Of a stretch of 64,000 nucleotides of DNA, positions 1 to 64,000 are shown piece by piece; the first letter of the stretch is position 1, and each line of letters starts with the position of its first letter. The position numbers and the translations under genes are program-made. The notes under the pieces are model-generated. The model was not told where the DNA came from. It was given only the letters and a program-made list of their open reading frames with translations, and made no database searches. Source of the stretch: Glycera tridactyla (taxonomy: Eukaryota); assembly GCA_965644265.1 (NCBI GenBank), contig OZ286463.1, positions 78,492,001-78,556,000 on the forward strand, in the 5' to 3' direction.

Positions 1-636
1 AAACCCATTGGACAGAATTATCCCGATGTTCCATCAGACCAATATCGATACCATCAGGGGGACTCGTATTTTGTATGTCATCAGCTATCATCGTTCATCA
101 CACAGATGATGTCACTATGCCTTCTACCTCTTTCCACAAATTGGTGTAGATCATTCAGATATGGATATCTCAATGTGGGTGCTATATGATAATTCAAGAT
201 ATAGGCAGTATGAGGTGGATGCTGCTCACATACAACATGCAAGCTTCCCTAGCAGCCATTGCCGACATTGTCATAACTTGCATTCAGTCGAAGAGGTTCA
301 TCCATATCGTTCTCAGCCCATAAAACAGATGGATATCTGAAGACTATGAATGTAATGGCATGTCTGCCCCTAATAACTGAACTGGACCAGGTTCAGCCAG
401 AGGACGGTGGGGGCTACTCTATTGAGACTTGCTTGCTTGTTCACAGCTATATGTGCGATACGTATTATTAGGTGTAATTCACATATACTCTCGAGGCAAT
501 TATGTGCAAAGTGATAAACCGATCCTGTGTCGGAAAGGCCACACGAAAGATCGGCAGAAGGAAGCTTTGAAGTTTTATGTACATAGTTTTAGATGTAGTT
601 CGATTCCAATACATGCATTCTATTCAGTCGCAGTTC

Positions 637-720
637 TCCCCCCCCCCCCTCTTCCCCCTCCCCTCTCTCTCTCTCTCTCTCTCACACACTCTCTCTCTCT
701 ATATATATATACATATGTAT
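637..720. repeat. Compound C-run/(CT)n/(AT)n microsatellite
   Basis: Direct reading. Confidence 0.95.
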
Positions 721-1429
721 ATGGGGGTGAGTGTTTGTGTGCAATTACGTAATGTCATCCATGCTAAATGATGTTCTCGTTTATACCCCACGGGCAATGA
801 GGCATGTGCCCGCAGCTCTCTATATCTTGGGGGTGGCACCAGATGGATCCGACCACGTGCCATCCGCCTGTCAGTTCTATTCTGATGAGACCATCATATA
901 GCAGGTAGCTATAAATGTGGGGTGTTTTCATTTGATCATTGGGCCAATTTGAATGGTCGTTGAAGTTGGATGAAACGGTCCCCAGGTATTAAGTTGAGGG
1001 ATAATCCATTGAAGCGTCCGTGTATGAGTGGAGTGCGATTGTTGTGCCTCACACGTATGGTAGACCTTCTGTCATCGGTTGCAAGCTGAAGGGATTTGAG
1101 CGCGGTACATATGTTCCTAACCTGGTAGGCATTGCCCTCCAGTGAACCTCTTCCTACTCCCTTTCTCTCGACACTTCACAACTCATATGTGGTACCCATC
1201 GAACAGATCGAGAGGCATTCGCTGAGGTACCGTTTCAAAATTTGAAACGGAAATGGTAGATAATTCATCACAGTTCAAAGCCAATCGATCATAAAAAACA
1301 TTCTCTGCCGACACGCACGCTTTTTCATGATTGTACTTTGTCTTGCCAGCGTAGCAAAATCTTTTATACGAATTTTGGTACCTATGACTGATCCAGTGCT
1401 TCTGGCAGAACATACAGATGAAATGAGAT

Positions 1430-1610
1430 ATAGTTAGCCAGACGGACAGACAATCAGACAGACGAACAGACAGACAGAAAACAGACAGACAGGTGGACAA
1501 ATCGACGGACAGATGGAATGATAGATCCACGAAAGGGTTCGATGGAGACTGGTGGACTGATGGACGGATCGAAGGAGGGATCGAGAGACGGGCAAGAGGT
1601 TAGACTGACA
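1430..1610. repeat. Degenerate (GACA)/(GATG) tetranucleotide array
   Basis: Direct reading. Confidence 0.85.
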
Positions 1611-4600
1611 ATCCATGCTTCCATGTATACACATATCCATTCAACCATCATCCTTACATCTATACGTCCATTATCAAATAATGACTAAAAGTGGTACACC
1701 ATTCCGCTTCATATGTTTGTGTATGCTCAAGTCAGCCATATTGCCGAAGGATTGTAAATGTTGGACCTTCATCCAATCAAAGAATCGATCAAACGATCAA
1801 CATGATAACATGTAAGCAGACCGCCTGATGCAAACTATGATGTGGCAACCTCTTTTCATCGGTTCGTTATGGATAGCGGAGGAAGATGAGAGAGAGGATT
1901 CACAGAAGCTAGATTTCCAATGTCAGTTTTGGCACATTATTCTTACGGCCGATTAGGTGCCTTTTTTAGAATAAGACTAGTGCATTCTGGATCAACCTCA
2001 TCGAATTACCTTGGCTGAAGCACTTATGAAACACCTATGAAACTACTAGATTCATTGTTCATGAGTTTGACATGATGGATCATTCAAATTACCTTAGGAT
2101 ATGAATGTCGATCAAACTCGGTACAATGTGAGAAGAGGACATGTCCCATCAGTATAATTTGAACTGTGGGAAATGAAGCACCTGTGATCCATATCATGAT
2201 TATATTGGAGAATGTAGGAGGGGTCGGGGTGAATAGAGGGGAGGAGTAGATGTAGCATGTTGGGTCTGCATCAGGCGGAGTCATAACCATCAATCAAGCG
2301 TGACGGTAACTACCCATCAGCATCCGTTCATAATTAGCACGCTTGAGAGACCCTATTATTGGCCTGTATTATTCTCAGATGCCCTTATTAACCCTGTTAC
2401 TGGGCCATCTCTGGCGTGAATGGCCTGGGAAAGGCAATGGAGCTCGATCTCAAAGGAGAATTCAGCCAATGTAGTATCCCTCTTTAGAAACTCTCGGTAA
2501 GCGTGCTTTGCGACGGCCTACAAGTTGGACACCTTTCTTACAGATTGGCCATATTGTAATGGAACAACTATCGTGTTCTATATGGGTACATCACTATCGA
2601 ATTGTTGCCCTTGGTTACAGGAGATGAATACAGAAGCAGCCACAAAGACCTGGAGAAAACAGTATCATATACCCCCCATTTCTTCAGATCTAGGGGTTGC
2701 TATCCCGATGTTGTTTATCCAAGTGAAAATGAACATGAAACACAGACCTTGATTGTGGACCGAAGATTATAATTCTTTTCCCTGGCAAGCCATGCTTATC
2801 GCTGAATCAAAATCTCTCTGATACAATGATTCTTCACAATTGAGGTTCAATTTCTGAGTGACCATATACATAAGTGATAGACTCAGTGACTATTCTGTTG
2901 GATGCGCTGCAAGAATTCCTTGCTTTTGGGTACTGCTTCTCACCCAATCAAGATCAATATGCTCTTTGTGTGTGGTTTCTGTGGTGTCCAGATAATGTTG
3001 AATGAGTGGCTTTGAGGCATTGGTTCAGCGAGTCACCTGGTCCAATGACGCCATTCTTGAGCGGATACGAGGATGCTTGATTGCTCTGACTATGCTCCCA
3101 TGAGAGTTTGTTTAAGGTTTGTTCTGGTCGAATTCATTTTCACTTGACCGATATACTGTGGGCAAATATGCCGTGTTCTACTTCTGGCCATCAGCCAAGA
3201 TACCTCCTCCTTGAGATTGCATCCTTTGGTGATAGAGACTCACCAAATGTCAGCCAAAGTGACTGCAGGGAATTTACCAACTTCATAATTCGTCATTCGA
3301 AGCTGAAAGCCCCGATTTCCACTTCAAAATCAGGATTTCAAATCCCTGGGATTTCAAAATACATGTTTAAATATGTTTCAGGGAGTGGATACCAAATTCA
3401 TACTTTTTTACGCAAGTCCACGAGGACACGAGCTCATCCATAGCTCATATTTACTTAGGTATTTTGCATTTTTCCATCTGCAGATATTCATAAATTTGTG
3501 TTATGTGTGACTTGGGTGCAATGATGTCGGAAAACTCTATGATCATTCACTCGAAGACATTTTGGAGTAGTTTCCCTGGCGGCCAATGATGGGGCATTTG
3601 AATTGCAAAGTCTTCTACCAGCAAGTACTGAGCTTCACGTATTTGTTATTTCGCTCATTCTGGTTGAATATAGACAGATACTAATTTTGGGATGGCTTTA
3701 TCAATATAGCTTATGGGAGACTGGGATCGTGCCAGATGTTCAGATTGATAACACCGACATTACGCTCCTATCTCAATAAAGGCATAACATCTGACAAAAA
3801 TAGACGACTTCGACTACTGGCGTATTTACTCAGGATTTGTGCTCGTCAGAAGTTGTATTCCTTTCAGCTCTTTGGTCGGCCATGCTGGGCTATTTTCAAT
3901 ATTTGCTTGCGTTTTTATGGGACATTCAGAGTGTTTGTAGGTACGCACTCGCGTAATCTGTCTTGAATGACACATCTGTATGAATAAAAAGTGTCTGCAC
4001 CGCGAGCGTGCCTTATCTTGTGGTGACGCTATGAATTCCTGACAATAGTAGACACATCTCCAGCATATGAGGACCCTGATTCGTTGCATGGCCGCAAGTG
4101 CTGTCGATTGGTGTCTTCTTCGTTATGACAACGTTCACTATTGTAAGGTCTCGTATTCTTCTGCCTTCTTATTGAGCCACATGAGTTGATCATTGTGCGA
4201 TAATTTCACAAGCACAGACATGATAAGGTTTCATCGGACTTGAAGTTGAATAAAGTTCTCACTTCCATCAAATCAATTATCATTTTCGAATTACATTAAA
4301 CACAATCCCAATGATACTATTACAGAAATCTCATAAAATATGTTTATCATTCAGATCTTTTATATATGCTGGATACCCACTGATTAATTCGAGACGGGTC
4401 GTGAAGCGGGATAATATCTTCGTTTGGGAGTGTGATAGGACTCATACATACATCGTGATCACCTAACGTACTAGCAGATCTTAATACCCATTCCCTTCTT
4501 CTTCACATCATTTCATCTTCTGTTTTCCTGTTTGTTTGTTTGTTCGTGTGTCTGTTTGACCGTTTCGACTGTACCACTGCCAGAGCCTCGAGGTTCTGAT

Positions 4601-5796
4601 CTTCCCAGTGCTGCTGTTAGCAATATATAGGCGACAAGTCGAATTTCGGCAAGGTGCAACACTCTGCCTGCAATGCTTTCCAAATCCCAAGATAGGCGCT
4701 CACACCGTCACTCAATGCCAGTTGTGTGTTGCTCCTTGTTTCGAGCTCAACAGTAGTGTAATGAGTGTTGAAGCACTATCTGCCTCATCCATTGATAGAC
4801 TACCTGTGTGTTGTTACGTTCACTCCATTATCATTGGCAGTCGTCCAAGGCAGTATTGGCAATGATTCAGTTCGGTGGGAAGTGGGTCAGTCATGACCGA
4901 TATCTGCCTATCGAAATCGTTAGGAAGTACCATGTTTGCTGAAATACCGTGTCTGAACATGTGCCAATCGATGGTAATGACCTGATCAATTATTGTAATT
5001 ACCATTGTCAGTGTTTGTGACTCGATCACCGTATGAATCTCTTGTCAATATTGACAATGATTGTTGAGCTTAGAACGTGATTTTCGTTGTTATGATGGCT
5101 ATTTATGCATCACTTTAGCAACAGATCACAGGGTAAGCACAGTTGTGCACATGGGGTAATATATGAAACCCTGAAAGTCTGCTCGCATGAGGATCCATCG
5201 AGGTTATATAGTACTCGCTTCATGTGAGTCACTGTCATTTAGTCATACTCTGTAGTGACTCTTTTTCTCCCCCTGAAGTAATGTATGAAGTTGTTTCATT
5301 CACTTTGTACCTCTTTATGGATTCGCTGCTGGCTTGCCCGCCGGGTGTACCTCATCTTTGAACCTCTTTTCGTTCTTATCATTTTCTTTTTATCAAAGCT
5401 GCTCGCAGTGAGAATCCTCGGAGGGCACAACTTTACAGTCTTTATGCCCTACGGTCAGACACTTGCCATGTTCTTGACTATGCTTTGGAAATTTTATTAC
5501 ATGAAGTTCGGCATTTCTAGCTGTTGAAGGGGATAGAAAATACTGATAGGTTTCATACTATCGGCTTCGACTTTCCATGTCAAGGAGTTTGAACTCATTA
5601 ATGAATCAATAAATAACTTCATACTAGGACGTCAGCTAATTCCCAAGTATTATACAATACACATTGTCAATCATATGGTGCTAATGTGGTATCAGGCACA
5701 AGCCTGTCCAAATCACGATGCGATGTAATCCGCAATGGACAGAGAAGTGAACAAAAAAGACAGTATTGCTTGGATGGCCTACCGAAAATATTATAG

Positions 5797-5943
5797 CAAG
5801 ACTATATGGCCGTGAAGTAAAAACGCAATACCAAACGATGTGTGAATTTCACTGGATGACATGAGGCCAAAGGCCGAGTGACATCTGTAGAAATTCATAC
5901 CAAGTTTGGTATTGGGTTTTTGCCTCACGGTCATATAGTCTTG
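5797..5943. mobile_element. Foldback MITE-like palindrome
   Basis: About 55 bp imperfect inverted arms (CAAGACTATATGGCCGTGAAGTAAAAACGCAATACCAAAC... and ...GTTTGGTATTGGGTTTTTGCCTCACGGTCATATAGTCTTG) around a short GGCCAAAGGCC-containing spacer. Confidence 0.8.
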
Positions 5944-6269
5944 ATTTCATCACATGGATTAGCGAGTAAATCATCAAAAGTAGTTCCCACCCAGCTGTAA
6001 AGTAACACACGCAATACTCAACAGCTGATACTTCACTGAAAATGGCACATCCATGTGTTAATGTCTGTTTCTCGAGATTCTCTCATGGTTTTCTGCAGCA
6101 GATTCAAGCAATACTGTGTGATGATGCTTACTCACTGGATGTCCTAGTATTGCGGTTGTGAAAGGAATGCAGCAGTCGGTTTTCCTGCGTCCTTTTGCAC
6201 CATATAAGCAGCCATATTGTTCTCAAATGATAGATACAACACTGAAAAGTCGACTTATTTTTATGTGGA

Positions 6270-6395
6270 TAAAGAGGAGTGTTTGAACAGACATTTACTT
6301 CCACTTGACAACCTTGGTTTCTCATCATATTGTGTTCAGGGTATGTGAGAGTGATGCCCACTGGGGACACACATTCAGGTTTCATTGGTCAAACA
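6270..6395 (-). repeat. Dispersed repeat family A, partial copy
   Basis: Shares GGCATCACTCTCACA..CCCTGAACACAA and GGTTGTCAAGTGGAAGTA with the other copies. Confidence 0.75.
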
Positions 6396-6963
6396 CTCAT
6401 GGCATACATAATCTGTTCTCGATTGATTCATGTGGTCTAACTCTATCTAATCGATCTATGAAACTCCCACGTAGGGCATACTAAGATAGGCAGTGAACGA
6501 TTGGATGTCGGACCTTAAGGTATGTGGCTATGCATAACAGAGATGACCTAGAGGTCGATTAACCAGCTCTATCAATAGGAGTTATTTCAAGTGCCAATTG
6601 AGCTCATTTCCAAAGCCATCATTCGGCACAATGCCCAGCTTGTACTCAGTTAGTGCTCGACAAGAGGCAGGCAATAACAATCGTGACCCATGAGAACACC
6701 CTGCCATCCATATTCACTGACCTTCTTGGTCGTCGCTAGTGATGACAAATGAACCCCCTGTTCAAGAGTATGCGTCAGTGTTATCCTACCAGTAGATTGT
6801 AAGATACTCTCATAATAAAGTGAGGTAGAATGATTTGAATACAAGGATACAAAAGCAGCGTCCTTGAGAATACGTTCCAGATATATATGTTCCTGATTGA
6901 TATACCTTCATTCAGGAGTCTATTCCGACGCCGGTGTTCACATACCACATCTCTAGTATAATA

Positions 6964-7138
6964 CAGTAAAACCTGCTATAGTGAAATCCTGTCCACAGTG
7001 AAATCCTGGCTACAGTGAAAAGAAAAATCTGGCCTGAACGTTTTTTTTTCACTATAATTGACCTGTTTATAGTGAAATCCTGTCGACAGTGAAAAGAAAA
7101 TTCTGCCCGTGACTTTTCACTATAGACAGGTTGTACTG
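6964..7138. mobile_element. Tc1/mariner-pogo-type MITE
   Basis: TA flanks on both sides. TIRs CAGTAAAACCTG-CTATAGTGAAA and TTTCACTATAGACAGGTTGTACTG. Internal AGTGAAATCCTG repeats. Confidence 0.85.
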
Positions 7139-7516
7139 TATCTAAATTTCGAAATCTGTTTTCTAATGTCTGCCTTACACACCGCATGAATCCTTGAAGG
7201 GACGATCCTGCAATATTGTTTCCATTCAATGTCACGATGAAGTGTTTGCAGCAAAGTATAGACTCCTTGTTCTCATCTCGGTCGCATAATACTTTCACGA
7301 TCAAGAATGACTTGGAAAGTATAAGTATGGTTTTCTATCTCCGAAGTCACCATTGTTTCTCAGACTCAATTGTCCGATATATTCAGGATAACCTGAGCTT
7401 ATAATTGTATGTATCTGATAGGGGTGAAATGAGAATTCAAAGTTTCTTGCGCATGGTACGTTGGAAACGAAGGCGGCGACAGAGACGATTACAATTATGA
7501 ACACGGTTATGCTGCT

Positions 7517-7547
<31 letters not shown>

Positions 7548-8339
7548 ATGATAATGATGATGATGATGATGATGGCTAATGATGATTATCATCAATGATT
7601 ATAATAGTAATGTTCATATTTTTATAATGAATTTCCTCACTTTCATGATTTCCAAATTGCGTTTGGATTGATTGAATCAGTAGGTTTGTTAAGCCTATCG
7701 AGTCACTAGTTATCACAAGTCACTTTTCTTCGCTAGACTGTTTGAAAGTTAGATGTGCAATCACAACGAATTACATCAAAAGGCAATTGAGAAGGGGGCA
7801 GGGACGATTTAATGTATGTGTCACATCCCCTCAGGTGCGAGCTTCAGTAAACACATAAATCTTTGTGTCTTCACGTCGAATGACTTCGGTTATGAAACCA
7901 TTGAGAGCGTCAAGATGGCTATCATGCGTGCACACGATATCATCTGACGAAAAGTGACTTGGAATCTGCCATGTTCATTTCATGACCTCACTTGCCTTCG
8001 CGCTGAATGGGACGCGTTTCGGAATATTGCGAGGAGGTTTCTCTATTCATCTATATCCATGAGTTTTTGAGTTGTACCTAATCCAGGTTAACTAGGATAA
8101 TAGGATGTATATCTTTGTCATACCATTCGTGTTGCTTGGTGTAGATATCAACGAGGAGCATTCAGGGTAATGCGATATGTCGCGTGTTGAAGATGAGACC
8201 CAAATAATTGACCTTGTACATAAATAGACCTTGCATGCCTTGCGGGCACGATGACCTTCAGTTGTCAGCAAACTATAGTCTGAGGTTGGTGACCCATGTT
8301 GTGCTGAGGTCGAATCTTGCATCGCTTGCATATGGTTAT

Positions 8340-9000
8340 TGAGACCTTGAGTGTCGTCCTGCACCAGCGACACCACAACCACCACTGTCACTGCCACCAC
8401 GACTATCGATACCACCACCATCGCCACCACCACCACAACCACCGCCATCACCACAACAACCACCACTACAATCACCACCAAAACCACAAAAACACAATCA
8501 CCATCGCCACCACCACCTCCAGAGCACAAACGCCTTTACTACCACAACCACTACAACCACTACGACCGCAACCACTACCATCACCACAGGCACAACTTTG
8601 AGGACCACTGTCAATCACAGCATCATCACTGCCACCATTCCCATCACAACCACATCTACAATCTAACCTCATGACATTCACCAACTGTTCCCCCATCGCC
8701 ACAAGCCACACTAATGTCATCACAATCACCGCCACCAAACTCCTCCCCATCTCCCCTGCCGAAACCACCACCACCACCTCCCACCACCACCACCACTACG
8801 GCAACCACCGATACCGCTACCTCTACCACCATCATCACCACCACCGCCAACTCCGCCAACACTACCAACACCAACACTACCAACAAACACCACCAACCCT
8901 GTGATCACATCACCGACACGAACACTCCCGGTATCACCAACACCACCTCCTCAACCTCGATCACAACCACAGTCATTCATAACCGTAATCATTACCATAA
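8340..9000. repeat. (CAC/ACC/CAT)n low-complexity tract
   Basis: Explains the poly-Thr/His/Val ORFs on both strands. Confidence 0.95.
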
Positions 9001-12000
9001 CGATGACAGCAACAAGGTCTGTCTACAGGTCGACATTCCCCCTTATATTTTGTCCTCGATAGCATCGGGTACTGGGCGGATACAAGCGTTTTAAAAAGTT
9101 GCATTAAACAGCATGTGGAACGAATGATTGCTGAATTGATTACTGGGTCGAATCTATCCACATATATTATGAATCACATTCCGAATACATTCAGTACAAG
9201 AGTTCACACGATTGTATAGGCAGGAGGACCCAAAGCACGTCTTGAGGCGCCATCCGTTCTACTCGCCTCTAGCTATCACATGTTCTTATGCTAGTATGAA
9301 GATCTGCCTGAAAAGTGAATTCGTCGATATATTTAATGGCCCCAAAATACATTGATAGTATACCGACCTATATGTGCCCTACTGTGGTGACGGCATAGAT
9401 TGTTTGTTAGCTTCATCAGTTGAGGTATCACAGGGTGTCCTGAGAGGTGGGTTTATATGCTTGCTCGATGACCCTGTATCGTGTCACATTGCAAACGAAA
9501 AGAATGGATCCATGCAAGATTTTGACTGCAGGGAAGGAGAGTTTGATCTTCTGATTCACTGCATGGTCCTCATTCATGCATGCGCTTTCATGTTAGACTT
9601 TCCTCGAATCATGAATCAGGTAGTAGCCACGTGCAGCATTCCACGTTCAGTCTTGAGAAGTTCATCATGGGACATTGAACGATCGACCTATCAACTAACG
9701 ATCTATGGGTTGAGAAGTGGGCTATCCTCCTTGGAGTATCATGTGTGTTAACATTGCTGTGCCTCGTCCGGGTCATTGATTTGATTGCTGAGACGAGTCA
9801 CAACAGCATCATTGATTTCAGATCAGACCACCCACCTGTGCCCGTCCAACCGTGAACGTCGGCCATATGGCACGTTCCTGCGTTCCTTGTGTAAGCCCAT
9901 CCTTCCTGTCCAGCTGTTATTCTGGTCGTATCAATCAGAACTCGACCAGCTTGTCGCATTTACTATTCCCACTCCATTAGTTCATTGATCTGAAATAATA
10001 GTCCCTTTCAAGCCTGAGCTTCTGGAGCATTGGTGTACTTTGTATAGGGGTGCCTCTGTCGCATATCCAGTTGCAGGCCAAGGTATGAGCGTCCTGTGTT
10101 GACATGTGCTGTGTCTTCATCACAGCTTCTCCCCAAAGCGGCACTCGTTGATATGCAGATCTTAGTCAGAAAGGAGGTTCATTTTCCCACGGAAAAACCG
10201 AGATGGTCCACAGAGAGTTCCTTGTTTAAAGTCATGCTTTCATCGTGCTGTTTTTGTGCGTTTCATGGAAACAGTGTTACATGTTGTGATTTATCACAGA
10301 TAAATGTCCCTGCTATAGCTTTCACGTCAAAAGAAATGTATTAGATGTCATCAGGGAGACATCTTATGATCTAACCATCTGATGCCCGTTCTTGAATTGC
10401 TAGCGTCACCATTGGCAGGTCAAGTAACGTGTAAACCTTTTTTGAAGGCCCCAGTATTTGCCTCATCGCCTAATCAATATCCTATAAAAAAGAACCAGCA
10501 GGCTCTGAAATCCCATGCCTGTCGAGCATGGACATATGGGAGATGGAAATTCCGGGATGTAGGCCATGATATCTCCTATCCATGGGCCACAGAGGCTAGC
10601 TCACATGTGAGAAAATCCTAAGGTGTTTTACGTGGTCAAAAATCATACAAGATCACTCATAAACGATGTGAAAAACGTAAGTACGTGCATAAACAGCAAA
10701 TACACTCAACATACATGGAAATACACTTTCAATATGATTGAAAACCCGAGATCTGCGTCAGTTGTGTTATATCCTTAGCAAGCTAATATGTCACGATCAC
10801 TGCTAATATTGCAGTTTCATAGTGATATCAGAAACATAGGATTGCTCGCTCGGCACCCCCTCATGTACTTTCGCTCCAGGTACGAGCTGGTTCAACCCCC
10901 TTTCCCTATCGTCATGATGTCTTCACGGTCAGGTGATCTTTGATAAAACGCATAGTATGAGCTGAACTTTATCATTGCTGGGAAAAAACCATAAGTCATC
11001 CCCATACAGGTGGCAAATCTAGGCTAAGAGGACGGAGCGTACACAACGTTAGGATGTAGCTGGTGTTGACAATGTACAAACAATATTCAATAGAAAGTAT
11101 GGAGTAGGCATGGCATGCAGAAAGGAAATTATGGATGCACGTAGAGCTTATAACATTGAATCTTTGAGGCGTTCAATAACATAGAGGTCAGAACTGACCA
11201 GAAAGTGACCCCCCCCCCCCCCACTAAGTCATGCCAGCTGTCTTGCTCAGGATTCGTCGACGATCCTGAGGTTCTTGGTCATCCCAAATTGGTGTTTGGT
11301 CATGATATGTCATCCATCTTTCGAGTGAGTCAAAATTCGTGGATCTGGATGCTTCCATTCAGCAAAAAGAATACACCTGCCTCTAGGGTGCACCTGAGCA
11401 AAGCAGTATATGTGAGAGCAGCATTATTAGCGAAACGCATAATTGCATTTGTGAGTGATCTTCACAATGATGGCACAATCTCAGTAAACGCATAATCTGC
11501 TTTTTTTTCTATATAGTCCATCAGTATTATGGAAATGTCTACAGGGTTTCCATGACATTTGAGAGTCTAGGATGATGCTAGGTAATCCTGATGATTCCAT
11601 CGGCGCGCTCCCAACATCATATATGTTACCAAACATGGATACGGCGAATAATTTCCACAATATCGTGAAGTGGTTAGTGAAAGGGATCGGATAACATGGA
11701 GCCCAGAGAAAAAGTTCTGCCGATGGAAAAAGAGGATTACTCGGACGACCTATGACGTCGAATCAAAAAAATATCCTGGCTCATGGATGGATGCATTAGC
11801 GGCAACATCTGTATTGAATTAGAAAAAAAGGTGAAATTCATACCTGATCAGTGAATCTATCCGGCTAATTTTCATCATGTGAAATAGTGTTCAAATGTCA
11901 TGCAGTGATATCTGATTGAGGACACGCATATTTGAATAAAAAAAACCGACCCCTCCTTAAATTTTCGCATATACCTCAATTCTGTCATCATGTGGTTTCT

Positions 12001-13365
12001 GAAATGATGCATACATCGTCGTTTTGTTGCATGTCTTTGTGGACACCACAAAAGTTGGATTTTGCCTGAATGTTGATGTTCATGACAGAAAGATGAAGAT
12101 TATCATACCGGATACTACTGCCTGAAGATGCTCTCTCACCTGGCATTCGATGCAGGAAACTTGTGAATGATGGAACAACAAAACTGCCGACATGACACTC
12201 AATATATATATAGATTCATGGTCCAAGCTTTGGGACCGCTCTGAAATGTTCAAATTAGTGAGATATGTTTCTGATGATCACCATTTTGTTACATATCGTA
12301 TGATTAGGAATCTATGTACTTTCCCATATATATTGTTCCGCTATATATTGATGTTGTGGGCAATTGTTGAAACTTCTACAAAACTTTTTGACAATAGAAC
12401 TTGAGGTGACGAGGATCATTGTGGCAATTTCACTTGTAGAAACTAGATACGGCTTTTCTGTGAAGGATTTTTAAACCGACCTGACGAGTCTTTGGACAAA
12501 ACTACAACCATGGAGACGTGTACGTTGAGTTTGGTGGACCCTAGTAAAGCAAGCCCAGATTTGATGACAGCCAGAGGGGTGGTCGGTATTGTGAATTATG
12601 TCTAGCATGACGACCCCCAGGACTCTAACTACAGTCATGTAACCCAAATATCCAAGTATAAACGGGATAGGGAAGTTTGTATTTGCTTTGCTCTGATTAA
12701 CATCCACGAGCATTGTAACCAGGGGTGGTAACATTTTTTGTAATATCATTGAAACATGAAACATGGTGATTGTCGGTGATAGGGGGCCATTGAAAGATGC
12801 AGGAAAAACTCATTATCAAGTCGTTATTGTCCTGTAATCAACTCAAACCTCATCTTCATTTTCTCCATTGCATTACATTCAGCTCTCGTCGAAAAATAAT
12901 CTCGTTAGACAATTTTGAGCCCCGAATGTTCCCACCATGCCAGGCCCTGTTTAAAGGAGAATTTTTAACCGGTTCGTGTTTGATATTTGAAGCCATACTT
13001 TCCGGTAAACTATGGGAAGGGTTGCGGTAGCGTAGAATTTCGTTCAGGGCGGTCCCAGATGATTTTGCACAATGCAATTTGATTCACAGTGTGATCAAGA
13101 TTCGTGGTGGCGAAAACATGTTTAGATGGTTGACATTACACTTTCTGGTTATCCATAAGTTTCGGCAGATATTGAAGTGTTTTGACAAATACTACCTTTA
13201 TAAATACCGCCAATGTTCGACTTTTGAAATTGTGCTCGACGCATCCAGCGATCGTGGAACCCCCAGGTTGATTATCTAACATTCGATCAATCGGTGATGG
13301 TGATTGGTGTTGAGCTTTTGTTGCTGTTTTCAATCATTCATTGCCAAAGGGGTTGTATCACATGT

Positions 13366-13601
13366 NNNNNNNNNNNNNNNNNNNNNNNNNNNNNNNNNNN
13401 NNNNNNNNNNNNNNNNNNNNNNNNNNNNNNNNNNNNNNNNNNNNNNNNNNNNNNNNNNNNNNNNNNNNNNNNNNNNNNNNNNNNNNNNNNNNNNNNNNNN
13501 NNNNNNNNNNNNNNNNNNNNNNNNNNNNNNNNNNNNNNNNNNNNNNNNNNNNNNNNNNNNNNNNNNNNNNNNNNNNNNNNNNNNNNNNNNNNNNNNNNNN
13601 N
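13366..13601. other. N-gap (others: 31456-31602, 33775-34135, 36333-36498, 38849-38978, 39037-39174, 62031-62206, 62533-62672)
   Basis: Runs of N; ORFs crossing them are artefacts. Confidence 0.99.
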
Positions 13602-14639
13602 TGTTGCCCTTGCACAGTGGGACGTCCATTGACAAACCCGATACACATTCAGCATTGAAGGCTTTCATTTCCTTCATCCCAAGTCCGTGGCAACCATTCG
13701 GGGAGCTGAGAAACGTAAAATATGCGAGTGTGTGTTTGTTACCCCGATGATATGCACGATAATTTGCTAAAAGTCTGAGTGATTCTATTCAGATGAATGT
13801 CGTCACCGTATTCACATTGAGAGAGGCTGACATGAAGCATAATCGACTGAGATAGGTCATGTATATTTTTGTCATTTGAAATTAGCTGCAGTTAATGCTA
13901 AAAGATCGTCAGCTGTAGTTGATGACAGCAACCATCTTCCTGTCTATTCAATACAGTAGCAACCTAAATTCATAGCATCAGTTTTTGTGCTTCATAATAC
14001 AATCTAGTTCACGCTTTCTTCCAATTCATTCACGAGCAAATTACCGATATTCGATGGTCCTGTCCCATTTTCAACACAATTGATCAGGGAATTTCAGTGC
14101 TCAGGTGTTCTGTGTACCGATGGTTGAAGAGCATTTATTTGATCCTAAAAAGCACGTGTCTTACAAGCAAACCCGTCTACAAATTCCATCATTGGTTGCC
14201 TTGAAAAGTGATCTTTGTAGGCAGCTGTTTACCATGGGAAATTTTATCGTGCTCACAGCTCAGAGCAATGACATTTTCTCCTCCCGTTTGGGCCTAGGGG
14301 AAGTCTTGAGACAAAGAAGAATAAGCAACCATCACCGCTCGGGATTGCCTTTGTAGGTAGGTGGTCTTTGTATCCAAGTGGATTCTCATGCAGGTTCGAC
14401 CGTATTTATATACGAGATGCACATGATGTAGTAGAAATAAAGTTTGTCAAATCCAGTGAATCTCTCTGAATCCTTTTCTGGTTAGGTTATGCTCAGAGAC
14501 CTGCATTAGCCCACCTGTGGAGTGTGACAGTTATGAGCATGATGGAGTATGAATAATCAGTTTGAGGCGTGGTGGCCATGAAAAGATGTCAAATTGGTGG
14601 CGAATTTAAGCGGGGCCGAGCGATTCTGATGTTGTCATG

Positions 14640-14880
14640 CCGGTACAATGTTAGAATCACTCCAACTGTCGGGTAGCGACAACACTAGTGACCAGGGGTG
14701 ATCGATCACCGGGACCTGAGATGTCGGGGTTCCAAATCCTATCCATCATCTCCTGCAATTCACTAGAGATTCCAAAGCTCGATTCGCTAACCACAATCAT
14801 ATCCTCACTGCGTGCGTTCCTCCACATATTTGCCATCAGCTTTAACTTTCGTTCTCTCATCCCGATTTTTATCTTCTAGT
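14640..14880 (-). mobile_element. Possible degenerate RTE-type LINE C-terminal fragment
   Basis: RERKLKLMANMWRNARSE loosely resembles the RTE ORF2 C-terminal R.RRL...GH..R region; short and diverged. Confidence 0.25.
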
Positions 14881-15023
14881 CGCTAGTTCAAATACAACAG
14901 TGGTATTAGTCCATACCGCCCATGTCAGGCTGCAAGTGATTGAACCATCCTGAACTCTCTGTATTTGATCAATTCATGAAATGAGGTTACAGAGCAAGAG
15001 TATCAAGACATCGTGAACGTGTA

Positions 15024-15179
15024 CAGTCCAACCTCACTATGAAGACCGACTTCGGTTACACCAGAAAGCGTCCTTTATAGGCAGTTGGTCTTTTTAGAGA
15101 GGTCATTTACACACCTGTAGCTTATAATGGCCTTTATAGAGAAACGGTCTTTTTGACAGGTGGTATTTAGAGCAGGCTG
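15024..15179. mobile_element. Degenerate Tc1/pogo-type MITE
   Basis: Starts TA-CAGTCCAACCTC and ends CAGGCTG-TA; right TIR is imperfect. Confidence 0.5.
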
Positions 15180-16014
15180 TATACATCAAGTAGCAGTGAC
15201 GAGACAAGTGAAGACAATTGATAGTGCCATGGCGATCCACTACTTAGGACGTACGTGATCCATGCAAACTCGGGTGATGTAGTCAAAAGACTAGTACGAA
15301 TAGCGATCAACTATGCTATATATTGCCTTGAGAAATGTTGATTGCATTGATCTTGCATTCTACAGTTGCGTCCTCTGGTAGTTCACAGATGAGTGTGCCT
15401 GGTGCAGATCGTATAGACGACTGAGAGCAGGGCATCACGCTAAGACTTGCCCTCAAATTTGCTGCCACGACAGGTAGTCCGACCCATGTATCTGTTCGAT
15501 GGGCAGATGACGTCGATTCAGGTGCTAAGACGACTCTACCTGCCAGGTGGTCAAGTGAAGAAAAGAGCCATTTTGTTCTTGGTTGATCATAGTTTGACGT
15601 TACGTCGGCGGCATATGTGCTATGTTGTGACCTCCATGCAATGGGCATGGGTAGGATCATTCAAATTCCCTTCTCCCGGATCCCCGACTGAATGTGAAAT
15701 CGGATGAAAGTCACAGACTCTCAAAGTCTTATTCCCGTTTAAGAGCTAATATGCAATGCTGAAAGGATAGGCCTTATACACTTCGGTCACAAATTAGAGC
15801 AGTGGCCCGATTCGCCGTTGTATACCAACACATCAGAGAACTTAATCCCACCGAGAGCTTCATGTTGTATCTATCGTGCAAGTGTGTTCCCATTCTCATA
15901 ATCCATCTGTTTGTCAATTTCAGGTGAGTTACCCTCATTCCCTGTCAGGCAATTTGATGCTGAATTTCACTCCCGTGAGTGTGTCGGATTCACTTGTTTT
16001 GTAACAACTGTTGT

Positions 16015-16125
16015 TGGTGTTGATGATGATGATGTTGCTGTTGCTGCTACTGCTACTGCTACTGCTACTGCTACTGCTACTGCTACTGCTGTTGCTGTTG
16101 CCGCCGATGCTGCTGCTGCTGTTGC

Positions 16126-16190
<65 letters not shown>

Positions 16191-16200
16191 TTGATGTGTG
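16015..16200. repeat. Compound (GCT/ACT/GAT)n microsatellite
   Basis: Direct reading. Confidence 0.95.
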
Positions 16201-19200
16201 TGAGGGGAGAGTGGCGTGTATGTGGGTGTGCATGTAGTGTGTGTGCTATGTATATGTGGATTTGTATACGCATATTTGAGCAATGAGTGAACCCGTGCAT
16301 CGTCCATAGTGACAATATGCTTTAGTTTCTTTTCCGTCAAACTTATATACCTGTGTGCGAGGCATGAAGGGTCAATGAACTTCTCGCTACCTCACACAAT
16401 CGTATCGTTGATAGAGATCAGTTGTGACAGATGATGAACTACCACCAGGTATTTACCTTCACTGAACCCTGCTCATTTCTAAAATAGGACACCACAAGAA
16501 AGTATATAGTATATCTGAAGGGCAATTAATCAAAACACGCTGATTTTACCTACTTTGGTGCATATGTTTGGTTATAAAACACTACTGCGGAGATAGACAC
16601 CATGGTTTGAACCGGGGCCCTCAGAAGCTCAGCCTAAACACCTGTATTTTCATCATCCATATCCGTCATTTGATGATCCAGTAGTCAACGTATTGAATAT
16701 ACCACTCAGTGTTAAACGCACATTCATCCCAATTTAGTTGCTATATCATTCATCAGGTGACCGTGTATTCGTTAATCTCAAATAAAAGAGTTGCCCTCGT
16801 AACTGGGATGCGGCCACCCGTGTCGTTTCGGCTCACTTCTATATCTGGCGACATCTCAGCTTACCCACACTTGTCAGACTTATCTTACATGACTATGGGT
16901 GATAGTAACTGGACACATTGTGTAGCCGTGACTAGTTGATAGGTAGGGTCACTGCCAGACGGTTGAACCAAACTGAAATCATAATGAGAGTCCATAATGA
17001 AATGAATACAACTGTTAATGTCGATTCCAACTGAAATGCCGGATATATGAGTTGTAGTGGTTTGCATGCTGGCCTAATGAACAATTACATTTTTGAGCAG
17101 GCTTTTTCAAGCTTCAGACTTTCTCATATCTCCGACAGGAACAGACACAGAGTTAATTTTATGAGCTCTGCACACTTCGAACAGTATCTCTGCCTGATGC
17201 CTGGGTGGAGTAATGGCATTGTATTTCATGCCATTTAACCTTATGTCAATGCATTGGCATCTCAGTATAGCCCATTCATGTATTGTCTTCATGGAGGCTT
17301 GCTGCTAGTGTCATAATAGTGAGTGTATATCTACCTGATATGTGAGATAACGCTCGCGCCCGGCCCATCGAGTGGGTTCATGCTGTCATGCAGCATCATT
17401 GTTCTTTTCATTCACTCTTTCACCACGATGACGTCAGATTTGGTTGTTCTAAGCATCAGCTCTTCGAATGGGAAACCGTTCTATTATGATGAAAGATATA
17501 TCTGGCCTTTTCGATGCTACTATTGCTGCTACTGATAATTCTATATATAACACATTTATTAGAAAAAATCTTTTGTACAAAAATATGTTGATTGCCATCT
17601 CACTCGTCATATCCAACAAAAATAGTTCAATTATTGTGATACATTTTCCCGCGCTCACCGCAAGCTTGATTGACGTCTCAATGTGATGCAGAAAAAGGAA
17701 TTTGACAAGTTTAATAACGCCCCATCTATTTCATCATGTATTGCAATAATGCGCGAGTTACGGCGTGTGTATCAACTTTCAAGTGTTTGTGAGAAGCAGA
17801 TTCGATCCTTCTGTCCTGTTATTTCGCTGCAGAATGATCGCAGTCAAATATCATGGTATCATGATACGCAAACCCTCTGTAGATATAGCTCATCCATATG
17901 TGTGAAAATCTAAATGATGTCAGGTTAATTGCTTCCAATTTGATCGTTCGTATCAAGGATCATATATTCCATGTACTCCTGATCTACTAGAGTCAGATGC
18001 TTTGCATGAATCGCCATCAGACACCCTGAACGCAATATGTGACAACTCAAAAGATGTCATTATCACTCGGGTATCAAGCCAAGTACGATAGGCAGCAATA
18101 CAAATAAGTCGTGTTCGAAGCTACTGTCGTGACAGCCATGTCCCCTATCAAACTCCAAGTACAAAAGGCTGAAGTACGGTATAGATGATCGGGTTGAAAT
18201 TTACCGTGTCGCAAGGCACATCTTCATGCGTTGGGGCTCCAAGACTTGTCCCTGCTTCTGCGATATAGCTGAAAACTCTGACTCCAATCCACAAATCATT
18301 TCACCTTGATTCTCGGCTAGTTATCGGCTGGTGCCTCCTTCAATTATTCCGGAAAAAAAGTTACAAATCAAGAGTATATCATGTACAAGGTCTCTTGTGA
18401 ACTGAACTGAACTGAATATCATGATGGGTTGATGGACATTTTAATTACAATTAGTTTCAAATACAGCATCTCGAATCTCGTGGTATTTAGAGCAACCAGA
18501 GGTGACCAGGGGGACGGACTTCTAGCGTTACTTAATTCCCATTCTTGATTTTGACAACATGCAAATGCCACGTACAATCTCCCGGATGCTCAAAGCAGAC
18601 TTCTTCCTCACAAATGAGGTCTGAGCTCAAAATGAACATATAAATTATTAAGCATCTGTTGCATGAGAACACCATTTAATCCCAGTAGAGAAAACTCCGC
18701 AGATGCTATCTGAGATCAAGGGAGAGTTTCAATTAAAATACTTTCAGATGGGATTAGACGTTTTGAAAATTCCAGCCAATCCCCATCATTGGATAGACGT
18801 TAGTGATATGGTCCCGAGATCTAATTGAAGAAGATTGCGTCACGCTTGACCTGTCAGATAGTTAGATGATAACACCCAGCTGTATCTTCATATCCGTTTT
18901 TATTGGCTGCCATAATTATGTTGATGACCTTCGCCATTATCTTCACAAGGGAGAAAAACAAAAAATGAACTATTAATTCGGCTATCTTTGTGAAGTCACT
19001 TGGGTGCTGTCATAGGGGATCAGAGGCCTCTTTTACTATAACAATTCGCCCCATCTGTAATATATGTGCTTTTACCTATTATGTATGGCAATGCCGAATG
19101 AACGACTGCCCAGAGAAATTATCTCAGAGTAAGATGAGAAATTATCTCGTGTTGCTTGTGAATATCACAGGAAGCGTAATCGCATCATAGCCATGCCGAG

Positions 19201-19229
19201 ATGTACCCTGAACTGCACTCAATGTTCTG

Positions 19230-19440
19230 CAGGGGAGATGAGATTAGATAAAATGAGGTGAGATGGGATGGTATGGGGTGGAATGGGGTTAGGCGGGGTG
19301 ATGTGGGTTGGTATGGTAAGTAGGCTGGGATGGGTGGTATTTTTGGGTGAAGTGGGTAGGTTCGGATCGGATTGGATGAGACGCGACGCGATGCGATGAG
19401 ATGAGATGAGATGAGATGAGATGAGATGAGATGAGAAGAA
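19230..19440. repeat. Degenerate (GAGAT/GGGAT)n pentanucleotide array
   Basis: Direct reading. Confidence 0.85.
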
Positions 19441-19779
19441 CATTATCAAACCTCGTGATAACAACTATTATAGTGAATTTGAAACCAAAATATATCCATT
19501 CATCACCATAATTCATGTTGTATTCACAGGACATTGTTGATACTTTATATTACAACAAGCCAAAATTTAGATATCATTTACTTTCACTGTATTGTGTTCA
19601 ATATGAACGTGTACAAAACGAGCTAATCTCCTGTGGGTAATTTGTAAACTCCAGGCATGCCTGCGCACGTGTGGTAAAGGAAAACGAATACAAAACAGCC
19701 TGCATGGTATTTGTGGATGGTATGAGGTTCACACAAGGTGGTGTTCTTTACGGGGTAAATACCCTTGCTAAAATTCTAG

Positions 19780-19862
19780 ATAGAAAAATCCGAGCCCACA
19801 CGAGGTCGAAGCTTCTGATTTAACACGTACTACTGACGCGATCGTGTGCTGAGCCATTTGTT
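19780..19862 (-). mobile_element. Possible tRNA-derived SINE head
   Basis: A-box-like TGGCTCAGCAC and B-box-like GCTTCGACC at tRNA-like spacing; not a complete tRNA. Confidence 0.35.
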
Positions 19863-19959
19863 AGAAATCAAAGATAGACGCCAAGAGACGTGACTTCTGT
19901 CATCAGATATTGACCTGTTCCAGGCTACTTCGATATTTTCATAACTGTCGTGTGAGCCA

Positions 19960-20005
19960 CTGGTTGATATATGCCGTTAAAACATCAATCAAATAATCAA
20001 TCAAC
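19960..20005 (-). repeat. Dispersed repeat family A, terminal stub
   Basis: (GATT)n-GTTTTAACGGCATATATCAACC only. Confidence 0.55.
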
Positions 20006-20670
20006 CTTTTCACATTATTTTGAGGACCCTTGAGCAAAAGTCTCGCATGATCTTTTTCCTGAAGCCTGAAAAATTCATTCATACAATCCACAATCAGACT
20101 TGTGAGAAAGCTGACTATAGAAGCGAAGGAGTCATCCTGGTGGGTTTTCAGGATTTAAGATGAGTAATAGCCGCTGGGAAAGTTGACACCTGCTGGGGGC
20201 ACATCCACACACCGATATTAAATATCTCTCTCATTACTCTACCCATTGTTTCCACCTTCTTCCCTCGCCACTTGTCTGAATGAATCTGGGTCTAGTGTCT
20301 CTAATGAGGATATATTGGAAGCTTTTACTGCCGCCTTTTTGATGTTTGTGAGCCTGACAACGGGGGACCGTACCATTTATGATGTTGTTGTAATTTCTTT
20401 ATTTTGTTTCGTCAATCACCAATAATGTTATACAGTACAGTAAATACAGTAATACAGTAAGGTGTAACAGCATATACCCTCATTATTAAGGGTTTTCTCA
20501 GCCTGACGAAGTAACACATGTGATAACTTTCTATTGACTCACGTGATATGAAGATGAAATAATGGATATGATATATGATGAAATGATATGAGATGAGTTG
20601 GTATGACTGGGACATATTTCTTTAATCTATATTATGTTTCTATGTAACACTTTTCTTTCCATGAAATAAA

Positions 20671-20722
20671 TTTATTTTATTTTATTTTCAGGGAAGTTTC
20701 AAGAAAGAAAATCAACATTTTC
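20671..20722 (-). other. Probable LINE 3' terminus: GAAAAT-GTTG-ATTTTC hairpin, ACTTCCCTG, (AAAAT)3 tail
   Basis: Seen directly ~150-190 nt after the ORF2 stop. Hairpin plus short-repeat tail is the usual L2/CR1-group 3' end layout. Confidence 0.55.
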
Positions 20723-20863
20723 AAAATGAGATTGGAGCAGACACAAGACCAAGTCTAGAGTTATGTTGAAAACAAAATTTCCAATCTATCTTGGATTCAC
20801 ATTTGAGGAAGTTGCTGTTCCATTTTCTGAGAAAAAATTTTCTCTATATTTATAGAAATAAAT

Positions 20864-23782
20864 TTAGATCCAAATGAAATTCTTGAGTTTATTTTTAAAT
20901 TGGTCGTGCTCCATACTCTCATAATCAGGATATTTCCTTACACAGTCATTCCACAGCTTGCTTCCTCTGTATCTAAAATTTCCTTCAGATATTCTACTAG
21001 CTGGTTGTTTTTGTTCCAGGAAGGGTCTATTCAGAGATCTAGTATGATAATGGAAATCTCTAGTATCTGCCATATATTTACATAATGGTTCATACTGAAC
21101 ATGAACATCTCCAGTAAGGATCCGATTTACATGAATCAGGGTGTGATATTGTCTACGACCATCCAGGTATGGCATATCCAGTCTTTCATGTGTTAAAGAT
21201 GACCTTGTACGTGGTTCACATTTTAAAATAATTCTCAAGGCTTTATTTTGAACCCTTTGTAATTTTGTAGAATCTGCCACACCTAGACTGTCGTAGACAA
21301 TATCACAATAATCAAAAATTGGCAAGATAAGGGTCCTGTACAGCATCAGGGACATGTTTTTACTCACTATGCCCCTGAGTCTGCCCAGGACCCCCACCCT
21401 GCTCATAGTCCGATGTCTAATGTCCTCAGCATGTTGCTTGAAACTTAAATTTCTATCCAAAATGATGCCCAAGTATTTAAAACATTCAACTTGTTCAATT
21501 TTCACTCCTTTGAAGGTGATATCAATATTACATCTTTGGGTTTGTGTACGTGTTCCAAAGACCATTATTTTGGTTTTCGACAGATTCAAGCTCAACTTAT
21601 TTCTATCTAACCAAATGCTCACATCCTTTAGTGAGTTTTCTAATTTGCGTTGAACTTGCACCGGATTTCTGTCGGATACCAAAATAGCTGTGTCATCCGC
21701 ATAGAGATTCATACTGGGACCCCTCATATAATAGGGTATGTCATTCACATATATAGTAAATAATAGGGGTCCCAGTATGGATCCCTGTGGGACTCCACAG
21801 TTGATCTCATTTTCAGTTGAGGTAAACCCATTTGCACGTACAGAACATCTACGATTTTTCAAATAGCTCGAGAGCCAGCTATTGCTCTTTTCATCAACTC
21901 CATATTGGCACATTTTCCTCAGTAGGATATCATGGTCTACCGTGTCGAAAGCTTTCTTCAGGTCCAGGAAGAGCACTCCACTGGTACATCCCTTATCTAT
22001 ATTTAAGTACAATTTATCTAGAAATTCCAATAGACATGTTCCAGTGGAGCAGCCCCCCCTGAAACCCGATTGCTCTCGACACAGTAGTCCACTACTTTCA
22101 AAATACGTAGAAATCTGTTTATGCACAATCTTTTCTAAGACTTTGCTAATAGTCGACAATAAGCTTATAGGTCTATAATTAGACTCTAGAGTTCTATTTC
22201 CAGATTTGTATAGGGGTATTATTGTAGCAGTTTTCCATTGGTCAGGGAACACTCCACCATTTATACTCAAATTAAAAATATGACAGATCAGTGGTAATAG
22301 GACTATCATACATTCTTTAACTATTTTTGCTGGCATACCATCATCTCGACTTGATTTTGTAGTTGATAAACTGTTGATAATTTCTGAGATTTCTGCCATT
22401 GTGGTAGGTTTCAGACTGAAAGTATTTTCCAGATGAATCGGGAATATGTCTAAGGGATCAATTCCATCAGTTTGTATTTTCATGCTCAGATTTTTACCCA
22501 CGTTACTGAAGAAATTGTTTAATTTCGTTGATTTCGTTTCATTATCTGTCGCATTGTCAATTTTCAAAATATCCGTCCTGCCTTTATTTTTACCCCAAAA
22601 CATATTTATTGTTTCCCATAATTTCTTGCTATCATGTTGGTTATTCAAAAACATATTGTCAATATATTGACGTTGTAGCGTTCTTTTCAATTTCTTACAT
22701 TTTTTAACTAAATTATCTTTAATTTCTTTATTTTCACTATTGTTATTTTTCTTGAAAGTGGCACAAGCTTTTTGACGATCTTTAATCAAGTCGAGATATT
22801 CACTGGTAAGCCATTTTGGCCAATTATCAGTGACCCGATGTCTTTTCAATGGAATGTTCTTATCTAAAATTTCATTCATAGTTTGATGAAATAGTTCAGT
22901 AGACTTGTTTGTATCAATAGTGGAGTAGAACTCATCCCAATTTTGTTTCAGGATATCCATTTTTAATTTTTCAAAATCTACTTTAGCAAAGTCTTTGAAA
23001 TAAACAAAACTTGACTTTCTAGAGACGGGAATTTTTTTCCTTGCTACTAAGATTAAACTATGGTCCGAAAGACCCGTCTCTAGAACCCCATGTTGGTGGT
23101 ACATCTCAGGATTGTTTACAACAATATGGTCCAATAATGACTTGCTTGTAGAGGTTACCCTTGTATATGTATCAATTAATTGTGTAAGGTTATTCAAATT
23201 CAAAAAACTGTTATAAATGCTCCCTCTATCTTGGGATTTGAAATCTATGTTCATATCCCCTATCAAAACACAATCACACAACCTTTCTGATATCATGTCA
23301 ATATAATTAGCATCCAACCAGTCAATGAAAACACCTATGTTTCCATATGGAGGGCGGTATATACTACCTATAATAATCTTTCTGGTGTTTGGTAAGATCA
23401 AATCAATCCATAATGATTCCACATCCGTAGTACAAATGGCCATGTCTGGTATTACTTGCACTTGCCTATCATTTCGTACATAAATAAGTAATCCCCCTCC
23501 TGCTAGCCTCCGACTTCCTTCATTTCGATCTGATCTTATTATATAATAACCAGAGATTTCCAATTGAGAATCTTTGTGAGAATCATTTAAAAAGGTCTCT
23601 CCTATTACCATGATGTCAATTTTCGTTTCGAGTAGTAACAGTTCGATATCATCAACTTTATTTATGAGACTTCTCACATTGAGGTATGCAATCTTTATCC
23701 CTTTGATGGTATTTATTTCACTAGCAGTTTGCCATTGTAGAGTCTTGTTTCTATATTCACGAGCACCGTGTCGTTCAGTCAT
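20864..23782 (-). CDS. ORF2: apurinic-type endonuclease plus reverse transcriptase, 972 aa
   Basis: APE motifs YLNVRSL, IGETFL, GGGLLIYV, SIYRPP, IGDMNID, LLDHI, SDHSLI. RT motifs YRPISLL, QSGFR, FLDLKKAFDTVDH, GVPQGSILGPLLF, LYADD, KYLGI. C-terminal LPIFDYCD, LQRVQNKALR and KLWN are typical of L2/CR1-group ORF2. No RNase H or CCHC tail seen. Uninterrupted frame. Confidence 0.97.
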   Translation of the reverse strand: MTERHGAREYRNKTLQWQTASEINTIKGIKIAYLNVRSLINKVDDIELLLLETKIDIMVIGETFLNDSHKDSQLEISGYYIIRSDRNEGSRRLAGGGLLIYVRNDRQVQVIPDMAICTTDVESLWIDLILPNTRKIIIGSIYRPPYGNIGVFIDWLDANYIDMISERLCDCVLIGDMNIDFKSQDRGSIYNSFLNLNNLTQLIDTYTRVTSTSKSLLDHIVVNNPEMYHQHGVLETGLSDHSLILVARKKIPVSRKSSFVYFKDFAKVDFEKLKMDILKQNWDEFYSTIDTNKSTELFHQTMNEILDKNIPLKRHRVTDNWPKWLTSEYLDLIKDRQKACATFKKNNNSENKEIKDNLVKKCKKLKRTLQRQYIDNMFLNNQHDSKKLWETINMFWGKNKGRTDILKIDNATDNETKSTKLNNFFSNVGKNLSMKIQTDGIDPLDIFPIHLENTFSLKPTTMAEISEIINSLSTTKSSRDDGMPAKIVKECMIVLLPLICHIFNLSINGGVFPDQWKTATIIPLYKSGNRTLESNYRPISLLSTISKVLEKIVHKQISTYFESSGLLCREQSGFRGGCSTGTCLLEFLDKLYLNIDKGCTSGVLFLDLKKAFDTVDHDILLRKMCQYGVDEKSNSWLSSYLKNRRCSVRANGFTSTENEINCGVPQGSILGPLLFTIYVNDIPYYMRGPSMNLYADDTAILVSDRNPVQVQRKLENSLKDVSIWLDRNKLSLNLSKTKIMVFGTRTQTQRCNIDITFKGVKIEQVECFKYLGIILDRNLSFKQHAEDIRHRTMSRVGVLGRLRGIVSKNMSLMLYRTLILPIFDYCDIVYDSLGVADSTKLQRVQNKALRIILKCEPRTRSSLTHERLDMPYLDGRRQYHTLIHVNRILTGDVHVQYEPLCKYMADTRDFHYHTRSLNRPFLEQKQPASRISEGNFRYRGSKLWNDCVRKYPDYESMEHDQFKNKLKNFIWI

Positions 23783-24478
23783 TAATGAAGATGTGATGAG
23801 AATGAAAATGAAAGTGTGAGTTTCTTAAGATGCGCTAAGTAACTTAGCCTCAAAATTGAAACAAGATGTCAATTTTTACAAAAATAAGAGAGTACATTGA
23901 TCTCTCAAAAATGTTTGCTGTGTGCCCATCCGGGCAGTTACTACAGCTATTCCAATATGAAAAATAATACAGAAGTCGTAGCCTATCAATGAGATGCGAG
24001 CTGGAATAGGTGAGAAAAAATACATGTTATTCGATTTCAGGTGTATCAGTGGTGATATATCAATGATAATATTATCGTGTTTCACATTTCTTGATACATT
24101 GTGAAATATGGGGCAACAATTCGCAAGATCCCTGCCTATACATTTTAATTGGATGTTTAAAAATTTTCAACAAATCAAGAATACAAAATACGAATAAAAA
24201 TAGAATGCAAAAAACTCAAAAGGGACACTAGATATCACTTTATGGCCAAGTGAAATTGACTGGATAACTACTTCATTCAGATACTCTCTCTTGGAGTGAG
24301 GCTCTGACTGGAAATACCACTTCAGCCAGCATTTTAGCCTCTCATCTTATATTCCTGTTGTCTACTTACTTCAGGAGTGATCATAATAAATTAGCCATAA
24401 AAATAATAAGTTCACAATATTTTTCACATTCACAGTTTCCAAAAATAACATGATAATTCGGTTATACATGGTTTAACT

Positions 24479-25135
24479 TGAAACCTTGTATCAGCTTTCA
24501 GAGAGATATGTATCAAAATAATCTCGTTATGATAATTCTAGTTAAAATTCAGCAAGAAGAGTCATATTCCATTTCCCATCTCATTTAGCAAGTAGGGGGA
24601 CCATAGGATATCCAGGAAAGCTCCCTTTTGCATATAGGTTTGGGAAATGTTGGCTGACTTTTAAAATAGATTACTATTTCTAGAATGATGTTGCAAAAAC
24701 ATCTGATATTCTTCCAAAGGAAAGAAAAGACAAGAATTCGATTCCAGATTCTTCTCATAAAATAGCTGGTCACGTCTAAATCTCATCTACAATAATTCTA
24801 GATGGTACGCAGTTTCATCATTTAGAAAAAATATATGAAAAATAATAGCTGATCTCATTTATAACTCATCTACAATAGGTGGAAACTTGTAACAGCTTTC
24901 AAAGAAAAATATAGATAAAGATAATCACGTATGATAAAGCTAGGTAATTTCAGCAAAGAAGAGTCTGTCTCCATATTCCATCTCATACTGCAGGTAGGGG
25001 GACCATAGGATATACAGGAAAAACTCCCTGTTGCATTATGGTTTGGAGAATGTTCACAGACTTTTGAAGAAATGGTTATTTTCTGAAAAAGATTTTCTCA
25101 TTTTCTCATTCTACAAAATCATCTTATATTTCAAA
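24479..25135. repeat. Two diverged ~250 bp direct repeats (about 24479-24725 and 24882-25135) in the LINE spacer
   Basis: Aligned by eye. Shared core GTAGGGGGACCATAGGATA-[TC/TA]-CAGGAAA, plus GAAAC(C)TTGTA.CAGCTTTCA and CAGCAA(A)GAAGAGTC. Confidence 0.85.
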
Positions 25136-25665
25136 GGCAATAGATTCTTTTCAAAAAACAATCTCGTGGTGTACCATTTCTAACTTGAAAGTAATCACCG
25201 GTTTCCATATATCCATAATAAAGGAAATAAAAGTAACTAAAATAGTGGATGATGTTGAAAAGGGGTTGGCAACAATATTTCTCACCTTGAGGACAAGCCA
25301 TGTGCTCCATTTCAATCTGTTAATTTAAAGCTAGAGTATTCACTCTAGGTCCTGCCCCCATTCAATCTGGTGGACCACTGCATATGATAGGAGCATGTGA
25401 GTATGAGGACAGGAATTAGGATTCATGTATAGAACCCCTTAACCAAATTAGAATTTCTTCCAATGCTCATGGCCCTTGTTCTCAAGAAGATACTTTCATA
25501 CTGCTCATTGATGTCTTCCTACAACAATGCAAAAATTGCAATTATTACAATTATCAATAATTCAAAATGAAAATGAACATGAACATACATACAGTCATCT
25601 CAGTTATACTCAACTAGACAAGCCAAGATTCACGCCAGATGACATCCAAAAACTAGCCCACGATA

Positions 25666-26571
25666 TTAATTTCCATACCATAGGTCAAGAATTGGACCTA
25701 TGATTGATAGGGCTAAGCCCTTATTTCCAAGTTCATTGAAATGCACATGGTCATGTGTGAACATACCTGACATAATATCACCGTGTGGGCATGGTTTTTT
25801 TCCCTTGTTTCTTCTGCCTCCCAACCTTCTGCGTGTGTATTTGAAGGTATTTGTTGGACTGGGAGTCTTGAAAGACTTTACAAACATGTGGTGTGTATGT
25901 ATGAAGTGCATTGCGATGTCAATTCTTTTGAAATGATTTCTGACGAAATTGTCCACCCATAGTGCCAAGACTCTACTCTCTTCGTCCCATTTTGGTCTCC
26001 AAGTAATAGGAATGTGACAGAATTCTGTATGTGGAAAGTATTTGTTCAGGAAAAGTATAGCCAAATGTATACGCATGCTTAGTTGTGCAAACCATTCATG
26101 CCTTAAAGAGGTGATCCTCTTCCTCTGTATTCTGGGATCTCTAGACCATGTTTTGATGCCTTTGACTTTGGTGTTAAACTTGTCAATGTCATTTGAGCCC
26201 AGAATTATCAGGATGTAGTTTGCAGCTATTTGTTCATCAATAATTTTTTGCATGGTATTCCCATACCGCCTGAATTTTTTTGCACCCTCAGGAGTATCCG
26301 CAAATATACCCTGAATTTCGTCAACAAATGTCAGCCATTTACCACCACCTATACCTTTATAGGACCAGTTTCTCAAGATGGTCTTTTGGTGGTTGTCTTC
26401 TGGTAGATTCTTCACATATGTCTGGAGACGGGCAACATGACTGCTTCCAAGTACTAACACATCCGGGACTCCGTATGTATCAATTTGATGTCGCCTTCTA
26501 TATACTGGGTCCTTCTCATAGGTCCACGATACCCGCGCTTCTGCAGCGATTCTTGCTAGACCTGAATTTGC
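25666..26571 (-). CDS. SGNH/GDSL-family esterase frame, 301 codons, no own AUG; probably a spliced exon
   Basis: Block I VLGSSH, block II GIGGG, block III LGSND, block V DHVH. I translated 37 more open codons upstream of the tracked GTG (ANSGLARIAAEARVSWTYEKDPVYRRRHQIDTYGVPD) up to the TAG at 26574-26572, which is also the AG of a splice acceptor. Confidence 0.85.
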   Translation of the reverse strand, partial: ANSGLARIAAEARVSWTYEKDPVYRRRHQIDTYGVPDVLVLGSSHVARLQTYVKNLPEDNHQKTILRNWSYKGIGGGKWLTFVDEIQGIFADTPEGAKKFRRYGNTMQKIIDEQIAANYILIILGSNDIDKFNTKVKGIKTWSRDPRIQRKRITSLRHEWFAQLSMRIHLAILFLNKYFPHTEFCHIPITWRPKWDEESRVLALWVDNFVRNHFKRIDIAMHFIHTHHMFVKSFKTPSPTNTFKYTRRRLGGRRNKGKKPCPHGDIMSGMFTHDHVHFNELGNKGLALSIIGPILDLWYGN

Positions 26572-26612
26572 CTATGGAAAATAAAGAAAATTTTGCGATC
26601 ACATTTAGTCAA
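26572..26612 (-). promoter_or_regulatory. 3' splice site at the start of the esterase frame
   Basis: TTGACTAAATGTGATCGCAAAATTTTCTTTATTTTCCATAG|GCA: branch-point-like TTGAC/CTAAA, polypyrimidine tract and YAG. Confidence 0.7.
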
Positions 26613-26993
26613 TTTTATGGTATTTTATTTTATTTATGTGAATAATATCCAATTCATTATTTTTTATCTATATTTGTAGGCACTTTCCTGTTATTTATAC
26701 GTATAATATTTCCCTTACATTAATTTATGTTTGTAGACACTTTCCCGCCATAAGTATCAGATTCCATTTAAGGTATATTACTAGAGAGGGAGAGAGGGAG
26801 ATTATTTGAGAGGGGGGGTAGAGATTGCATATTGGGGTTTTGGAGAAATTTGAGATGTTAATTCTTCTTTCTGAGAGATTTCACCACGGCCGGTTACCAT
26901 TAATTATTCTACCAGTTACTATGATACCATTTGGTTTTTACTGTTTATATTGCCGTGTCATTCCGACTTGCGGATACTATTCCGGTCGTCCGG

Positions 26994-27359
26994 TCAAAAG
27001 GTTACGGCGCCCATGGCGTATCTGAACTGGTGTTTAAAGTCGATTTGCGCCTCGTCTAGCAATCTATCATTCACTACATACATTCCAATTACACCTACCT
27101 CATTGCAGTAGCCTAGTTTAATGTCTAGGTTTCTTCTATGACTTATGTTTATGGCGTGCAGCGACATTTTCGACTCAAAGTAAGCGGAGAATTGTTGCCA
27201 TGCTCTCCCGGTTTCGATATGTTGATCATGCGCACACGGCGTGACCTCATTTGACACGGCCTGTTCGATATGCCGGTGTTCTACCACGACGGTTGAACTG
27301 ATAGTTTTCGCCGCGACCTGCTCCTGGTCTTTTTCCTGGTGTAGGCAAAGGTGGGTATT
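26994..27359 (-). CDS. Possible small overlapping frame (~120 codons) at the ORF1 3' end, no recognised domain
   Basis: The tracked 97-aa ORF extends upstream to an in-frame TAG near 27360. First ATG is at 27167. Contains a phase-0 GAG|GTAGGT donor at 27099|27098. Confidence 0.3.
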   Translation of the reverse strand, partial: NTHLCLHQEKDQEQVAAKTISSTVVVEHRHIEQAVSNEVTPCAHDQHIETGRAWQQFSAYFESKMSLHAINISHRRNLDIKLGYCNEVGVIGMYVVNDRLLDEAQIDFKHQFRYAMGAVTF

Positions 27360-29004
27360 CTATATTATCTCTAGGGTTATTTTGTCCGAATTGAAGTTTT
27401 GACTGTACTAATAATTTGGTTTCCTGTTGTTTTCTTTCTATCTCTTTTTCAATTTGTTTTAGGGTTGGATCCAACTTTTGTTTTTGTTTTTGCTCCGGGT
27501 CTTTTTGTTTATTTTTTGATTTGGTTTTCCTTTTTGGTAGCTCAAAATCCTGAAATTCTGTGGGCATTCTTGTGACATCAGTTATAATTGTATCATCTTG
27601 ATTGGCTTGCACAACTTCTGCTTTCTCAAGGTCGGTGCTCCCATCTCCCTCATTACTTAGACCTACCTCTATATCTTTACATTGTTCAAGATTATGTCCT
27701 CCCTTCAATATTGCATTAACTAGGGAATTGTGGTCCTTTATCAGAATCCTGTCACCTTCCTTTCCATGGGACACATAGACCCTCCCATCTTGTGTCCATA
27801 CATTGACTAGGAGCCCATGTCTCTTTGCTTCTCTTGCTTGCCTGAAAAGATTCCCCTCCCAAGGTGTCAAATGCTCCCTAACAAAATAATTGCTCCCTCT
27901 AAGTTTCCCCTTTTGTTTCAATATGTTCCTTCGCATGCCTGGGTTGCATAGTCTTATTTTAACAGCTCTTGGTTTGTCAGGATAACTTGGGCCATATCTG
28001 AAGGCTATGCAGATGTCATCTGATGTCAATCGTAAGTTTGTCTTAGTATTGAAAAAATCCACCACTTGCTCATGCAGGGTCTTTTCCTTTGACAAAGGAA
28101 GGCCATCCAATATAATGACCCCTAGTCGTTCTATCTTTTGGAGAGTATCTACATCAAGCTCTGATTGTCCAATCCTATCCTCGTGGTCATTTACTATTAT
28201 GATAATGTTCTCTACTTTCTCTTTCAATTGATCAAATTCCTCCCTGGTTATTGCACTCACCATCCTTTTGTCTCCGCCTCTTTTCTTCAGGTCTTCTAAT
28301 TCTTTTGCAGTTTCCTCCGCAAATTTCGTTATTCTTCCTTGAAGATTGTTTATAGTTGAATGTTGGTCTTGAACGATGTCTACAAGTTTCTGATGTTCTG
28401 TTAGGAGGTCTTGTCTACATCTTTCGGTGCTGTCCTCTATTGTGGATTCGACATATCGTTCCATGTCTATTCTACTTGATTTGTGGTATTGAACTAGTTT
28501 TTCTTTAATTCGAGTGTCTACATAATGTTCCATATATTGTTTCCACCCACTCTGTGGTTCTGTTGATGAAATAGACTTTGCACTGCTGGGCATATTAACT
28601 GTTTGACTTGTATCACTTATTGTTCTCTCCGTCACGCCTGGTTTCTCAACCACGCCGTGTTCCGCTTCACTGGCCGTGTCGTCTGATTCCGACGAGTTTT
28701 CGTCTATCCCGTCACGCTCCACGCACACTGAATCGTCACCAAATACTACCTGGCTATCATGGCTGCTCGAAGGTACCATCTCGTTCTCGAAACTTTCAGT
28801 TCCCATTTTTTGCTGAGTGGAAGTAACGAATGGTTCGCAAGGGCCAAAAGGCTCCAAGTTTTCATCATTTTGATTGATTTCCATTTTTAAAGGCGTATCA
28901 AAACTTCCTTTGGGCCTTTTCACCGTTTTACTTGCAGCCTCTTGATCAGGAGTTAGTTGATGGTATTTACGGCCCTTCTGTACATTCACCGGTGTGGCAG
29001 CCAT
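27247..29004 (-). CDS. ORF1p, 585 aa: acidic disordered N-terminus, coiled coil, RRM, L1-ORF1p/FP-like C-terminal domain, basic tail
   Basis: Heptad-rich segment (~aa 190-295). RRM-like GVIILDGLP ... AFRYG..KPRAVKIRL. CTD-like YFVREHLTP..LFRQAREAK..VWTQDGRVYV. These patterns are typical of LINE ORF1 proteins, and the frame lies upstream of ORF2 on the same strand. Confidence 0.9.
   Translation of the reverse strand: MAATPVNVQKGRKYHQLTPDQEAASKTVKRPKGSFDTPLKMEINQNDENLEPFGPCEPFVTSTQQKMGTESFENEMVPSSSHDSQVVFGDDSVCVERDGIDENSSESDDTASEAEHGVVEKPGVTERTISDTSQTVNMPSSAKSISSTEPQSGWKQYMEHYVDTRIKEKLVQYHKSSRIDMERYVESTIEDSTERCRQDLLTEHQKLVDIVQDQHSTINNLQGRITKFAEETAKELEDLKKRGGDKRMVSAITREEFDQLKEKVENIIIIVNDHEDRIGQSELDVDTLQKIERLGVIILDGLPLSKEKTLHEQVVDFFNTKTNLRLTSDDICIAFRYGPSYPDKPRAVKIRLCNPGMRRNILKQKGKLRGSNYFVREHLTPWEGNLFRQAREAKRHGLLVNVWTQDGRVYVSHGKEGDRILIKDHNSLVNAILKGGHNLEQCKDIEVGLSNEGDGSTDLEKAEVVQANQDDTIITDVTRMPTEFQDFELPKRKTKSKNKQKDPEQKQKQKLDPTLKQIEKEIERKQQETKLLVQSKLQFGQNNPRDNIEYPPLPTPGKRPGAGRGENYQFNRRGRTPAYRTGRVK
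27661..27669 (-). promoter_or_regulatory. Phase-0 5' splice site inside ORF1 after codon 446
   Basis: ATA GAG|GTAGGT (KDIE|VG); frame checked against the ORF1 start at 29004. Confidence 0.5.
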
Positions 29005-29218
29005 GTGCGATTTGGTCGTAATCCTATCAATGCCGTGTGGATTCGATAATAATGTCCAACACTCGCCTTTTAACTAGCGGCTCGTTATCCCATTCAATGT
29101 CTGCGTATTCTATATACACTCCTACGTTGTTTGCAAATCCATTTATCGCCGTATCATTGTCCAGGACGGGCACACGCTTCTACATCGTCGAGAGAAATTA
29201 GATCGGCGTTCGTCTCAC

Positions 29219-29230
29219 GTCGCCATCTTG
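29219..29230 (-). promoter_or_regulatory. YY1-like site at the presumed 5' end of the LINE (internal promoter)
   Basis: Minus strand reads CATTT-CAAGATGGCGAC, matching the YY1 core AAGATGGC found near the 5' end of L1 elements. About 220 nt upstream of the ORF1 ATG, in CpG-rich sequence. Confidence 0.55.
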
Positions 29231-32049
29231 AAATGATATGCGAAGTACCTGATATTCTCACCTACATTAGATAAATTCTGTTTGTTACATTCCTCATGTT
29301 TCTACTCACGCATGTAGTGTCGCTATATTATCACTACTGAAGCTGATATCCTTACTATCATACTCCATAGGAGGTACACGCTCATAATTTCGCCCATCAG
29401 TTATACAAACCCTGTCAATTGCTTCATCAATTGAAGGAAACGGAATGTTACGAAGTGGATTCTCCACAAGCTCTCTCCGATGATCGATAAAAATGACTTG
29501 TAATATTAGTTCGTAGTGGAGAATGATCATATGGTATTGAGGATCACACGAATTAGTGATACTCCAAGCCATATTCTAGGGCAAGACAACTGTGTGGCCA
29601 CCTTTGGATTCTATGACTGGTTTCATTTGTTGTTATCGACGGGGAGGCAAGGCATTTTAACACAATGGGTTAACTCTGCTAACCTGACTCTCCGTATCCG
29701 TACCTGTACTACATTGGCAAAGTACTCTGTATGAATCGGGGCTTTGGGCATGAGTGCCATTCTCAACCAGTTATATAGATATGCCCTCAGTTGAATGATT
29801 TGTAACACCGTATGTAGGTACAGCTACTCTTATTTGATAATGCTCTCGGTCCCCCAACACCTTGTGATCGGGGTTTAGAGATCCTGTGGGGGAGGACAGA
29901 AGATCCAGCTCTCATAGATCAGAAACGTAAGTACGTGATCACTCGTTCAGCTCCCACTCAGTTGAGAGTCTAAATCTGTGTATTCATACTGTTGAATTGT
30001 GTTCATCTGGATTTAATCAAAGCTATGCTGCAAATGTGTCCGTGAGGACTATGGGTATAGGAACCCATGTACAGGTGTGATTGGTAGTATGCGTGCTCAA
30101 AGTTACATCGCCGAGATATGTCAGGTATAAAGTTGGACCAAGGTCCTACTTTGTTGACCCTCTGACCCCAGACCTCTTGTGGGGTGGTTGAGACTACTTG
30201 ATGAGTCACGCCTGGCTTGCTTTATAAGTTGATACATAAGGACTGCTATTACCAAAGTGGCTCGTATGACTACTTCTTCCGACATACCTGTCATACTCTA
30301 TAGTTTATTCACAACTGTTATTCTACAGGCGCTACATTCGAGTTCTTAACCCTCGCAATATGCCAGTGTATACCTCACTTCGTATCAGACAATTTATGCT
30401 CTCCAGCAGCAAATACTCGACATCGTAAATTTAATAGTCCGCATTCTATCTGACATCCTGATTGTTGGCTGAGTCAATCATCATGAGAGTTTGTCAGATA
30501 TGATGTTGATTGGTCAGAGTGGTGGAGGGTCATCAAGTTGGACAGATGAATTTGTGCTTGCAACAATATCTTTTTGTGAATCATCAAATCTGGCACACTT
30601 CTCAACCATTCTTTCATTCTCCTTTCATTCTCAAGAAAAATCTGGAAACTATAATAACATTCAACGTATGGCATTTTATCTACAAATATGTCGCAATGTA
30701 CGTGCCACTAGGCATACTCATGATTGGCCATTTTGCCTTTCAAAACCTCTTTTCTAAACTGGTATGCCTAGTAGCTCTATAACCTGAAGTGTATCACTTC
30801 GATAGTTGACCAAAGGTTGTATCATAGAAGATATCAACTGTCCACCCACTTTCTCACTGAATAAATTTATACTGTGAAAATGGCTAACCAGTTGGCAACC
30901 TTGGCAACGACAAGGACATATTCATGTCCGACAGGTGGCAGTGCCACGACAGTTCATGACGAACGATATGTATCGTATATTGCTTGTATCGTAGGAACAT
31001 ATCAAGGTCGCGCTAACCTTGAGAAGGTGCTGGGGAGGAGGGGGGATCTTGTTGTCAGCCGTGAATGGGAAGAAGTACTCGCATTCACCGCTTATATACT
31101 GCGACCACGGCGCCCTCTACACATCAACCAAATTCTGAAAAACGAATCTTTTTCTCATTAGATCACATCGAGAAAAAATATCACAATTCATTATTAATAC
31201 TCCGAATTCATTCCTTTTCATATCTCAAATCGTTATGTTATGATGAATCAATTTCTAAAAACTGCTGCCATCTCGTGTGAAATTCTGTCGTAACTCCCCC
31301 CCCCCCCCCCTAAATAAATTCCCAATATTTTCTATCACAAAAACAATTTTATTCTCAAAAATCAACTTCCTTTCCCGCGTGAATGAGATTCATTGATTTT
31401 CCCACAATCCAGAATACCAATGCTTCGCTGTTCTCGTATTCGGGGATACTAGCCCNNNNNNNNNNNNNNNNNNNNNNNNNNNNNNNNNNNNNNNNNNNNN
31501 NNNNNNNNNNNNNNNNNNNNNNNNNNNNNNNNNNNNNNNNNNNNNNNNNNNNNNNNNNNNNNNNNNNNNNNNNNNNNNNNNNNNNNNNNNNNNNNNNNNN
31601 NNTTATCCCTCCCATGACGTATATGGCAGCTTTTTTTTTCTGATCAATTGATTTGGATCGAATCGAATTGAATTCAGGAGAATTCACTGTCTGATCGACC
31701 GCTTCCCAGTTCACATGGTTTCTGTTGGTGATTATAGTAATTGTCATTACAATTCGTAATTCCACTTGCGGCTCGTGAGACGTGAAAAAAATGTCATCCT
31801 CTTCAGGACAGTGGCCCATCATTGTTATATAATATATACCCGATATTACTCATCATAAAGTATCATCGCTATGGTAAATACCAGGAAGTGGTAAGAGGAA
31901 GTGTGTTCTCGAAAACCCCTCTTCCGGTTTTGGGATGTGTTTGTGCGTGGTCCAACATATAATTTAACTCCCACCCTGTAAGATGATTGAGCCATTATTT
32001 ACAAACTCGTGGAAGGAACTCTAATTCCTCTAGTATTTGTGTTGAATAT

Positions 32050-32109
32050 GATGGTATAGTAGTCGTAGTATTCGTAGTAGTAGTATTCGAAGTAGTATTC
32101 GTAATATTC

Positions 32110-32149
<40 letters not shown>

Positions 32150-32425
32150 CAGTGACAGCAGTAGTGGTAGTTTTGTAGTAGTAGCGATATCGGCAATGAT
32201 ACCAACAGCAGCAGCAGTCTTACCATCGAAGTGGTAGCACCAAAAGTAGAAACAATAGCAGAAGTGGTATCAACAGCAAGAGCAGCGGCGATGGTAGCAA
32301 TAACAATGGCGGTAGTGGTAGCAGCAGCGGCAGCAACAACAACAATGATAGAAACAACCGTAGCAGTGGTAGCGATAGTAGCGTTAGCAATAACAGCTGT
32401 AGTGGTAGTAGCAATAGCATCATCA
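32050..32425. repeat. (GTA/GCA)n low-complexity tract
   Basis: Direct reading. Confidence 0.9.
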
Positions 32426-33569
32426 GTGGCAGGGATACTCAAAGGCTTTGCAATGGTGTCCGAGGTACATTACCTGAAGCCATGGAGCGTGGTTTATATG
32501 AAAATAGGTCAGGCTGGTGAACATTCTCTAGATATGTTTCACAAACATCACTGTTCGCCATTGTTCGGCAAGGAGTTTTCATTCCTTGAGCAACGGAAAC
32601 TGGCTCAGTACATGGAAAAGACTTTAGGCGTGTTTCTTGGGCAGATTATATCTCTTATCAAGGAATTCAATACGATTCAAACAACTCTATATGAACTCGT
32701 ATATGTGCAACTGAATACAGTCCGCATTTAGCTCACAGGAGCTTTTTCGCAGCTGGCATTAGTGGATTAGTATCAATGGACAGGGGTTAGTTAGTAATGC
32801 ACATGGTCAACTACGAAGATATACATAATTCACATTAATATGTACAGGGTATAAAGGCATAGCATTCTATTTACAATCTACCTGCGGTAATAGTAATGCA
32901 ATCTGCAGCAGTACGAATTTTAAGAGTAATAAAGACGGTAGAACGCAAGCAGATGATGCATTCGATATGGATGATGATTGCTTCTCGGTTGGGCTTATTG
33001 CGAAAAGGTCGTTCGTCATCTGATATCGCGAAAAGAACTGGCGATGTTCTTCACATGAATTATTCAGTTATTAATATTTTTCAGTATTGATTACCGTCCT
33101 TGTTTTTTGACGCTTGGTTCTCCATCTGAATATTGGCTGAACAATGTTTACAGGAGGTAACATGTATATGTGAGTGAGAGAAATCGCAAGAGAACATCTC
33201 CCTCATCGGCCATAGTGTAGTCTGATTTAGATGATTCCTCTTTCTTCGATTCTGTGAAGGCAGCAGGGTTATGATCCTCAACTTGAAAGCAGTGGAAACT
33301 CTTGGACAAGAAAGAAATGGACGCCGATGAATGTCCAAGAAGTACAAGGATTGAGCTGAAATAGTCTGCGTACTTTTGGGGAATCATCGACCAGAAAATC
33401 GAATGAGCACGGGATATTCATTCATGCGATACGATATGAAGGGATGAGCTGTTCGGATAAACACATGTATGGATTGATTGTATTTGTGGGTGCCGTATTC
33501 CAACATGCCATGTCATGATCATTGATGCAAGTGTCATTATTCTATCATTATCACTACTAAAAGCATTGT

Positions 33570-34262
33570 TCAAATGTCATCATTATTGCATCATTCTTTT
33601 TCCATCGAACTCATTATGATCATCATCATTTTGATACATTCAACCGATGTCAGCGCTATATGGATCACTCTCAGCGTCAATACCATTGTTATGAATATTC
33701 ATATCACAATCTCTATTGTTGTCATCATTACCAATACCATTATCATTATTACTATCATCAACATTGTTATTACCNNNNNNNNNNNNNNNNNNNNNNNNNN
33801 NNNNNNNNNNNNNNNNNNNNNNNNNNNNNNNNNNNNNNNNNNNNNNNNNNNNNNNNNNNNNNNNNNNNNNNNNNNNNNNNNNNNNNNNNNNNNNNNNNNN
33901 NNNNNNNNNNNNNNNNNNNNNNNNNNNNNNNNNNNNNNNNNNNNNNNNNNNNNNNNNNNNNNNNNNNNNNNNNNNNNNNNNNNNNNNNNNNNNNNNNNNN
34001 NNNNNNNNNNNNNNNNNNNNNNNNNNNNNNNNNNNNNNNNNNNNNNNNNNNNNNNNNNNNNNNNNNNNNNNNNNNNNNNNNNNNNNNNNNNNNNNNNNNN
34101 NNNNNNNNNNNNNNNNNNNNNNNNNNNNNNNNNNNTTATTAGTATCATTATTATTATTATCATCATTATTATTATTATTATTATTGTTATTATTATTATG
34201 ATCATTATTATCATTATTAGTATCATTATTATTATTATCATTATTATTATTATTATTATTAC
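33570..34262. repeat. (ATT/ATC)n tract spanning an N-gap (33775-34135)
   Basis: Direct reading. Confidence 0.9.
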
Positions 34263-35224
34263 ACCGCCGTCTTCATGGTCATTGAAATCAGCATCATCTC
34301 AGACCCTGGTCCTCATGCAATATATCCTCCATTTCCGCGTATTTGCAGTCGACAGTGAGATAGTTGAAGAGGATAGGACTGTAAACAGTTGTGTAAACAG
34401 TCATTACACGTTCTACACTCGCACATTGATATTCTCACAGAATGTAAACAGATAGCAACTCCGCCTGATAGACTCAACAATGCTCTCCAATTATCTTCTG
34501 CTATGTATTTCTCTTCCCTGATCTACCGAGGACACCCATAGATACCAAATCTTCCGACAGTCCAAACCCTATATCACCCTAATCAATATCGATCAAAGAC
34601 TCCAATCAAATGAGGATAGTGGAGATGGTGGCGATGTACTATGCTTGTATCGGGTTTTATATGTTGATGGCGTGACTACAGAAACTTCTCGTTGCTGTGT
34701 GAAATATGATGATAAAAGTGTTCAATATCCTTGTTACATCAGTAGCTAATACAGAGCAACAACGACCAGGGACCCTTCCAGCGAAATAAGTATCTATCCG
34801 GTATACAGACCCCTCTAATGTATGATTTTGTTTCACCATTGAACCATGCACTCGATTCCCGAATTTTCCTTGCCAGATACAATGGCTGGTTTTGTGGTGT
34901 TTACATGCGACTCCTATCTGTGTGCTGTGCTGATGGTAATGTCTGAGCTTTCTAAATGGCGTGGTTGACGTGATCTCATCTAGGTACTAGGTCAATATTG
35001 GCTCAGATTGCTACCCGACATCTGTTTCTCTTTAACTACTTACCCTCAGAGACAACCTTCGAACTAACATTCAAAATAGTTCGAAGTGGGACCGGCTCTG
35101 GTAACACTGTATTCCAGGGTTCCCCCAAGATGATGCAATACATGAGAAAATATGTCTCATTGTGTTGGTCTGGCCAGAGATAAGGACAGTGATAGAAACT
35201 ACCGAGAATAATGCCGAGTCTTGA

Positions 35225-35510
35225 TAGTGGTGGTTGCGGTGATAATTGTGGTGGTGATTGGTAGTGGGTTCGGAGTTCGCAGTGGTGGTGACTTCGTTGG
35301 TGGTGGTAATGACAAAGATGGTGGTGGTAATGACAAAGATGGTGATAGTGATGAAGATAGTTGTGGTGCTGGTGGTGGTGATCATGATGATAATGGTGAT
35401 AGAGATGGTGGTGATGATGATGATGATGATGCCGACAGTGAAGATGCTGATGGTTATGGTGGTACTGAGTATGGTGCTGGTGCTGGTGATGCGTCTTGTG
35501 GTGCTGGTGT
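35225..35510. repeat. (GGT/GAT)n low-complexity tract
   Basis: Direct reading. Confidence 0.9.
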
Positions 35511-37029
35511 TTTCTCGAAGAGAATGTTCATCCCACCCGTCCTTCATTTAACGGTCATGGAGCTCTTCAAGATAATTGTTTATCTCATGAGCATGGCCTC
35601 CGAAGGAGCTGGGCTGGATTAAATTGCGTGCAGTGGGGATAGTTGTCAGCCCCAGTGCTGGAATATACGTGCATTTTATATGTCTGGATGTTTGCAAGGA
35701 AGGCAGGTATACTGATCAGAGAGAAGCTGGACTTCTGGTGGATGATCGGAGAGACATGGAGGATCATCGTAGTTCTACTTCTCACCCGCGTTGCTCGCCA
35801 TGGGAATATTCGCGATAAGATCGATGACGTAATGGGATAAATGAAATAGTCAACAACATAAGACCATTGTGTCAATTACATAAAGCTTCATAATGCGTAT
35901 ATTTGCTGATCCTCCCGAGTATTCATTGTGGCAACCCGGTGATGAACACTACTCCACATATTTGCATAAAGCGTTGGATGTATACCATGTGTGCCTTAGG
36001 CCAACACCAACCCTCTACACAGCAGATATACCGATGTTGTGTTTAGACCTTACCATGTCCTTTCAAAAAGCAACATTCATTAATGGTCTTGTCCACTGCT
36101 CATCTATCCATCCCTTATCAAATGTAGCATCTGTGTCAGTACGTTACTTATAAGCTCAATCTCAAAATAGCTGTCTGTCTGTGTCTGACTATCTGTCTGG
36201 TCGGATGAATAGCTAATCGGCTCACTTGGTAGTTGAACGTATGACACTCCACCTAGCTGCCAGATAGACGGGAGGTTGGCCAGGTAGATGGGTGTTGGCC
36301 AAATAGATGGATTAGGTGGATAGACGAATGAANNNNNNNNNNNNNNNNNNNNNNNNNNNNNNNNNNNNNNNNNNNNNNNNNNNNNNNNNNNNNNNNNNNN
36401 NNNNNNNNNNNNNNNNNNNNNNNNNNNNNNNNNNNNNNNNNNNNNNNNNNNNNNNNNNNNNNNNNNNNNNNNNNNNNNNNNNNNNNNNNNNNNNNNNNGG
36501 AAATAGGTTTGGATGGATGGACGAGTGGTAGGGTGGATTGATAGACGAACGGACGGGCGGGCGGACGGATGGATGAGCCATTAGTTTTCTACCCTCGAAC
36601 AGAATAAGGATTATAGGCCAGCTGTGACAAGGATGGCGCGAAGCAGGGGTCCTGAAATGAACGTGTGGTATGAATACCTGCAGAGTATCCAGCATCATGA
36701 GATTGAAGATAAGCAGATCCGGCAGAATGCAAGTATGTCCAGGGCATTGCTACCAGAAATCTAGGGTAGTGCCTGAGTCACGAAGCTGTGTGGAGCTCCA
36801 TCCTACGGAGAACACTTCCACAACCTGCAACCCCGATACCTGGACTGACTTAAGTCTCAAGTTGAAATTGATTGATGCTTGGGTACATATCTTCATAAGA
36901 TATAGTCACAGCTCACAAGTTGTGGCTGGAGGACGCAGCACAATCAGACAATAGTCCCTACATATTTGCATAATTGGAGGCTTGTGAGATCACATGACAG
37001 GACAACCAAATAGGCCATGGTTCATTCCA

Positions 37030-37605
37030 CCCTGGTCCTCCGGTGATTGATTATTGTGACAAAGCATACGACTCTATGTCTGTGAATGACTCTCATAGGC
37101 TACAAAGGCTACAAAATGCAGCCTGCAGAATAATTTTGCAAGCCGATCCTTTGTGAAGCATCACTGAGATGCATCCAGAATTAAGCCTAGATTATTCGAA
37201 AATGAGACGTCACGAACATTTGTGCTCAATAGTTTATCAGGGAGTACACGTCCCAATTCCCCTTCCTTAAATGGTCTATATACCCGTAGGGTGCCTAGTC
37301 AAGGACCGATCACCAGCCAGCAGATAAGGAATTTCCTTGATATTCCAGCATCGCTCTACATCAAAGGAGTGTTCCTATATGACATGCAACTCATCATTCA
37401 ATATACACCTTCTAGGTCAACTCCGCGTATATCCTGGTGCTTAATCAGAGATAACCGGATATAACTTTACTCCTTTTTGTGATATTGTTTTCTACTGAAG
37501 TACGATTGTCATGATTCATCTATGACAGGGAGATGAGTTTGTAATTCATCTCAAACAGCAAATATTTTTGAAGCCTTTTGAAGCCTTTGAAGCCTTAAGC
37601 CTCCA
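37030..37605 (+). mobile_element. Degenerate 5'-truncated L2/CR1-group LINE 3' fragment
   Basis: Translates to IDYCDKAYDSMSVNDSHRLQRLQNAACRIILQADP*, aligning with FDYCDIVYDSLGVADSTKLQRVQNKALRIILKCEP of the intact ORF2. Ends in a GAGATGA...TCATCTC hairpin and a (TTTGAAGCC)n tail. Confidence 0.8.
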
Positions 37606-37983
37606 CAAGTCATGCGTTCATTATTAATGGCTTCAATTATGGTGCCTAAAATGTGGTTCTGCAGTTTTCTGGTTAGGTGATTTTGTAGACATTATACGCA
37701 TAGAAACTTCCGAGCCGAAACCATGACCAGCATCTCTTTCCAACGCATTTCGTAAAATGAGTTTAATTCACGAATTGATATAAAGATGTAGGCTTTCGTT
37801 GGAAGTAGACAGAATGATGTCAATTTGCGCAATGTGCGATTGTCTGTGGTTGGTGGGTGGTCAGATTGTTGAGTGAAAGAGTGTTTTAGTGCATGAGTGG
37901 ACAGATGAGTGAGTGGACGGGTGGGTTCTTGGTATGTGTCAGTATGAGTGAGCGAGTGGGTGAGAGATAGAGAGGGGGAGAGG

Positions 37984-38026
<43 letters not shown>

Positions 38027-38789
38027 TGAGAGGGACAGGGAAAAAAGCACGGAGATTGACCGGCATGACTAAACACTATTGCCCACGTTGGCTACCACAC
38101 ATAAGTATTCTGGGTCACATCGTAACTTTCACCAGTTCACCCACTTCTCGGAATTGTACACCTGAAAGTATTTTTCATCTAATACTGATGAGACATTTTC
38201 AGAGCGTTCTTCATGGTATTCACAGAGTATCATTTCTTCTGTGATCTTTTTCCTGCGGATATCGCCGTGTTTTTCTTAGGGAGCTGTGGTTTGTGCTCAG
38301 ATTCTCTTCTCGGTTTCCATCGAAAGTATGTTGTTAGGAGGCGTATCTGGAGCCGAGAGTAAACACAAACATTAGCTCGTCGTCTCTGTAAGACGAGAGT
38401 ATGTGTGCTTGCATAATCCCTCATTATACATTACACAGACGCGTCTCTCTCCTCCCAAATCCTCTTTCACACGTTCGTGTTGGCCAAGGATCGACTCAAA
38501 AACAGGCCATGAAAAAAGGGCACGCTCCTTATTGTCGTCGATTATTTAATCAAGTGTGTGAAAACATTCGCGCCAGAAACCTGTCTGCCTGTGGCTAGAA
38601 TATGTAGGGTATCAGGAGGTGAATTGACATATGCATGGGGTCCTTTCATCAGTTGACCCAGAAAGTGTATATTGAAGGATGAGTTGCATTCAGGTCACAT
38701 GGGAACACTCGTTTGATGTGGAGTGATGGGATATACTGGGCGAGATATCACTGAATTGTTGATATTCTCAGTATGGATGTATGGGTGAA

Positions 38790-39216
38790 TGCATGAATGA
38801 CAGATAGACGGATGGACGAACGAACAGACTTATGGACGGACAAATTGANNNNNNNNNNNNNNNNNNNNNNNNNNNNNNNNNNNNNNNNNNNNNNNNNNNN
38901 NNNNNNNNNNNNNNNNNNNNNNNNNNNNNNNNNNNNNNNNNNNNNNNNNNNNNNNNNNNNNNNNNNNNNNNNNNNNNNTACGGTCAGACAGACTGACTGG
39001 AGGACGGACGGACAGAAGGATTTACAGATGGAGGGANNNNNNNNNNNNNNNNNNNNNNNNNNNNNNNNNNNNNNNNNNNNNNNNNNNNNNNNNNNNNNNN
39101 NNNNNNNNNNNNNNNNNNNNNNNNNNNNNNNNNNNNNNNNNNNNNNNNNNNNNNNNNNNNNNNNNNNNNNNNNNGGATGGATGAATCAACAAACAGGTGT
39201 ATGGATAGACGGACGG

Positions 39217-39247
<31 letters not shown>

Positions 39248-39380
39248 AATTGATGGATGAATTGATGGATGGATTGACCGACGGATAGATGGATGGATTG
39301 ACCGACGGATGGATGGATGGATTGACTGACGGATGGATGGATGGATTGACCGACGGATTGGCGGGGGGGCGGATAGATGA
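38790..39380. repeat. (GGAT/GGAC)n array with two N-gaps
   Basis: Direct reading. Confidence 0.9.
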
Positions 39381-40381
39381 ATCATTCAGGAATCATTTCA
39401 TGCCCTGTTGGAGACTCGGGAGTCTTGAATGACCCATTCATTTTCATTGTGCACACCTGTATCTCAATATATCTCAGCCGATGCATGGTAGACGTCAAAA
39501 CACCTATCGATCGATCAATCAATTAACCAATGTCTAACGGAAGTCGGAGGCATTCAAGTAATAATTTCTGGTCGGCCACTGGATTACAACCTCTTCTCGT
39601 GTTTCCCTTTCGTTAGTTCTACATAGAAGAAACATCTCTATTCTTAGCACTGTTGTTTGTATAACTCAGCCACAGATTATGGGCTAAACATTGAAGCTAC
39701 AGTCTTTATATATAGCGGTAGATGAGGCTTCGGCGTGATGGATGATGTTGGATGACCTTCACACATCCATTCCATTATTGCCCAGGTCAAGGACGATATA
39801 TTCTACCGATCGTCCACGGTCAGAATGAACCATGTACTGCTCAATAACATGCACGCATCTTAATCAGTGGCATTGGCGAGCAGGGCTCCAACATGGATTG
39901 GTGACCAGAATGGACAAGGCTTACCATCCAGTGCCGGTCCTGGAGTATCACGCAGGTTTATAGGATCTGGGTGGGGTTTTCTGACTAACCTGATTGATTT
40001 TGGGGACAAAATTAGTTTTTCGGAAATGGATTTTTCCCATAAAGAAAATTGTGGCTGTACCTAACCAAATCAAACTTGACACCTATGTACATGACGTGAT
40101 TCTTTGAACAGTGCCAGTCATGGATGGGGTCTTCCGACAAGCTCGATTGATCGGACAACAATAAATTTTCAGTGATAAACTTTACCACATCCGACCTTAT
40201 GCATACTTGTGTATTGGGTCTGTCCCCTGCACACAATCCAATCAGGCACGGTATCTATCCATCATTGAAACGACACAGTTTTGATTGTGTACATTCTTAT
40301 TATAGACACCTTCCTTGAAGTGGCGTGATGTGTAGATTCACCAAGGCGAGGTCCGCCTTCGGTGAAGGCTATGTTTCAAGG

Positions 40382-40428
<47 letters not shown>

Positions 40429-41270
40429 GCGCGCGCGCATACATACGATTGATCATTCCATAGAAGCATGGACAGAGAAAATGTGAATCGAGAAGGTACG
40501 TGCTTCATGTTTTCGATTACAGGAGTAGTTTTGTCCCAATATACGATGACAATGGCTTAGACGGTTATCGATGGCTGCAGTTCCTGAGATATACATAGCA
40601 GGGATGGTCCACTCTCACTTGTGGCATAATATGTGAGAGTGAATGCCACACAACAAACACTCAGCCTCCAAAAGGATGTCGGCGGGATGTCTATGGATGG
40701 TCCTAACGACGACATGATGTTTGCTGGGTATGAGTTTGCTGATAGCGCCTGGTTACCAATCTAAATTTACTTGTGCGAGCAAACACGGGGGCTGTTGGAT
40801 TGTTGGCCGCCGACAAACACATGCTCTGATTATATCCACATAGCAGCAAGTTACCAGCCCCCATATTTAGACACCCGAGAACCTCATAAACCAACACCCT
40901 GTCGATTTCAGATAGCACCAGCAAGCTATTATCGTCCAACAGAGTATGGGTGCTGATGAGCAATTCTTGGCGCTGTGTTTGTTCGATTCTACTGAATCAA
41001 ATCGAGGAAAACACTGCATGTTTATTATTCATGCGTGTCTGCATCCACATTTTATCGTATTTTATGTCGAATGGAAGACCGACTGAATTCTTTCTGTGCT
41101 AGAAACAACGGATATCACGCCGCGAATGACTGCCATGAAGGATCATCCGGGGTCTCTCGAAATGTCTCCGAGAATGTGTTCCCCTTAGAGCACAGTTTGT
41201 TGATCCTATATTGCGATAGGAATTCCAATGAAGTTCTTCTATAGTCAGATCGCAATCAATTGGATTTTTG

Positions 41271-41485
41271 GATTGATTGATTAGTTGATGTTCAACGGCA
41301 TGTATAAACCCAAAAGAGTATGTATGCCGTATGTTCCTGGTCAATGAAAGCTAGATGTTCTGTCCCCTGCAGGCATCATTCACACAGGCCCTGAATACAA
41401 GAGGATGGGGAACCTGGAAGGTTGTTGAGTGGAAGTAGCTGACACTTCGGACACACCTCTACCTACCCAACATGAACAAACATAA
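41271..41485 (+). repeat. Dispersed repeat family A copy
   Basis: (GATT)n-TTCAACGGCATGTATAAACC...CCCCTGCAGGCATC...GGTTGTTGAGTGGAAGTAGCTGAC. Confidence 0.85.
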
Positions 41486-42205
41486 TCTAATGGTGCGGCC
41501 AATCGGAGACGCCATGGAGCTTCCCGGTGCATTCATTGCAGTCCTGTCTGGGGATAGCGCCAACCTGCCGGAGTATAACACTGATCTCTGCACATGCAAT
41601 TCTTCTAAACTCCACGGAGAACAAAAGCACCTATATCATTTCTTTTTTTTCATTTCACTAGTATCAAAAAAACCCTAATTTCCTATCAGTTGAAAAGCTT
41701 GAGTTCACTGGCATATATCAACTCAACGAATTATTGATGTCGTGGGTCCCAGATTCATGGGGGCTAAACACATTATGATGTGCAATCTGAAAAGGTGTCA
41801 GATGTAAGTAGCAGAAATTTCAGATTCACTTCTACCTTCATCAAATTCATCGATATATTTGAGATGGTATTCCTATCCATGTAAGTGGCTCAGGGTTCCT
41901 CATATTATATAATTAATGATGAATTAGATCTGTGTGAGTGGGATAAATTTATGATATACTCTCCACGCTTCATGAGGTTGAAAGGAGACATCAATGAGTC
42001 TAAACAATTTTGAAACCAAGTTAATAAACACAACACAAATATCTGAGACGGCTTACATCGTCATGTAATCAAAATTTTATTTTGTATCGAGCACCACATG
42101 TATCACATGGATGAATTGAAGATCGTACACACAGTCAGGTTCTCTTTAGCAAAAAAAGTCCTACTAGTCTCGCTAGAGATATGATGCGGGATAACAAACG
42201 ACCGA

Positions 42206-42241
42206 CATACAATTACCCGGGTGCATACAATTACCCGGGTG
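42206..42241. repeat. Exact 18-bp tandem duplication (CATACAATTACCCGGGTG)x2
   Basis: Direct reading. Confidence 0.95.
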
Positions 42242-42364
42242 CACGATTCACCAGAGAAACATCATAGCTCTTGCCTGAAGACTTCGATGAACTATCCATG
42301 GCTCCTTATCTGAAATGAAACCTCGTTTGTCTGTGATGCGGCCCATATTGAGTAGTCTGTGTCT

Positions 42365-42720
42365 AGTTGAGGTTCAATGGCATGTATCAACCCTATGGTT
42401 ATGTATGTCGCGTTTTCCTGGTCAATGATAGCTTGATTTTATCTCCCCTGCTGGCATCTCTCTCAGAAACCCTGAACACAAAATGATCAAACCTGAAAGG
42501 TTGTCACATGGAAGTAGCTTACAGTTCAGACACACCTTACCTTCTCATCGTGAACAAACTGAATCTGATGTATATCTAAGTATGTAACTGGCTGAAATCC
42601 TGATGGCAATGCTCTCCTTTTTCAGCAATGCACAGCATCATATTCGGAGAATACTCAACCAATGTGTTTAGTTACAAAATGTCAACTTCAAGCCAGCTTT
42701 TAGTAGTCTGTGATTCACTC
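42365..42720 (+). repeat. Dispersed repeat family A copy
   Basis: TTCAATGGCATGTATCAACC...CCCCTGCTGGCATC...AAACCCTGAACACAA...GGAAGTAGCT...CAACTTCAAGCCAGCTTT. Confidence 0.85.
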
Positions 42721-45700
42721 ATAGTCATTGCATGTGCGCTTTCAGTGATGTTGAATCAAATGCATTATTGCATCCATCAACAACAGACCTAATATGGCAG
42801 TATCTGGCTCCATCCAAAGTGTCCTTCCGAGCACTGCCATGTATTCAGTCGTACTCGCATACATATTTGTTTCAGAAACAATACAGAAAAATAGTACTGA
42901 AGTCTTATTAATGTATGCACTCGGATACATATAAAGGTGTTCGAAAAATGGTTGTAACAGTCATTTTTCTGCTGTATCCCGATCGATGTGGACTCACGCC
43001 ACCAATCACGAGCTGAAGAACAGTACTGATCACATGTTTTCACCTTGAAATTAATCTCACAACTGGTGCCTGACCTGCCTCCCAAGTATTGGATCTATCC
43101 ACTTATTCTAGGTATAAGCCAGTCGTCTCCGTAGTCGGTGACTTCCTCATCGTTGCACCTTCTAGTTGGAGGGGTCTTGAATGATCCCATGGATTGCCAT
43201 CACATTGGCCACAGTATGACACACATGGTACCGGCATGACGCGGAAGCAACCAACCACTCAGCCAACCAACCGTCACTATATCTATCATGTAAAGATAAT
43301 GCATCGGGAGGGGGTGATCATGATACATTCAATCGAAGCAATGTGGGCGAATAATCTTACCTGAAGTCATTTTCCAATCTTGTTGCGTATCCCTTGGAGA
43401 TCACGACTAGCCGAGACCTAAATGATGCAGTATTCTGCAATGGCTTACCATACGCAGGAGGTCTCCCAGAGGGGAGCTTCTGGGCTCCCACGTTTTATAT
43501 ATGCCTCATTAGAGAGAATCTTCCCCTCTATTTCGCTATCGCAGATGTTGGCTGATTCAAATGAGAGGTTTCTGAACAAGTTCAACTGCTACCTCGTAAT
43601 TGAGTTTTACCAGTTTGGCAGCATGGTTATCTTTCCATAGATGTAACTTACGATCCGATGTCTATACCTAGCCTAAATTCTCACCTTACAAATTTGCTTC
43701 CACAAACAGGAGGGTCGAAACAATTCCGCCTCACTTCTCCCAGTCACGAGACAATGCTGTAAATATGATGAAACATTCGGCCGTGCATGTAGTTCGAATG
43801 TTGGGACTGTTGAATTCCTCAAAAGCAGCGTAAACAGTCGAAAGCTACAACCTGGATATAACAATAGATATGATCTGATTGCTTTGCATGCGGATACCCT
43901 TCCTCAGTCAAACGTTTATTGCTCGACTGTAGGAAACTATCACAAAAAAAGAGTGAAGTATTACAATGTATTACAACTTTCATGGATTTCGACCCAGCGG
44001 ACATATTTGATCATTTGCATGAATTGGGAGTATTTAGACAAATATTAATCCATGCATGCTAACCTACTGCATGCTGACTGGGGTATGAAGGCCGGTCAGG
44101 TATATAGTAGTCTGATATTGTATGCACTTGAGAGAACCACTACTGTCTTTCGCAAGGAGTTGGGACGACCCGGGCATCGGTGCCTCTTTTTTCCACATTT
44201 TCAGTTTTTAAGACCGATGTAACCCAATGTGGTTGAAAGGACGCTAAACCCAAATAAACAGACATAATCTATATGGGATATAAAACATTAGTAGGATCGC
44301 GTGTGGAGGTGGCCGAGTCAGTGGGCAGGCTGTCGTTGAGTGATGCCAGCGGGTAGTTCAATGTAATTGCCATCATTCGTCACAAGACATGGCTGATTTA
44401 CACGAGAAGCCCTCCCTGACAGCTAGAGACGACCTACGAGGTACGTCGATTCGAACATCTGGGAACAATTCGCTCTGATGAATATACACTTTAACATTGG
44501 TGAGGTGGTAGGCTCACGGCCGTTTTCAATTAGGTCTGCGGCAACTTCAAGTCGCATGGAGTCGTTCCCGATGATTTTAAAGGTACAAGCACTAATCTAG
44601 TTTCACCCAATAATGGTTCCACTCAGGTTCGAAACCTTTACATATACGGTACCTCAATCTTTATGGGAAGATATGGAGAGAGAGAGAGGGGGAGAGAGAG
44701 AGAGGAGAGAGAGAAAGGGGGAAGGGGGTGACAGGGCTTGATGTGTATGTATCAAGCCTGTATCAAGCAACCACGATCGCCCTTGGGAAGCCAAAATTGG
44801 TTGCTTGACACAGATTACTCGGTACAATTATAGTCTGAATTATTTTAGCGGAAAATCAGAAAGTCGCTGCTCAGGACTGGTTGGTATTCAATTCAGACAG
44901 GACGCTAATGCTAACTCAGGTGGTTGACTAGGCTTAGTCTGAGCAAATTTCGGAGCATTGTCTGTCATTTCTCGGGAGGTTGTCCATCACAACCAAAATC
45001 CAAGTCACGAAATTGGATCTAGTAGGATGATTCTCCAAGTGTAATTATTTATTGCCTACTTTTAATTGGAAAGCACCAATATCGATTTTTCATCAAACAA
45101 TAATTTGATCAATTGAAAAGATACATACCCGAGGTGTGGAGTCGATAGTCACAAGTGGCATGACAGGCCTTGAAGCCAATTTTCACATTGACAACCATGG
45201 TGAAAGAGCGGCTGATTCCAGTTCAGTGACTAACTTTGGGGATCCTTCTGATTATGATATATCCTTACACATATTTGAGGAAACCCAAATGTGTAGTTGG
45301 TCATACGTAATATGATTGTATGTGTGACTTTACTGGGAATTACCACCTCCGGCTCCTCTTTCACGGACAGAGTTAGACTCGCCTACGGAGGCCACTCATC
45401 TGCTTTGGAAAAGCTTCATGTCTTGAAGCAATCATATTTTCGATGAGTATGAATACAATTCTCAAATAAAATCAAAACTTTGTTTGTTCATATTCAAAGG
45501 TGGGCTCTCTTGACTGGTGGCCTTGGTAAAGAGGTTGGTCGCTGCACAGCCTCGAAATCTACTTTTCATGTTTTAGTCAGAAACCGCAGTTCACCGCATG
45601 TGTTTCATGAGCTTTATTGTGAACATCCTTGGATTCCTCCTACTCATTAGATCGGAAAGGACTCGAATGACATTGAATATGAACAATCACTAATCACACT

Positions 45701-46399
45701 CCACATCCACGCTGAAAATGATCATGAGGTCAAACTGGTTGGTCAGCCACCACTGCTACTATAGGGTCAAAGCATACCATCGATGTACAGGAGGGGGCCG
45801 ATGGGTGCCAGACCAGTGGTGATTTACCTATTGATTATAGCGCACAGGTGTGAAGGCTCACTGACCACAGACTGGACGTGAGTATATTTATACCCACTAC
45901 TCACAATGCCTCTGTATACTTGTGGTCAACGGATTAACTCATAATCTCCTATATATAAACTTACAAATTCGTATGATTTCAACCACAGCTCGACTGTAGA
46001 CCATATCATGATGATGCGGACCACCGAGGACCTCATTTTTGGCAGCTCAGGTTGCAGGAGCGTATAGCAGCAGCCATCCATTGCGTTATACATTACAGAT
46101 ATTGAGTGAAATAGTAGGTGGTTGTGAGATGGTGGTCAGTGGATCAGTATGTACTCTAAAGATTACGTATCCCTGCGTAGTGACTCAATATTAGCGAGTG
46201 CTTAACCCACCCAGTTAAGTGGTGATTACCAGTGAGAGCCTATGCAATGATCGTGTTGCACGCACCGTCATAATTCAATGTGCTGACCTAGATTCCATGT
46301 GCAATATATAACATGTGGCTCTGCCTGGATTCACTCTGTCGTGGATGAATGGTCCTCGTGAATTTAAACAGGATGCCGACGGTGCGTTCGATACTATGT

Positions 46400-46800
46400 G
46401 AATGGATTGATTAGTCTCTTGATTGATTCATTGATTCATTGATTGATTGAATGACCTGATGGCTGATTGATCGATTGGCCGGCTGACTGCTTGCCTGATT
46501 GCCTGCTCGATTGCATGACTGACTGGCTGGCTGATTGACTAACTGGCCGATTGACTGACTTACTGACTGACTGATTATTTGATTGAAGGATGGACAGACC
46601 AGAAGATGGACAGACCGACGGACCGATTGACTGAAGGACGGACGGACCAAAGTACGGACTGAAGGACTAACTGACTGACTCAATGACTTAATGACCTAAT
46701 GACTCAATGACTGACTCAATATTTGACTGACTTAATGACTCCATGACTCAATGACTGACGGACGGATGAATGGAGTCAATGTCTGATAGACTGACTGGCT
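46400..46800. repeat. (GACT/GATT/GGAC)n degenerate array
   Basis: Direct reading. Confidence 0.9.
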
Positions 46801-49800
46801 GTATGATGCACCATAAAATGACTTTTGAACAGGCGAATCGGTCGTTGCTGAGGAGGGCTGCAGGCCCGAATGAGAGAATGTATGGATTGTGAAAATACAG
46901 AACGCAAGTATTCACAACAAACCGAAGAATGTAGGAATAGATTGATGGAGCCATGTACATTGGTTGAGCGTCGATGAACCATCAAATACCGACCAATTAA
47001 CCAATGGAGGGTGGGTATGACTCACAGTGTTCGTATCTGAACATGACTTGCCAAATTGATTCTGAGAGTTTGAGAAGTTTCTTTCCAGCTTCTATTGTTT
47101 CCGTACTGTAAGATGTATCATCAATGGGGCTCATCAAACCTCATGTAATACTGATACATTCAAGCTATGTCTATGTCCTACACTCATGAATGTAAAAAGG
47201 CACATCTCCACATGAAATATTCTGGTGTAATCACACCGACTCATAGTCCGTTAGATCAATTCTCCAATCGGGGCCCATTTTTCATTCTAATTGTATCTGC
47301 AGACTTTCGTAGCGGAAATAAACAGTGTCATCAGCGATCCATGTCATACAACAGAAATTACATATGTTTACACCTTAAATATCCACTTCTCCCTAACCTT
47401 CACCTCCGCCATTATTCGGTTGATACGGATCCGATTCATTCGAACTGATTCGATTGTTGAATGATTACAGGCATCCCGAAGCGAAGGTCAGTCTACCGGG
47501 ACCTTTCCTGTGAAATTGAGGTTCCCCTGTTTATTTTCATGGAAACTAACACGCGATACAAGCATTGCCTCCGTGCATCACCTGGTTGACTTGCTTCAGT
47601 TGAAAACATCACGGAAATGTGATCATCCGTTTTCCAGCCCCGAAGCCTGCTCATTCAAGCGAGACTAGATTTGGTTCGGATGAAAAGGCGTATTTGTTGT
47701 GAGCAATTTCAGGTCATGCGTTTCTCACGTGATGTTGCGTGTCTAGCAGCGGGTTGCTGGTGTCGTCTCTATGGTGGGAGGCAGCAGCGTGGAACAGTGT
47801 TCAGTGAAGCGTGGGGGTCTGGGGGTAAGCTTGCGTGAGTGTGATGTGAACTCTTGCACTGTCGCCGTAATATGCCAGCATGTGGGATTTGACCACGTGA
47901 AAAGGACCATCAGTGGTGTTTCTATATTCAATCGATCCTAATATGCACACTTCGACGAGATCATTCGAGCGCAGAACTGAAGTGGCACGGTCAGATCCAC
48001 CAATTTTCACCTTCTGGTAGGGACTCAGGAGAAGTCTGAAATGATCCCACCGATTGCATGGAGCGTCTTAATATAGCCAAAATGTGAAACAACCAAGCAA
48101 CTATTTACTTCTATCCGACTGCTAGTGCTTCTATACGTGTGCTAGTGCACTGATTGAGAAATATATTATGGTCAATATCCATCTAAGGATAAAGGAAAGA
48201 AGAGTTTGAATTCTTCCGTACTAACATCTGTCGACTTCAATCCTGGCGGGCACGTTTTTCAATCTAGCATCGTGAATTCGCATCAGATTGAAATACAACT
48301 GACTGACAGACTTTTTGTACATTTCCGGCAACTAAGCAATGCAATCTCTGCAAGATTCCCTTGTATATTTCACATTAGAGCTTCAAATATGTCGACGCTG
48401 GTTTCGCGGCGAGTGTGACGGCCGCGTCTTTACTGTTTCACTCACAAATATCCGCCGATAATGCCGGCGGATTCACCAAAAATCAATGAAATGATGGCGT
48501 AGTCCTCCTCCAAAGCCTCCAGACTATCCCAAATCAGGTTCGGTAATCGCCGGAAGACCTATACAATACATTCATGCCTTTAAAACTCGGATCAGACGAA
48601 AAAGGCGAAATTATCGTGTAAAACGTACCTGCCACATTTGAATTTGACAGAGGTTACTCAATAGTTTTTACTCGAATACATGCTGAGGGAAATTCAATCA
48701 CTGCAACAGCGAGAGTTCTTCAAATCAGAATTATCGAGAGAGAATAAGAGGAAAAATATCAGGCGGAGTCATTGTATATGACATTGGGCATTTCTTCTAT
48801 AAGCTCAAATTTCGAGCAGCGAAAGCAAGAGCAAGTATTGAAATCAACATAAGTTGTCCGACAGTTGTCGACAATATGAGCTTCGGCCAATTACTTTGTC
48901 GACAAATAGATGACAGCATGCGGACATGGCCTTTAGCTCACTAATGCTTCTGCTGGTGACTCCACGAGGCGTATGTAGGATCAACGGATTATTCACAATT
49001 TCAAGCCAGCCAAGTTTGGACCTGATCACATGTCTGCAATTATGCAACAGATAACATTTCGGAAAAAGCATTCCCGTGATATACGTGGGTATGAGGGCAT
49101 GCGCTGGAACTGCGAGCCTACGCTCGACTTGTCAAGATCCCAGAACGCCTTGCCGGTTGAGGTCCGTGTGCATGCATGTCTTGAGTACCTGTGCGTGCAC
49201 GTGTGTTTCTGTGCGTGTGCATGCATGTGTGCATGTGTGTGTACGGAGACAGTTGCTATGCCGGTTCTGAACCATGCCACGAGATTCTGGGCCCGGGGCA
49301 CGTCGCAAGTGTTAAGCATGTGTAATCATAGGTGTCACAAGTTGTACCAGATCTCGTGCTGTAACATATCCCACTCACGTCTACCAATCATGAACTTCCT
49401 GGACCATTCCGTATTTGACTTCAGCCTGCTACCCCAATATTGGCACAGTTATAATGCTTCAATATTCGTAATAAAGTATGATATCCATGTAATGTATCGT
49501 ATGTCATATTTGGAAATCCTCTTCTGGAATCCTTGAATGATATTTGTCTTGTATATCGGATTATGGTATGAATATGGAGAAATCCAGTCAGTGCCAGATT
49601 GGAGGTGCGTCTTGCCCAGGGCAAGTACAACCAGCTGACTTCTGGTACCTTACTAATAATTAGCATGTGTGGGACATTCATCAAGCTCCGAGGACTGGAT
49701 GATTGTGTGCATCATTATAGCCTGGACAGAATGACAGTTCAAGTGTCTGTGATGTCCATACCATTTCACCTTTCGTTTCGGATTCAGGAGGAGGAGTCTT

Positions 49801-64000: not shown

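What the first reader, a model, noticed from the sequence alone, without database searches (positions are those of the whole stretch)
20671..29235. Candidate intron-containing, alternatively spliced LINE with three cistrons (ORF1, esterase, EN-RT)
Seen: three large intact frames separated by AT-rich spacers of ~0.7 kb and ~1.9 kb. The spacers are bounded on the sense strand by donor/acceptor motifs: 27666 or 27098 to 26572; 25678 to 25519; 25285 to 24001. Known: L2/CR1-group LINEs are normally bicistronic and intronless, and their SGNH esterase is normally part of ORF1p (Kapitonov and Jurka 2003; Schneider et al. 2013, ZfL2-1 esterase). Inference: splicing would rebuild a conventional ORF1p-esterase plus ORF2 mRNA, while unspliced RNA must be the retrotransposition template because the DNA copy keeps the spacers. 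That is a complex-retrovirus-like expression strategy in a non-LTR element.
Basis: partly seen in the sequence, partly recalled or inferred. Interest (0 to 1): 0.9.

Follow-up and report, generated by a model that had tools for sequence, protein, structure and literature searches.

The report
Three-gene LINE; splicing unproven
This is a full-length, intact-looking jumping gene (LINE) with three genes instead of the usual two, a layout that distant relatives share; the proposed splicing rests on sequence motifs alone and stays untested.

Summary
On the minus strand lie three intact frames: ORF1 (585 aa), an SGNH-esterase frame (301 codons) and EN-RT ORF2 (972 aa). They are separated by 675 nt and 1,883 nt without coding capacity.

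The three-cistron layout is real. Two distant relatives (L006/L012, with ORF2 37% identical, and L007) keep the order ORF1, esterase ORF, and (where the contig reaches) spacer and ORF2. The window element starts with the same 8-mer, AGATGGCG, as the L006 family.

Splicing is not shown. Points for it:
- The esterase frame has no ATG before its catalytic serine.
- That frame opens exactly at a strong acceptor motif.
- Two phase-0 donors lie upstream. One follows a 23-codon ATG mini-exon that starts 80 nt after the ORF1 stop; the other follows ORF1 codon 446.

Points against it:
- Equally good ATG-to-donor configurations arise in 32% of simulated spacers.
- Two of the three best donor motifs sit inside essential coding sequence.
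- The second proposed exon hits a stop after 11 codons.
- No other copy and no transcript could be reached.

Verdict: a new variant of a known kind (a tricistronic CR1-group-like LINE). The retrovirus-like splicing scheme is an open hypothesis, not a finding.

The parts
20591..29228 (-). Whole element, 8.6 kb. The 5' end is firm. The 3' end is either 20591 (just before the second copy of the 12-nt repeat) or 20671 (the edge of the (AAATA)n run).
   Evidence: The 5' terminal 8-mer is shared with the L006/L012 family. The 12-nt direct repeat was reached in 5 of 500 shuffles. No second copy lies in the window.
29229..29240 (-). Candidate target-site duplication, 5' copy (CATATCATTTCA).
   Evidence: The 3' flank is itself a low-complexity run of similar words, so the significance is overstated.
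20579..20590 (-). Candidate target-site duplication, 3' copy.
29005..29228 (-). 5' UTR of 224 nt, starting with AGATGGCG. This is the only occurrence of that 8-mer in the window.
   Evidence: The L006 element starts with the same 8-mer right after a flanking A-run, and contig L012 begins with it.
27247..29004 (-). ORF1, 585 aa, intact. It has an acidic N-terminal part, a long helix (coiled coil), an alpha/beta region and a basic lysine/arginine-rich tail.
   Evidence: tblastn finds weak but real similarity to the ORF upstream of ORF2 in L002, L006 and L007 (E 1e-4 to 1e-6). The AF2 single-sequence model has pLDDT 56, with a 90-residue helix followed by beta/alpha elements. There is no Pfam or PDB match.
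26572..27246 (-). Spacer A, 675 nt, between the ORF1 stop and the opening of the esterase frame.
   Evidence: It has 14-22 stops per frame.
27099..27167 (-). Candidate leader mini-exon: an ATG 80 nt after the ORF1 stop, then 23 codons, ending on a codon boundary at the donor motif GAG|GTAGGT.
   Evidence: Homology to the relatives' leaders was tested exon by exon and is not significant.
26572..27098 (-). Intron-like intervening stretch of 527 nt, with GT...AG borders and 14/17 pyrimidines before TAG|G. It shows no terminal inverted repeats and no duplication at its borders.
25666..26571 (-). Esterase frame, 301 codons plus stop, an SGNH hydrolase. The blocks are GSSH (residue 42), GIGGG (73), GSND (125) and DHVH (274). 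The first Met is at residue 107, and the frame opens exactly at the acceptor's TAG.
23783..25665 (-). Spacer B, 1,883 nt, with 52 ATG triplets on the sense strand. It is the only T-rich part of the sense strand. It holds two diverged copies of a roughly 400-nt unit (24479-24665 and 24880-25068, 78% identical).
20864..23782 (-). ORF2, 972 aa, intact. The APE-type endonuclease spans residues 34-241 (23060-23683), the reverse transcriptase spans residues 533-775 (21458-22186), and YADD is at residue 694.
20591..20863 (-). 3' UTR, with (AAATA)n at 20671-20688.
27658..27669 (-). Donor-like motif in ORF1 after codon 446 (GT at 27666-27665), in phase 0. It is the same 9-mer, GAGGTAGGT, as at 27101-27093. 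These are the only two occurrences in 128 kb of both strands.
24001..24020 (-). Acceptor-like motif (15/17 pyrimidines, CAG|C) 218 nt upstream of the ORF2 ATG. Two ATG triplets lie between it and that ATG.
25285..25678 (-). The stretch between 25518 and 25286 meets a stop after 11 codons in the implied phase.

Best explanation
The region is one full-length, intact-looking copy of an APE-type non-LTR retrotransposon from a lineage absent from the searchable protein collections.

Layout (shown). The element has three cistrons: an ORF1 with a coiled coil and an alpha/beta region, a separate SGNH-esterase cistron, and an EN-RT ORF2. The two spacers belong to the element and are not nested insertions.

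Esterase expression (inferred). In this copy the esterase frame cannot be translated from an AUG on unspliced RNA with its catalytic serine included. The most economical route is removal of one intron-like 527-nt stretch (27098 to 26572, GT-AG). That would join a 23-codon AUG leader, which starts 80 nt after the ORF1 stop, to the esterase frame. The result would be a cistron laid out like those of the relatives, where the ATG lies 146 nt after the ORF1 stop in L006 and the leaders run 63-68 residues. The alternative donor at 27666 could instead give an ORF1(1-446)-esterase fusion.

ORF2 expression (inferred). ORF2 lies behind 1.9 kb holding 52 ATG triplets. It is probably read from a separate RNA that either starts inside spacer B, which carries two 400-nt repeat units, or is spliced to the acceptor at 24001.

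Template (inferred). Unspliced full-length RNA would remain the template for copying, because the DNA copy keeps both spacers.
For: - One element: a single 5' end motif shared with the L006/L012 family, a candidate 12-nt duplication at both ends, and no second 5' motif inside the element.
- Layout shared by relatives: L006/L012 run ORF1, esterase ORF of 783-784 aa with its own ATG, a 1.1-kb spacer, then ORF2 of 971 aa (37% identical to the window's). L007 runs ORF1-like ORF, then an esterase ORF of 621 aa.
- The two L006-family contigs come from two assemblies. They are 99.7% identical over 9.65 kb, keep the spacer (3 differences in 1,096 columns) and end in (ATA)n runs of different length.
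- Esterase identity: 67 relatives in the sensitive search, all four SGNH blocks kept, AF2 pLDDT 88.9, and GDSL, PAF-AH and sialate-esterase folds at E 4e-6 to 1e-3.
- Need for a non-standard start: the first Met is at residue 107, after blocks I and II.
- The esterase frame opens at an acceptor that ranks in the top 3% of same-size windows on that strand. L006 has its best local acceptor (top 6%) 12 nt before its esterase ATG.
- Both donors are in phase 0.
- The borders of the 527-nt stretch show no inverted repeat and no duplication.
- Spacer B carries 52 ATG triplets and a tandem unit. Repeat arrays in 5' UTRs of CR1-group elements are described in PMC13343379.
Against: - No RNA evidence and no second copy of this family could be obtained.
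- An ATG-to-donor phase-0 mini-exon of this quality arises in 32% of simulated spacers.
- Donors of 7/9 occur once per 492 nt.
- Two of the three best donor motifs on the sense strand (8/9) lie inside ORF1 and inside the esterase core, where use would destroy coding sequence.
- The antisense strand has more acceptor-like sites than the sense strand.
- The leader mini-exon shows no significant similarity to the relatives' leaders.
- Acceptor strength upstream of the esterase is unremarkable in four of six loci. My own Fisher combination of the six fractions gives about p = 0.05.
- On general grounds, an efficiently spliced intron in a LINE should be lost, because spliced RNA is itself a template. 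In human L1, splicing yields defective copies (PMC5860796).
Confidence: 0.45

Rival explanations
1. It is the same tricistronic LINE, but with no functional splicing. The splice-like motifs are chance matches in A/T-rich sequence. In this particular copy the esterase cistron is defective: broken once, lacking a usable start. ORF1 and ORF2 remain intact. The long spacers are plain intercistronic sequence, and ORF2 is read from an internally started RNA.
For: - The motif statistics are weak.
- Relatives have continuous esterase ORFs with their own ATG.
- The esterase is dispensable in some settings: PMC13343379, citing Kajikawa et al. 2012, states that transposition appears not to depend on esterase activity.
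- A young copy keeps open frames whatever its function.
- Introns should not persist in LINEs (established knowledge; SpIREs, PMC5860796).
Against: - The interruption has no hallmark of a transposon insertion: no inverted repeats, no duplication and no tail.
- Its borders coincide with a consensus-like GT and with a rare-quality acceptor placed exactly at the frame opening.
- Everything else in the copy is intact, including 301 esterase codons with all catalytic residues.
Confidence: 0.33
2. The element runs a retrovirus-like programme of alternative splicing with three introns. This programme yields an ORF1p-esterase fusion and brings ORF2 close to the 5' part of the mRNA, while unspliced RNA is the template.
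For: - The donor at 27666 is in phase 0 and lies just after the folded part of ORF1.
- The identical 9-mer occurs at both alternative donors and nowhere else in 128 kb.
- The acceptor at 24001 is of one-per-12.8-kb quality and leaves only two ATG triplets before the ORF2 ATG.
Against: - The middle exon ends in a stop after 11 codons.
- The donor at 25678 scores 6/9 and the acceptor at 25519 scores 11/17, both at background level.
- No relative has ORF1 fused to the esterase.
- None of the esterase ORF1ps in Repbase carries an RRM (PMC3905857).
- There is no RNA evidence.
Confidence: 0.12
3. The region is a composite: two elements side by side (an ORF1+esterase unit and an ORF2-only LINE with a long 5' UTR), or one element with nested insertions forming the spacers.
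For: Spacer B differs in strand composition from the rest, being T-rich on the sense strand. It also carries a tandem unit like the 5' UTR arrays of ORF1-less CR1-group elements (PMC13343379).
Against: - The same gene order, with a kb-size spacer before ORF2, is kept in a family whose ORF2 is only 37% identical.
- The window holds only one 5' terminal motif.
- The spacers have no internal tails, duplications or inverted repeats at their borders.
- No piece of either spacer recurs elsewhere in the window.
Confidence: 0.07

Closest known systems
Esterase-type (type IV) ORF1 LINEs of the CR1 and L2 clades, e.g. zebrafish ZfL2-1 (Kapitonov and Jurka 2003; Schneider et al. 2013, PMC3905857; Metcalfe and Casane 2014, PMC4120745)
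   Same: Both are APE-type LINEs that carry a catalytically complete SGNH esterase upstream of EN-RT. The nearest solved folds include PAF-AH-type hydrolases. A basic tail follows the esterase domain in one relative (L007).
   Different: In those elements the esterase is ORF1p itself, preceded by a coiled coil, and no esterase ORF1p in Repbase carries an RNA-binding fold (PMC3905857). Here the esterase is a second cistron behind a separate ORF1. The ZfL2-1 esterase did not come back in sequence, profile or fold searches of the PDB, so direct kinship is not shown. PMC4120745 found esterase ORF1 only in vertebrate subgroups; the nearest named ORF2 relatives here are from a sea cucumber.
Unnamed family in contigs L006 (GCA_013332675.1) and L012 (GCA_029979705.1), and contig L007 (Logan ERR12120952)
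   Same: They share the order ORF1-like ORF, esterase ORF and (in L006/L012) a kb-size spacer and ORF2 of 971 aa. They also share the 5' terminal AGATGGCG and a microsatellite at or near the 3' end.
   Different: - Identity is 37% for ORF2, 27% for the esterase and about 25-28% for ORF1.
- Their esterase ORFs have their own ATG, no intervening stretch, and long low-complexity tails (783 and 621 aa).
- In L006 the ORF1 region is broken once; in L012 the gene calls show it in three pieces.
- L006 has no tandem unit in its spacer.
CR1-group elements with Tnp22-like (type II) ORF1, e.g. L2 and CR1 subgroups and Daphne (PMC4120745, PMC13343379)
   Same: ORF1 has a long coiled coil followed by an alpha/beta region, and the element is A-rich on the sense strand.
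   Different: Pfam Transposase_22 is not matched by ORF1 or its relatives. Human L1 ORF1p appears only at rank 46 (E 0.08) with a low-confidence model. Those elements have no esterase cistron.
Intra-element splicing of human L1 and SpIREs (Larson et al. 2018, PMC5860796)
   Same: Donor and acceptor motifs lie inside a LINE transcript. Spliced RNA would be a possible template.
   Different: In L1, splicing removes needed sequence and gives defective copies. Here the proposed splice would be needed to express a cistron.
Penelope-like elements that keep spliceosomal introns, and rotifer LTR elements and PLEs with a GDSL ORF3 (PMC4209133, PMC5408684)
   Same: These are retroelements with retained introns, or with a GDSL esterase captured as an extra ORF.
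   Different: They belong to other classes: PLEs use a GIY-YIG endonuclease, and LTR elements have LTRs and an integrase. The present element has APE endonuclease plus RT and no LTR.

Membership tests
APE-type non-LTR retrotransposon (LINE) | A single ORF with an N-terminal apurinic-type endonuclease followed by reverse transcriptase | tested here: met
   Pfam gives Exo_endo_phos at 3.9e-12 (residues 34-241) and RVT_1 at 1.8e-38 (residues 533-775). YADD is at residue 694. The word search found 271 relatives, all with this architecture.
APE-type non-LTR retrotransposon (LINE) | No long terminal repeats; flanking target-site duplication; simple-repeat or A-rich 3' end | tested here: inconclusive
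   There are no long direct repeats at the ends. A 12-nt direct repeat flanks the element (5 of 500 shuffles), but it lies in a low-complexity flank. The (AAATA)n run sits 80 nt inside that repeat, so the exact 3' end is open.
CR1 group (CR1, L2, Daphne, Crack and others) | Placement of the RT domain within the group in a phylogeny with reference elements | not testable with these tools
   No Repbase or Dfam references can be fetched here. The named hits carry only automatic labels.
CR1 group (CR1, L2, Daphne, Crack and others) | Microsatellite 3' tail instead of poly(A) | tested here: inconclusive
   The L006/L012 family ends in (ATA)n of variable length. The window has (AAATA)3.6 near, but possibly not at, its 3' end.
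Type IV (esterase) ORF1p | The esterase domain is part of the first ORF product, preceded by a coiled coil | tested here: not met
   The esterase frame is separated from ORF1 by 675 nt with stops in all frames. In L006, L012 and L007 it is a separate ORF with its own ATG.
SGNH/GDSL hydrolase superfamily | Four blocks with catalytic Ser, Gly, Asn and His (plus Asp) | tested here: met
   GSSH (42), GIGGG (73), GSND (125) and DHVH (274) are aligned with 19 relatives.
SGNH/GDSL hydrolase superfamily | Flavodoxin-like SGNH fold | tested here: met
   The AF2 model has pLDDT 88.9. Foldseek against the PDB gives 52 matches at E <= 0.001, and the named natural ones are GDSL lipases, PAF-AH, and sialate or acetyl esterases. 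TM-scores are moderate (0.4-0.6).
SGNH/GDSL hydrolase superfamily | Pfam Lipase_GDSL at the curated cut-off | tested here: not met
   The score is 14.4 bits against a cut-off of 23.6 (E 0.043). The family profile against the PDB gives GDSL at E 0.0026 and PAF-AH at 0.02-0.1.
L1-type ORF1p (Transposase_22: coiled coil, RRM, CTD) | Sequence or fold match to the RRM and CTD of L1 ORF1p | tested here: inconclusive
   There is no Pfam hit for ORF1 or its three relatives and no PDB sequence hit. The model has pLDDT 56, and 2yko appears only at rank 46 with E 0.08. The coiled coil is predicted.
Spliceosomal intron (for 27098-26572) | GT-AG borders, pyrimidine tract, exon phases that keep the frame | tested here: met
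   The motifs alone are not beyond chance, since 32% of simulated spacers give an equivalent leader-plus-donor.
Spliceosomal intron (for 27098-26572) | Junction seen in RNA, or splice sites conserved among diverged copies or homologues | not testable with these tools
   No transcript data are available. No other copy lies in the window or in any collection. The relatives lack the stretch.

The most novel reading that the evidence does not exclude
A non-LTR retrotransposon lineage needs the host spliceosome to express its genes. In it, an intron inside the esterase cistron, with two alternative 5' splice sites, yields either a free esterase or an ORF1p-esterase fusion. The fusion would combine an RNA-binding-type ORF1 with the lipid-directed esterase, a pairing Schneider et al. 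2013 reported as never seen. ORF2 would be read from a spliced or internally started subgenomic RNA, while only unspliced RNA is copied.
Probability: 0.15. Interest if true: 0.85.

Novelty: new variant of a known kind. Interest (0 to 1): 0.55.

Why it matters
LINE biology is built on a two-gene model with short gaps between the genes and no need for splicing. Three points make this element of interest.

- Two ORF1 types in one element. It carries an ORF1 of the coiled-coil type together with a separate, catalytically complete esterase cistron. The literature treats these two ORF1 types as alternatives (PMC3905857, PMC4120745). This offers a natural case for asking what the esterase adds to an element that already has a packaging protein.
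- Unexplained ORF2 translation. Kilobase-size spacers full of ATG triplets lie before ORF2 both here and in the L006 family. The usual termination-reinitiation picture cannot explain ORF2 translation in this lineage, so some other route (internal start of transcription, splicing or internal ribosome entry) must exist.
- A possible retained intron. If the 527-nt stretch proves to be a working intron, it would be a rare case of an intron retained in a LINE, and it would raise the question of how spliced RNA is kept from being copied.

Tried and rejected
- Close relatives. Word-based protein searches with ORF1 and the esterase found nothing. The exact look-up of ORF1 and ORF2 found neither in the collection. 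The metagenome scan with ORF2 gave only two remote fragments. Copy-to-copy comparison for this family was therefore impossible.
- Context of the best ORF2 hits. L001, L003, L004 and L013 gave truncated elements or elements without an esterase.
- Homology of the leader mini-exon. I tested it exon by exon with two profiles of the relatives' N-terminal leaders. The peptide ranked 41st of 2,395 with 2.2 bits, so there is no support. By-eye resemblances, such as a basic RR pair at matching spacing, were dropped as evidence.
- No joined exons. Phases were worked out by arithmetic and each exon was translated by reference.
- Intron position shared by relatives. In L010 and L011 the esterase frames also open without an ATG just after a TAG. 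Their acceptor scores are ordinary (fractions 0.15 and 0.37), and those contigs show no LINE context.
- ORF1 fold. The single-sequence model was too poor for a verdict. A profile of four ORF1 relatives hit only a NADAR structure, through L002.
- 3' UTR comparison with L006. No usable similarity was found.
- Source organism. Rfam and tRNA scans were empty. Other ORFs in the window gave no Pfam family. Assembly accessions were not found in papers, except for Holothuria leucospilota.
- Nested-insertion reading of the spacers. I rejected it for lack of border repeats and because relatives keep a spacer.
Full report
**1. What is there**

On the minus strand of 20.6-29.2 kb lie three long intact frames:
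- ORF1, 29004-27247, 585 aa.
- A 301-codon frame, 26571-25666.
- ORF2, 23782-20864, 972 aa.

ORF2 has an APE-type endonuclease and a reverse transcriptase (Pfam 3.9e-12 and 1.8e-38) and carries YADD at residue 694. The gaps between the frames are 675 nt and 1,883 nt, with 14-43 stops per frame. They are only slightly AT-richer than the ORFs: GC 0.378 and 0.338, against 0.414, 0.412 and 0.357.

**2. The middle frame is an SGNH esterase**

Pfam alone is below threshold (Lipase_GDSL, 14.4 bits, E 0.043). The PDB sequence search gave nothing relevant. The sensitive search of 1.84 billion representatives found 67 relatives, 15 of them at E <= 1e-10.

In an alignment with 19 of these relatives, the four SGNH blocks are kept. 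In the window protein they are GSSH at residue 42, GIGGG at 73, GSND at 125 and DHVH at 274. An AF2 model built from that alignment has pLDDT 88.9. Foldseek against the PDB returns GDSL lipases, PAF-AH subunits, and sialate and acetyl esterases at E 4e-6 to 1e-3. The family profile hits a GDSL protein (E 0.0026) and PAF-AH.

The ZfL2-1 esterase, which I had in mind as the comparator, did not come back in any of these searches. Specific kinship with the known LINE esterases is therefore not shown.

**3. One element, full length**

The 8-mer AGATGGCG occurs once in the window, at 29228-29221. The related element in L006 starts with the same 8-mer directly after a flanking A-run, and contig L012 begins with it. 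By my count from the alignment, 13 of the first 18 bases agree.

A 12-nt direct repeat (CATATCATTTCA) lies at 29240-29229 and again at 20590-20579. Only 5 of 500 shuffles reached that length. The 3' flank is itself made of similar short words, so this figure is optimistic. An (AAATA)n run lies at 20671-20688, and the L006 family ends in (ATA)n of different length in its two copies. The 3' end is therefore either 20671 or 20591.

Nothing else in the window resembles the element, apart from a 60-aa RT fragment of another LINE at 37040-37219.

**4. The three-cistron order is a property of the lineage**

None of the best ORF2 hits from the word search exceeds 34% identity. The only named ones are from the sea cucumber Holothuria leucospilota.

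Following the esterase relatives led to contig L006. It carries an ORF1 region (420-3277, broken once by a frameshift), an esterase ORF of 783 aa with its own ATG 146 nt after the ORF1 region, a 1.1-kb spacer, and an ORF2 of 971 aa that is 37% identical to the window's. tblastn also links its ORF1 region to the window's ORF1, at E 1e-6.

L012, from another assembly, is 99.7% identical to L006 over 9.65 kb. It keeps the spacer (3 differences in 1,096 columns) and has a longer (ATA)n tail. L007 has an ORF1-like ORF followed by a 621-aa esterase ORF before the contig ends.

In both relatives the esterase domain is followed by a long low-complexity tail. That tail occupies the place that is non-coding spacer B in the window.

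So the separate esterase cistron and a kilobase-size gap before ORF2 are inherited features, not nested insertions. The spacers themselves show no inverted repeats or duplications at their borders.

**5. The splicing hypothesis: what speaks for it**

- The esterase frame has no ATG until residue 107, after blocks I and II. It cannot be reached from ORF1 by read-through or frameshift, because all frames of spacer A are closed.
- The frame opens exactly at TAG|G, preceded by 14 pyrimidines in 17. Sites of that quality occur once per 4.1 kb, and this one ranks in the top 3% of same-size windows on that strand.
- Two donors with the identical 9-mer GAGGTAGGT lie upstream. These are the only two occurrences in 128 kb of both strands.
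- One donor follows ORF1 codon 446, just after the folded part of ORF1.
- The other donor follows a 23-codon frame that starts with an ATG 80 nt after the ORF1 stop.
- Both donors end on codon boundaries and are in frame with 26571.
- With the second donor the esterase would have a 64-residue leader before block I. Eight relatives with their own ATG have 63-68.
- The distance from the ORF1 stop to the esterase ATG would also resemble that in L006.
- In L006 the best local acceptor-like site lies 12 nt before the esterase ATG, in the top 6%.

Phases were derived by arithmetic and each exon was handled by reference.

**6. The splicing hypothesis: what speaks against it**

- Donors of this score occur once per 492 nt.
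- In simulated spacers of the same length and dinucleotide make-up, an ATG-initiated phase-0 mini-exon ending in an equally good donor appears in 32% of cases.
- Of the three best donor motifs on the sense strand (8/9), one lies in the ORF1 coiled coil and one inside the esterase core, where use would be destructive.
- The antisense strand has 11 acceptor-like sites against 5 on the sense strand.
- The leader mini-exon shows no significant similarity to the relatives' leaders.
- Acceptor strength before the esterase is ordinary in four of six loci.
- The second proposed exon (25518-25286) meets a stop after 11 codons in the implied phase. Junctions 25678/25519 and 25285/24001 build no longer frame.
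- The only point in favour of those last two junctions is that the acceptor at 24001 (15/17, once per 12.8 kb) leaves two ATG triplets before the ORF2 ATG, instead of the 52 in the whole spacer.
- On established grounds, an efficiently spliced intron in a LINE should disappear, because spliced RNA can itself be copied. In human L1, splicing produces defective copies (PMC5860796).

**7. What could not be done**

Neither is reachable here:
- There is no copy in the window.
- No protein of the family is in the collections.
- There are no close loci in the metagenome scan.

**8. Mechanism, as far as it can be stated**

Shown:
- It is a full-length LINE with three intact frames.
- The layout is conserved.
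- The esterase is catalytically complete.
- The esterase frame has no start codon of its own.
- ORF2 lies behind 1.9 kb holding 52 ATG triplets.

Inferred:
- The esterase is expressed after removal of the 527-nt GT-AG stretch. The alternative is that this copy's esterase cistron is dead (one break).
- ORF2 is read from a separate RNA, either started in spacer B or spliced to 24001. Spacer B has two 400-nt units, like the 5' UTR arrays described for CR1-group elements (PMC13343379). It is also the only sense-strand T-rich part of the element.
- Full-length unspliced RNA is the template.

**9. Comparison with what is known**

The literature sorts ORF1 into types. L1-like ORF1 (coiled coil, RRM, CTD) and esterase ORF1 are treated as alternatives (PMC4120745). 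Schneider et al. state that no esterase ORF1p in Repbase carries an RRM or any other RNA-binding fold (PMC3905857). GDSL esterases as extra ORFs are known from rotifer LTR elements and Penelope-like elements (PMC5408684), and retained introns from Penelope-like elements (PMC4209133).

I found no description of a LINE with ORF1, a separate esterase cistron and ORF2. The library is not complete, and Repbase could not be searched.

Whether ORF1 here is truly of the L1 type stays open, with no Pfam or PDB match and a poor model. Placement in the CR1 group rests on the microsatellite tail and the esterase, not on a phylogeny.

**10. Verdict**

- The real and fairly new thing is the tricistronic layout, shared by at least three lineages.
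- The intron in the esterase cistron is a reasonable hypothesis, at roughly even odds against a dead cistron.
- The wider retrovirus-like scheme is unsupported.

**Note on handling**
- Tool tables shown to me list the pieces of the broken ORF1 regions in relatives. While working, I roughly located the frameshift of one relative's ORF1 in my own reasoning. I give only counts here.
- The runs of N in the window were left untouched.

Noticed in passing
L002:8404-9567 and L014:6593-8476: LINE relatives of the window's ORF2 (both from sample ERZ25767047) carry an ORF1 with a coiled coil and a C-terminal NADAR domain. Pfam PF08719 scores 7.6e-20 in L002 and 5.8e-5 in L014, and a profile hits PDB 8bau. 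I found no mention of a NADAR domain in a LINE ORF1 in the papers read.
   Followed up: partly
L014:8703-9413: Between ORF1 and ORF2 of this LINE lies an SGNH-like segment, with serine, GxN and DxxH blocks visible by eye (Pfam Lipase_GDSL E 0.035). It is not hit by the profile of the window's esterase family, so it is possibly an independent capture. The ORF1 region of that copy is broken, so whether the segment is fused or separate cannot be told.
   Followed up: partly
window 27669-27661 and 27101-27093 (minus strand): The 9-mer GAGGTAGGT occurs only at these two places in both strands of the window, 568 nt apart. The next six bases also agree at four positions.
   Followed up: partly
window 23783-25665: Spacer B is the only part of the element whose sense strand is T-rich (AT skew -0.08, against +0.12 to +0.32 elsewhere). 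It holds two copies of a roughly 400-nt unit, 78% identical.
   Followed up: partly
window 37040-37219 (+): A 60-aa fragment of another LINE's reverse transcriptase, 47% identical to ORF2 residues 821-880.
   Followed up: no
window 35074-35547 (-): A 158-aa ORF with a sub-threshold Pfam match (17.5 bits, cut-off 25) to a viral glycoprotein family. I took it as chance and did not pursue it.
   Followed up: no
L010:583-1413 and L011:128-1006: Two esterase relatives in short metagenome contigs also have frames that open without an ATG just after a TAG, upstream of a conserved leader. No LINE genes are visible around L010.
   Followed up: partly
window, eight runs of N (13366-13601, 31456-31602, 33775-34135, 36333-36498, 38849-38978, 39037-39174, 62031-62206, 62533-62672): Masked stretches or gaps. 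They were left as they are. None lies in the element.
   Followed up: no

Follow-up and report, generated by a model that had tools for sequence, protein, structure and literature searches.

LINEs are copied through RNA, and introns in their sense strand are therefore expected to be lost. Among the described elements closest to the locus reported here are the type IV LINEs with an esterase ORF1, represented by ZfL2-1, vertebrate CR1 and L2, and RTEX (PMC3905857, PMC4120745). According to the part of Schneider 2013 (PMC3905857) drawn on here, none of the esterase ORF1ps in Repbase has an RRM and the esterase ORF1ps follow coiled coils. In the corresponding part of Metcalfe and Casane 2014 (PMC4120745), the subgroups with a type II ORF1 are distinct from those with a type IV ORF1, and introns or splicing are not mentioned. 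Type II (transposase-22) ORF1s are recorded, in the sections used, for Daphne and for several L2 and CR1 subgroups (PMC4120745, PMC13343379), and CR1-group LINEs are described with one or two ORFs, the Daphne ORF1 resembling transposase-22 (PMC13343379). For LTR elements, the section of PMC5408684 consulted states that the expression of ORF3s typically proceeds through spliced messages.

The window, i.e. the whole analysed stretch of 64,000 nucleotides from Glycera tridactyla (contig OZ286463.1), contains a LINE on its minus strand, the features of which are collected in Table 1. The genes are arranged in the order L1-like ORF1, SGNH esterase and APE-RT ORF2 (29230-20383, minus strand). The 5' end is (C)AAGATGGCG at 29230, and the 3' end is composed of AATAAA and an (AAC/TAC)n tail near 20383. 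The same ends within unrelated flanks were found in the relatives, and the dispersed copies have variable 5' truncation, a common 3' tail and no LTRs, as is characteristic of LINEs. Target-site duplications were searched for by eye at the copy ends inspected and none was evident; several copies (L027, L033, L034, L133, L143 and L196) end in or adjoin microsatellites. The 5' UTR is likely the main internal promoter of the LINE, and the motif at its start is one that we take to be YY1-like. A donor-like AAG/GCGAGT (the slash marks the exon boundary here and below) lies in the 5' UTR at about 29069-29061 (minus strand) and is conserved in 8 of the 13 copies aligned, with GTGAGT in L030.

Table 1. 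Coordinates of the features of the LINE in the window (predicted features included).
Feature	Coordinates	Strand	Basis
Full-length three-frame LINE copy, ~8.85 kb	20383..29230	-	copies compared
5' UTR, CpG-rich, CpG o/e 1.75 in first 200 nt, presumed YY1-like motif at start	29005..29230	-	
ORF1, 585 aa from first ATG: long helix, second helix, RRM, CTD	27247..29004	-	fold model
Clade-specific donor-like G/GTGAGT in ORF1, after codon 248, phase 0	28255..28261	-	alignment
Likely internal promoter region, ORF1 end + 79-nt spacer, CpG peak	27168..27270	-	
Coding exon 1 of the esterase, 23 codons including the ATG (MSLHAINISHRRNLDIKLGYCNE), with A at -3 and GAG at the end	27099..27167	-	
Predicted phase-0 GT-AG intron, 527 nt	26572..27098	-	GTAGGT donor, TTGAC, pyrimidine tract, TAG acceptor
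Esterase coding exon 2, 301 codons + stop	25666..26571	-	frame, stop to stop
Non-coding exon-like block behind esterase stop	25286..25518	-	conserved motif CATGCTCCTATCAYATGCWGTGGTCC
Non-coding gap before ORF2, 1.9 kb (1.1-2.9 kb in relatives)	23783..25665	-	short conserved motifs, inverted repeats
ORF2, 972 aa from ATG: APE endonuclease + reverse transcriptase	20864..23782	-	Pfam

The predicted model of ORF1 (pLDDT 68) matched human LINE-1 ORF1p (2ykq, E 3.5e-6), to which all 10 fold matches with E <= 0.001 belong, and on this model a coiled coil, a single RRM and a CTD are recognized, as in type II (L1-like) ORF1s; no useful match was obtained with the ORF1 sequence in Pfam and PDB. For ORF2, an endonuclease (PF03372, E 4e-12) and a reverse transcriptase (PF00078, E 1.9e-38) were matched in Pfam, as expected for an APE-type LINE, with LINE-1 ORF2p as the best solved relative; the best database matches of ORF2 are 28-35% identical and mostly unnamed. 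The 16 other ORFs of the window gave no Pfam match above the cut-off.

For comparison, 39 near and 40 distant copies were used, the latter picked by hand from 150 scored of the 2992 first-look esterase candidates found genome-wide (G000); the copies are mutually related, so that the counts below overstate independence. All three frames are present in most of the near and distant copies. Open frames of 291-304 aa occur in many of the esterase families with identity near 50%, which suggests many recently active lineages.

The middle frame encodes a predicted SGNH esterase. Exon 2 contains the SGNH blocks G42-S43-S44, G73-G77, G125-S-N127-D and D274-x-x-H277, and blocks I (Ser), II (Gly), III (Asn) and V (DxxH) are kept in 47, 47, 46 and 46 of 47 full frames, respectively. 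The top Foldseek matches are SGNH enzymes with a probability of 1.0, but with a best E value of 1.5e-3 on a model with a mean pLDDT of 60; all 23 listed matches in the top 24 ranks are, by title and by the family membership that we take them to have, SGNH-type hydrolases. In the Atlas neighbours, Lipase_GDSL families are carried by 15-30% of the members, and the Pfam GDSL match to the esterase itself fell below the cut-off (E 0.043). When trees were compared for the 49 copies with an intact esterase and RT stretch, in which identity to the window copy goes down to 43% for the esterase and 64% for the RT, 27 of the 29 supported esterase splits were also present in the RT tree and no conflicts occurred; this agreement indicates that the esterase has been passed on as a component of the LINE.

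In the initial annotation, the esterase frame was described as lacking a usable AUG and as beginning exactly at a splice acceptor, and both points were borne out. The frame (minus strand, 26571..25666) opens right after ...TTTTCTTTATTTTCCATAG, with the AG at 26573-26572 inside an in-frame TAG, and its first in-frame Met is residue 107, past the GSS of block I (42-44) and the Gly of block II (73-77). The branch-like motifs reported upstream are present as TTGAC with the branch A at -38 (26609) and CTAAA from -37. When the boundary was compared among homologues, an in-frame YAG (TAG or CAG) was found at one fixed codon in 75 of the 78 genomic copies in which the 5' region of the esterase could be located, including copies with as little as 43% protein identity. 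Among near copies it is kept in 36 of 38 (28 TAG, 8 CAG), the misses being L037 (TTG, a frameshifted copy) and L058 (rearranged), with L057 and L059 without the region; among distant copies it is kept in 39 of 40, mostly as CAG, the only miss (L196) having a microsatellite at that place, and the other in-frame offsets from -8 to +8 scored 0-5. Since TAG and CAG interchange, it is the AG that is kept rather than a stop. The pyrimidine share at -17 to -4 is 0.74 on average, versus about 0.5 in the intron interior. YTRAY occurs at -45 to -15 in 12 of 16 representatives against a background of 0-0.55 per 30 nt, and because of these background rates the branch-point signal alone is only modest evidence.

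On the upstream side, the likely esterase start is the ATG at 27167, and the donor GAG/GTAGGT at 27099/27098 is in phase 0 with the esterase. In an alignment of 13 copies, GAG/GT at 27098 is invariant and the ATG at 27167 is in phase with the esterase. By peptide similarity alone, exon 1 was located in 70 of 78 copies and was directly followed by GT in 68 of these 70: it was found in 33 of 38 near copies (ATG in 31, GT in 31) and in 37 of 40 distant copies (GT in 37/37), with the Met of the distant copies 23 codons upstream in 35 and 24 codons upstream in 2. The pN/pS of exon 1 is 0.23 (13 representatives), versus 0.71 and 1.39 in the shifted frames, and that of the exon 2 start is 0.25; judged by these ratios, exon 1 is under purifying selection as protein. 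In the same number of representatives (13), identity is 0.70 before and 0.39 after the donor, and 0.36 before and 0.62 after the acceptor. The intron measures 347-540 nt in near copies (11, 10 and 12 copies by length modulo 3, with in-frame stops in 33/33) and 317-672 nt in distant copies (11, 9 and 17). By this comparison, the intron sequence drifts freely while the ATG, the donor, the acceptor, the exon length and the phase stay conserved.

The features of a U2-type intron were thus found together, i.e. a GT donor, a branch site, a pyrimidine tract and YAG, with the frame restored upon removal, and the predicted esterase with exon 1 joined comprises 324 aa. A two-exon esterase gene located between ORF1 and ORF2 is accordingly considered very probable from the alignments, and splicing of the intron 27098-26572 is likely, as deduced from sequence comparison. 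The suggestion in the initial annotation that the esterase is an exon spliced to an upstream frame is hence upheld and made specific: the upstream frame is a 23-codon exon with its own ATG, which in the window copy starts 79 nt past the ORF1 stop and belongs neither to ORF1 nor to a host gene.

The X1 run, the RNA status of which is a guess (word share 0.05), gave no coverage over 25152-26933, and joints were seen only inside ORF2; the esterase is uncovered by X1, and none of its RNA reads or contigs crosses the junction of exon 1 and exon 2. One X1 contig, 86% alike, includes the first 15 nt of the intron past the donor, which is expected of unspliced RNA or of DNA.

Homologues outside the genome were also used for the boundary. 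A word-indexed protein search with the esterase gave no match, and a profile search gave 82 homologues from other assemblies, 55 of which were placed by the block I anchor and 28 of which reach upstream of residue 1. Gln stands exactly at -1 in 11 of these 28, with 0-3 at other offsets and a Gln frequency of 3%, and it usually follows Phe or Leu (FQ/, LQ/), as expected if a pyrimidine tract and CAG had been translated. At the protein level, this is a strong hint at the same acceptor. Nine outside homologues (P0011, P0017, P0032, P0038, P0039, P0044, P0046, P0053 and P0077) have a contiguous Met-initiated N-terminus of 19-27 aa, which is close to exon 1 in length, and a PIYRR-like motif is present in several of them; similarity of the outside N-termini to exon 1 at the expected offset was not significant, and the nine may be intronless lineages or spliced cDNAs.

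Explanations other than the two-exon gene were weighed against the same alignments. If splicing were absent, the esterase would have to be started at a non-AUG codon, such as the GTG at 26460 that had been named in the initial annotation and that stands six codons before the catalytic Ser in the window copy, or be entered from upstream through read-through or frameshifting. This GTG encodes Val at codon 38, which is GTG in only 12 of 37 copies (GTA in 18, GTT in 4, GTC in 2), for which reason a non-AUG start was dropped as the mechanism of the family. Residues 1-37 of exon 2, which lie before that codon, are conserved in the alignment, the intervening 317-672 nt contain stops and take all three phases in length, and exon 1 is selected as protein. 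An in-frame Met before the catalytic Ser is only sporadic (4/37 within exon 2 and 5/37 in the short open stretch before CAG), and a contiguous ORF1-esterase frame, the other arrangement considered at the outset, was found in none of 80 loci. Expression without splicing is therefore held to be extremely improbable. No more credible is the view that the esterase is a captured exon used by genes of the host where the element has inserted, or a passenger nested in the LINE but unrelated to it: a bare acceptor-led frame does look like an exon trap, but the same layout recurs at dozens of unrelated places together with the LINE ends, the esterase and RT trees agree, and the element brings its own first exon.

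A further question is how exon 1 of the two-exon gene is reached, for which an internal promoter at the end of ORF1, 5' of exon 1, is the probable answer. The spacer between the ORF1 stop and the exon-1 ATG is 77-81 nt in near copies, in all three phases, and 40-84 nt in 23 distant copies. CpG o/e before the ATG is 1.1-1.3, versus 0.3-0.7 in mid-ORF1 (11 near copies), and 1.0-1.6 in the 23 distant copies, a peak resembling that at the 5' UTR. In the window copy, TGCGCATG, a motif presumably NRF1-like, lies at 27234-27227, and TCGAA[AC] lies at 27268 and 27217 (minus strand). Before exon 1, the NRF1-like motif was found in 32 of 48 copies (1% in other windows, 3.5% in shuffles) and TCGAA[AC] in 44 of 48 (versus 8%), figures to be read with the motifs having been chosen after the alignments were viewed and with the copies being related. 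The YY1-like motif is rare there (4/48), and an acceptor-like site lies ahead of exon 1 in only 6 of 48. A subgenomic RNA would thus start from the CpG-rich internal promoter, with exon 1 as its short cap-proximal first exon. Alternatively, the same exons and intron could be used without a second promoter, by re-initiation after the ORF1 stop on a spliced full-length RNA; the ATG lies only 40-84 nt past that stop. This is considered unlikely, since the CpG peak and the NRF1-like motif sit at this very place, an out-of-frame ATG within the motif intervenes between the ORF1 stop and the exon-1 ATG in 12 of 12, and a spliced full-length RNA should yield intronless copies, of which none was seen. 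A +1 frameshift from ORF1 into a 121-aa frame (27359-26994) was rejected, because the spacer length takes all three phases and no reading frame is conserved ahead of the ATG. Taken as a whole, the exon, the intron and the internal promoter as given here form a highly probable arrangement.

The intron was kept in every copy examined. Among 120 distinct places matched by exon 1 in peptide searches (39, 80 and 17 matches), no spliced retrocopy was found and no exon-1 match stood in an open frame over 213 aa, a test which decayed spliced copies with stops could escape and which stands beside the scoring of 150 of the 2992 esterase candidates. The 213-aa frame, at C11:59195529, was rejected as a spliced copy: it lies in L052 (G000:C11:59188283-59198282), in which the end of ORF1, exon 1, the intron and the first half of exon 2 are tandemly duplicated and each of the two units retains its intron. 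In DNA searches with the exon 2 start (17 matches), the downstream block (18), the 5' UTR (14), the exon 1 region (21) and the ORF2 start (41), none of the matches was spliced; they were known full-length places or plain 5'-truncated copies, the junction being inspected at 15 loci drawn from 30 (ORF2-start) and 21 (exon-1-region) loci.

A possible reason for this retention, to which somewhat less than an even chance is given, is that only unspliced full-length RNA would serve as the template for copying. A stop codon more than 50-55 nt upstream of an exon junction is subject to nonsense-mediated decay. Where ORF1 is intact, its stop lies 109-153 nt upstream of the exon junction, so that a spliced full-length RNA would be a target of this decay and be removed. 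A conserved polyA signal after the esterase was not found, the window copy being without one within 1300 nt, and the subgenomic RNA may consequently continue through ORF2 to the 3' end of the element; its not being copied then needs an argument in cis. L1-like elements need ORF1 in cis, and the subgenomic RNA, being without ORF1 in cis, would not be copied. If ZfL2-1 is taken as a guide, lipids or membranes would be the target of the esterase in RNP assembly or transport.

Another donor-like site was found within ORF1. G/GTRAGT is present, in phase 0, in 28 of 31 copies; at 28260 it is in frame with the esterase acceptor and, on the fold model, falls in the linker behind the long helix (helix 20-84). 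The codon before this donor is the sole one of 17 columns with at least 4 amino acids that has an invariant third base (10 representatives), and, of the 7 Ser columns, only that of the donor has an invariant codon, with 0 of 30 other fourfold columns invariant; by codon comparison, the site is constrained beyond the protein. In this clade, the ORF1 donor might additionally be joined to the esterase acceptor. The second ORF1 isoform so produced would comprise 549 aa, with the ORF1 N-terminus and long helix followed by the esterase instead of the RRM-CTD, in a coiled-coil-esterase layout like that of ZfL2-1. Retrotransposon esterases are generally placed behind coiled coils in the part of Schneider 2013 (PMC3905857) considered, which fits such an isoform, but 24 more distant ORF1s are without the donor even though exon 1 and the acceptor are retained there, and the donor could instead be paired with the acceptor at 25520 or be a U1-binding site without a role in splicing. 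The fused isoform is thus possible but doubtful, and it supplements the two-exon explanation and does not replace it.

Behind the esterase stop, the exon-like block is preceded by an acceptor AG at 25520-25519 in 16 of 16 and followed by a donor-like AAG/GTGAG at 25285 in 12 of 16. In the gap, two related conserved motifs ending in TGGTCC were observed at 25395-25370, 25020-24998 and 24620-24598 (minus strand); the second is duplicated in the subfamily of the window, and TGGTCC is also present in the gap in the majority of the distant copies. Inverted repeats lie 5' of ORF2 at 23848-23834 and about 24328-24255 (minus strand), with GCTAAG-TTA-CTTAGC, and GACTG...CAGTC twice in relatives. They are conserved in near families and may aid translation of ORF2 across the long gap.

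A coding intron held at one codon, across families with RT proteins of only about 64% identity, implies a sorting of spliced message from unspliced template by the element. With the RNA-packaging and the lipid-related functions split into two genes, the role of the esterase would be testable by single-gene knockout. The element also unites two classes of ORF1 that, according to reports, are never found in combination. ORF-based annotation would miss such genes or call them out of intron sequence, as the FQ/ and LQ/ starts of homologues suggest. All parts may be joined in a speculative reading, for which the chance is put well below even: an old, large LINE lineage would resemble a complex retrovirus in miniature, with an independently promoted, intron-containing esterase, an intron kept since only unspliced RNA is copied, a second donor in one clade by which ORF1 is switched between an RNA-binding form (CC-RRM-CTD) and coiled-coil-esterase, and an intron position persisting in the distant homologues of other organisms. 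If true, this would bring together ORF1 classes that have been regarded as excluding one another.

In the literature searched, PMC11203168 and PMC2911113 included, no LINE with such a layout was found, and such elements may be present in Repbase reports or in the supplementary material of PMC3905857 and PMC4120745. The comparisons below refer to the parts of the cited papers used here. With type IV LINEs, the element shares an SGNH hydrolase with intact blocks upstream of ORF2 in an APE-RT non-LTR element; in those, however, the esterase is ORF1 itself, coiled-coil-fused and without an RRM protein, whereas here it is a separate middle gene, interrupted by a predicted intron, beside a CC-RRM-CTD ORF1, and a sequence match to the ZfL2-1 esterase was not obtained. 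The CR1-group elements with a type II ORF1 are similar in the L1 ORF1p-like fold, the APE-RT ORF2 of about 970 aa and the microsatellite 3' tail, a likeness of layout and general features, but at most two ORFs are described for them, while a third gene and a gap of 1.1-2.9 kb stand between the two here. In Penelope-like elements (PMC2377424), an intron is likewise kept through transposition with conserved splice sites; that intron is 75 nt long and lies in the promoter/5' region of another class of element, whereas the present one interrupts coding sequence in a LINE. Splice sites are also known in L1, where splicing (SpIREs, PMC5860796) inhibits retrotransposition and yields dead-end spliced copies, and in TART (PMC1636488), where introns occur in a non-coding antisense RNA; the intron described here, by contrast, appears necessary for a conserved protein. 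An accessory SGNH/GDSL third ORF, as found here, is present among LTR ORF3s, including the GDSL esterase of bdelloid Vesta/Athena (PMC5408684). Those are LTR or Penelope-like elements, and env-type splicing joins a 5' leader to ORF3, whereas the present gene, in a LINE, brings a coding first exon and probably a promoter of its own. The gene would work like the accessory spliced ORF3 of an LTR element, yet within a LINE, and the element is not a type IV ORF1 element.
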